A DNA stretch of 64,000 nt. Origin: Callorhinchus milii (lineage: Eukaryota). The DNA is taken from NCBI RefSeq assembly GCF_018977255.1, contig NW_024704742.1, positions 127,102,001-127,166,000 of the forward strand, written 5' to 3'. The notes beneath the pieces are model-generated. The model made no database searches. It was not told where the DNA came from and saw nothing but the letters and a program-made list of their open reading frames with translations. Positions 1 through 64,000 of this stretch are shown piece by piece (the first letter of the stretch is position 1; each line of letters starts with the position of its first letter). Made by a program: the position numbers and the translations under genes.

Positions 1-357
1 ACCTGCATCTCTTGCCTGCCACAGAGATTTGGAGGAACAAAGGGGTTAAATTCTTCAAGGCAGCTGCAATTCCTTTTGCAAAATCTTGAGCAGCAACTGG
101 CAAACAGAATTCGAGTACACGTACTTCAATCCAGCTATACAAAGTATAAATATATTGTAAACTATAAATACATTGGAGAAAACATTTCTTTATCCATTTT
201 TTTAACCAGTTCAGATAATCAGCACTAGGCAATTTTATAGATCATTGGGTCAACAAAATATTTCTAAACGAGAAATCTTTATCTGTAAGCTTATGGAGAG
301 CTTTATTTATGTCTTGCCTATGAACAGATTGGCTTGTTTTGAATGAAGGAAACAGCT

Positions 358-1648
358 ACAATAACAACAACAACTTGCACTTATATAACACCCTCCACGC
401 AGGGTAGCATCTCAGAGCGCTTAATAGTAGCGGAGCCTGATTCCGAACTGGGGGGAGTGGGGAGGTGACCGTAAGCACAGTCGAACAGGAAGGTTTTCAG
501 GCGGGACTTGAAAGAGGGGAGAGAAGGGGGCAAGGCGGAGGGATTGAGGGAGAGTGTTCCAGAGTTTTGGGGCATAGTGGCTGAAAACACGACCTCCAAT
601 GGTGGGGTGGAGGGTGCGAGGGATGAGCAGGAGGCCGGTGCCAGTCGAGCAGAGGCACCGGGTGGTGGTGGATTGGGGAGTAAGGAGGTCGGAGAGGTAG
701 GGAGGTACCAGAAAGTGAAGGGATTTGAACATGAGAATAAGTATCTTGAAGTCAATCCTTTTGGTGATGGGGAGCCAGTGGAGCCTGGCCAGAACTGTGG
801 GTACGGAGTTTGGTCCGGGTCAGTATGCGGGCGGAAGAGTTTTGAATGAGCTGAATCTTGTGAATGATGGAGCTGGGGAGACCGGCGAGAAGTGCGTTGG
901 AGTAATCCAGGCGGGAGGTGACGAACGCATGCATGAGGGTTTTGGCTGCTTTTGGGGTAAGGTACGGTTGGAGACAGGCAATGTGGTGGAGATGGAAGCA
1001 GGCGGTCCTGGTCAGGGACCAGATGTGGGGGAGGAAGGGCAGTTGGGGGTCGAACCAGACGCCTAGTTTGCGCACTGGTTCGGTGAGTTTGAAGGAGACC
1101 CCAGGGAGGTTGAAGAGTTTAGCTCCGCAGGAGTGAAGACGTTGACAGGAGCCGAGGAGTATGGCCTCCGTCTTGTCCATATTCAGCTGCAGGAAGTTTA
1201 CGCTCATCCAGGCCTTGATGTCTGCCAGACAAGCTGATAGAACATTGGTGGACCTGGAGTTGGTACTGGAGGAGAAAAAGTAGATTTGTGTGTCATTCGC
1301 ATACATGGGGAAGTTTACCCCATGTCTGCGGATGACATTGTCCAGTGAGAGCATATAGATGAGAAAAAGAAGGGGGCAAAGGATGAAGCCTTGTGGTACC
1401 CCGCAGGTGACCGGGTGGGGGTGGAAGGAGAAACCATTTGCTGAGATGAAATGGAGGCGGCAGTTGGTTAAGTACAACAACAACAAAATTACATTTATAC
1501 AACGCCTTTGAAGTCGGGAGGACGTCCCAAAGAGCTGACTCAAACTCAAGTAGGACTCAAACTATGTGAGTGTGGTCCCACTAAGGTCGATGAGGGAAGA
1601 GAGCCAATGGAGGAGGATGGTGTGATCCCATCCTCTGTGAAGTGGTAA
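358..1648 (-). mobile_element. L2-clade LINE, 5'-truncated (RT C-terminal half and 3' tail), interrupted at ~1470-1560
   Basis: ORFs 752..1549 (GVPQGFILCPLLFLIYM, MYANDTQIY, NFLQLNMDKTE, AFVTSRLDYSNALL) and 421..732 (PPYLSDLL...APKLWNTLP); (GTT)n-type tail at the left end. Confidence 0.9.
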
Positions 1649-1659
1649 GGTGGCAGAAC

Positions 1660-2322
1660 AGGAAGATAAAGCTGTAAAAAGGACATATGGGATACTAGGC
1701 TTTATAAATAGAGGTATAGAGTACAAGAGTCAGGAGGTTATGATTAACCTGTATAAAACACTGGTTAGGCCTCAGGTAGAATACTGCGCCCAGTTCTGGG
1801 CACCACACTATAGGAAGGATGTTAAGGCATTGGAAAGGATGCAGAGGAGATTTACGAGGATGGTACCAGGAATGAGGGACCTTGATTATGAGGAAAGGCT
1901 AGAGAGGTTAGGATTATTCTCATTGGAGCAGAGAAGGTTACGAGGAGACCTAATAGAGGTCTTCAAAATCATGAGGGGATATGATAGGTTAGAAAAGGAA
2001 AAACTGTTTCCACTGATGGGTGTGTCTGTGACTCGAGGTCACAGATTCAAAATAGTATCTAAAAGAAGCAGAGGGGAGGTGAGAAGAAATTTTTTCACGC
2101 AGCGAGTTGTTCGAATCTGGAACACATTGCCTGAAAGGGTGTTCGAGGCCGATTCGATAACTACTTTTAAAAATGCGGTGGATGGGTATTTGAGGAGGAC
2201 GGGTTTGCAGGGTTATGGGGAAAGGGCTGGGGAGTGGGATTGACATTACATTGCTCTTTTCAAAGAGCCGGCCCAAGCTCGATGGGCCAAATGGCCTCTT
2301 TTTGTGCTGTATGATTCTATGA
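1660..2322 (+). mobile_element. CR1-clade LINE 3' fragment (young)
   Basis: ORF 1650..2243 [21 protein letters not shown]...[24 protein letters not shown]...FFTQRVVRIWNTLP; ends in the CR1 terminal motif ATTCTATG. Confidence 0.95.
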
Positions 2323-2503
2323 AGTGAACAACTGTGAAGTGCCAGCATTTAATGCAAAGGAAGATTGATCTTTCTAAAATTAAGGATATTAGGTGTGGTA
2401 CTGTTTTTGTAGTGAACTATTAATTAACTTTTAATGTCTTATTCTCGATGTCCTACAATGTATTCTTAAAGGTTAAATAATGTGTTTTTTTTCTTTTCTA
2501 TAG

Positions 2504-2813
2504 ACGATTTCATTCACTGTGTGTATATAAAAAAGTCTTCAAATGTGTGGAGTGTTGCGAATTCGCCTGTAAGCATTGCTGCCCTAATACATAAAATTGC
2601 TTAGAGCAAATTGTCACAATTCTCAAACTAATTTAATTACATTTGCAGAGTATGAAGTGACGTCTGTAATACTCCAATCTCTGGCTCCTTGTGTTGCACC
2701 CAGTTTGATGCTGATGAAATCCAGTGAGAAACTAATAAGCTGTGTTACAGCAACAGGGCTGCCTGTGATCAAAAGGAAAATGCTGTTGCCCTTATCAATG
2801 ACCATTTTGAGAG
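2504..2813 (+). other. Candidate upstream non-coding exon
   Basis: Strong acceptor tttttttttcttttctatag|2504; possible donors GAG|GTGAGA (2813) or GAG|GTAATG (2856); unique sequence between repeats. Confidence 0.25.
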
Positions 2814-3304
2814 GTGAGAAATAAACCGTAGATATTTTCTGATGGGCCAGATGGAGGTAATGCTGAATTGAAATTAGTTTTATGAATTTACATCAACAAA
2901 GGTATTCTTATCTTTGGGCTTATGCAGGACAGAGTAGAGCATTTGCATTTTGTTCAGCAAAACAACAGAATTCGCTGATATTTGGCTGCCTATATTTTGT
3001 TTTGAAAAAGGAGGGCGTAAAGTTAATTCTTGCTCATGTATTCAAATAGCCTCCAGTACCCCACCTACCTTTGTGATCTCCTTGGCCCTTATCCTTCACC
3101 CACTCCCTCTACTTTGCCAGCGCCAGCCTACTTCATGACACCCATCCTGCCATCAGTGAATGAATTTTCAGACATTTTTTCCCTGCTCTCCAGAACTGTC
3201 CTGAAATTCCTCTGCCTTGCTCCCTTCCTCTCTGCTTTCAAATCCCATTTTAAAAAATGTACAGTGTCTCCCTTCGCTGCTACCATTGTCACGTGCTTTA
3301 CAGT

Positions 3305-4072
3305 GGTGGTAGGCTGGCTCGGTTGGTAGCATTCTCAACTCCGGGGGTTGTGAGTTCAAGCCCTGTGTCAGGGCTTTCAGTTCATGGTCACTCTATCTTG
3401 ATGTATCACTGCTACAACAACAACAACTTACATTTATAAAGCGCCCTTCACATGGGCTAGTGTTCCGGAGTGCTTGACAGTGGCGGAGTCTGACCCCGAG
3501 CCAGGGGGAGAAGGAGGGGTCAGAAAGAAAAGTCTTTAGGCGGAATTTGAAAGTGGGTAGGAAGAGGGCAAGGTGAAGGGATTGAGGGAGAGAGTTCCAG
3601 AATTTTGGGGCGCAGCCACCGAAGATGGAGCAGAGGGCATGAGGGACAAACGTGAGGCCGGAGCCAGCCGAACGGAGGTAGCAGGTGATCGAGTGGGGAG
3701 TAAGCAGATCGGAAAGATAGGGAGGTGCTAGGGCATAAAGGGATTTGAACACGAGTGAGAGGATCTTGAAATCGGGAGGAATGTTACATTGCCAGATGTG
3801 CCTTCTTTAGGATGAAATGTTAAATCAAGGTCCTGTTTGCCTGGTCAGATGGATGTAGAAGATCCCATGAGACTATTCAATAATTAATGGAAGTTAATTC
3901 TGGAATCCTGGCTAACAGTCCTCAAATAAATTGTTCATTCACCCTCTACCTGTTTTGGGGATATTGTAGTGTGCAAATTAGCAGCTGTGTTTGTCTCAAA
4001 TTGAAACTTTACAGGGAACTTTGTGAAGCATTATGAATCATTCTCAGTGATTTATCAAATGCAAGGATTATA
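3305..4072 (+). mobile_element. Old Deu-domain SINE (SacSINE1-like) interrupted by a minus-strand L2 3' fragment at ~3412-3775
   Basis: tRNA-like head ggctcggttggtagca...gttcaagccc; Deu-like body ggatgaaatgttaaatcaaggtcctgtttgcc...gatggatgtagaagatcccatg; L2 ORF 3393..3752 on the minus strand. Confidence 0.7.
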
Positions 4073-4099
4073 ATTGAGTATAGTGACATTTTCTGTAGG

Positions 4100-4335
4100 T
4101 AAATTACAGCAACAATTTTGTGCAGTGAGATTCCACAACCATCAATAAGGAAGGGTGAATGACAAATTAACTGGGGGAATGTGTTGATCACGACACCAGG
4201 AGTATTTTCCTTTACTTTTAATATAGTGTCATTCCATCGTTCACAACCATCTGAATACAAGTACATGGTTCAATATTTTTCCAAGGACGATATCCGCATT
4301 CAATTAAGAGCTCTCCAGTATTGTACCGAGTAACA
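4100..4335 (-). mobile_element. Degenerate Deu-domain SINE, inverted relative to its neighbour
   Basis: Reverse complement resembles the Deu body (cagatggttgtgaacgat...actatat; ctcctggtgtcgtg...; gttgtggaatctcactgcacaaaattgttgctg). Confidence 0.5.
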
Positions 4336-4635
4336 CTGTAGATGGATGATCGGTTCAAAAGCCACAAAAATGCAATAGCTCACTTGCAATAAATCAATAG
4401 AGTAGATATAACCCCAGCTCCAGTTTCTATTGCTGCTTCTCCATTGTTCTTATCATCTGAGTCGTAGATTAATCTGCAATGGTCTTCCCTCCTGTGTTGC
4501 TCACTTGATTGTTTGAGTGAGAAGTGATTTCTACGCATTCATATAGTACTTTGAGAACGTTGCGTTCTGTGGTTGGTGCAAGAAGTTAATGAGTTAGTCG
4601 GGATCATTCAGAAGATTGATTATGATTCTTATAAT

Positions 4636-5176
4636 TCCTATAGCTTAGTGGTTAGAGCATTCTCCTCGCAAGCAAGAGGATCTGGGTCCGATTCCCGGTA
4701 GGTCGAAACATCGGGTAAGATTCTTTACTCCACACAACTCTGTTTACCTAGCAATAAGTAGGCACCTGGTTGTTAGTTGATTGGTGAATCGCTTTTCCAG
4801 GATAATAATTCCTTCAAACAATAATAATAATTTAATCACTCAATCCACAACAGTTTTGGGGAAGCTGCAGTGTTTTGCTCACAAAATACACAGAAGGCAC
4901 AAGGGACAAATGGGAGGCTGGAGCTAGCCGAGCAGAGGCAGCAGGTGGTAGAGTGGGGGGTAAGCAGATCGGATAGGTAGGGAGGTGCGAGGGTATGAAG
5001 GGATTTGAAAACGAGTGAGAGGATCTTGAAATCAGGAGGAGTGTTACATATGTGACAAGGGTAGCAACCAAGGGAGATACTGTACAATTTTTAAAATACA
5101 CAGTGTATTTTGTGAAGCACTTTGAGATGTCTCAAACACATGATAAAGTGCTATATCAAATTCAAGGATTATTATT
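4636..5176 (+). mobile_element. tRNA-derived SINE (long variant) with a ~200 nt internal insert at 4894-5092
   Basis: A-box tagcttagtggttagagca, B-box-like gtccgattccc, family body and tail tatcaaattcaaggattattatt. Confidence 0.85.
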
Positions 5177-5622
5177 TTAATTTCAGTTTGGTCATTTAAA
5201 ATCCAGGCTGGGTGCTTGCTCAATCTAAATTGACAACCCAGTACCTGCACTTTTGCACATTCTCTCTGGGTTGGTTCATGAAAAATTCCTTCCTGACATT
5301 CAGTGCATCCAGGAGGTAGTAAATGTACACAACAGTGTCCGATACATAAAGCAAATATCCTCATTTAGTGGCAGTAAAATCAGTATGTTGAGCTATCACT
5401 TTATATAATCAACAGGAAACTATATAGAATTGAAATTATTTTAAAAGCTTAATTTCTGCAGCAAATTGAAATGAATCTGAGGATTCAGTGGACAATCAGA
5501 TCAGTTTTTTAAAAAAAATCCTTACTCTGCTTACACAGTCTCTACTGTTGTGTCATGTTCGCTCATGACACTGAATTGCTGCATAAAGCTACCGTATCTG
5601 CGTATTCTCTGTACTCTCTATG

Positions 5623-6048
5623 TGGAGTCCTGTTGCTCAAAGGGCTCAGAGACGCTATCCTGCGTGGAGGGTACTATATAAGGGCAAGTTGTTGTTGGAG
5701 CATTTATCTCGCAAACAAGAGACCTGGGTTTGATTCCAGGCAGAACGTTGGGCAAGTTTCCTTACTCTGCATGGCTCTGTTTACCTAGCAGTAAGTAGGA
5801 ACCCGGTTGTTCATTCATTGGTGGATCGCTTTTCCGGATGTAATAATTCCTTTCAAAAAAAAGTTTAAAAAATAATAATAAATTGATCACTTCAATCCAC
5901 GACTGTTTGTGGGACACTGCTATGTCCAACTGGCTGCTGCATTTTGCCCACAAAATATAGTCAGCTCACTTCAGTATGTTCAGTGAAGCGCTTTGAGACA
6001 TCTTGAAAACATGACATGGTGCTATATTGAATGCAAGGATTATTATTA
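5623..6048 (+). mobile_element. tRNA-derived SINE (long variant) with an L2 tail (~5641-5696) inserted in its head
   Basis: gagtcctgttgctca | L2-type tail ending gcaagttgttgtt | gagca...; remainder follows the family consensus to tgcaaggattattatt. Confidence 0.8.
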
Positions 6049-7213
6049 TGCATAAGTATTGATGATCTGAATTTTCTTGACTTTCTATACTATTTTAACA
6101 ATCTCTTAATTTCAATTAAATGGATCATGACCTGGTACTTGTCTTGCAGTGACGTCATGACACCAGGACTTGTACAGTATTTTCTGTATAATATACAGTA
6201 TTTTAAAGAGAGGAAGGATCCCGTAAATCAATGGAAACTAGGCAAGCTGGAGTACGTACTCTTTGCATTCCTGTTATTGAGTTACAATACATCCTTCAAG
6301 TTAGTTTCTGCGTTTGCTTCCATGATAACACAGAGTTCATATCTGATTAACCTGAAGTGCTTTGAGATGCTGCTTTTATGTGAAAGGTGATATATAAATA
6401 AAAGTTGCAAGATACAACAGTATGATGTGGATTTGCGTCTGCAATTGCTGATGCTTCATTTTTTCTGGTCTCTTGCGGCTGGATGGCTGTAATCCCACGA
6501 AATGGGAAGATTTGGCTGCAGTCTCCCAGATACCTTTGACTGCTTGGACCGGAACATTAATGGAGGTCTTAAAACGTCTTCTCCATTGTGGATGCACGAA
6601 GACATGCAAAGGAGAAAATAAAAATAGCAAAAATAGAATGCCCCACTTCAGGTCTTTGAGTTTGTCGTCTATCCTGGCACTGAATGTTGATACTCTCTTG
6701 ACTGTGGTTGATCCATGTGCGAAAATTAGCTGCCACGTTCACCTACAGTGACTACACTTAAACTTTGTAAAGTGCTTTGGTATGTTCTTATATTAGACAC
6801 TATCAAGTGCAAGAATTGTTCCTGTAACATAACACAATGACACTACAAACATATTACACAGCTAATATCACCTTGTAGAGGTCTGCCGGAGGACTGTTTG
6901 CATTCCCTACCTTTCTCTCCTCCTCTCCCTGTGCTCGAAGAATTGATATGTTTAGCACTTAACAAGAAATGGTGTAACTTGCATCAATGTAATTGGTATA
7001 TTTGAAATGATATAGCCTGTGTAATATGATTCACTTTGCAGGCCTGCTAGTGTTGATTATGTTTCCATCTTGGTCCAATCTTTATATTTATACTTGATGA
7101 TAGATTTCTGGTGTTCATTTGTTTTCTGAGCAGGAAGATTTTTTTTTTTGGTTTGATAGAAAACAATTTATTTCATCAAACCAATTTTTTGTCTGTGTTC
7201 CAGCTGTCTGACA

Positions 7214-7420
7214 CAATAATAATAATCCTTGCATTTGATATAGCGCCTTATGGCATCGTTGAGACATCTCAAAGCACTTCACAGAATGTACTGTAAAGTG
7301 ATTTTTGGAGGGATTATTACCCCTGAAAAGTGATCCGCCAATTGTTTAACAACCCGGTTTCTACTTACTGTGAGGTGAATAGAGGCGTGTGGAGTGAGGA
7401 AACGTGCCTAAGGTTTCACC
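7214..7420 (-). mobile_element. Partial tRNA-derived SINE
   Basis: aataataatccttgcatttgatatagcgcc tail plus body aacaacccggtttctacttactg...gtgtggagtgaggaaac. Confidence 0.75.
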
Positions 7421-7559
7421 CCGCTCATCACCATACAAGCTCATCACCATGCTTCAGAATATCCACGCTACTTAGAATGGAACAGAAATGTACTTTTTCT
7501 GTGAGGCTGAACAGATCTTTGGATCTTCCAAACATATTTAAGAGCACCTGAGCACTTGC

Positions 7560-7900
7560 CTCTACCTTTCATTGGCACTTTCTCAACGTTTTTAACAACT
7601 ATCCTCTCCGCTCACTTAAAACCCAAACCTGGTCGCTTGTGCGCAGATGGCAGAAATCCGGCCTCATGATTCACCATCCCATGCCTCCGCTCGACTGTCA
7701 CTGGCCTCCTACTTGTCTCTCGCACCCCCCGTTCCACCATTGGAGGTCGCGCTTTCAGCCACTACGTGTGGAACACTCCCTCAATCGCTCCGCCTTGCAT
7801 CCTCTCCCCTTTTTGAAGTCCCGCCTGAAAACCTTACTTTTTGACCGTGCTTACGGTCACCACCCCCACCCCTGGCTCAGAATCAGGCTCCGCCACTGTT
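7560..7900 (+). mobile_element. L2 LINE 3' fragment
   Basis: ccaccattggaggtcgcgctttcagcc...aagtcccgcctgaaaaccttactttttgac (KSRLKTLLFDRAY), same end as the 358-1648 element. Confidence 0.75.
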
Positions 7901-8308
7901 AAGGGTGGTGGTGTTGTTTGGTGATGGAACTGGAGTGAGGACAAATGATTCAGAAAATGTTACCTTGGTAATGCCTGGGAAAATGTAGGCTAGCTGTTTA
8001 GGTGCAAGCACATTGCTTGGTGACATTCACCCATTTCATGTAGGGCAATTGGATTAATGAATCTGATAATTATCATATCGAGAACTGACAGTCCAGAGAC
8101 ACATCTGACTTTTTGACTTTATAGAGGTCTGAGTAGGTCAGTTTTGTCCAGTAAATTGAGCCTTATTGAGCAAAGAACGGTGTCTTTGCTGTTCAGGAGT
8201 TCAAGGTGGGATTTCGCCTTGTGTTTAACCTGCCAACTGGGTTACATTATTTCATCGTTAGGCAAATGCTAATTTTGGATGATAATTCCTCAGACCAGAA
8301 GTCTTGAG

Positions 8309-8543
8309 AATATAGAAGTTGCTGGGAACATTCAGCATGTCAGGCAGCATCTATGGAGACAGGAAAGTGAGTTAACGTTTCAGGTTGATGACCTTTCATC
8401 ACCTTTCTGATGAAAGGTCATCGACCTGAAAGGTTAATTCACTTTCCTCTCTCCACAGAATGCTACCTGACCTGCTCTGCTGAGTGTTCCCAGTGATTTA
8501 TGTTTTTATTTCAGATTTCCAGCATCTGCAGTATTTTGCTTTT
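8309..8543. mobile_element. Palindromic Penelope-like-derived element (inverted terminal-repeat pair)
   Basis: Arms ~8320-8400 and ~8408-8495 are reverse complements centred near 8404; contains CTGATGA-hairpin-GAAA. Same family at 40363-40497 and 44925-45145. Confidence 0.7.
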
Positions 8544-8791
8544 TGTAGCCTTGAGAATATAACCTCTTCTGTCAACATTTCCAGCTGGCTACGGTTTCTG
8601 CTTGTCTCACCGTTGATTATATCTAATTACCCAACCAAGGAGCTTGAGCTTGATCCTTGAAAAGTTCTTGATACTCTTAGATGAGAAAGGAGAGCGGCTT
8701 CTTGGCACTTAGGTAATGTGTTCCGTAGTTCGCAGACCAATGCATTGTCTGCATTAATTCAGTCATCTATTCTCCTTCTTAGATTGGATTT

Positions 8792-10580
8792 AACAACAAC
8801 AAAATTACATTTGTATAGCGCCTTTCACATTGGGAGGATATTCCAAGGCGCTGGCCAGTCTTGGACCTGAGCTAGGGGTCGGGATTGGGGAGGGTGGAGG
8901 GGGGAAGCAGGGTGATCGAAAGCACGTTCGAAGAGGAGGGTCTTGAGATTCATCTTGAAGGTGATAACGGAGGGGTCGAGGCGGAGGGACTGTGGGATGT
9001 AGTTCCACAGGTGCAGGCAGAAGGCAGAAATCTATCATCAAGGCAGGGGACATGAAGCAGGCCAGAGCCTGCTGAGCGGAGGTGGCAGGATGGGAGGGGG
9101 TTAGGAGGTTGCCAAGGTAGAGGCGAGCAAGGCCATGGAGGGCTTTGAACGTGGGGACCAGGATCTTGAACTTTGTCCTCTGTGTGATGGGAAGCCAGCG
9201 GAGTCGGCCAAGGATTGGGGTGATAGGGTCACAGAGCCTGGTGCGGGAGAGGATACGGGTTGAAATGTTCTATATCATCTGCAGCCTAAGGAGGGTGGAG
9301 TTCGGGAGGCTGACAAGCAAGGAGTTTGCATAATGAAGCCTTGATGTAATGAAGGCGTATATGAGGGTTTCGGTGGCCTGCGGTGAGACAGTAGTGTCGG
9401 GCGATGATGCGGAAGTGGGGTAGGTAGAGTGGGTCATGGTACGGATGTGGGTTAAAAGGAAAGTTGAGGGTCAAGCAAGATGCCAAGGTTCTGGACTGCC
9501 TTAGCAAGGTGCCGTGTGCATCCATGGATGGTGATGCTGTCAGCGCCTGAGATGTGGATACGCTGACAGGAGCCAATCAGGAGAGCCTCCATCTTGTTAA
9601 TGTTCAATTGAAGAAAGTTTGCTCTCTTCCAGGACTTGATGTCTGACAGACATTCTGTCAGGACAACATTGGTCCTGGAGTCGAGGGTGGAGGCAGAGAG
9701 ATAGGGTTGGGTGTCATGCATACATGTGCAAGTTGACCCCATGTCTGTCGATGAAGTCAACAAGAGGGAGCACATAGATACTGAAACGGAGGGGACCAAG
9801 GACAGAGCCCTGAGAAATGCCGCACGAAACGCCGTGGGGGCTCGAGGAGAAACCATTTGTGGAGAAACCATTTATGATGTCTGTAAGTAGAGGGGCAAGG
9901 AGGTGGAGCTGGGAGGTAAGGTGAAGGGTAGGGATGGGTTTGAGGGAACAGGTGGTTGGTTTCATGCGGATTATAGTGATGGTGAAAGAGGAGTGAGAGA
10001 CAGACTCAAAGGTGTGGAGGGAGGGATGAGTAGGGACCGGGGTGTGAGGGGGAGATGGGGAGGGTGTAGTAGACGGGAGGGTGTAGTAGATGGAAGGGCA
10101 GAGGCAGCTGAGCAGATCCCCTCGACTTTGGATTCGAGGAAGTCCAGCATCGCCTCACAGTCGGCATTGGAGGTGAGGATGAGCGAGGCGTGAGAGGGTG
10201 GGCGTAGGAGCTGCTTGTTGATGGAAAAGAGGTACCTGGAATTGTCCTTGGCCTCCAAGATTGTCTTGGAGTAAATCGACAATTTAGCGGAGGCGAGGGT
10301 GGAGTGCTAAGATTTGATAAGGCCCAGCCCGATCTGCTGATGGACTGTTAAGTTTGATTTAAGCCAGGTGCGTTCAGCAGCGCACACCTGTGCAATAAGG
10401 GAGTCGAGGTGGCTGGTACACCATGGTGACTTTCGTGTGTAGTGAGGGGAGGAAGGGAATTGAGAGTGGTAGAGAGAGAGCTGTGGAGAAGAGGAGGATA
10501 GGTCATTGCGGGAGGAAGTCCAGAGGGGGAAGAGTTCAGATGACTCCAAGGCAATCGAATGGGAGGGGGGGAGATTTTTA
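8792..10580 (-). mobile_element. L2-clade LINE with internal deletions (same family as 54293-56522)
   Basis: Minus ORFs give KSPWCTSHL...[55 protein letters not shown]; (GTT)n tail at 8792. Confidence 0.9.
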
Positions 10581-11840
10581 ACAAGTCTGGTTCGAAAAAG
10601 AGACAAACAACATTGAAGTGTCAAATACCAGTTCTCTTGTCAAAGGAACTTGCTGTTTAATACTAGTTATCTTTTATTTTTTATTTATTATCATTTAATT
10701 TTTAAAATAATATATTGTATTCACCCACAAAATATACAATCAATCCACTTACAGTATATTCTGAAAAGTGCTCTGAGACGTCTTAACAGGGTGATAAGGC
10801 ACTATATCAAATACAAGTTTTATTAATTTTTATTATTGTAGATGGAAGTATCTTTAGCAGAAAGAGCAACACCAGTTTTGATGACCTGCACCAAATTTAG
10901 AATTGATTTAGAATTGATTGCATGTTTTTACCAATCAGGTAGTTTGTGTTTTCTTCCTTGACATTAAGCACTTCTAGAGTCTGATACTCCTTGGGGGCCA
11001 ATTTGACAATTTATAGGCTAAACAGAAGTCAACTGAAGGGGTACTAATCTGTTTTCACTTAGGTTGATAATCCTGGGTTAATTTATTTATTATGGAGCAC
11101 TGTTCTGATTAAAAATGCTAAGTAGCACAGTTTTGTTTACATAATTGGAATATTTCTATCTCATTGTAATTATTTACTTCAGGTATATTTTTTATTATTG
11201 TGAAAAACTGCATTACTTTTAAACTGGTAACCAAACTCGCAACTGTGATGTGCATTTAATGAAATTACAGCACATAAAAAAAAAACCTTACATTTGGTAT
11301 GGCGCCTTTCATGTCACGAGGAAGTCTTGAAGGATATACTGTAAAATACATTGACTGTGTTGTGGGTGAACACAGCAGACAATTTTTACACAACAATTTT
11401 CTACAAACAGCTAAGTGAATGACCAATTTTATTTGGGGAATTGTTGGCCAGGGCACAGAGAGAAACTGTATACAATTGCTAAAGTTGAGAAGTCATTCAG
11501 TCAATTTGGTTTAATTAATATTAAACTAAATTGACTAAATTAAAGAACTTTCCAAAATTGTGCACCAAATTTATACTTTAAGACCAGGAGCTGAAGATCA
11601 TGGAGAATTTCAGACTTCACATTTTCAACTCTGCATTTGTTTTTCTAACTGGGACAAGAGTTCAAGATAACAAGTAATAAGCAATGAGTTTTGTTGGCAA
11701 GAGAATACATGTCTGAAGCTTCACTGTTGATAGTATTTTGGAGCTATGGACTTGTACATCTCATTGAGGTACAGCTGCAGCAACTCAGCTATACCTCAAT
11801 AGGTATAGTCAAAGGGGAAATTCTTGATCCATTCTGCAGT

Positions 11841-11844
11841 AATA

Positions 11845-11887
<43 letters not shown>

Positions 11888-12178
11888 CCTTGCATTTGAT
11901 ATAACGCTTTTCACGTCAGGAGGACGTCCCAAAGCGCTGCACAGAACACACTGTAAAGTGAATTGACTGTATATTTGTGGGCGAACGCGGCAGCCAATTG
12001 CGCACAGCAATGTCCCACAAACAGTCATAGATTGAAAATGACCAATTTATTATTGATTTTGGTTTTGGAGGGATTATTATTAGCCGTGTGGAGTAAGGAA
12101 ACTTGCCCAAGGTCTGGAATTGAACTCAGATCTCTCACTTGCAAAGCGAGTGCTCTAACCACTGAGCTACAGGACTCC
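11841..12178 (-). mobile_element. tRNA-derived SINE (short variant) with an expanded (ATT)n tail
   Basis: Reverse complement starts ggagtcctgtagctcagtggttagagcactcgctttgcaagtgagag; (AAT)n run at 11841-11887. Confidence 0.9.
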
Positions 12179-12179
12179 A

Positions 12180-13080
12180 CGGGAGGGAGCCAATGGAGCC
12201 TGGCAAGGATTGCATGATGGGGTTGTGGAGTTCAGTATGGATGAGGATTTTGAATTATTTGGATCTTATGATTTTATGGAGCTGGGAAGAAGGGCAAGGA
12301 GGGCATTGGAAAATTGAGTTGGGAGATGATGAATGCGTGGATAAGGGTTTCAGCTGTGTTTGGTGTCAGGTATGATTGGAAATGGGTAATGTTGCAGTGA
12401 TGAAAGAAAGCGATCCTTTGGTGTATGAAGGACAGCTGAGAATCAAACCTGATGTGTCTCGGTTGCGCACAGGTTCAGTAAGTCTGAGGGATAAGTCGTA
12501 GAGGTAAAGGAAGTCGGAGCCACAAGTGAGAAGATTTTATCGGGAGTCGAGAAGGATGACTTCCGTCTCGTCAATGTTCAAAGCTGGATGAACACCAACT
12601 TTCATCCAGGCCTTAATGTTTGACAAGTAAGTAGACAAGAACATCGGAGATCTGGGATTATGGCTGGAGGAGGATAAATAGATTTGTACGTCATCTGTAT
12701 ACATGTGGAAGTTGACCCAATGTCTGCAGATGACATCACTGAGAGTGAACATGTAAATGAGAAAAAGAAGGGGGCCAAGGGTGGAGTCTTGTGTTATCCG
12801 TAGGTACCTGTGTAGGAGAAGAAACCTTTTTCAGAGATGAAGTGATTGTGGTGGGTCAAATAGGAGAGTGTGGTCCCACTGAGTTGGAAGAGGAAGGAGA
12901 GGCAGTCTTGGAGGATGGCATACTCGACTGTGGAAGGCAGCGGAGATGACAAGGAGGCAGAGGAAATCCTGGTCGGAGAGAGAGGACATCATTTGTGACT
13001 TTGAGGAGCGCTGTTTCGGTGCTATGAGCTGGGCAGAAAGCAGGCTAGAGGGGCTTGGGTTGGGAGTGGTATAAATGTCT
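12180..13080 (-). mobile_element. Degenerate L2 LINE RT fragment
   Basis: ORF 12537..12752 VICRHWVNFHMYTDDVQIYLS...IKAWM. Confidence 0.8.
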
Positions 13081-13865
13081 AAACTTGGTAAATGCTTATA
13101 ATCCTCCGCAATGTCGGTGCTCTCTGCCAAAAAAAAATTAAGAATTTGTGTCTGTGGCTGAACTTTTACACATTGTGGAATGGGAACATTCCATGCGAGT
13201 ATGACTCAAACTGCAGAGTGTAATAATAATAATAACAGTGTAATGCTACTGTTATATTGTTAATATTGCTGTGATACCAGGTCACTTTCACAACAATGTG
13301 CACGGTTATGCTGTTTGCTCACACAAAAGAGCCTCACACTACTTAAAAGATGTTTAAAATGCACGTAAGCAGAACACATTATGAATGTGATATCCATGTG
13401 CTCAGGGCATCCTGATGATTACTGTACTGTAGTCCTAATAATGTGTATTGGCCCATTGCCTCTAATATGTGGATGTTTCATTCTTGTATTAACCGATCGT
13501 GAATTTTCACTAAACTGTTACCCTCATCACTTGTTGGCTTCCATTTGATGATCAGAATGCTATGACTTTTCTGGTTAACCCAACTGTGAATTTGCACAAA
13601 TTCATAGCATGATTGCTTTGGCCAACCCTGGCTAAGAATGGGTATCACCTTTAAAAGTTAGGTATTATTAGCTTTACTTTAATGGTTAGTTTTGGTGGGG
13701 GACAAAATTAATTTGCTTGAAGATATGAAATTAATATTATTCTTGGTCTGTCTGTCAGGAAACGTGCTTGAGGTCTCCTAGAAAATAATTGTTCTGTTTT
13801 TTACTTTCCTCTCCTCCAATTCCACCCCTCCCACCCAAAAAAGACTGAGTCATTCATTTTTTTTA

Positions 13866-14935
13866 TCAGCCGGGTATCTGACACATACATTAGAATACAT
13901 TAGAATATACAGCACAGAAACAGGCTCTTCAGCCCAACTGGTCTATGCCGGTGTTTATGCTCCACATGAGCCGCTTCCTGCCCTTCCTCAACTAAGCCTT
14001 GAAGCATAACCTTCTATTCCTTTCTCCCTCATGTACCTATCTAGCTTTCCCTTAAATACTTCTATGATATTTGCCTCAACAACTCCTTGTGGTAGCACGT
14101 TTCACGTTCCCACTACTCTCTGTGTGAAGACATTTCTTCTAACTTCACTATTTGATCTATTTGTGACTATTTTATATTGATGGCCCCTGGTTTTGGTCTC
14201 CCCCACAAGTGGAAACATCTTCCCTATGTCTACCCTATCAAAACCTTTCATAATTTTAAAGACCTCTATCAGGTCACCCTTACCCTCCTCTTTTCAAGAG
14301 AAAAGAGTCCAAGTATGTTCAGCCTTTCCTGATAGGTGTAACCTCTCAGTTCTGGGATCATCCTTGTGAATCTCCTTTGCACCCTCTCCAGTGCCTCTAC
14401 ATCCCTTCTATAATATGGAGACCAAAACTGCACACAGTATTCTAAGTGTGGTCTAACCAACGTTCTATAGACGTTTACCATAACTTCCCTACATGGGGAA
14501 ACCCATGGGGAAACTGATTGCCGTGCTTGAGAGTATCCAATCTGAGAATTCCATGCATCCCACCTATACATTTGAATTCCGGAGATAGATTTTTGGAGTG
14601 GAATGCTCACTCTCTCCCTAGAGGGACGCATCCTGCTTACCTAATTCCGGAAAATATTAGGCACAGGTTGGCAAGAACCAAGGCTTGGGGACCATAGTGT
14701 ATGCATTGGGGTATTGCTGGAGTCTAACCAACTAAAACCACATAGCTTGTCATTGATATCACTGTCTGGCAAGCTTTCCCGCTACTTGTCCGTTGGGGCT
14801 GTGGCTTGCAGGGTTAATAGCAGTTGAGTGGGATGATTCCCTGTCCTTCCAGCTCCAGCCGATGATCCAGGCTGGCTGTGCTGTCATGAGCAGTGCACTG
14901 GAATACTCCGGACCAGCCTGGCTCAGGAACCAGAC
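13866..14935 (+). repeat. Unclassified interspersed repeat, copy 1 (split by CR1)
   Basis: Colinear similarity to 32245-32870 (cagccgggtatctgacac...catgcatcccacc...gcacaggttggcaag...ggctcaggaaccaga). Confidence 0.8.
13885..14490 (-). mobile_element. CR1 LINE 3' fragment inserted in an unclassified repeat
   Basis: ORF 14269..14631 part VYRTLVRPHLEYCVQFWSPYYRRDVEALERVQRRFTRMIP; tandem terminal motif ATTCTAATGT at ~13886-13905. Confidence 0.92.
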
Positions 14936-16749
14936 GTAACAAAACCATTAGTTATAAAACCTTTAGAAAATGACTTGAGACAAGATCAAATGAAGGATGG
15001 AATTGAAGCAGGGGTTTATGATAAGTCTCCAACTCTTATCATTAATAAAACTTCAAAGCTTTTACTTTGCTAGTGAATTGTCCAACATGTTGGTAGAAAA
15101 ATAACCCCACCAGAATTAATGTAGGGTGGTGGAAGAAGGTAGGATAGGTATTAGGGAAAGATGAGATCGAATGGGCCAAAGGGCCTTCTTCATCCAAAGC
15201 AATCTTGTATAACCATGGATGAGGATTTCAGCATTGCGAGTGAAGTAAGGGTGCAAGTTCGCAACATTTTTGTACGGAAAAGGATTTTCCTAGCAATTAT
15301 TCAGCCATCGGATTTGAAATTTACTTCTAGGTTGAATTATATGCCAATATTGCATGCTACTCGGTTCATCCTGAACAAGCAACCAAAGAGATTAATGAAC
15401 TGAAGCAGAAGCCTGTTGGTGTTGGAGAGAATTAGACAAGATGATGTTTGGGTAGTTTCAACAGGGCTTGAGGGGGAAAATATAAATGAATGCTTTGGAC
15501 TGCCTGCAAGTTAGTTTTGGCTCTGCTGACTGATCTCTGAGAGGAAGGTGGACTCATCTGGAGACAAAAGAATCTGTCTGTGGTGTGGTGCTCTGGAGTG
15601 TCGATTAAGGAAAGCCTGGGATATCCGTCAAGGCTGAGTCTTAAAGAAATTGCAACAGGAAAACCTTTAAAAGAAGCAATCAGATGGTGACAGCTAACTG
15701 CTGTCGTATGGTAAGGGATGTGTTAAGATGTTGCAGGGATATTTGTATTTTTAGAAATAGTGTAAGTTGTTGGGTTTGTTGAGTTATAGACATTTTCTTG
15801 TGAGGTGGAATTGAACTGAACTATTTTCTCAACTCTGCTCTCTGATCATTCAGCTATGCATTTACCATGTCCCCCAAATACTGTTTTTATTGCCATAACT
15901 ACCTTTTTGACTACACTTTTGGTTATCTTTCCCCAACCTACTTCCATTTCCAGCTCAGGACCCAAGCCCCGGATGTCCACCTGATGTGAAAGGCACTGTA
16001 TAAATGTAATCTTGTTTTATATAATAACTTGCAGAGAGAGTACAATTTCACCAGGCTTGATGATTGACCTTCCCCTAAAATTCCAATTTTTTTCACAACT
16101 GTATTTTAGAGTAGAAACGACAAGCATATATTTCCAGGGCAGGACCCTTGACTTATTTCTGTAGCCTTTATTCTGTTGAAAATCCTCTTGAATATAGCAA
16201 GACTCTTATGTATAATGCTGAACATTTTCAGGAACGTGCGAGCTACTGGCACACAATGTGCTTGCCGTTCTTGTAATGAAATAATGTTGAACAATTTGCC
16301 AAACTAAGTTTCACACTGCAAAAAAAATTCATCTATAAACCTTTAAAGACTGTTCATTTCCGGTTTGAAGGTAGGGCATATCTTCCAACGCAGCATCGCA
16401 CAGGTTAGAAAATAAACAATTTTCACTCCAAGTCAAATATGAGGTTGATGTACACGAATCTCTCCATGGTATCATTTCTATTTCAGTTTTGGATCAATTG
16501 GTATTTGCAGGAGTACTTTTTAATCTGGCCTTGAAGATTGATCCGGTCTGGTGTGGACAATTCAAACGGTGTACTAGCAAAGCTTAGTTTAAATCTGTTA
16601 ATGAGAACATTTTCCAAATGCTTCCGACCGCTTCAAATCGTGGGTAAGTATATCATTTAAGCCGGCACCTTGAAGGTTGTTTATAAATGCCTCTCACCCC
16701 AAAACCCACACAGACACACACACATCTCCTGCATGATATTAGAGCTTTC

Positions 16750-17145
16750 TGTTTTAGTTGCAGTGACCTAGCATGACACTGCTAGGCAACAGGGAGAAGT
16801 TTCTGTCTGGGTAGATTGCCAATCAAAGGCAGCAGCATTCCACCAATCAGCTATGTGCTCCGCCAGAAAGCCAGAGCTGACGGATGAGCTCTCTCAGTCA
16901 GCTGATAGGAAACCAAGTGAAAGCTGTAACCGGCAAGAACAAGGCAGTGTATGTGAACATTTTCATTGTGCTAAGAAAGGGCGAGAATACCAGATAATGC
17001 TGCTCAAGGTCTGCCTGAATGTACAACCAGCCGCTATGTATTTAAGCAACATTAGACGGGCTTGTGTTACCCTCCTGGTGTGTGCTGTGTAGTACAGTTT
17101 TCCCCTGGACTAGATCTTTCTATAGAAAAGTTAACTGGGTGAGTA
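16750..17145 (+). promoter_or_regulatory. Candidate alternative promoter/first exon or enhancer
   Basis: RFX X-box-like ACTGCTAGGCAAC (16778-16790), two CCAAT boxes (16819, 16843), CAGCTG E-box and a donor GG|GTGAGT at 17139, inside a ~3 kb stretch with no recognisable repeats. Confidence 0.35.
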
Positions 17146-20100
17146 CTGCAGGATTAAGGTGTCTAATGTTGTCCTTGGGGAGAAGTACAGGGTAATTGGA
17201 GAAGCACTGGGTAATTGGTGTGCACAATGTCTGACACACACACACGCCAGTTGGTAAGAATTTTACCAAATCTGATTTTAAGTTACTGTGGCTTCTGAAA
17301 CCTGAAACAGTTTGTGCATTTACAAGCAGCAGTGTCTATAAGATTGTGTGAATCGTGTTTTTAAATGGTGAATACTTGCTGAATACCTCTTTCTCCCCCA
17401 CCCCCGACTAAAAACTCCCTTTTTTTTCCTTTGTGAGATGTGAAATGACTGTGTCACTCATGGATTTAGTGGTATTAAGGACCAGGGTGATTCGGTGAAA
17501 TCCTGTCTAGGTGTGAATGCTGGTGAAATATTAGAGTTTGTACATTTGGCGATTCCTGGATGACCAAATACAGTACTAGGCCTTTCCGAGTGATGGGCTA
17601 TCAGGTAAATTAACCCTTCTTTGTCTCCCTGCTGCAGCTTTGATTAAACGTTAAGACAAACTCTTTGTGTTACTGAAATACTGTATTCGCCTCAAATGAT
17701 CTCATTCTGACTAATCACTGGATACAAATAAAAGTTGGAAAATGCTGGTTCGGTTTTCTTTTGTCTGAAACCTGCAGGAAGTGCATTCTAACTGCACAAT
17801 TATTCACATAATTTGGTGTGAAGAAATTCTACGAGGGCATCTTTCTGAGATGGGATTTGATCTTTTTGATGTGGGATTTTGCATGATTTTACAATCTATC
17901 TGAGAGTTTCGACAATTACCTAGGATTACAAATGACTATCTTCGTGAAAGGACTGCAATGAAAAGATTATCTCTGGCGGAGGGGGAATTAACCAAATTGG
18001 TGCTATTTTAAAAAAATGGTCTCCAGTACTTTGTTAATTAACATTTGAACTTACAGTTTGTGAGAAGCAAAAAGCAATTGTTCTCAGTTAACCCCAGTTA
18101 TTTCCACCATTTCCTTGCATTTAGAAAACTTGTGCTTCTATTTTTCAGTTGTTGACTCTATATAGGGTAATGAAAACCCAAGAAGATATTTCAAGGCAAT
18201 AACGAGTCGAGGACATTCGCTGACATCTTAAACCACTGGAGTGAATCCTATGGCTTATCTGTTTCCTCTCGACCTCTCATACCTCTCGGTAACATGGAGA
18301 AGTACTAACAAAGCTGAGAGTACAAAGAAATTTCTTTTGCATTGTGACTTGAATCATCTGAGTGCTGTAAAGCCCCCCCCCCTACACACACACACCCAGT
18401 TTCATAGCCTTTTCTCCTCTTCCCTTCTTAAGGCATTGATATGATAGGGTATGGGTTGATGGGATGCTCCTGTCCCTCATCTTGTTTCAGTGACCTTTAT
18501 TCATTGGCACAGAATTCAACCATCATCCAATTGTATGCTCATCTGATTTTCACTTCCCACTGTATGGTGAATAAGAGAAGGAAAACTGGCTGTGTTTCTT
18601 TTGCCCCTCCAAGATTCCATTATTTGGGAGGAGGGGCTGAGAGTCATTTTAATGGCCCATTGCTTCCTTGATTGGAAGCAATCTCAACACAAACCAAAGC
18701 TCCTGGTCTTTATTGGATCAGTCTCGCTCCATGCAGCACAACAAACAATTTCCAGAATGTAAGGATGTTTTATCATCTCTATTCTTAATGACATGAAATA
18801 CGGTTAGATTTACGATCGGTTATTAATTATCTTTACATTTGGTGTAGTTTCACATCAGACCATCCCAAAGTGCTTCACCTAATGCAAAGTGGAGTGACTG
18901 TGTACAATATATTAAAAAGGCTTCTTTTGTTGACCTTTCTTAGGAAATTATTCATTGCTAATTGCAGCTAACTTAATAATCCTTGCATTTCATATAGAGC
19001 CTTATCACGCTTTGAGACGCCTCAAAGCGTTTCACAGGATATACTGTCAAGTAGCTTTGACTGCGTGTTTTGTGGTCAAAATTGCAGGAAAGAATTTGTT
19101 ACTCAGTGTTTAATTACTTGGACGCAATTCATACTGCAATTTTATTCTAGCAGCACTGGTCATTCACACTCGCTTGGCTCAGTTGGGTTCTCAGCCAGGC
19201 AGCTGAAGAGAATGCTTTTCATGTAGTGTTCTTATCTGGGGGGGTGGGCATGGGTGTTGGAGGCTGAGGTAATTGGATTTGCACAGCCTGAATCAAACAT
19301 TGTGCTTCCCAAGAATCAGTGTGTGGTGTCAACTGCAGTGATGTACCAGATGAAACTCTCAGGCCTAGGAGTGTGTAGGGTAATGTGTGGGCTGTAGGTG
19401 AGAAAATCACTTATTGTGGGAGGGAAGTAAAATAGGTTAGTTGCAAGTTATTTAAACCTCTTGTAGTTTTGCTTTGCATAGTTAGTATTTCTTGCGTCTC
19501 GCACTTTTTTATGCATTTGAAGTATTTTATGCAGCTTTTTTTCAAAAAAGTCTAACAGTATACTATAACCTGGCCTAGGCTGATGTGAACTTGCAGTGCT
19601 CCATTACCTGGAGGCACAGAGCACTGGCAAAAGGGATAATCAAAGAGTTCAGCTTCTCAAGTCTAAAAGTGATTTTCTTTTGTTTGCTATGGTGCATCAT
19701 AGGCCTTGTGTCTACTCCAGAATAGTTCTGAATACCTTGTAGTTCCTGTTATAGCAGAGCCAACGTAATTCTTCCCCTTCTTCATTCCCTTTCTACAGTG
19801 AGGCAAGAAAAACCTTCTCGGTTTGTCATCTGATTAGATGAGTCAAGATCTGTAAATACTTGAAACCATTAACATTTGTTTGCGGTTTATTCTCTTTCTA
19901 TCCGATATCTACGTGGATCTCGATGATGATATTCTGGCATAGGGTAATCTCTTCTTTCAAACATGTTCTAAGAACACAAAAGGTTTGTTTCAGTAATGCC
20001 TTGTCTGATTTTTATGTCAGCTGCTGGTATGTTTCCAAAGCATACAACAGCCGGACTATAATGCATCAGCTATAAAATGTTAGGAGGTGCATGTTTTTAA

Positions 20101-20621
20101 AAGAGCAGCTTGTAGTTAACGGGAGATAACAAACAGAAGTAAAGTTATAAAACGGAGGAAAACCTGTTCCACTGTCTCGAGTTTTGTATGATTAAAGCAT
20201 TTAATTTGTGGTCTTAAACGGGTGTGGGGGGGCTTGCTATTTTGAATGTCTCCTGAGCTGTGAGCAAATAGATTCTGCTCTGTGTTTCAGTCTGAAATGA
20301 ACAATTGTGCCTTCTCAGCGTGAGAGCAGGTCACTGGCAGGTTTTTTTTACACAAAAAAAGCTTTACCATTCTGACTGCTTTAAAACTGCAGTACAATAT
20401 GGTAACGAATTCAGCAACTGAAAACTCTCCAGCTGCAGTATTCTTACTTTTTTTTCTTTCGTTGGGGCTGCTTAGAATTTCAATATGGTTGAAGGAGGGT
20501 GAATAAGTGTGCAAGTCGTGTCCATTTACAAAAACATTGTAGTATTTAATTCTTTGCTCAAATTTACAGTGCCTTTCATGTGGTGGAATGGGAGCCCAAG
20601 CAGAGAAGGTAATAGGGGTAA

Positions 20622-20931
20622 AATAATAATAATAATCCTTGCATTTGATATAGCGCCTTATCATGTCTTCTAGACGTCTCAAAGAGCTTCACAGAATAGA
20701 CTGTAAAGTGAATTGATTGTAGTTTTGTGGGTGAAACACGGCAGCCAATTGCGCACAGCAGTGTCCCACAAACAGTCGTGGATTGAAATGACCAATTTAT
20801 TATTGTGGTTTTTTTTGAGGGATTATTATCAGGCATGTGGAGTAAGGAAACTTGCCCAAGGTTTCGCCCTGCCGGGAATCGAACCCAGGTCTCTCGTTTG
20901 CAAAGCGAGTGCTTTAACCATTGAGCTACAG
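20622..20931 (-). mobile_element. tRNA-derived SINE (short variant), well preserved
   Basis: Head ctgtagctcaatggttaaagcactcgctttgcaaacgagagacctgggttcgattccc; (ATT)n tail. Confidence 0.9.
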
Positions 20932-20934
20932 GGT

Positions 20935-21730
20935 ATAGGAGGAAGGTGGGGATGAAGACCAAAGGCAGTAAGAGAGGTTTTTAGAAGGGTATTGAAAGCG
21001 TGGAGGGCAGGAATTCAAGGTGGAAGGAATTGGAGGGAGAGAGAGGTTCAAACAACCAGGGCAAAGTAGCATGCTGAAAGCTTGCATGCTGGTGGTGGGG
21101 CAGGGGAGATAGACTGGGCTTTTGTTAGTAGAGGGGAGAAAGTGGGTGGGAAAGGAGGAGCACTGTAGCAAATCAGAGGTAAAGTAACATAACATGTAGG
21201 AGCAAGAGCATGAAAGCATTTGGAAATTACACTGAGGATCTTAAATTCAATCCAGGAGACAACTGGAGTCAACTGAGCTTGGCAGGGCTGGGGATGAGGG
21301 GCTTATGGGGCTGAGTATGGAAGATATGGGGTGTTAATATTGGTCTGGATAATGTTTTAGGAGGGTTTAGCTGGGAAGCTTTATGAGAGGGTATTGGAGA
21401 GATGAGTCTAGAGGAGAAGGTATGGTTAGCTTTTCGACTGCATCAACGACCACTTGCATTTATATAGGGCCGTTATGACGCCGAGGAGGAGGGAGGTCAC
21501 TGTTGGCACTATCGAAAAGAAAGGTCTTCAGGCATGATCTGATAAATAGGGAAAGAGGGGGCAAGGCGGAGGGATTGAGGGAGAGAGTTCCAGAGATTCG
21601 GAGCGAAGTGATAGAAAGCATTTAGGTTGAGGTAGGGACTGAGGCAATTAATGCTTTGACGGAGGAAGTGGACATGGTGAAGAACTAGTTGAAAAGCTTG
21701 AAGGAGAGTGGAAGGTCAAACAAAACACCA
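20935..21730 (-). mobile_element. Highly degenerate L2 fragments
   Basis: Purine-rich minus-strand L2-like text (gaggatcttaaattcaatcc; ggggcaaggcggagggattgagggagagagttccaga). Confidence 0.6.
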
Positions 21731-23939
21731 AACAAAATGTGAGGAACTATGGAAAAATTATATTGCACTTGCTCTTGAGTATTTTTGTATTATTTATACC
21801 AGACATAAGCTCAGTGAAATATATTGGTCTTACAAGTCAAATGAGTTGACATGACCCATTGGGATCAGTGGTTGTGAGTGTTAGCAGGTTATTGATTTGA
21901 ATTTATTTTTCCTTTGCATAAATATGACTATGACAGTGGAAATATTGAACAAAGAATTCATCTCAATGTCAGGAAGCAGTTTGTCTCAAATACATGGGTT
22001 CTCTGGCATCACTTGGCAAACAATTTTGCAGCGTTGCAACATTCTATCTTCTTCCATTAGGTTCACTCTGAACACTTTCTGATTTTAATGCTCTTTAATT
22101 ACACACAAGATTGTGCAGGACAGTAGTTTTAAATGCTCTCTTTTCATGGCTAGGATCTGGAATCGCATCAAGCCTGAACTACACTGGGATCAGTCAGTCT
22201 TCTTTCTTTCCTCTTGATATATTTCCCTGCAACTTATGTTTTGGCAGTCAGAGGGATACCAGTCCACAACACAAATGCACGTATTTTTTGGCAACCTGAC
22301 ACCAGCTGTAACAATGACTGAGGCAGGAAATGCAACTGTTGCATCAATGCAGTTAAAGTGTTATTCTGTTGTAGAAGTTGAGGCATTTTGTTGGCATAGC
22401 TGAGGGATATTTGCTCAGCATCTGGCCACGACACACTTTGGGTCAGGAAATATTTGATACTAACACTGGTTAGCCACAGTAGTTTTTTTTTGGGGGGGTG
22501 GGGGGGTGTGGATGGGTCAGCCAGGTGTCTGTCACAGGCGGAAACCTATTGCCACACTTAAGACTATGCAAACCAAACAGAATTCCATGCGTTCCACCCA
22601 GCCACAATACCTTGTGTCCCTTCCCATCAGCAAACGTGTATCCAAAACTGAGGGCTAAGAAGTTGTTTCACTTTGTAAATATCTTCTCTTGTAATCCAAA
22701 GTAGAGTTCCAGATTTTTTTAAAAAAATGTATGGGGGCAGGGGGATGGAATGTGCCTGTCAATTTTCTTTTTGGCTCAATGATATTTGTCTTTGGAAATA
22801 CAGTTTGGCGTGTCATTGAAACTGGTTAATATCGTACTGAACTAAATTTCTTGAATTTGCCTGCTGTGACCTCATGAGCTATGGAAGTAATGTGAAATGC
22901 AATTTCTATTTGGCCACACTATTTGGCCTAAGTGTGTCTCTGATCTGCTCACCCCATCTGCTCAGCTAACACAGACATGTCGCCTGTTTCCTCTATGCCG
23001 CTATCGGTAGTTGAGCCTTCAGTCAGTATGCTCCTTGTGTCCCTCCACCTCACTTTCTCTCTGTCTTTAAGTCCTACCTTAAAGTTACCACTTCAACCAT
23101 GCCACTGTTCTTCTTCCTCTCCTCCTCCGTTGGACATCTAACCCTGCTGTTGTAAAGCACTCTGAGACGTTATCCTATGTGAAGGACACATTATAAATGC
23201 AAGTTATTGCTTCGTCCACAAAACATACAGTCATTTCACTTTACTGTGAAGTGCTTTGAGACATCTCAACAACACAATAAGGTGTTATTATTTGTTAATG
23301 AACCTCACTTCAGTCTCTTGAGGAGGAACATTCTGCAAAGTTTTCTCATCACTCAGCCCCTAAAATAAATCAAGCAAAACTCCAAAGCATTTTTGAAACC
23401 CAACTATGTATATTTAGTTGCTTTTAGTTCCTAAGAGCACAAGAACCATTTTACAATCTATGGAGTATTTGATAAGTGATGACTAACACAGGCTGAACTT
23501 AAGTAGCTGACTCTATTAAGTTTGGATGAATACTTAAGTACCTCAGAGGATTATGTTTAGATCTTTGCCCTGGTCCCCAGATATTTGCATCCTTTCACTC
23601 CAACCCAAACTATGAATGATTTGCAGTCAGTACGGTCCAATCTTCTGACTGATGCATTGCTCACTCTTGACTCTCTTTGCTCCACAAACAATTTGCTAAG
23701 CCATACGCCTCCCTGTCCATTGCAACCTCTCGTCCAAAAACACTTTGGTTCAATTCACTTTATAGTCTATTCTGTGAAGCATTTTGAGACTATGGAAGAC
23801 GTGATAAGGCACTATACAAATGTAATCTTGTTGTTGTATATCAAATGCAAGGATTATTATTATTTATTATTATTACCTCTTGCTTTGCCTCCAAAAAAAA
23901 CTTCTACAAACCTCCTTTGAATCCTTCCATCTTTTATTT

Positions 23940-24955
23940 CAGGGATTGTTCTCCTTAGAGCAGAGAAGGTTAAGGGGAGATTTAATAGAGGAGTTCAAAA
24001 TTATGAGGGGTTTTGATGGAGGATATAGGGAGAAACTATTTCCATTAGCAGGTGGATTGATAATCATAGAATCGTACAGCACAAATAGAGGCCATTCGGC
24101 CCATCGAGTTTGTGCCGGCTCTTTGAATAGAGCAATTCATGTCAATCCCACTCCCCAGCCCTTTCCCCATAACCCTGCAAACCCATCCTCCTCAAATACC
24201 CGTCCACCACGTTTTTAAAAGTAGTTATCGAATCGGCCTCGACCACCCTTTCAGGCAATGTGTTCCAGATTCGAACAACTCGCTCCGTGAACAAATTTCT
24301 TCTCACCTCCCCTCTGCTTCTTTTAGAGACTATTTTGAATCTGTGACCTCAAGTCACAGACACACCCATCAGTGGAAACAGTTTTTCCCTTTCTAACCTA
24401 TCAAATCCCCTCATGATATTGAAGACCTCTATTAGGTCTCCTCGTAACCTTCTCTGCTCCAATGAGAATAATCCTAACGTCTCTAACCTTTCCTCATAAT
24501 CAAAGTCCCTCATTCCTGGTACCATCCTCGTAAATCTCCTCTTCACCCTTTCCAATGCCTTAACATCCTTCTTGTAGTGTGGTGCCCAGAACTGGGCACA
24601 GTATTCTAACTGAGACCTAACCAGTGTTTTATACAGGTTAATCATAACCTCCTGACTCTTGTACTCTATGCCCCAGGGCGTATAGATTTTAGATAATTGG
24701 CCAAAGAACCAGAGGGAAGTTGAGGGAAACTTTTTTTACACTAGGAGTTGTTACGGTCTGGAATGCCCTGCCTGAAAGGGTGGTGGAAACAGTTTCAATA
24801 ACAACTTTCAAAAGGGAATTAGATAGGTCCTTGAAAAGGAATAATTTGCAGGGGTATGGCAAAAGAGCAGGGGAATGGGACTGATTGGGTAGCTCTTCCA
24901 AAGAGCAGGTACAATGGCTGAATGGCCTCCTTCTGTGCTGTTATATTCTATGATT
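23940..24955 (+). mobile_element. Older CR1 3' fragment split by a younger inverted CR1
   Basis: [16 protein letters not shown]... up to ~24062, resumes at ~24673 (ccagggcgtatagattt) and ends in ATTCTATG at ~24946-24953. Confidence 0.88.
24064..24672 (-). mobile_element. Young CR1 3' fragment nested in an older CR1
   Basis: ORF 24349..24645 differs from the corresponding part of 1650..2243 at 10 of 98 residues; begins with catagaat (reverse complement of ATTCTATG). Confidence 0.95.
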
Positions 24956-26699
24956 TCCTTGCTCGGTGCATATTGTTACATTTGTCAAGTGCTGTAGACA
25001 TTCCTTTAGATTAAAAATTGAAAAATGTTCCATTTAAAAATACGATTTGTGTTGACTACAATTTGATAAAGCAGGGATATTTCACAGGGAAGCACGTCAT
25101 GCTGCATAAGAAGTTTGCATTTTCCATTGAACGCTTAAAAGGTTTAACATGTGCTGCTGTTTTGCTAAACCTGCATTCAACCATGTACTTGCCTGTTTAC
25201 CTTTCTAATCTTCACAGTAATTATGTTTTTAATGCGTTACTTCGACTCATTCTTTTTCAGCAAATAAGTAACCGAATCAAACATTCGGTTTTATAGCTTA
25301 TCTTTACAGCACTTATTGAAGCAGGTGCTTGCTGGAGCAAAAACCCTAACAGAACAGGACTTGCATGGACTATTGAGAATGCTTGATGGGCCATTTGCCT
25401 TTTTCAACATAATACTTGTGTTCTGAATCATTTGAAATTACGATGCAAATAAAAATGTGTTGCTGAACATTCACTTAATGCTATGATTAGGAGTGAACAA
25501 AGATTCTTAATCCCATTTCAAACCATTCTTGGTCTAACGCTTTTAGGTTGAGGCTATTGGATCTGCCAGGAGCTTGCCACAGGTAACTCTTCAATGTTGG
25601 CATCACTATTTTGAGTAAACATATTTGCCCAAAATAATCAAGAGTGGTACCAATTTCTGCTCTTGAATCTGTCAATTCCTTTAACTTTTGGAGTGCTAAT
25701 ATTTGAGGAAAAGGAGTGGTGCTGTTTAAAATAAATAGGTATATAAATAAGTGTCTTATGGCTTAAAGATACTTTTACGAGGCAAAATTAGATTTCTGCT
25801 TCCATTCCATCCATCCCAGAAGGACACTTAACCTCCCATGTTGGGAGAGACAGTCGCTCTGTGGGATGGAAAAATCGCATCATTTATTAAACAAAAATCA
25901 GGTGGTACATTACACTTGCATTTAAACAGAAGATTTTAATTTCCAAATGGATAATATCCAACCTTTAACCCTCTGATTTTCTTTTAACATGTTGACAAAA
26001 GACTGTGACGTCAGCAAGATTAGTGAAAAAATATTTTCTTTGTCGACAGGTTCTGATGATGCAACGCCTTGATTATAATGAAGATTACTTTTCTGGAAAA
26101 TCCTCATCATTCTGACGGCTTTGTTTCACAGAGGTTAGTCAAAGGTCGCTATTGCAAACTGCCTGATGTACAAAAGCATGGGGTTTATCAAGTAGTATAG
26201 TACTGAAACAGGTTAGTGCTCTCAGTGCTCCTCTGAGCCCTATTTTACTAAATCAGTGGGGCCTCGTTAGAATTCAGTTTGATCAAAAAAATCTCACCCC
26301 ACACTATAGTGAGATGCACGACCTGGTTTCATTGTAATGCGTAAAGCCTGCAGGTTCATAAACTGCGCCAGTTCCCACAATGAAAGAAAAGATGGCTAAC
26401 ATCCAGATCATTGAATCACCGTCAGTGTCATTTACTGTTTGCTGTTCTTGCGCAAAAGCAGGAAGTGATGTCGGTGCTGACCTGATGACCGACTGCAAAG
26501 TTGTCCAATGTATCGTGAAAACCAGTGGGTGCAAGTATCGGCCAGCTGCACACATGAGCAGTGAGTAGAGTCCACAGTACAATCATATTATAGCCATTTG
26601 TGCTGCAATGAAGCACTCTAGGAACTACTCTGGTGCAAGCAACAGTAAATTTTTACTTTCTATTGCAATAATTGGGTAGAAAGGTTGATAGATAAGACA

Positions 26700-27125
26700 G
26701 TAGATGAGCAGTGGGGAACTTTCAAGCCAAGATAAAGCTGTACAAATAGGCAACTATTGACAATTAATAAACTGCTAAAACTTGGGTTCTTTGGATGAGT
26801 AGAGAAATTAAAATAAAATTTAAAAGAGAAGCTACAATAAATGTAAAGCTAATAATACAAAAGTACATAAATCCTTAAAGATGGGAAGTCAGGTGGACAA
26901 AGCTGTCAAAAAAGTAAATGGAATCTTAGGTTTTCTAAATAGGGGTATAATAATAATACTTGCATTTGATATAGCACCTTATCAAGTCATCGAGACGTCT
27001 CAAAACGCTTCACAAAATGTACTGTAAAGTGAATTGACTGTATATTTTGTGGGCGAAACGTGCAGAATATGAAGGCAAAAAGGTAATTGCCTTTATAACT
27101 TATATAAATCCTCAGTTAGACCGTA
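26700..27125 (+). mobile_element. Degenerate CR1 fragment with a SINE tail inserted at ~26949-27060
   Basis: caggtggacaaagctgtcaaaaaagtaaatggaatcttaggttttctaaataggggtata resembles the start of CR1 1660; the minus-strand SINE tail follows. Confidence 0.65.
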
Positions 27126-29589
27126 GTAACTGGCTGTATGCGATTTAGAGAAGTAACCCTGTGGTGCAAGGAAAGACTCCTTTGACAGCATGAGTGACAA
27201 ATCCTAGGTACACATTTATGCAGACTTCTTTTTAGGATAATCATGATTAATTAACTGAACTCTGATATTGTTTATCCATAATAATATTATTGTTTATCCA
27301 CCATTGGATTTGGTTTATTTTGGAAGAAACGTTATCATTCAGTAACATTTCTTGTTCACTTTAATCCACCTGCGATGTATCTGTTGTATTCTTTTCTAAG
27401 ATGATGAAAAATAGTGTCCTAAGCAGAGCACATTTGTAATTTGACTGTGCCATTATTTGTTGTACTCCAGTGAATTAATATGGATTGTTACTTGGGGTGG
27501 TTGATGGGACAACTGGTTACTGCACTTTGAGACCAATTTGTGGAGGGGTGGAGGAGCTCTGTGCCCTGAAACTTCCCGTCAAGCTTCTGAGTTGAGGCAC
27601 TTCCCCTGTCATTTGAACAAATCTTTAGCAAATTCTTCCTTCCCCCTCTCTCCCCCCTGAAGATCCATGTACTGTTACCCTCAATGATCCTGAGTGACAC
27701 GGTAGTATTCATTGGATTTGTGTCTTCATGTGAAAAACCCCCCTGAAAAAATAGGTTGACAAATGCTCCTTAATGAAGACTTTACCTTTCAAAAAGATGC
27801 TTATAATTAGGTTGTGCACCACCGTATTGCTTGGTACTTGGGGAAAGAGAAACCTTTCAATTTCCTGGGGAACTAAAAATGACTTGGTATAGAGTAACAG
27901 CTTGATGCATTGCTCCAGGTATATCAGTGTGCAGTGGAAAGGGATGCTGCAACTAAATATGAACGTGCTTTAAAGTCCTTGAAACCTAACCTAAGTTTTT
28001 GAATACGTTTACCACCTTCATATCAGAACTTTTCCCTGGAGTGGGGGAGGTGTGAGCGTGCGCTGGAGAGGGGCTGATGACGTGCCTCCCAACAGTCGCA
28101 CAAGTGCTCTGGGACGCTACTCTGCATATAAATCCAAGTTGTTGTTGTTGCCAGTTTTGCGGAGCTGTCCTGGAGGGGACGTTCCCCTGAGGGCCAGTTC
28201 CCGCCACAACTAAACCCCATCTCTATCTTTCTTCACTGCAACCCCAAATTTCATTGCTTTGTACGGAGTTTAAACATTTAAAATTGTTTTTAAGAGAGTC
28301 CATGATCATTGCATCTTTTATGCATCATTGTTTCATTTTTTTAGTATCTGCACTACCCAACAAAAGATCGTTTAGGCGGTACTTTACAATTTACATTTAT
28401 ATAAGCCCTTTTATGTCAGGAAGATGTGACGAAAAAGTGCTTCACAGTGCTGGATGGGCCCCCAAGCTGAGTGGGGAGGGAAAAGATGACCAAAAGTATG
28501 ATCGAAGATGTGTGTTCTTGAGATGACATTGAAAGAGGGAGAGATGGAGGGACTCCGGGATGGAATATTGCATACTGTTGACAAAAAGCCTTTTGTGTGA
28601 CTTGGCGCTTCAGTAATATTAAGCCACTAACACCCAATATCTGAGTATTGCACACTCTCCTGTGCTCTGGTTAGTTTGATTAGCTGCAGCAAATATTGTT
28701 AGGCTTCCTGTTTCTAATTTATTGCTGGAAGTCCATGGAACTGTATTGTTTTAAATCCAACAGTACAACCAGAGCCTAAATGCTTCGCAAATTCACCTTC
28801 TTCAAATACTTTTATTTAATCTTTAAATAAGATAGCATTCTGGTAAAAGGATAAACTAATGTTCAGTACAGTCTTATGAGACTGAAGTTATAAGATTTGT
28901 TGCTTTACTTCCAGATAGTAAAAGATGTTCTTTGATTGTACAATTTAACTTTGATTTGGAGTGCTTGACTCTTACTGCTATGTACTGTATTAATTTTGAA
29001 AATTAACCCTTTGCTGTGTAAGCATAGCATACATCGTATAGTGTCTCATTTGAAAACATCTGATATGTTACACCAAGCTTCTGCAACATGAACACCATTT
29101 CCTAGTAGCCAGGATTAGTATATAGGCTTAATTTCAAGATGTATTTATATCTTATATATTATTGTCTAAAATGTTCATTTGGTTACTTACACCGTGCTGA
29201 GACTACAGTCCCCAGAAGGATTTTGTAATCGTAATCCTTGTATTTGATATTATACTTTTCACATCGGAAGAACGCTCAAAACAAATTCACAGGATTTACT
29301 GTTAAAATGTCCCGCTGTCTACTATCCACATTTGTCCAACTCTGTGAGATGTTGTGCTAAAGACACTAAGTAAATGCAAGTTTATTGCCGTGGTCTTTGT
29401 GGGGTGTTTTGAATTGACTGTGCTATGAAGGCAATACTCCCTAGTCTCAATAGATCCAGAAGAAGGAAACAAAGCAGCCAAGTTTACTGGACAACGTGTG
29501 ATCGTTATCAAGTCACTGCTGCAATAAAAATACACTTGAGAACTCTCTCTCTCTCTCTTTCTCTCCCTCCCTCCCTCCCTCCCCCGAAC

Positions 29590-29880
29590 TTCTGACACCC
29601 ACAATCCCCGCCTGAGCTGCCCTATTGTGCCCCTGCTCTCTGAAACACCTTCCAGGAATTTATTCACCCTGTCCTCTCCCTGTTTTCACAACCACCTTAA
29701 CATCCAAGCCCTGCTGTGCTTTCAGCTATTTCTTCCTTATTCTCAACCGCCCCCAAACCCCACCCCCCCCCCCCCCCCCCTCCCACCCCAGCTTGAACAC
29801 AGAGGAAGTGGGGTGAAGTGCTGGTGGTGATCTCCCGATGTGAAAGGTGCTAGCTATACAAATGTAATTTATCATTGTTG
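29590..29880 (+). mobile_element. Degenerate L2 3' end with a poly-C tract; preceded by (CT)n/(CCCT)n at ~29543-29585
   Basis: Tail ctcccgatgtgaaaggtgctagctatacaaatgtaattt. Confidence 0.55.
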
Positions 29881-32244
29881 CTGCATCTATTAAGCAGAGA
29901 ATAATACCTCAAACATCTGTCATTCTTTGTAACACTGGTTGGAGAAGCCTTGGATATAGAGCAAGGATTTTGTGACCTTCCATTCCATAGCGAGCTTGGA
30001 GTTCTTCTCTGGTAATCTTAGAATGGAACTAGTGAATTGTAGACCTTGCTCTCCATTCACAATCAAGCTGAAGGGTGATGTACATCTGTAAAACTGAGAA
30101 CCGAACATTGTATTCATATTTTAAGAAACTGAATAATTTTCCTTCTGATTGTTGATGTGTACCTTTTAAAAAAAAATCTTTAGAGAATTTTTATTTTTAA
30201 AAATGTGCATATTGTCATTGCTGTGGCTTAATCTCCAAGGTTTCCCATTATGTATCTTTCTTTCAAAAGGAAATGTGCTGAAAAGCAAGTGTTCCAAAGA
30301 AATGCTACATTCCTGTTTAATGTGCTCATCTCTGATGAATTGCCTCAGTTTGCCATGTAATGGATGTGGAATTTGGTTGCAGATTCTCCAAATTCTTTAT
30401 TTGCAAATTAAGGTACTGAGTCCATTATAAATCTCCATACAAAGACAATCTCTGAGACTCATTCATCAGCACACACAAACGAAATCCATTAGTAGAGAAG
30501 CTTTTAAGGCATGGTATATTTTAATTTCTCACAGATTAGACTTCATAATAAAGCAGGCACTTGCAGAAATGTGCATATTGAAAACAGTACACTACAATGA
30601 AAAATATAAAATAACAGTTTACCAGATTACCAGCAATCCCTACTAAATGTGGGAAAAATGCCAGTTTCAGAACTGCTTCTTAATTATATTTGAAAATAAT
30701 CATGTCAAGATGGGATTATGATCTAAATTGTCAAATAGGTTAACCTAGAAGATCACACAATAGCACCATGGTAGGTGATATCCTTACATCATCTGATCAG
30801 ATCCCCCACAAAGAATCATTCATAAAATTTGCTGATGATGCCCAGCCAAGTGGCCAACTGGAGTCCTGTAGTGTATTGGTTAGACACTCTCCTCCCAAGT
30901 GGGTGGACCTAGGTTCAATTCCTGGCAGGACGAAACGTTAAGCAAGCAACAGGTAGAATAAAACTATTTCTATTCTAAAAATGTCACAAATGTGATCTGA
31001 TCTAAAACTTCTATTTACCAAATCAATAATGTTACACTGGATTAAATTACCCATTTGTGTAGATATATATCACCAGTCCTGTGATGTGCACTTATTTGAA
31101 CTGTGACATAAGGTATTCTAACTAAGCATTCTAACCAATCTTTCACAAGAGCAGTCGAGTGAATGGAGGAGGAAATATCTAGCCCAACCTTCAAGATTAG
31201 AATCAAAGCCAGAAGGTATAAAATGGTAACTCACTGCATCACCGCCCAATCCCTCAGCTTTATTCAAAGAAGGAGAATATCTAATTTGGAATAAGAATGG
31301 CCAATCAAGCCCACTCCTTGCATAGACTTTGCAAAGTTCTGCTGAGATGATCCCTCTCCATCAAGCTGATCCAGCTACAAATTCAGAAGATTGTACATGT
31401 TCTCAAAAGTATCCCTTCCCTCTTTCTGCTCTTCGTAGTGAGGGATATCCATATTAGGTCGCTCAACTTTTTTTATCCAAGACCATAGACTGCTTCAAGG
31501 TCAGATGTTGCAAGACAAACTTCCGCCCACAAATACACTTTACAATATATTCTGAAGCGCTTTGAGATGTCTTGACGACATAATAAGCCATTATAATCAA
31601 ATGCAAGGATTGTTATTATTATTATTACTTGTCATTTCCAGAAATAAGACTCAACAATTGAATGCGCTTACATGTGGGTTTTTGCTGTGGATTCATGCCA
31701 TTTGAGAATTGCTTGGAGACTTTGCAAACTTAATTAGTTTTGGACACTCAGCCCTGCTCTGTCTTAGAAGAGAAAATGTTCTAACCCCTTGTGCTACCCA
31801 GTGCTTCAGAGGGAATGTTTGGAATTGCATTATGTTCAGAAGTTTAATTGGAAAACATTTGGGGTTGTTTTGCTATCTCTTCCTCACTTCTATTGACCAA
31901 GAGATTTCAATTTCTGCTAAAACTTAAATAAGCAACTATGCACCAGCCAAGGCCAGTCTATTTTTATTTCTTCTCGTGTGAATTTTGCAACAGTTTTATT
32001 TTTGGAGGAGCATTTATCTGATGAAATAGGAAATCATTTGTAAATCAGAAATATTTCCACTGTACAAAAAAAGTTCTGAATCTTATCACATTAATAGTTG
32101 TACTATGACGATTGGTGCATATCTCCATGCCAACATTAGTAAACGAACCTCTGGAAGTCTCTCTCCATCTCATCCCCTTCTTTCAAAAGCCACTGAAAAC
32201 TTACTCCTTTAACCAGCTGTACACCCACTTCCTCCTTCCTTTTT

Positions 32245-32870
32245 TTTGGTTAGCCGGATGTATGACACTTGAGGAAACACATCACCATGCTTAAGAGTGT
32301 CCAAATCAAGCTGAAATTTCCATGCATCCCACCTACACATGGAATTCCCAGAGATAGATTGTTGGAATGGAATCCGCATTCTCTCCCTGGAGGGATGCAT
32401 CCTGCCGAAACACTGATAGTCCAGCGCCTTGGGACGTCCTCCCGACGTGAAAGGACTCCACAAATGTAACTTTGTTGTTGTTGCTTACCTAATTCCAGAA
32501 CGTATTTGGCACAGGTTGGCAAGAGCCAAGGCTTGGGGACCCCAGAGTGTGCGTTGGGATACTGCTGGAGTCTAACCAGCTAAAACCACATAGCTTGCCA
32601 TTGATATTGCTGTCTGACAAGCTTACCCGTTGCTGGTTCAGCTAGGACCACCCTACCCATTAGGGCTTTGGCTTACAGGGTTAACAGGAGCTGAGTGGGA
32701 ACGATTCCCTTCCCCCAGTAACTAATCTGCCCTTCCTGGTCCTGCAGATGAGCCAGGCTGGCTGTGCTGTCAACAGCAGTGCCCTGGAATACTGTGGTCT
32801 TGCCTGGCTCAGGAACCAGAATACTGAGATGGCCACAGAGGGTTGGCTTCATTCCGATATTCCATTGCCC
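32245..32870 (+). repeat. Unclassified interspersed repeat, copy 2 (with an L2 tail insert at ~32406-32483)
   Basis: Colinear with 14495-14935; the empty site catcctgc|ttacc is seen in copy 1. Confidence 0.8.
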
Positions 32871-33104
32871 GGCACGTCACCTTGGTACTAGTTCAGCTCC
32901 AAGGAGACCCCGCTTAACCTCCTCCCTACCTGTGTGGCACCGTTTCTTTAAAATGCTCCAAGGCGTTACTTCACATGGATGCAATACAAATGCGAGTTGT
33001 ACTTTTGATGACTTTATCATTGTTAAAACCTAATGGTGTGAAATATTTCAAACTAACTGTCAATTATATATATTTTTTCAAATGATTAAATTATTTTCTT
33101 TCAG

Positions 33105-33363
33105 ACCTGCAGTAAAAGCAAACAAAAGTCGTGCATAAAGCAAAAAAAAGTTGATCATCTTTAAGCTAACTTATGCTCCAGTGATGGTGGAAGTTACTCT
33201 GCAACCAGTTTGTGTCTGCAGTTGTAAAGATGGAAGATTTCCCGAAATAGCTGAGGCGGACACGACAATCATTTGGAATCTCTTGTACAAAGAAAGGTGT
33301 GTGGTGGCACAGCTTATCCCCAAGCGACAAGACCATCAGGGTAACCAGTTGGATAGAGGAGTG
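33105..33363 (+). other. Candidate non-coding (5' UTR) exon of ATOSB
   Basis: Acceptor ttattttctttcag|33105 and donor GTG|GTAAGT after 33363 bracket 259 nt of non-repetitive sequence. The frame that would join the ATOSB frame contains stops, so it is not coding. Confidence 0.4.
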
Positions 33364-33839
33364 GTAAGTTCAACTTGTTGGGTGATCTGTTAACTGTGTG
33401 AGATATTGTACATCATGCCCCAATGTTGTAATGTTTAATCTGAAACCGATGTTCTGTCCTGTGTGTCTTAAGTTGCTTTCAGAAAGACTTGGGAACCTGA
33501 TATTCCAAATTAGTCCTATGGTTGGCAAGAATATTTTATGTTATGTTTTCTACAAAAAAATCCTGAAATAATGCTTTAATTTCATGTAGTGATGTGAGAT
33601 TTCTGTATACAATCCATTAGAATCTTGTTTTTGGTGCTGTTATTTGACTTTTATTTGTTTAATACTGTACTTTCTGTTTCTAACTTGGTGATTTTTAAAG
33701 CCTTAATAAAAGTTCAGAAGTGGCTGGATTTGTGGCTCATGTTTAGGAACCGAATTCTGTGCCTGAGTCATTCATGGAGGGAAGTGGCTGATTAACTTGC
33801 ATATGGCTTTAAGATTCTGATGTTGACTGGATAAAACTG

Positions 33840-34149
33840 ATAATAATAATCCTTGAATTTGATATAGCGCTTTTCATGTCTTCTAGAGATCTCAAAGTGC
33901 TTCATTGAATATACTGTAAAGTAAATTGACTGCATTTTTATGGGCGAAAAGTGGCAGCCAATTGTGCACAGCAATGTCCCACAAACAGTCGTGGATTGAA
34001 GTGACCAAATTATTATTGTTTTTTTTTCTTAAGAGATTATTATCAGGCGTGTGGAGTAAGGAAAATTGCCCAAGGTTTCGTCCTGACGGGAATCAAACCC
34101 AGGTCTCTCGCTTGTGAGGCGAGTGCTCTAATCACTGAGCTACAGGACT
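33840..34149 (-). mobile_element. tRNA-derived SINE (short variant)
   Basis: Colinear with 20622-20931. Confidence 0.9.
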
Positions 34150-36889
34150 TAACCACTAAATCTTGAAAAAGAGAGAAAATGGTCTGGTGGACAAACTTAA
34201 AATTATCAATGCCAATGGAGGCGATGTATGTTAAAAGCATAAATCAGTATTTATTTTGAAAATAGGTTTAATTCTGCTGCACACACAGTAGATTCCAGCT
34301 GATGTGCAGTGATGCAACACAGTCTCCATTTGATAAGTAGTTAAAACCCAACTATGAAGATGTTTTGCTTTTGGAGAAAAAATGTGAATTTTGCTGCCGC
34401 ACACTGTAAATGGACTGACCGTATTTTGTGTGCGAAATTAGTGAAATTATCTTTCCTGGATTCCCACCTTACTGTCTTATCACAACAAGAAGCTTTTTTT
34501 AAATGAGTGCAGTGTCTTGGCCAAAACTACGCTTCCTATCAACCTTTTCCAGCACTTTGGGCCATCCTCCCGACGTGAAAGGCGCTCTATAGATGTAATT
34601 TTGTTGTTGTTTTCCAATTGCTAATTACCCTCTGTAAAGAAAAACTTCCTATCTATCCTGAAATTGCCCTTTGCAATTCTAAAACCTATATCCTCTGGTT
34701 CTGCTGTCTTCAAAATTGTTTTGAGTTTAAACTTTCATACACCTATATTCGGTCCCCAATGAGACATCTTCTGTCAAGACTGAAGAACCCAGTTTGCCTA
34801 ACTGTTGCTCATTCCTGAGGATCAATTTTTTTTAAAGTTACGTTAGCTTTTGTTTTAATTTTTACATGCAATACGTTTCTAAAATATTAATGGGATTTCT
34901 CTAAAGCATCCTAAATATTTTTCAATAATTTGGATCATGGTAGAAACCGGAAACGCTTTGAATTACAATGCAGTGTAAAATATATATTTTTAAGAATTTG
35001 CACAAATCACAATGAAACAAATTGAATGTTTTGTAGTCCAAGTAAATGATATGTGCTAGGAGTTCATGTTTTTAACTGATAGTTGGCAACCTTCTCTTTT
35101 GGAATTGGATGAGTCTTTAAAAGGCATAATAAAGGTTCTACAATACTGTGTTGCATAATAAGCACATTTTCTTTCCAGTTTAAATCTTGAAGTGGCAGTA
35201 ATTAATTTGCTCCTTTGCCGAATTGTGCAAAAGTGCCACATTTTCACTGTTGTGAAGACATTCAACAATGTAAGGCTATAAAGTCTGTTGGAGGAAATCA
35301 ACTCAAACCAAATGTCTTGCTTTTTTAACCTCAAAGGGATGTTACTGGCTCTCTTCATTTGCAAATAATATTTCTTTTTCTGGTACACTTGTCCATAGTT
35401 GGAAGGCATTCTTGCTGTTTTAATGACTGATTAAACCAGTTAATTAAATCTTTGTCCACATGTTTATTTTTCGAAACTCTTGGCAATTACAAAAAAATCC
35501 CAACTTAAAATCGTTGCACATTAAAAATATAAATTAGCGCTTTTGTTTAACGAGTGGTTGGAATTTGACGGCACTTAAAGTGGGCCACACCCTATTGGTA
35601 AATAACCCTGTTAAGAGGGAGTCAAGAGCATATTCGCTGATTGATGGTTTCTGTAGCTTCATATAGAATATAAGGCAGCAGGATGAGATTCAGGGTTGCA
35701 AAAGGCAGTTTTTGGATTCATGCCACAAAATATTTATTTTCACAGATGGTAGTCTACAAGAGTTGGGTTGGCAGAAGTAAAGATACTGGACTTGTGTGAG
35801 AAATAGCTGGATGGGAAAACGAGGGTTGGATTTGACTTGATTTCACTTCAGATCCTGTGGTGATTCACAGTTTCAGTTGGAGAGAGCACTGATTCCATGG
35901 GTGAGGAGAGTAGACTTAGTGGTTTGATGCTGGTAACTTGCCATTTGCTTCTTTAAGACGTCTGGGTCAACCCGGGACAGTTGGAACAAATTGCTGTATT
36001 TGCTGTTTGTTTCACTTTAAGCCAAAAATGCACCCTTTTCAGTTTAAATTGCTTTTCCAGATTCTGCAAACTGATCTAATTTCACACACATTGCAACTCC
36101 TGTGAAAGGAATAAAGGGAAAAGCATCCAGCAATCAGTGCTTTCATTTTCAGACCGAATAAAAATGCAGCCCACTTTAACGCACTTCATTATAGTGTGAA
36201 TTTGTGGAAAATGCTGTTGCTCAGTGGACTTTGTTCATTGTGCATGTTTGTAGTTTCCTGCTTGCTGACTGGCTTTTCATGCTAAAATGGCAGACTTCTG
36301 GTTCATTAAGTTGATGTCACTTCCTTCTTTGCTGTGCGTGCGCAGCACAGGAAGTGATGTTGGTGGAAACCGAATGACCCAGAATTCAGTCATTTTTGTT
36401 TCCTGTGCTTAAAAACAAGGTTGACTTCAGGATTAGCTTTACACATGCACAGAAAACGGTTAGCAAGTTGCGTGAATTGGTATTGTGCCTCATTATAATA
36501 TTGTGCATGTGGGATGGCATTTTCTGGATCATAATAATAATAATCCTTGCATTTGATATATAACATCATCTTACAATGGGGCTGTACTTTATATATGAAT
36601 ACAAAAAGGACAATCGCGGCACAAAGCCAGTTCACATATACTGTATGTTGAACTTGACTCATTTGATTTAATCTTACAAGAATCCACATCAAAGTCACTC
36701 CCTCTTTCCTTGCACAAAGAAAAATGTAAGCAATATCCTATCAAACGTGACTTCCTTGACTATAATATATATATAACTTGCAATAATAATAATCCTTGCA
36801 TTTGATATAGTGCCTTATTATGTCTTCGAGATGACTCAAAGTGCTTCACAGAATATACTGAATATATTAAGTGAGCAGGGAATAAAACA

Positions 36890-37390
36890 TTTAAAGTACT
36901 GTGTTTTAAGGCTGTTTTGAGGTAGGAAGCGAGGTAGCAATGAGATGTGGCATTGAAGAGACCTATAGAGGCAGCAGTATGGTGGCTGAAGACTCGGGCA
37001 CCAATTGTGGAATGAGGGGAGCAAGCAATCGAAAACAATCTGGAAAATGGAGAGTCCTAGTAGCAATGTTGAGCTGAAGAAGGTTGTAAAGGTAGTGTGG
37101 GTGAGACAATGGAAGAAATGATCAGCACAGCCTTGATCTTCTAAAATACTGGGAGCCAGTGGAGCTTGGTAATGATGGGGTTCGTGCTTATGCATGGGAA
37201 AATCTCAGGCTGTAGTTCTGGATCAGTTAAAGCTTTGGAAAGTGGAGCTGGAAGGCTGACAAGTTAGAAAATATCTTCTTGAGGTGATGAAGCATGAATT
37301 TGGGTTTCGGCAGTTGTATGGTCGAGGTAAGGGAATAACAGCAATGTTTTAGAAGTGGAAGAAGGCAATCTTATTAATGGACCAAATGCC
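36890..37390 (-). mobile_element. Degenerate L2 3' fragment preceded by a SINE tail (~36782-36865)
   Basis: Minus ORF 36760..37038 PHSTIGARVFSH...; SINE tail aataataatccttgcatttgatatag. Confidence 0.55.
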
Positions 37391-39571
37391 ACAGAGAGAT
37401 TAAATCATACACAAGCTAAAAATAAATAACTGCCCAGAACAAATACATTAAGTGTCCCTGAAAGAAATATTATAAAAGTGTTCGTAACTGGGTTATTCAA
37501 GTTAGCCTGGGAGTTATTGTTCTCTAGTTGAGAACTCCCATCAGTCAACTGAAGATGATTGAAAAATTGTCTCTTAAATCTGTTGTGTTTTTGATCTATG
37601 ATCCAATATCCAGCGCTTGAGATATCCTTTAAGGTCATTGAAACGTGAACGGCGCTTTACAAATATAATTTTGTTGTTGTTGATCAAAATCAACATTCTC
37701 TTGTGAATGTCAGCTGTACGTTGCATTTAAAAAACAAACATTGCATGCTTTAATATAGTTTATTCTGAAACTCGGAACCGTAGGTGGAAATCATGGAGAG
37801 TGCTTATCGGTAGATCCCAGACTATTATCTACGGGGAGAGAGGGTGTCATTTTATTAGCAGTGCTCTGAGACTCCAAAGGGTGTTATATAAATCAAGTTG
37901 TGGTTGGTATTAACCCATTATATTTATTGAACCACTTTCAAGTTCCTTTGTGGGCAGGGTTTCGCTCACAAATATAGTCAATTCACATTGCAGTGTATTC
38001 TGTGAAGCGCTTTGAGACGTCTAGAAGACATGTAAGGCGCTGTATCAAATGTAAGGGTTATAGTATTATAAACAGAGCTGCAGTACCTTCCCTGCTCCTC
38101 TTTTATTCCCTTAATTCCAGGAAATGGTGTACAGTATTACAAATTCCTAAGGCTGTATAATTGGGTCTGGAACTTTTCCAGTTTTCATTTGCTCTTTTGC
38201 TGTCTTACATAAAGATCGTTTCTGGTTTTGACCTAAATTAAGTCGTTGCATTGATCAGTGGATCAAAAATGTTAAGTGAAACACAAATATTCGCCTATAT
38301 TACAAGTTTTATTAGCAGTTCGGACTATATGTAGTGGATGTTCTTAATTTGATGATGAACTTTGACAATGCTAATAATGGGATTTCCTGAAATAAACCAT
38401 CATCAAAATGTACTGAATTTATTGCTAATGTAGCCCCATGTAACATTTGCTCTACTTCCCTCTTTTACATGTTTAAAATGATATTATTTTGCTCTGGGTT
38501 TGCTAAGAGAGGAGAAAATCAGCAAGATATTCTGCTGTCTTTATCGAATCCAGTGAACTTGACTGGTAGGGGTGCAATTGTAGATGTCAAGTGCTGAAAT
38601 TCTTTGTACTTTCAGATGTCCTCCTGATATGAAACGTGGTGTATATATAAATGTATATTCTATCATAGATTCCATCTAGTCTTTGCTGCAAGGCTGCTTT
38701 GTCTTAAAATTTACGATCCTCACATTCAGATTGAATTTAAAGTTTCTGTAGGACTGCATGATCTTACATTTGAAGGCAAAATGTTTTTATGGGCTAAGAC
38801 TTGGTGGAACTTTAGACTTCTGATAATGACCATATCAGGCTTGGCTATGATGCATTGCATAATCTAGTAGCCTGCCGAAGGTCACAATTAAGGCTTAAAG
38901 TGAAGAATGTAGACTTAGAAGCCTACTGAAGATTTACTGGCATGTGTGAACAGCATGAGTTGACATCTTTTGAGATCAAGGAAGAGAATACATAAAACGC
39001 TTCAGTCAATGATTAGTTCAGTAAATAATTTTACCTTCAATCCTCACCTTTTTGTTCGTGTTCACTTTTTACCTCTGTAATTTTTCCACTTTCAACCTTC
39101 CTTTCCATTTTACATTTTACCTTTGAGTATTTGTTAATCATCTATAGGGGATAAAAGAGGGCTAGAATTTTTTTTACATAATCAGGCTTTTTAAAATATA
39201 ATGTTCCTAACCACAATTGGCTTTTGGAGTCAAATCCACACAGTATTCGAAAGGAAATTGGATTAAATTATTAAGAACATAGGTGGTGGAATCGAGAACT
39301 ATAAAAGGGTGAACAAGTTCCTGCAAACTAACAGGACTCGCTTATTGAATGAAATGGGTGAAACAAAAGAATCTTGGTAATTTGTATGAATTGGAGAGAT
39401 GAATCAATAACTTTTAACTCTTTAACTTTTCTTTCTTTTTGTCTTATCACCTGAGAGAGAGTGTGTGTGTGTGTGGCTGTTGTGTGGGTTCTCTCGCTCT
39501 CTCTTAATTAGTTAATACTTGTCATATTGTCCTGAATAGCTCCCTCTGTAACCGTATTCTTACCTGTGTTC

Positions 39572-39870
39572 AACAAAAATTAAGTTGGTTTTATGTCTTT
39601 CACATCGGGAGAACGTCCCAAGGCGCTGGACAGTCAGGAATTTGAACCTGGGATTTGGGTTGGGATCAGGAGGGGTGGAGGGTAGGGAGCGTGGGTAGAA
39701 GAGGAGGGTTTTGAGATGGGCCTTGAAGGAGGCAAGGGATGGGGCAAGAAGAAGGGACTGTGGAATGGAGTTCCAAAGGGTGGAGGCAGAAAGGCTGAAG
39801 ACCCGACGGCTGATGGTGGGGCAGGGGACTTGGAGCAGACCAGAGTCCTCTGTACGGGGGGAGCAAACAG
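39572..39870 (-). mobile_element. L2 3' end
   Basis: ctttcacatcgggagaacgtcccaaggcgctggacag tail, colinear with 8792-9060. Confidence 0.8.
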
Positions 39871-40362
39871 GTCTTTATGGAGTTAGACAGTTCACATTAG
39901 GGATGTATGTTTTCTTATCACCATAAAGGAAAGCCAAAGAATGTTTCTCAAGATCAGTGTTAGAAACTATGGGTATTTCACTTGAAATGTCACCTGGTCT
40001 AGTGGTATCACCAAGTCCATTGCTGGCTTGCATCTTATTTAATGTTGGGGAGGATGGTGGAGTTCTCGGCCCAGATTCCCAGCTGGATCTGTTTTCTTCC
40101 CTTCCCATGTGAATATATTGAAATAAATGGTCCCATTGCTGATGAAAAACCTGCTTGTTTATCAAAAAAAACTGACTGTCCAGCACCCTGGGTCGTCTTT
40201 CCGATGTGAAAGGCGCTTTATGAGTGTAATTTGTTGTTATTTTCATGCTTCAGTGTTCACTGGCAGGAGATTGCTTACCTCAAAGCAATATTGAAGCTTC
40301 AAGGGTTTTAAGTAGTGGCAGGATATTTGGTAGATGTTTGTCCAGTTTAATTACATTTCTAA

Positions 40363-40497
40363 TAGGCAAAATACTGCCGATGCTGGAAATCTGAAATAAA
40401 AACAGAAGTTGCTGGGAGCACTCAGCAGGCCAGGCAGCACCTGTGGAGAGAGGAAAGTGAGTCTCAACATTTCACGTCAATGATCTTTCATCAGAAC
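40363..40497 (-). mobile_element. Single arm of the Penelope-like-derived element
   Basis: gcaaaatactgccgatgctggaaatctgaaataaaaacagaag...ctttcatcagaac is the reverse complement of 8405-8543. Confidence 0.7.
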
Positions 40498-41034
40498 ACT
40501 ACATTTCTACCTACTTCAATGTCTGATCAGACTTGCAAACAAAGTATAGACCTTAAAGAGGCAAGTTCTGAGGATTTCTTGTGCACAGAAGTCATAAAAC
40601 TATTTCAGTTCAGATGATTCTACCAGTTGGGATGCAGATCCAGGGATGTCTATGGAAGGTGGATCGCCCATGTTCTTCAGAATCTTTAATACACTAATTC
40701 TTTGCATTTCTACAATAGACTTTACTCTGCTTTCAGATCTGCCCTTCGAACTTGAGTAGTTGCAGTTCAAACCAACACTATTAGTCCAGTAATAAACCAG
40801 CAGGTATGCACCAAGTTGGCCTCATCCTCCCTGCAGCCTGTTATCAGTATTGTTAATTACGTAATTAAGGACATCTGCAATTCCCTCTCTGCAACTGTTT
40901 GCACATGGCACATAATAGAACCCCTTAAATCAGATACGATACAAATTTTGAATTGGTTACCAGTACAGTATGTTGTTTATAATCCTGGTGTTAAAGCCCC
41001 GCTCATAAATACTGACTGTTCCATATTATTTGTA

Positions 41035-42060
41035 GAGTCCTGTAGTGTATTGGTTAGAGCATTTGCCTGGTAAATGAGAGGACTAGGTTAGATTCCTGGG
41101 CAGAGTGAAATCTTAGGCAAGTTTCCTTACTCCACACGCCTCTGTTTACCTTGTAGTAACTAGGAACCCAGTTGTTAGTTCATTGGCGGATCGCTTTTCT
41201 AGCGTTAATAATCCTTAAAAGAAATAATAGTAATTTGAGCACTCAATCCACAGCTGTTTATGTACACTTCTGCGTGCAATTGGCTGACGTGTTTCGTCCA
41301 CAAATTATGCAGTCAATTAACTTTACAACAACGACAATTTTTATTTATACAGCGCCCTTCATGCAGGGTACAATCCCAGAGCACTTCACAGTGGCAGAGT
41401 CAGAGACCGAGCCAGCGGGAAAGGGAGGGGCGAAGGTGACCGTAAGCACGACAAAAAAGGTCTTTAGATAGGATTTGAAGGTGGGGAGGGAGGGGGTAAG
41501 GCGGGCAATGTGACAGTGGTGAAAAGGTGGAAAAAAGCGGTCCTGGTCAGGGAACGGACGTGGGGTAGGAAGGAAAGCTGGGGGATCGAACCTGAAGCCT
41601 AAGTTGCGCACAGGTTCGGTGATTCTGAGGGAGGGAGAGCCCGGGGCAGTTGAAGAGTTCAGACCCGCAGGAGAGAAGACATTGACGAGAGACAAAGAGT
41701 ATGGCTTCCACCTTATTGACATTCAGCTACAGGAAATTTGCACTCATCAGGGCTTGATATCCATCAAACAAGCTGATACGACATCAGCAGATTGGGAGTC
41801 GCAGCTGGAGGAGGAGAAGTATATTTGGGTATCATCCGCATGTATGTGGAAGTTGACCCTATGTCTGCGGATGACATTGCCGAGAGGGAGCACGTAGATG
41901 AGGAAAAAAAGGGAGCCTTGGGGTACCCCGCAGGTGATCGAGCAGGGGCGGGAGGAAAGAACACTGGCTGAGATGAAGTGCTGGCAGTTGATTAAGCTAT
42001 TTGAGATGTCTCAATGACCTGCTAAGGTGCTATATCAAATGTAAGGATTCTATTATTATT
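41035..42060 (+). mobile_element. tRNA-derived SINE (long variant) interrupted by an internally deleted minus-strand L2 (~41326-41982)
   Basis: SINE head and body 41035-41325, then L2 with tail acaacaacgacaattttatttatacagcgccc and RT remnants, then SINE tail resumes at ~41992. Confidence 0.85.
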
Positions 42061-42522
42061 ACCACACTCCCTTGTTGGCGAGGAAGCAGATGAACTTCTC
42101 CCAGACATTTACCAATGATGTGTTTTATAACTGGCAACAAATATTCTTCAGACATCTTATTAAAAAAAAATTCATTCTGGCCTTTGCACTAAGATTTAAT
42201 TGACGAAGTCTGAACGCTTGATTCGTCAATTTTTGATGACATACAATACAAACTAGCAGCGTCCTGTAATAGTGGTGATAAATAGATTTGTGGTGTAATG
42301 GACGTGGACTGGGATTATCTTTCAATCTAACTGGTGGTTCTTTGAGGCGTAATACTGTTCGTCTTATTTCATCTCTTGATAACCCTGGTGGTAGAGAAAA
42401 GCAAATTGATAGGTTAAAGTGAGCGTGGCATTCATTAGGACCAATGTTTATTATTTTATTTTGTGTAGTATCATCTTCGTGAAGCAACATTTGTGACAAG
42501 CTCATGAGCCTCCAGTTAAAGG

Positions 42523-42886
42523 TAATAATAATAATCCTTGCATTTGACACAGCGCTTTACATGTCTTCTAGACCTCTCAAAGCGCTTCACAGAATATATT
42601 GTAAAGTGAATTGACCGTATATTTGTGGGCGAAACACAGCAGCCAATTGCACACAACAGTGTCCCACAAACAGTCATGGATTGAGTGATCACATCTTTTT
42701 TTGAGGGATTATTATCCCCAGAAAATCGATCCGCCAATCGACTAACAACTGGATTCCTATTTACTGTGAGGTAAATGGAGGCTTGTAGAACAAAGAAACT
42801 TGCCCAACATTTTGCCCTGCCGGGAATAGAATCCAGGTATCTCACTTGCGAGGGGGAGTGCTGTAACCACTGAGCTGCAGGACTCC
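42523..42886 (-). mobile_element. tRNA-derived SINE (long variant)
   Basis: Full head (ggagtcctgcagctcagtggttacagcac), body and (ATT)n tail. Confidence 0.9.
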
Positions 42887-44924
42887 AGTGTACTTGGGTT
42901 CTGACATGCCCAAAACCCTTCTTTCCCTTTCACGGCTACAGTAAAGGCCTTCTTTCCCTTTGATCATGTCAAACAACTGGATCGTGGTCATTTGTAGTTT
43001 GCGCAGTTGTGACATGGATTTCTAATTTTGTTTGGAGAGGAAGAGAAGAAATTAGTTTGATAGGAAGTTTTCTTTAAAAGAAAGAACTTTTGCTTTGGAA
43101 CGAATAACCAGAAATAGTAAATGAATTCTATTTGGAACCAAGCTTATAATTAGCAAATATCTTTATGCCGGGAGTCAGTAAATGCAATGTTGGTGGTTCT
43201 ACTTATGGAATCCTATCATCAACCAGTGACCAATGCAGCAAAGGACAATTGGAAATGAAGTCAGAGGAGTTATGCTACATATTTATTTTTCAAATGAAAG
43301 GGTTGACATTTAAACGTTGTAAAAGCTAACATCAATATAGCTGTAATTTTTGCTGCTATGACAACATTAAAAAGTATTCAAGATGGTTTCTCAAGAGCGA
43401 CATGACTTTTAGCTCGTCAGTAGAAAATAATGACTTAAGTATACGAATGTTGAGAATACAGTCCATTCTGAACTTTGAAAATAGAAAAAATAGTTTTGTG
43501 CACGCAACTATGGCATCATTGTGGGGTTGAGCAGAGCTTTGCTATTAGCAGCATGTGAATATATCTAAGCTTTTTGCACAGTAGCTTTATTTAGAAGCTG
43601 ATAATATTCCTTAGATGAGTGTTTGGCTGCTTACTGGCTCCTGGCACCCATGCCAGCAATGTGGTGGCAGAGTGGAGTTGGAGGGTAAAAAGAAATTTCT
43701 CGGATTTGTGTATTCCACCAATCTCCAGCGTGCATTTCAGGAAATGGTGCCAAGACTGTCAAACTTAACTTTTTTTTAATATCATCTGAACCTTTCTATT
43801 ACTATTCTGTAGTGCAGTCCAGACCCTATTACAAATTAGTATATTATCTAGGCTAGCTCTTGGTTATAATGGGATGTCTAACCTTCTGTGCTTTTGTTTC
43901 CTTATTCAGAGTAATCTCTTCCGTAGACAACTTTGTATTTTGCTGTTTGAAACTTGAGTTTGTTAATCTCTGTTGTCTTAAGAAGACCTCCGTACTGTGG
44001 TACAACAAGAGTGTATCACGCGCTCTCTTTGTTTCCAAGTTACAGAAGAAGGAGATGCGGTGCAAATGATATTGAGCGAGGAGGAGGGTAACTAAAACTG
44101 ATTCACCTTTCTGTACTTCTTGGCATCTTCTCACTGAAAGACACTAAGCGTTTGTAACAGGTTATCTGTCTCGACACTCAGCTGGGGAATCCCAGAACGT
44201 GAGAAAGCAAAAACGTGTTGGGTATTTTCTCCCTTCTCAGGCTTGATAAATGGTAGTAGGTGTGTGGTGTATTTTTGATGATTACTTCCTAAGTTTTATC
44301 ACTAAATCGATATTCTCACTTTAAAGGGAATTCCAATTTGGAATGTTGACAGAATGAACGTCAAATAGACCCGGACATGGCCATTGCTTTACTTATTGCT
44401 GAGCATCAGGCCTCTGAGTCCAAATCCTTAATGTTTCCCACACGTACCATTCAACAGTACGTGAAATGCTTAACTTCAAGCTTTCAAATTTTGTTACTAT
44501 TAGAATTGGGTGTTTTTCATTTTGTTCTACTTACTTCATGTCTTTATTCTCTTGATTTAGGGTTAGGGTTTCACCCACAAAATACAGTCAATCCACTTTG
44601 CAGTGTATTTTGTGAAGCGCTTTTGAGACAGCTCAACAACGTGATGAGGCTCTATATCAAATGCAAGGATTATTATTATTTAGGGATATTAGTACACTCC
44701 ATTTTCAGTAAGAAACCGAATATTAGAAATGTCTGACCTATCTTAAATGTTTACTGTATTCTTTTTAAAACGATTTTCAAGTGTGGTAAACCTTTATCTG
44801 GAAAATAGAATAATAGATTATAAATATGGAAGTTCATCGACTGTTTACATTATTCTTAAATGCAAGGAGTAGGTTTGTTGATACAAATTATTTACTAATC
44901 ACATAAAGCTTTAAAACCAGGTTC

Positions 44925-45145
44925 AAAACATAAAATACTGCAGATGCTGAAATCTGAAACAAAAACAGAGAGAGCTGGGAAAACTTAGCAGGTCAGGCAG
45001 CATCTATGGAGAAAGGAAATGAGTCAACGTTTCAGGTCCATGACCCGTTTCGAAGGGTCGTGGACCCAAAACTTTGACTCACTTTCCTTTCTCCATAGTT
45101 GCTGCCTGACCTGCTGAGTTTCCCAGCTCTCTCTGTTTTTGTTTA
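44925..45145. mobile_element. Palindromic Penelope-like-derived element, second two-armed copy
   Basis: Arms aaacaaaaacagagagagctgggaaa...catgaccc / gggtcgtgg...tttcccagctctctctgtttttgttt are reverse complements centred near 45050. Confidence 0.7.
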
Positions 45146-47160
45146 AAACCAGGTTGTTCTTGTGAGAGAAGTTAATAGCATTCAACTTAATGTTTGCTAA
45201 GGAATGACAGTTGAAGATTGGTGAGAGTAAATCTGATATAATAATAATAATAATAATCCTTGCATTTGATATAGCGCTTTTCACGTCGGGAATGGACGTC
45301 CCAAAGCGCTTCACAGAACACACTGTTTGAAAGTGAATTGATACGCGGCAGCCAATTGTGGACAGAATGTAAAAGTCTGATGTTTTGAAGTTGGTGTGAT
45401 AGCATTGTATGTTGGACCCCCAAAAAAGTCACTCTACCTTGCAGTAAATGCGGTGAAGCACTTTGAGACGTCATCCTGATGTGAAAGGTGCTATGTCAAA
45501 TGTATGTTTTTATTACGTTTATCTTTCTGAACAATATTCAGTGGAGTGCCATATTGCATTCATTGGAGTGGTATCTATTGGTTGATTATACCACATTCAT
45601 AGTATTCTGCTTTCTTTCTTGATTATTTTTGCTATTTGCTAGTTTGGTATGAACAATGGACAAATGTGTTTTTCTTGTAGTGTTACTCAAGCTAGCCTTA
45701 AGTAACTGTTCTATTAAAAGATGGATTTGTGAAACATCACTCGAGATATTACTGGAAGATTTGCTCATCTCAGTCTTGTATTGAGTCAGACTTGGGGCAA
45801 GTTCTTAATGGAAAAAAGCAGGTGTCAAAATCAAAATCAGAGTCTGCACATTTTGATCTTGAGTAACATTTATGGTGCTGTCTGAAAATGATTGGTGGCG
45901 TAATTGACTGTTCACTTGAAATATCAGTCATTGTGGAGCTGTTATGAACAAAGCTCATAGAGTGCTGAGATGAGACTCAGCAGATGTGTCAGAACTGGTT
46001 ATTAATTTCTGGCATCCTGTTTTCACACGGTAATTGACCATTGGAATGTATTGGGGGAGGGGGGAAGAGATGGCCGAAACTTGTGGGTCAGTTTTAGAAT
46101 AAAACTCAGATATAAATGTACAAGCTCGTTTTCACTGGAGAAAAGATAGAGGGAATGTGTTCAAGGTTTTAAAATGTCAAAAGACGCAGATGTGTGTCTG
46201 ATATCCTTGCCTTTTAAGCTCGATCAGGAATTAAGCTGTGTGTTTAGCACTTTTATGAAAATATCTGAGTTTAGAGGATTATGGACTGCAATCTCCTATG
46301 GCACAAATGAGGATACTCAAAAGAATGCATATCCATGATCTTCAAACTCAGACATTCCATAAAAGATGTTAAGCATACGTCTTATGATATGATGATATTG
46401 ATGGTTAAGGCACACATACACTCACTTATATTGCTTTAATTGCTTCACTGCTACTTCTTTGAAAGACGTTCACTGGAGCAGTGTAGTGATCTGTGACTGC
46501 ATTTTTCCAGTCTGTCGGACCAGTCAAGTCAACGTGAATTGGGTGCAGATTGCATGAATTTCTACAGTAATCATGTGGTATTGTCAAAAACATTTTTTCA
46601 GCATCAGTTTTCTGCCAGAATGGTGCTTTCTGACAGTGATTGAGAAGCAGCAAATGAAGTGGAATAAACAGCAATTGAAGTATTTATACTATGTTAATTC
46701 TGAATGTTAGCAGAGTAACTTGATTAAGAGGAAATATTACATTTTTAGATTATAAAGTGCCAGAATATCAATTATAAACCAGAGATGGCCTGAAACTATT
46801 GGAAACAAGCTCTGGAAATGGACCATTGGCAATGCCCAGTGATATCTGGATATCCCTGCATATTCCTATTTGACTTTTTATTTTTTGCCTTGAAAACTTC
46901 CAATTCCATCTTAAATGCTGTGGTTTTAGCCATCTCAGTTCAGAGTCCTGAGGTAATGTTAATGATAATGCAGCTGACTCAGCAGCTATTAGCAAAGACT
47001 GAGAATCAAATCTGAGATTTTTCAAATCCATACGACTGCATTTTACACTGACCAGTAAACATGTTGGTTGATTGGGTCGGGGGTGGGGACAGGGACTTTG
47101 TATTTGATTTGTAACAAATTTAATGGGAAGAGCATTTTACTGCATCAGCCTGATGGTAAT

Positions 47161-47520
47161 GCTGTAGCGTAGCGATTAAAGCACTTGCTTTGCAAGTGAG
47201 AGGACCTGGGCTTGATTCTTAAGGCAAAACCTTAGGCAAATTTCCTTACTCTACACGCCTCTGTTTATCGAGCGGTAAGTAGGAACCCGGTTGTTAGTCA
47301 TTCGGTGGATCACTTTCCGGGGGTTGTAATCTCTTTTATATAATTTTTTAAAAATTGGTTACTCATTCCGTGACTGTTTGTGGGACACTGTTGTGTGCAA
47401 TTGGCTGCCTCACTTCACCCACAAAATATACACACAATTCAATTCACAGCATATTCTGTGAAGCCCTTTGAGATGTCTCAACAAAGTGATAAGGCGTTGT
47501 ATCAAATGCAAGGATTATTT
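47161..47520 (+). mobile_element. tRNA-derived SINE (long variant), ~150 nt upstream of the ATOSB start exon
   Basis: Colinear with 42523-42886 in the opposite orientation. Confidence 0.88.
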
Positions 47521-47808
47521 TGGGAAGAGAAGAAATAACAGACCACATTTTAGACGTTTTATGCTTTTACAGATCGCCCTTTTCTGTGTGTGTGGACAAA
47601 AATATCTAAACAGTAAAATAATGCCACTTGTCAAGTAGCACCTTATAACTCTTCCTTATTTTGTTGTTCAGATGCTGTGCCACAGGAGTGTCAACAAAAG
47701 CATCTTTGGTTCAACTTCATGAAGGCACCTCTTCATCTTTGTGAATCGCACAACCGTTTTCCCTGCTCTTGGATTTCTACGTTTCTGTGGTGTAAAATAC
47801 AACAGTCC

Positions 47809-48705
47809 ATGAGGCACATGCATTTGGAGAGCTCTGAGAAGGAACAGTCTAAGGACGTACCTCTGCAGGCTTCAGGTCATGCCAATGGCAGCCTCCAAGG
47901 TTCACCAGCAAGTGACTACAGTGTGGACTCTAATGATGTCTCACAAAGAGGTGTTTTGGGAGAATACAGTGAGGGGGAGGTCAGATTTCAAAAGGTGTAC
48001 CAGCTCTCAATATTTTCACACCTATCTAGCACTTCCAATAGTTCGGAGCAGAGAAACTGCAAACAGGGTATTAAGAGATGTCTGAGTGAACAGCATCCAG
48101 ACCTTGAGCCTAATCAGAAACGAATACATGTGCGTTGTAAAAATCCTTCTATGTTGACTGAAAACTTAAATGCTTTTCACTGTGGAACTGACAACGGCAA
48201 TCATCCGGAACCGGTTGTGGAAAAAACAAATGAATTTACAGATCAGGAAGATAACTGTTTCCATGATGGAGAGCCAGTTATACATGGGTCTGCGCAACAC
48301 TTTTCTCACAGTGGTTTGCACGTAGTGGAACATAAAGGCCTTCGGGACGATATCTTGTTAGAAGATGGAGAGACTTGTACACCTGCAAGTAAATCAACAC
48401 CAAAAACTCCCTCTGAGAAATGGGCGCCACCTAAAGTGAGTGCTGGTTTGCCCTCTTCTGAGAAAACACCCTCCTCCTGTGGACAGACTGCTACTATCCC
48501 AAGCCGATGTACAGTAAAACGAAAGCTGCTCTCACCAACAAATGCATTGGGGAAAGAGATGTGCTTAGGGGATGAATGTCCCTCTGTCGCAAAGAAATGT
48601 AGGATTCAGTTATCTCATTCCATCCCAGTATCCTGCAGAAGTACCGATGCCAAAGGTGCACCTTTCTGGAATCACTTACTTCCATCGTCGAGAGATGCAT
48701 CCAAG
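47809..48705 (+). CDS. ATOSB: Atos homolog B (FAM214B), first coding exon (exon spans 47672-48705; 299 codons from ATG 47809)
   Basis: Translation MRHMHLE...VYQLSIFS...AQHFSHSGLHVVE...KRKLL...DAKGAPFWNHLLP matches motifs I recall from vertebrate FAM214B (MRHV..., VYQVSIFS, SQHFSHRGLCVVE, DAKATPFWSHLLP). Acceptor ttgttgttcag|47672; donor AAG|GTGAGT after 48705, phase 0. Confidence 0.93.
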
Positions 48706-49034
48706 GTGAGTGTTAAATATCTTGTTCTTCGCTTCTTGTGCTTTCAGTAAACCATTTCCTAACTGTGATCTTTCTCTTTATCAAACGCATTGAACGGAAG
48801 TCGAGGAGAAAGCATGTTCAATACTTACTGTTTTTTTTAGGAAAAGGGAATTGTCAAACCTGTTAAAGTAACCACCTCAATTCCGCAACCACCCTGGAAC
48901 GGTCCCTTGCTTTGATAATGAACATTGTGTGGTAATTATTTCCAGGTGTTCTTTTTTTTATATCTGTTTGATCTGAGATGCATTTTGTAGTATAAAGGTA
49001 CTTATGTAGCATAAAGGTACAGCTACTACACTCT

Positions 49035-49225
49035 GGATCTCGCTCCCTCAATCCCTTCGCCTTGCCCCCTCCTTCCCCCCCTTTAAAACGCGCCTAAAGA
49101 CATTTCTTTTTGATTATGCTTACGGTCACCTCCCTCTCCCCCTGGCTAAATGTCAGACTTTGCCACAGTGAAGCCCTCCTAGATGCTACACCGCATGAAG
49201 GGTGCTATACATGCAAGTTGTTGTA
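49035..49225 (+). mobile_element. L2 3' end
   Basis: ctccctcaatcccttcgccttgcccc...gggtgctatacatgcaagttgttgt. Confidence 0.75.
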
Positions 49226-49286
49226 GGATAAAGGTATTCCTGGTGTGTAGTTTCTGGTTCCAAGGGACTAACTTCACTGCTGTTTG

Positions 49287-49570
49287 ATTCATAGAAAGTA
49301 CAGTCCAGAAACAGGCCATTTGGCCCTTTCAATCCAGCCGGTGAATATACTTCACACGAGTGCCCATTCTAGATCCTATCCCTTGTTCCCTATTCCGGCC
49401 CGTTCCCTATATCCCTCAACTTTATTCTCGCTCAACCATGTGCCCAGTCTATTTTTGAACATGCACATGGTTGCTGCCCTAATAACTGACTGTGGCAGAG
49501 AACTCTACACTCCCACCATTCTGAGAAGCCCCCAAACTGTGCACAGTATCCTGTTGTGGACTGACCAACT
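49287..49570 (-). mobile_element. CR1 3' remnant
   Basis: catagaaagtacagtccagaaacaggccatttggccc CR1-type end. Confidence 0.6.
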
Positions 49571-50496
49571 TGAGATGCCACTGATTGTCCAACAGCTAAT
49601 CATAGAATTGCTTAACTATTCAAAGTAATGGAATACAGGGAAATCTTTTTAATTTTGCATTTATGAAGCATTTGGCTTAAATGCTGGTTATATCTGTTGA
49701 TGCCAATTATTTCTCATATTCAAATGCTGACAATTAATTACCACACCAAATAAAATAAAACAACCTTTGATGTTACTATAACTTCCGTTGCCCTCATGAA
49801 TCTTTTTGTCACTGGTGCCGACTTTTCAATATATGAAAATTGAATTATGAATTTCAACATTATTTAGTCTCTCTTCACTGGTCAGTTGGAGTAGATGAGG
49901 CACACTGTGCTGGATTACGATATTCATTCCTTTAGTAAAACAATTTTGGGGATGACTCCAGAATACGTGTTGGGATAGTGCAGGAAATAATCTGGGTAAA
50001 TAATCCTTCCATCTCACTTATAATTTAAAAAAAAATTCAATAAATTACGTAACTGTTATTAAAATCTGTTTATTATTTTTTTAAAAATTGCAACATCAAG
50101 GTGAATCATTTTAACATAGAAAATACTGTTGTTTCGAAAAATGTTTCCAACACAATTTTAAGACTTGAATTGCATCTCCCACAATCACACATTTCACCAT
50201 ATTTCTGAAGTAGGAAACATTGGGGGTGATCCTGTTATAAGGTCCTTGTTAGAACATTGCTTTGCTTATAACACAGATGTCTTGTAGTACACTTGCAGCA
50301 ATGGTCAGCTACGAATGCTCACCAAACTGCCAAGCATGCATAAGAAGGGTAATGAGTAGCGACCTGATGACATGAAAGCATGTAATATTTTTCAGTGTCG
50401 TAACAGGTCTGTCCAATTCTACAAACTGAAAACACCGTGTATAAAGTGAGACAACTAAAACACACTTATAATTTAGATGTTGCTTTGGTTGTGTTA

Positions 50497-50952
50497 GAAC
50501 CGTAGAAGTTTAGAGCACAAAAGAAGGCCTTTTGGCCCATTGTGTCTGTGCTGGTTCTTCTCAGAACAATCCTTTCAGTGCATTTTCCTGCGCTTTCTTC
50601 ATACTCCTTTTTAGGAGTTTGTTAGTCTGACTCCTTTTTAGGTGTTTATCTCGTCCTTTTTTAAGAGCTAATCTGAATCCTGACACAACCACCCTTCCCG
50701 GCAGGGCATTCCACGTCCCAACTACTCTGGAAAAAGATTTTCCTAATCTCCCCATTTGCTTGTTTTGATCACGATCTTAAATTGATGCCCTCTGGTCACT
50801 GACTCACTAGCCAGTGAAAATTTCTCCAGATTGACTCTATCAAACCCTTTATAATTTCAAAGACAACTATTAGGTTACCCTTCAACTTTTGATCCAATGG
50901 AAAAAATTCCCAATTCCTCCAGTCTCTGCTCGTAGGCCAAACCACTCATCCC
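50497..50952 (-). mobile_element. CR1 3' fragment (degenerate)
   Basis: ORF 50561..50755 SFSRVVGTWNALPGRVV; end agaaccgtagaag...gaaggccttttggcccattgtgtctgtgc. Confidence 0.8.
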
Positions 50953-52299
50953 GTTGAGTTTTTGTACTTCATTCAGTTCCAGATCGTGTAGTGCCAAGTT
51001 TCAGAATATCGATGCTACATTATGCATTGTAATCTTAAACAAAGACAAACATGTAGCACATTTATTGTGGTGGAATTGGCATGACATCACACATGCCATA
51101 CACAATACACAATAAATAAACATACATTGAGCATGTTGATTTATGCATATTTCATTGCACCATCCTGAATATTTAACTGTGGAGTCGTTGAATGTGAGAT
51201 TATACTTGATTTACAGCTTCACCTCCATTCTAAAAATCATTTGTCCTGTTCTTTTCAGCAATATTGTAGAAGTCAGCATTTTGTGAAAGCACTATGGGCC
51301 TTGGTTCTCCAACTTTTTTTCTCAATTTAAAAAAAAATAGTGAGCTGGGCTTCACATCCGCTTGCTGTGTTATTTTTAAAAACGACAAATTCTGAATTTT
51401 GCTTGCTTGGCTTATACATAGACCTTACTTTGTGTGTAGATTTTGCGAACTAATTTCAAAGCGCGCAGTAAGAATTGCAGTAGAATATGATTGGTCATGG
51501 TCTTTCCATGCATAATAGCTGAAAGAATTGGCTGAATGACACTTCAACCAGAATGCAAACTGAGACAAATCGAAAACATGATCAAAGCATGACGCTCTGT
51601 GTCAAATCCTATTGTTTTGGATTGCTGGGTGTTTGTAGAGCAGCCGTTTCTTTTTCCCATAGAAAGTTGCACAATTTAAAATTCTAAAAAAAATCATTGT
51701 AGAAATCCTGATTCCCTTTTCCAGAATAAAACCAGTTGAGGTATGATTCTTTGCAGAGTTCCCTATAAATATTGTTTTTATTTTTTCCTGGAGAGGTTGC
51801 TGAAATGCTTCCAAACTCTGTCTTAATAATTTTGCTCTGGCAGATGTTACAGATTTAGTTCTGTTGCATAGTTCTGACTTGTGCAGATTCTCACTGGTGA
51901 GCATCTGTTTATTTTATTTCACTTTGGAAGCTTTTTCGAAATAGACTTGCAAAAAGAGCTGTGAATATTTTAGTGTGAGTTACTGTATGTAATTTGAAGT
52001 TGGTATCCAAGCAGACATTATTACCTACTGTCACTGTTTTCTATTAACACTCCTATATTCTTCTTCATTTGTGGTCTATCAGTTTTTACTGATAATGATG
52101 CACAATAAACATTTCCAGATAAGTATTGCACCATAATATCAAAAACTCTTTTCTCCAGTTCAGTTCCTCTGTAATTCTTTCAGTTGACTGGACTGTATAG
52201 TCACAATTGGAATACAAACTATCACTTGTTCACTTGTACCACTGAATTTTGAGAGCAAAAATCACTAACCAGATTATTCTGTGTTCCCTTTACCATTAG

Positions 52300-52358
52300 A
52301 ATTCTTCGGATTGCATCAATGCTGGCAGAAGGTTAAAAAATGGATTGCGCTCAAAAAC
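52300..52358 (+). CDS. ATOSB: ATOSB coding exon 2 (NSSDCINAGRRLKNGLRSK-T)
   Basis: Acceptor ccctttaccattag|AAT; donor AC|GTAAGT; 59 nt, phase 0 to 2. Peptide resembles FAM214B 'DC...GRRLKG.R.K'. Confidence 0.88.
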
Positions 52359-54292
52359 GTAAGTGTACTTTACATTGTGTGTGGTTTAGCATTGCCAAAT
52401 CCGAGATTCGCTGTATTACCTTTCACTTTATGAAGGCTATGCTATTTTGGTTTACGTTACTGTAAGAGTCAAAATAAAATTGTTTCCATTTGTATATCAG
52501 CTATTTTCCACATTCAGCATGTCAACTCAGGAGAGTTTAGGCAATTAGAGGTTGCCTGTTCTTTGTGCCTTGAGTCAGAACTCTGCCTTCTGTTTGCATT
52601 TTCTCTATCCTTTCCTCTTCTTTCTCCCTTCCCATGTAAAAATAGGATATTTCTGTCATCACCACCTGGACTGTTAATTCAAGTGAGCAAATGCTACTTT
52701 ATTTTTTCCTCTCTCCTCCCCCACCTTCTCTATCTCTCTCTTTCTTTCCCCCCTCCACAGGAGACTAGATTCCAGTTTAGAGATTCAACTAAAATGCATC
52801 AAGAATGATTTAGCCTGGAAATGCTAGCTTCAAAATCTGTGTAATCTGGCTTTTCCTACAACCAATCACAACTGACTTGTTATAAGACTCCAAATTCACA
52901 TAAGTGTAAATTTTATTGTGGTTCAGAATAGACATGTAGCTTTGCTATTGAGCATTAATACACTTTGGGTCTTTCTATGGTTGTTCGAAAAGAAAGAAAC
53001 TGGCCGAGTAGCATTTGAAAGAAGCAGCTTTGGGTATTATTGCGTAAATCTAAATCTTATTTTGAACAGAATCCAATGATCTTCGTTCAAATTGACCTTT
53101 GAATTGAATAATGAATCAATCAGATTTATCGTGCCTCAGGTGACAATTGATTCTCAAACACTGCATACGGTATCCAGATCAATAGTACAAGTATCTCATT
53201 TGTGGGGCTTCCCTCCAAATGTTCTCCAATCGGAGTCGCCCCTCTTGGATATGAAATACAGTAGGTCTCTGAAATTTCATCCAAGTTGCTGTTCATTTGC
53301 AAGTCAATATTTTGAGCAAGCCATTTTGAGTGTTCGAAAGGCCATATCAATAATATCAATAATATGATCCCAACCCTGAACCTGCCCTTGCTCAGTGCCC
53401 ACGCATAAATAATTCTACAGAAGATTCCACATTGCTTTTTGCTGTTATTGCACTGAATTTCTTTAGATATTCTTGAGTGTAAAGATGATCTTAACATTTT
53501 GAAGTGAGTTTTTAAATGGAGTTTATTCAGTTCTTGGAGCTATATGTGCTAGTCTATTTTATTGGTTAACTAATTAACCTTAGTAATTAACCTTGCGGTT
53601 TTATATATCAACCTTTTGTTCATCTGTAAAATGTCAGTGATATTTACTGAATCGTGTTTCTTTAACATTTCCCCAGAGCCTCTATTGAAACACAGTTTAA
53701 AAGTTAAAGGATTTCCTTTTTTTATCAATAAGTAAAGAATGGTTATAAATTAATGGGTACACAATACACTGAACATTTTTTATAGTAATTGATAGAACAT
53801 TGTCAGCATTCTCCCTTACATTGCTTTCTGAGAAATCAATTAACCATAGAACCATAGAAATGTACAGCACAGGAGATGGCCATACAGCCCATTGAGTCTG
53901 TCTGCTCCCTCGAGCAATGTTTTCAGTCCCAGGAAGCAGAATGTACTTAGACCCCTGTTGCAGCTTTCATGTTTTTCTGTGTTATCGCTTAAAGTAACCT
54001 CCTTGCCACATAAAGTTCCTGCAAGTTGTCCCTCCCCTCCCCGTCATGCTACCCTATTATCACTTCTTGAAACATACTGACTAGAATTGTGCAAGTGATG
54101 TCTTTGTTTTCTGCAATTGTGCAAGCTGCACTTCTGCCTATCCGCTTATCTTTGAGTACATCCCCAGTAGTTAACTATGTAGTAGTTTTACAGTGTGCTG
54201 GATTTTACATGGTTGGTTGGCATGTTACTTTGCAAGAAGACTGATATTACCAGAAACTTAGATAAATAAATTGATTTACAATGTGGCATAAA

Positions 54293-56522
54293 TACCATCC
54301 CCCCAAGCCTTCCCCCACCTTCCTCTCGGACATCTCCACTCTCCTATCTTCCCTCTCCCTCTACTCTGAACGCCTCCTTATCTTAGGTGACTTCAACCTC
54401 CACTTCACCCCCTCCTGCTCTACCTCTGCCGACTTCTCCTCCAGTCCTCTTTTCCCTCAACCTCTCCCTCCTCATCCACTCCCTCACTCACGACCGTGGC
54501 CACCCCCTTGACTTGGTGATCACCCGGGGCCTAACCATCTCGGACATCACCATTGTCGATAAAGCCATCTCAGACCACCACTTCATCTCCCTCAACACCT
54601 CAGTACCCCTTCCCCTTTCCCAACCCTCCACCATTACATACCGTCCATGGAAAAAAATGTCTTCCCTCTCCATTATCCTGGAGTCATCTGAATTCCTACA
54701 CCTCTGGCCCTCACTGACCGATCTTCCCTCCTCATTCTCCTTTCTCTACAACTCCCTCTCCTCCATTCTGGACTCACTTGCCCCCATCACCTCCCAAACT
54801 GCCTCATACTCCCATAAATCCCCCTGGTACACCAGCCATCTCCTTTCCCTCAAGGCACAAGTACGAGCTGCCGAACACTCCTGGACCAAATCCAAACTAA
54901 CAGTCCATCAGCAGATTTGGCTTCACCAAGATATACCAATGCGCTCTTGTCTCCGCCAAATCCTCCTTCTACTCCAAGGTTATCTTGGAAGCAAAGGACA
55001 ACCCCAGGGTTCTCTTTTCCACCACTAATCGTCTCCTCCGTCCACCTTCCCACGCCTCGCCCATCCTCTCCTCAAGCTCCCAACTGTGAGGAGATGCTGG
55101 ACTTCCTCGAATCTAAAATCGAGGGGATACGTTCAGCCACCTCAGCCCCATCCACAACCATCCCCACATCACGTCTCCCTCATGACCCACCCCCCACCCA
55201 TCCCCCCTACATTCCTTCGATCCTAACTCTCCCTCCTCCCTCACCACAAATGTCCGCAAACTCAAACCCACCACCTGCTCCCTCGATCCCATCCCCACCT
55301 CTCTCTTCATCTCCCAGCTCCACCTTCTGGCCCCTCTCCTGTCCAATGTCATCAACCTCTCTTTGTCCACTGGTTCAGTTCCCACACCCCTAAAAACAAC
55401 CGTCATCACCCCCATCTTGAAAAAACCTTCCCTGGATCCATCCCTCCTCTCCATCTACCGCCCCATCTCTAACCTCCCATTCCTCTCCAAGGTCCTGGAA
55501 CGAGTCGTCGCGTCCCAGCTCCGCTCCTTTCTCTCTCGCCATTCCCTCTTGTATGTGGATGACACCCAACTCTATCTTTCTGCCTCCACCCTCAACTCCA
55601 GGACCACTGCTGTCCTGACAGACTGCCTGTTGGACATCAAATCCTGGATGAGAGCAAATTTCCTACAGTTGAATGTGAACAAGACTGAGGCCCTCCTGAT
55701 TGGCTTGTGCCAGCGCCTCTGCACCTCAGGCTCTGGCAGCATCAACCTCCATGTTGCACACTACAGCTCACCAAGCCAGTCAGGAACCAAGGTGTCCTGT
55801 TCGACCCTCAACTGTCTTTTCTCCCCCACATTCAAGAAATGACCCGCTTTACCTTCCCTCACCTCCGTAACATCACCTGACTTCACCACTACCTCACCCC
55901 TCAGGCCGCTGAAACTCTTGTTCATGCCTTCATCACCTCCAGACTCGACTATGCAAACGCGCTGCTTGTCGGCCTTCCCAACTCCCCCCTCCACAGGCTG
56001 CAGATAATCCAGAGCTCTGCAGCCCGTGTCCTCTCCCGCACCAAACTCCGTGACCCCATCTCCCCCACTCTCGCCCAACTCCACTGGCTTCCTATCCTTC
56101 AGAGGATCCAGTTTAATATCCTGGTCTTCACATACAAAGCCCTCCATGGCCTCACCCCACCCTACCTCTGTGACCTCCTAACTCCCTATCAACCCACCCA
56201 CTCCCTCCACTCAGCCGGCTCTGGCCTGCTCCACATCCCCCGACCCACCCACCCCATCGTTGGTGGGAGAGCCTTCAGCCACTCTGCCCCCAATCTCTGG
56301 AATTCCATCCCCCGGGTCACTCCGCCTTGCCCCCTCCTTAGCCTCCTTCAAGTCCCGCCTCAAGACCCTCCTCTTCGACCATGCCATCAGCCACCCCCCT
56401 TCCCCTCCCCTCCCTTCCCCCCTCCCAACCCCAGCTCAGGTCTGAAATGCTGTACACTGTCCAGCACCTTGGGATGTCCTCCTGATGTGAAAAGCGCTAT
56501 ACAAATGTAATCTTGTTGTTGT
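54293..56522 (+). mobile_element. L2-clade LINE: partial APE endonuclease plus internally deleted RT and intact 3' tail, in ATOSB intron
   Basis: YHPPK...LILGDFNLH, THDRGHPLDLVITRG, ISDHHFI (APE motifs); YRPISNLPFLSKVLERVV joined directly to YVDDTQLY at ~55551; tail gtgaaaagcgctatacaaatgtaatcttgttgttgt. Confidence 0.93.
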
Positions 56523-56894
56523 AAAAACTAATCGTGCTGCCAGCACAATCTGCTATTACTGTCAAAATAAGTTAATTTTAAACAAATTAACTGTTTATAT
56601 AATCAGTTCTATCTTGTCCTTCAAAGCAGTTGTGAACATAAATTTGATATTCCTTTTTTTTAAAAATCCATGAAATCCCTTCCTTGTAGCTTATTCCTTA
56701 TTTAATGTTTAAGTGGAATTTGTCTGATAAATGGAACACAAGCTCTCTTCTTACGTGAAACTTGAGTTCTTAAATAAAAATATTACATAGTGAAACAGAT
56801 TTTTCTTTAGGAGAGATTGTGAGCAATCTAAAGATGATCTCATTCGTATTTGCCCAAAGAAGTACTTCTGTAATGTTTTCTTATAACCAAATGA

Positions 56895-57150
56895 CTTGCC
56901 AGGCCATTTCAGAGGGTGTTAAAGAATCACATATTGTGGGACTGGAGTTGTGTGTAGGTCAGATCAGGTGAAAGGCATATTTCTTTCCCTAAAGGACATG
57001 AGTGAACCAGTTGTGTTAATACAATCATCTAGCAGGTTTATGACTATTTTTCTCGCTCAGATTATCTTCAAATTTTCTAAAATAAATTAAGCAAATGTCT
57101 TAGGGGAATTGAAACCCATGACTGTTGGGTCGTTTGTCCAATAACTTTGA
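56895..57150 (-). mobile_element. V-SINE (HE1-like) remnant
   Basis: Reverse complement ctggttcactcatgtcctttagggaaagaaatatgcc...cctacacacaactccagtcccaca...ccctctgaaatggcc resembles the V-domain as I recall it. Confidence 0.7.
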
Positions 57151-57179
57151 TTGTCCTTCAGCTCCCTTGATTTCATTCT

Positions 57180-57760
57180 TCCAGAATGAAAACCCAACCA
57201 TCTTGGCGATCTGTTCTAGATGTTACTTATGCTGTGTAAATAAATAGTTTCTGGTATCTGTCCTAAAATTACCCTTCTCAACCTTGAACCTGTGCTATTA
57301 TGTTCAATTCCCTTGCGTATCTCAAAAGTATTGGTCTGGTTTCACTTTCTCACACTCAGTTAGCATCTTATATTTCCTATAGTTCACTCTGGGACGTCTC
57401 TTCAAGGTTGAAATGGGGTACCCAATTTATCCATTCTCATAGGTCATCCCTCTGTTAATGCAGATTATCCTTGTTAACTTTCCTCTGCTCTGCCTTTGGG
57501 GCCTGTCAGTCCTCTTATGTTGCAGTGACCAAAACTGTGTGCTATTCTCTTAGTGGAGTCTAACCAGAGCATGACTTCTAAGGATTTGAACTCAATTGAT
57601 TTGGCAGTTTTGCCCAGCATCCTGTTGACATGATCCGTCAACTAAACCTCTTCATTTCCACTTTATTCCCTGTCTGTGAAGTATATGTGCCTCCTATTTT
57701 TACCTCTTAAATGGAGCTTCTTGCATATATCTGTATTGAACTTCGTTTACCTGTCTTCAG
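57180..57760 (-). mobile_element. Ancient CR1 fragment
   Basis: gaccaaaactgtgtgctattctcttagtggagtctaaccagag resembles the CR1 LVRP.LEY..QFWS region on the minus strand. Confidence 0.55.
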
Positions 57761-59552
57761 CATATCTTGTTAAGCTATCTTTGTTAAAACTTGAGTGTCG
57801 TCCAATTCTACAGTTCTGCTAACTAATATGAGAATTTTAATTTACATTGTGCCTTTCGTGTCATAAGGGTGTCTCAAAGTGCTTCACAGTGCTGATTGGA
57901 AGGGGAAATGGCACCAACAGCACAATCAAAGAGGTACCTTTTTGAGACATGCCTCAATCGACTGAAATGAGCCACCCAGGCTAATGCCCTTCAAATGTAT
58001 TCTTTCACTTGCTAGGACTTGGCATAGTTTCTATCCCTTCCTGTGATAATGCAACTCGGGTCAATAACGCACAATATGGGAATCATTCGCATGAAGCAAG
58101 ACCTACTGCTCTCTGACACAGATAATTGGCACTCTAATGTACGGCGTGACTGTGCAAGACAGATGGCACAAACGTTATTAGAGCTGGCCGCTTAACATTT
58201 GACCTACTGATTTCTCAGATATTGCCACTGCTATCAGATAGTGTCAGTGGAAATGTTTTATTTGACTGCCCTCGAATAAGTGACCACCGACAAAAAAAAA
58301 AAGGTTACTAAAGGTCAATTCCGTTGCCACAAACAAACGCTCAAATGAAGATCTTCTGCTCCAGGAATAGAGAATCCTGTACCATGATTGCTCCAGGATT
58401 TTGCTCATACACTCACCCCATCCTCAGTTTCTGGGGCAGAAAGATGAAAGAAATTGAACCGGGAGGAAAAAACAGTAATTCTGTAGCTCTGGAATATAAA
58501 CATGTATTATTGGAAGTGCTCAGAAAATCAAATTAGCATCTTAGAAGGAAACCTTAGTTAATATTTTAGTTCCATAAGCAAGTGGGGCAAATATAAAATT
58601 GATTTAGCAGTGACACAGACACGATGGGCTTATTGCCCTCTTCTGTGCAGAAAATTCCTCAATCTATGTCTGACCCTGAAACCGATCTTCTTTGGAGTTG
58701 TGTCTCCAACATCTGCTATACTACGTTCTCCCCAAAAAATCCTTCATAACATTTGCTCAACGGTTTGTTGATGAGAAAGAGAAGCCAAATAACCAGGAGG
58801 CACCACTACAGATAATTGACATCAGTATGATCAAAGGAGAGCTGCTGGGTGAAGGATTTTCAATGGAAAATGTTTTGGTTCCAGGATAGGGATGATCTCA
58901 CTTAGTGTGAAACCTCTGGAAAATCTTTAAAGGTAGTGTCAAATGCAGTTCCAAGCAACAGAAATGGTGCCAATGTCTCATAGTCTGGTTAAAATGGTTC
59001 AATAGGGATCATCCTTATGTTGGTTTTGCTGACTTATTGTGTGGAGGACAACATTTATTAAGTATACTGTGCATCATTAGGTCTTTAGATTTAACCAATT
59101 CAGAAATCATTGCCTGGTTGGAAAAGTGTCTATCGTAAACTTTAAGGGAACACAGTTGTAACCTTCACACGCAAAGTGATGTCAGAATCAATCTGACAAT
59201 ATGAAGTTGACTGACTTTGACCTAATGGACGCAGAGGACTGAGTTATCAGGGGTTGTCTTGTGCCAAGTATCTTTCCCTTCAGCTCTTGGTTTAACTAAT
59301 TCTAAATTGTTAGTTTATTTCTGTATTTACTGTTTAGGTAACCGTACATTGAAAAGCAAACCGTAACAGAGGCTGAAACTTTTTATTTGACTTATTTAGC
59401 TCTGAGCCAGATAGTGGGTCAAATAAACATCGTCTTACATTGCAGTACTGCCTTCCCAGCATTCACTGTCAATGAGGGAAGCCCCACAAAGGAATATTTG
59501 CTAAGTTTAAAACGTAAAATGCAACTTGATGTGATCTATTTTATATCTTCAG

Positions 59553-59652
59553 GAGATCTCTATGCAGTGCATTTGGGGGAGAATCCAGCAAGTTTTCGTC
59601 AAGTTCCAGCGCCTCTCCTTCTGTTAGCCGTTCTTTGCTTGGCAACTTTGAG
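59553..59652 (+). CDS. ATOSB: ATOSB coding exon 3 (RSLCSAFGGESSKFSSSSSASPSVSRSLLGNFE)
   Basis: Acceptor atatcttcag|G completes the ACG codon from the previous exon; donor GAG|GTAAAC; 100 nt. Ends in the conserved FAM214 'SRxLLGNFE' motif. Confidence 0.93.
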
Positions 59653-59956
59653 GTAAACTTCTATTATATCAGCATGATAGATCTTGTAACTATGCATCAG
59701 TCGTGCTGTGATGATCAACATGCGTTTGATCAAAACTAACAAACCAGTTGTTGATTTCTAAAAAAAAACTTCAACTTAACTTTTACAATGTTATAAATTC
59801 ACACCATTCAAATGAAAGGCAATTTGCAAAGGTGCAGGAATAGGGTGGAGGGGTAGAGAATCTGGATCAGTAACCTACAAGAATGAAATGCATCCTTTTT
59901 GATATGCACACTGTACTGTAATTTACATTTCACTTGAGACATTTATTTGGTTCTAG

Positions 59957-60115
59957 GAGTCGCTGCTAAAAGGAAGATTTGCACCATCGGGAAGAATTGA
60001 AGGTTTTACAGCGGAACTGGGAGCGAGTGGATCATACTGCCCGCAGCATGTGACATTACCTGTGGACGTGTCTTATTATAACATTTCAGAGCACAGTGCG
60101 CCATCACCGTTCCTG
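59957..60115 (+). CDS. ATOSB: ATOSB coding exon 4, conserved Atos/DUF4210 region (ESLLKGRFAPSGRIEGFTAELGASGSYCPQHVTLPVDVSYYNISEHSAPSPFL)
   Basis: Acceptor ttctag|GAG; donor CTG|GTAAGA; 159 nt = 53 codons. Near-identical to the FAM214B 'ESLLRGRFAPSGHIEGFTAEIGASGSYCPQHVTLPV' block as I recall it. Confidence 0.96.
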
Positions 60116-60539
60116 GTAAGAGGAAAAACATGAAAATTGGAGTAAACATAAGATATTAAATTCGCAATTCATATTCGTACATATTGAATCCTACTGGTAA
60201 CCAAATGTCATTCACACCAGCTGCTGGAAACTCCAGGGATGAGATCTCAATTGAAATGTGTTGGGGTGGACAAACTAAATGTTGTCATGTACATTGAGTT
60301 TCTTGTGTGAATTCATGCAAAAATCTATTGCATTTTAAACCCCACTGTTTATAATCCATCACCAACTGGTGACTCCTCCTTGGGGGCGGTGGGTGTGGGG
60401 CTTGTTCAGTTGTGTCTCTTTGAAGTTGAGTTAGTTCCAAGGTGACCTGCCTGTCAATGGAAGATCTGAATCGAGTTAATCCTCAATGGGAGTCTCTGCA
60501 GGACACCACAGGGCACTGTTTATGATGGACCAGTTAACC

Positions 60540-61010
60540 TGGTTTGTTTCCAGATATTTGAGGAACTGTCAAGTCATTGGGGGCTGGGAATCCTTCCCCT
60601 TATCTCGTGATAACTCTGCAAGCCAAAGCCTTGTTTAGGTAGGGTGGCATTAACTGCAAATGCTGCAGGTAGATTACCATAATGGTACTCTCAGCAGTTT
60701 TAGTTGGGTAACCTCCTCAGTGTACCGTGCTGCCCCTGAACTTTGCTCTTGCCAATTTGATCCTAAATTCTCCCTAAAGTTTGGTAAACTGGTTTCGTCA
60801 GTTTGGTCAGCCAGGTGTCTGAAACTTGCTGAGATCCATCACCATGCTTAAGAGTATGCAAACCAGACTGAGTTCCACCTATGTATGTCACAAGACTGGC
60901 TGCTCTGTCTTCAGCTGTGCCTTGGAGTACTGCAGACGTGCCTTTCTCAGGAACCAGACTACTGAGATCATCATCAAGGCTTGGCTTGATTCTGTCATTC
61001 CGTTGCCAAG
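60540..61010. repeat. Unclassified interspersed repeat, rearranged copy
   Basis: ~60800-61010 matches the start and end of copy 32245-32870 in forward orientation; ~60590-60790 matches its middle in reverse orientation. Confidence 0.6.
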
Positions 61011-62514
61011 TGTGTGAGCGTGTAGCATACCCAGAATATAATGTATAATATAATTGCCTTTAGCTATTTATTTAAACTTTTTTTTGAAAAAAACTGAATG
61101 TTGTCATGTATATTGAGTTTCTTGTGCGAATTCATGCATAAATCTCTCTTTTAAGGATAATGCATTATGGTAGATATTAATGTATCGCATATACTGAGGT
61201 ACAGTTTCCTTTTGTTGAAAGCACAGCCAATAACTATTGGGGTATATTTAGCAATAGCCCGTGCTGCTTTCAACAGCAATGGCAATGTCATGATGTCTGT
61301 AGAAGCCAAACACAGCTAACATTCCCTGAAGGAATTTGCATTCTTCATTTTATTATCACAATTATTCTTTGCACTTTTTAAAGATCACATGCTTGCTTTA
61401 TTTTTAATGAACTCCAAAGTTGTACTTTTCTTGAACCTCCTGTTTACTCCAATTTTGGAATTTTCTGGTTTGCGTTAGTGTGCAGAACTGACATTATCCC
61501 ATTGTTTGATCATACATTTGTAATAATAATAATCCATGCATTTGATAAAGTGCCTTATCACGTCGACAAGACGCTTCACAGAATATTTGTGATACTTGGA
61601 CTTAAACCTTGTAATTTATTCAACCAAATATCTACATGATGGACATAATCCTGTCTCCTTATCAACATGAAATGATTCAAATTTTAACCAAACATTACAG
61701 AAAATTATTTAGTTTTTAAGAAATATTGCTTCTGGAAATGTTCTGTCTCCTGTGTCTTGTGAATGTTATCAAATGTTAATGCGTTCCTGATGTTATAGGA
61801 TTGTTAGCAAATCTGGAACTGTCCTCGGCAACCTCAGGACTTTAATTTTTAAAATTGTTTTAACTTGATGGTGAATATTATGCGCCATTTCTTTCAATGC
61901 GCCAAAGAAACTGGTGCTGAATTTCACCTCTTGCAGTGTTTGGCTAGCTAATTGTACAATACAAAATTATATTTGTATAGCGTCTTTCATGTCGGGAAGA
62001 TGTCCCAAGGCGCTGGTATAATTGTATAATAATTGATTCAAGTCCAAGAGGTAAACACAGGTGTGGATTGGAATTTACAACCATGTGATGTACCAGCCTG
62101 TGTGAGATATAAGAATCTTAATAGGAAGGACTGGATATTTTGGCCAATGAGACACTTTTCATGACTGATTGTGGCGTTTTCATCACTATATTGTGTACTT
62201 GGGAAAGAAGAAACCCTTTGATACGTTTAAATTCATATTGGCACTTTGAAAAGAATAATTACCTGTTTGCTGATCAGTGTAATTCTTGTTGACAACAAAA
62301 AAATTACGTTTATGTAGAGGCTTTCATGTCGGGAGGATGTCCCAAGGGAGAGAATTTTATCTGGTGCCCTAGCCAAACAATCCCCCAAATAAAATTGGTC
62401 ACTCACTTCATTGCTGTTTGTGGGGCATTGCCGTGCACAAATTGGCTGCTGCATTTCCCTACAAATACACACTACACTACAATAAAATCCTGTGAAGTGC
62501 TTTGAGACGTTTCA

Positions 62515-62789
62515 ATGAGAGACCCGGGTTCAGTTCCCAGCAGGGTGAAACCTTGGGCAAATTTCCTTACTCCACACACCTGATAATAACCCCTCAAGAA
62601 AAAAAAGCAATAACAATTTGGTCACTCAATCCACAACTGTTTGTGGGACACTGCTGTGCGCAATTGGCTGCCGCGTTTCACCCACAAATATACAGTCAAT
62701 TCACTTTACAGTATATTCTGTGAAGCATTTTGAGAAGTCTAGAAGACGTGAAAAGCACTAGATCAAATGCAAGGATTATTATTATTATT
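62515..62789 (+). mobile_element. tRNA-derived SINE (short variant, head truncated), preceded by a minus-strand Deu-type SINE remnant (~62290-62465)
   Basis: gagagacccgggttcagttcccagcagggtgaaaccttgggcaa...tgcaaggattattattattatt. Confidence 0.85.
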
Positions 62790-62822
62790 GAACTTTGCTG
62801 TCCTTTTTATTTTCCAATTTAG

Positions 62823-62891
62823 GGTGTGATAAATCTGGAATCGTTGGGAAAGAAGGGTTACAACATCCCCAAAGCAGGAACCATCCAAGTG
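62823..62891 (+). CDS. ATOSB: ATOSB coding exon 5 (GVINLESLGKKGYNIPKAGTIQV); gene continues beyond the window
   Basis: Acceptor tttccaatttag|GGT; donor GTG|GTGAGT; 69 nt = 23 codons. Matches FAM214B 'GIVDLNPLGRKGYSVPKVGTIQV'. Confidence 0.94.
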
Positions 62892-63533
62892 GTGAGTGTG
62901 TTTGGGTCATAACTACACCTTTTATTCTAAGGATAATTACAAAACATACACATGTTCAGATTTAATTTTTTGTTTGTTTTTCAGTCTAAGCGCATGATAG
63001 TTTTCCTTAAATATTTCCTGAAATGTTAACAGCCTGAATTTTAAAAGTGAAGTTTCACCAGCACAGACTCGATGCACCAAGTGGCCTCCATCTGTGCTAT
63101 AATTTCTATGAATTTTTCTTAAATTATAAATTGGACTGCTCTTTATTAGCCTCATTTCTGCCTGTATGTATGTACATTACAATGATCAATTCTTGCATTT
63201 GATAAAGAGTGTTTCACATCAGGAGGACACCTCAGATACCATCATGAGATTTACTGTTAAGTGTAGTGACTGTGTATATTGTAAGTTCATGATTATTATT
63301 TACCTGATCTGGTTTATACGCAACTCTGACCTTCTGCACTCTTCTTCCCTCCCCTCCCCCCATCCCCATTCAGCTCCACATACTATACGTGTAAGCATGA
63401 CATCTCCTGACCAGCCCAAATGTTTGGGTTCTTGCCGTTTGCTGATACACTTTACACCAGTTGTCCCAGCAAGAGTGCCCCATTTTTAATACATGGTTTC
63501 AACCTTTTAGAATGACCCTCACCGCCCCCCCCA

Positions 63534-63579
63534 ACACACACACACACCACACACAAACATAAACACACACACACACACA
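63534..63579 (+). repeat. Imperfect (CA)n microsatellite
   Basis: acacacacacacaccacacacaaacataaacacacacacacacac. Confidence 0.9.
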
Positions 63580-64000
63580 GTAGTAGAGCATGGATTTAGT
63601 TGGAGCACAGGACTACTGTGAGCTGGGACTAGAAGTCCGAATCAGCCATCTTCCCATGCTCAAAAAATGGATGATTTTCAGGTTGTTAGCTGACTGCTAA
63701 TGGTGCTTCATGAAGGAACAGCAACAACAATAACTTGCACTTATATAGCGCCCTCCCTGCAGGGTAGCGTCTCAGAGCGCTTAAGTGATATCAGCTGCAC
63801 TCCTGGTGCATAGAGCAAATGCACAGATAGGGAAGTAACTTTAGCAATGCTTACTGCACATTGTGGTAAGAAAGGCAGTAGTCTGATGATTTGGAAAGCG
63901 GCTATTTTTCTCACTTGCTGCCCTTGGTGGTGAAAGATTGATTGATCGATGATGCTTTCTTTGGTCTACAAATGAAAGTGTCACGGAGTGTCGTGCAGGT

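Follow-up and report, generated by a model that had tools for sequence, protein, structure and literature searches.

A palindromic insertion upstream of ATOSB in Callorhinchus milii is probably an old head-to-head copy of a hammerhead-bearing Penelope-like retroelement end

Results

The ATOSB locus and its repeats

We analysed a 64,000-nucleotide stretch of the Callorhinchus milii genome, referred to here as the window. Searches with tblastn placed coding matches to ATOSB (FAM214B) on the plus strand at 33184-33342 (a weak match, E 1.2e-5), 47659-48711, 52300-52359, 59951-60115 and 62814-62894, and the frame at 47617-48750 has stingray ATOSB as its best match (68% identity). The window is also rich in tRNA-headed repeats and RT fragments. 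Six tRNA-like heads (4637-4702, 12109-12176, 20864-20935, 30862-30933, 34078-34149 and 42812-42884), five of them above the Rfam gathering score and several adjoining the commonest repeat of the window, are probably those of tRNA-derived SINEs. Two copies of a 534-nt repeat (1713-2246 and 24139-24672) lie in opposite orientation, are 96% identical and are far younger than the other repeats; the frames scanned in this pair gave no Pfam match.

One repeat family is represented by three insertions comprising five arms: a palindrome at 8315-8549 (the 8.4-kb copy), a solo copy at 40362-40499 and a second palindrome at 44924-45141. An initial reading made from the sequence alone, below called the sequence-only reading, had placed the family, as a probable location, inside the ATOSB pre-mRNA. 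For the latter two insertions this is likely, as both would be intronic if the 33.2-kb exon is real; for the 8.4-kb copy, which lies 24.6 kb upstream of the first ATOSB coding match, it is not established and is possible only. No clear promoter-marking CpG island was found. Strand skews between 8 and 33 kb (GC +0.069, TA +0.031) have the same sign as those of the 33-47 kb intron (+0.114, +0.044) and are weaker.

The 8.4-kb copy is a head-to-head palindrome with a target-site duplication

At 8315-8549 we found a 235-bp insertion made of two arms joined head to head; a 12-bp duplication of the target site flanks it, and one arm only bears an extension. The span to which attention had first been drawn, 8365-8445, is too short: the palindromic element, flanked by its duplication, occupies 8315-8549. 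The left copy of the duplication (8303-8314) is identical to the right copy (8550-8561), a length reached by 0.045% (0.00045) of 19,954 random flank pairs. For comparison with related sequences, contigs of 4 of 24 runs, carrying three species labels, were aligned to 8200-8700 at 80% likeness (8,490 contigs from run X1, 1,747 from X5, 31,606 from X7 and 11,720 from X12). The left junction was matched without mismatch by one X1 contig (record 1), and the right junction by X1 record 8 and X5 record 24.

The short arm (8315-8401, minus strand) is a pLTR-like end that lacks the extension and is 5'-truncated past hammerhead position 4; at its end point, 273 X1 contigs continue into the extension. 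The long arm (8405-8549, plus strand) is a pLTR-like end with the extension. Related copies of this arm stop at 8539-8546, after which the contig layout shows heterogeneous AT-rich flanks. The extension itself, a one-sided tail at 8501-8549 (plus strand), measures 43-49 nt according to where the opposite boundary is placed. Between the arms lies the inversion junction (8402-8404), 3 nt that are foreign to the family sequence of both arms and whose letters vary between related contigs spanning the centre; the junction is contained in 8402-8407, a 6-nt repeat of 8392-8397. The whole of 8315-8549 folds into a single hairpin (z = -15.2). The arms diverge from each other by 13.8%, about as far as each diverges from the solo copy (14.1-14.9%), so that this comparison is uninformative and leaves a common template undemonstrated. 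Two further acceptor-like stretches, each a pyrimidine tract with AG, lie within the arm at 8440-8458 and 8501-8514 (plus strand). An imperfect inverted repeat of 46 nt (83%) at 11495-11540 does not belong to this family.

Two other insertions share the same end structure

The solo copy (40362-40499, minus strand) has the extension, a decayed hammerhead and its own 10-bp duplication (40352-40361 and 40500-40509), a length reached by 0.26% (0.0026) of the 19,954 random flank pairs. A 41-aa frame in this copy (40354-40476, minus strand) is open through the extension, after the first acceptor-like stretch, and could be the start of a parent ORF, as in other pLTRs.

The insertion at 44924-45141, from another subfamily, is also head to head and has a 14-bp duplication (44910-44923 and 45142-45155; length reached by 0.025%, or 0.00025, of the 19,954 pairs). 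Both of its hammerhead cores are lost through truncation near G8, its centre is the self-complementary TTCGAA (45049-45054), and an extension of 33-36 nt is present on the minus arm only. Its arms are 7.3% apart and differ by 15.6-20.5% from the other three arms; they are thus nearest to each other, as expected if a single event copied one template twice.

Target-site duplications accompany all three insertions (12, 10 and 14 bp), at sites that are 71-80% AT. A head-to-head inverted, 5'-truncated pLTR is present in two of the three, and both of these palindromes have a one-sided extension. Each of the five arms spans the would-be cleavage site; their starts fall between about 5 nt upstream of core position 3 and about 10 nt downstream of it. 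No tandem array was found at the 8.4-kb locus; the window copies are solo or inverted.

Both arms of the 8.4-kb copy carry broken minimal hammerhead motifs

Read letter by letter, the two hammerhead motifs that had been claimed for the centre of the palindrome, one on each strand, were borne out. The plus motif (8405-8439, would-be cut between 8435 and 8436), claimed as CUGAUGA at 8407-8413, a hairpin and GAAA-GG-UU, has C3-A9 at 8407-8413, an extra A at 8414, stem II formed by 8415-8419 with 8423-8427, and GAAA at 8428-8431. Its CUGANGA and stem II are intact, and it continues with G at 15.2 (8432), G16.2, U16.1 and U17 (8435); with G at 15.2, the self-complementary stem III cannot form. Stem I has 2 pairs only, followed by a U-U mismatch. 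The minus motif (8370-8402), claimed as GUGAUGA, stem II and GAAA-CG-UU, has its core at 8402-8396, with G at position 3 (8402) and U4-A9 at 8401-8396. Its stem II pairs 8394-8390 with 8386-8382 and has a C-A top pair, and it retains GAAA (8381-8378), an intact ACGU (8378-8375) and U17 (8374); the 5' strand of stem I is missing. The description of both motifs as probably inactive relics agrees with G15.2 in the plus motif and with G3 and the absent stem I in the minus motif. The C3>G change and the shortened stem I are present as described, but both sit at the inversion junction, where 5' truncation is a simpler explanation than point mutation.

Over the five arms, stem II has 5 bp with 88% of cells paired. 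Its pair 10.1-11.1 is A-U in three arms, G-C in one and G-U in one, and the consensus is G-C. Stem II covariation among the five window arms was not above shuffles (219/500). The core C3-A9 and the extra base are intact in the plus arm and in the solo copy; the latter has the core that had been claimed for it but also carries U at 15.2, two stem II mismatches and a 2-nt insertion.

A minimal-hammerhead descriptor gave no perfect match in the 64-kb window and none in 20 shuffles. When one core deviation was allowed, we obtained 3 matches (8407 plus, 8402 minus and 13530 minus) against 0.55 per shuffle (20 shuffles), and a descriptor with a perfect 5-bp stem II gave 1 match against 0.05 per shuffle (20 shuffles). 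The motif of a single arm is suggestive, standing only modestly above chance, and the two matches on opposite strands, 5 nt apart, mirror the palindrome and so are not independent evidence. The match at 13490-13536 (minus strand, core 13530) lacks both stem I and similarity to the family, falls within chance and was set aside. Among the Rfam covariance-model matches, no hammerhead family appeared at E <= 10 (0 of 19 and 0 of 14 matches). The Rfam miRNA and snoRNA matches at the locus were under gathering scores and were taken as hairpin artefacts. In the window by itself, the hammerhead motif is suggestive rather than proven.

The palindromic layout is predicted to prevent cleavage

Judged from sequence and folding models, neither copy would be able to cleave now, both cores being broken. 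In the anole Penelope hammerhead, C3G abolishes cleavage (PMC11167929). The predicted probability of stem II pairs was below 1e-14, whether the whole element or nascent transcripts of either strand were modelled. For the isolated motifs it was 0.15 (plus) and 0.013 (minus), low values that are due to competing hairpins. At 8382-8402 (minus strand) and 8402-8417 (plus strand), the core can pair with stem II letters or the junction, forming alternative hairpins that outcompete the hammerhead; this self-complementarity could also aid fold-back here. Because of the head-to-head order, the antisense arm is transcribed first from either direction, so that the ribozyme would be buried in a long hairpin. 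Cleavage as a dimer was the subject of work by Lunse et al., described in a review (PMC6765202); here the two motifs are never sense on one RNA, which makes dimerisation in cis impossible. With the antisense arm always made first, the head-to-head layout is predicted to be self-silencing.

Related contigs point to a minimal hammerhead at the family level

Support for hammerhead identity is stronger at the level of the family. At position 8432 (15.2), the aligned contigs have C 60% and T 35% in X1, C 55% and T 44% in X5, C 80% and T 19% in X12, and C 24% and T 64% in X7, all by depth, that is, as summed contig depths and not copy numbers. ACGU is the majority state in 3 of the 4 runs, T being the majority in X7, and T at 15.2 is the expected product of CpG decay. 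The G at 8432 is private to the 8.4-kb copy. By the same measure, 8438 T>C is found in 91% of X1 depth, and 8386 T>C, which restores the top pair of stem II, in 81%. Position 7, which is free in hammerheads, is divided between U and C (52% and 55% C in X1).

The contigs also extend the sequence beyond the truncation point of the short arm. Behind 8401, the loose ends of 147 X1 contigs begin with G, which corresponds to C at position 3 on the sense strand, and the loose ends in X1, X5 and X12 share their first six letters. Taken with 8438 T>C, the loose-end consensus of 3 of the 4 runs yields a 4-bp stem I, AGUU/AACU, with agreement across 30 letters of only 0.41-0.46 (0.41 in X1). The minimal type I hammerhead with a palindromic ACGU that had been claimed is therefore upheld, in that the family majority letters agree with the consensus given in PMC4209133, except that 10.1-11.1 is mostly A-U.

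Among the 32 contig pieces listed, 9 bridge the centre with at least 31 letters on each side and with 13-31 letters different, from which it follows that other palindromic copies exist (two species labels). None of the contigs listed that span the centre is identical to the window.

No autonomous partner was found next to the insertions

We scanned 115 of the 163 frames listed for the window and found no RT or GIY-YIG ORF adjoining the three insertions. The RT fragments at 752-1561, 9717-10154, 12540-12830 and 55186-55839 were rejected as partners, as they are not adjacent to family copies. A match of AP-endonuclease type at 54275-54508 indicates LINEs, and the frames scanned gave no GIY-YIG match; the RT and AP-endonuclease fragments are decayed and probably derive from LINEs.

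A protein search with the 41-aa frame of the solo copy gave no match among 10 candidates. Among 1.84 billion protein representatives it gave 5 matches, none of them a retroelement protein. One of these, P0038 (71 aa, from a 1.5-kb metagenome contig and without a Pfam family), looks like a translated copy of the repeat of the 8.4-kb family and is probably host DNA called as a gene; used in turn as a protein query, it found nothing. The other four were set aside as unrelated repetitive proteins. Scans with motif patterns gave 0 matches in viral contigs and 0 in prokaryote genomes. In metagenomes, such scans gave 0 and then 7 matches, which spanned only 19-22 nt in contigs of 53-67% GC and were dropped as chance.

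Discussion

Comparison with known elements

Metazoan Penelope-like elements carry minimal type I hammerheads (min-HHR; Cervera and de la Pena 2014, PMC4209133). The family resembles the min-HHR of that paper in its CUGANGA, the extra base after A9, the 5-bp stem II and GAAA, and also in its loop-less palindromic 15.2-16.2, UH, short stem I and U-rich upstream sequence. Unlike the min-HHR consensus, it has mostly A-U at 10.1-11.1, a feature shared by one coelacanth family in the table of the same paper. The paper also reports motif pairs on opposite strands, about 100-700 bp apart, whereas the cores described here are 4 nt apart. A text search of its supplementary PDF gave no mention of shark, skate or chimaera, and a text search of the supplement of PMC8557442 gave no match for the shark family. 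We found no literature description of the family, Repbase and most subscription journals lying outside the scope of the search; the supplements of a preprint (10.64898/2026.07.22.740005) may list it.

The anatomy is already published, as the "inverted pLTR plus tail" of Penelope-like elements. Inverted 5'-truncated pLTRs, a tail of 30-40 bp at one end and short duplications are described for EN+ Penelope-like elements (PMC8557442, PMC3846280), the tail being 30-40 bp in the former report and 31 bp in the latter. Like the complex insertions of EN+ elements (Arkhipova et al. 2013, PMC3846280; Craig et al. 2021, PMC8557442), the insertions in the window have head-to-head ends, a one-end extension, AT-rich targets and duplications of comparable length (10-14 bp, with 8-10 bp in the EN+ elements of those reports). 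Unlike them, they consist of the two ends alone, with neither an ORF nor a direct-repeat pLTR. The extension of the palindrome at 44924-45141 (33-36 nt) fits the published 30-40 bp; that of the 8.4-kb copy (43-49 nt) somewhat exceeds it, which counts against a Penelope reading.

Poseidon of Anolis carolinensis (PAc; Frangieh et al. 2024, PMC11167929) offers a further comparison. Like PAc, the family has two end positions, copies that derive from uncut RNA, and a hammerhead within the pLTR, some 100 nt upstream of the element end; unlike the family, PAc is autonomous and was tested in vitro. Acting at AT-rich sites, the anole protein nicks each of the two DNA strands and extends it; it begins reverse transcription at two neighbouring internal positions, the distance between which equals the tail, and its template is mostly uncut RNA (PMC11167929).

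Origin of the palindrome

Our results make it probable that the insertion at 8315-8549 is old and 5'-truncated, and that it consists of the hammerhead-bearing pLTR end of an abundant elasmobranch Penelope-like retroelement, inserted head to head. The Penelope-type structure that the sequence-only reading had seen holds for the end anatomy (duplications of 10-14 bp and a one-sided extension). No RT/GIY-YIG partner could be linked to it, so that the assignment to Penelope is based on the structure of the ends and the kind of ribozyme. The five arms all read through the cleavage site, indicating that they were copied from uncut RNA, and the centres differ between insertions, which suggests that the palindrome was made at insertion and is probably not itself the mobile unit.

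We propose that staggered nicks 10-14 nt apart would each have primed cDNA synthesis on uncut RNA, one at each start site. Both cDNAs would have stopped within the hammerhead core or slightly 5' of it, and their ends would then have been joined end to end through microhomology or a short templated insertion. Given a Penelope origin, we would put the chances of two-ended priming followed by cDNA joining at close to even. Self-priming or fold-back (PMC3846280) is the main alternative for how the palindrome formed, and we give it appreciable though minority weight. Under either two-ended priming or self-priming, back-to-back ribozymes would arise at insertion.

A further alternative concerns the template alone, the palindrome still being formed at insertion: the template may have been an RNA that was short, non-autonomous and limited to the pLTR, resembling a SINE or a retrozyme, with a Penelope protein acting in trans to mobilise it. 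Such an RNA would fit the start of all five arms near core position 3 (about 5 nt up to about 10 nt down), as well as the poor agreement (0.41) of the 147 X1 loose ends, which look AT-rich past their first six letters. Vertebrate non-autonomous Penelope derivatives exist, one of them chondrichthyan, and the family is like animal non-LTR retrozymes in being short, non-coding, type I hammerhead-bearing and pLTR-related (10.64898/2026.07.22.740005). Retrozymes, however, are defined in that preprint as tandem direct repeats, which permit dimer cleavage, and the locus has none; the solo and inverted copies of the window prevent it. In addition, the X5 and X12 loose ends run into a purine-rich stretch (pyrimidine-rich in sense), as if longer copies exist, and Penelope-like elements normally leave very short, 5'-truncated insertions (median 128 bp; PMC9977147). 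We consider a pLTR-only template unlikely.

Far less probable is the view that the whole palindrome is the mobile unit and carries one working ribozyme per strand; the sequence-only reading had described a non-autonomous family with one ribozyme per strand. Related contigs do cross the centre in similar geometry (9 of the 32 pieces listed), but the two window palindromes have different centres, one of them (44924-45141) lacks both cores, the letters at 8402-8404 vary between contigs, and the transcript of a palindrome folds as one long hairpin. Given the differing centres, the duplication that the solo copy has of its own and the loss of the cores at 44924-45141, the two-strand layout is most readily taken as a by-product of insertion.

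Two other readings are barely tenable. A miniature inverted-repeat DNA transposon whose inner ends are hammerhead-like by chance would account for a short palindrome with a duplication, the unlinked Penelope ORF and the lack of a hammerhead in Rfam, but it is at odds with the unequal ends, with duplications that come in three lengths, with a single-arm copy that has a duplication to itself and with the family-level agreement with the minimal hammerhead consensus. Exaptation of 8315-8549 for ATOSB regulation, in the role of an intronic ribozyme or of a hairpin on which ADAR or Dicer acts, might be argued from the strong hairpin, the mild plus-strand skews upstream of ATOSB (8-33 kb), a run guessed to be RNA that contains the right flank (X5 record 24) and the heavy editing of palindromic repeats in frog (PMC5625713), but runs against two broken cores, arms that have drifted by 13.8%, a position 24.6 kb upstream of the first coding match with no promoter-like CpG island found, and miRNA matches that are all far under gathering scores.

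If 8315-8549 is a Penelope-like insertion, as we favour, a more speculative proposal can be made, which we advance as doubtful: that the 5' edge of the hammerhead is a programmed stop-and-join point of Penelope integration, at which two opposite-nick cDNAs are fused. On the sense strand, the loose-end consensus of X5 and X12 has a pyrimidine tract and a CAG ending two bases before position 3 (agreement 0.42-0.46), and the family similarity of the plus arm ends exactly at the CAG before position 3. These letters hint weakly that the CAG may be a conserved splice acceptor. The 5' end of helix I is where the D. virilis Penelope intron ends; in the table of the same paper, the entries for pufferfish and cichlid, read by eye, likewise have AG two bases ahead of the core (PMC4209133).

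Significance

The locus itself matters little, being a dead repeat near ATOSB. The family extends the Penelope minimal hammerhead to elasmobranchs, and annotators should be aware that such palindromes mimic MITEs and miRNA hairpins. Inversion junctions tightly clustered at the ribozyme core constitute a large natural data set on two-ended priming versus self-priming. If the hammerhead edge is indeed a stop-and-join point, thousands of natural traces of two-ended priming would be stored in shark genomes. Each would have started out as a hairpin that silences the ribozyme it carries, and that may be a source for ADAR or for silencing of the family by small RNAs. The Penelope hammerhead fold would then gain a role other than cleavage, and the origin of inverted pLTRs would become testable through junction counts.
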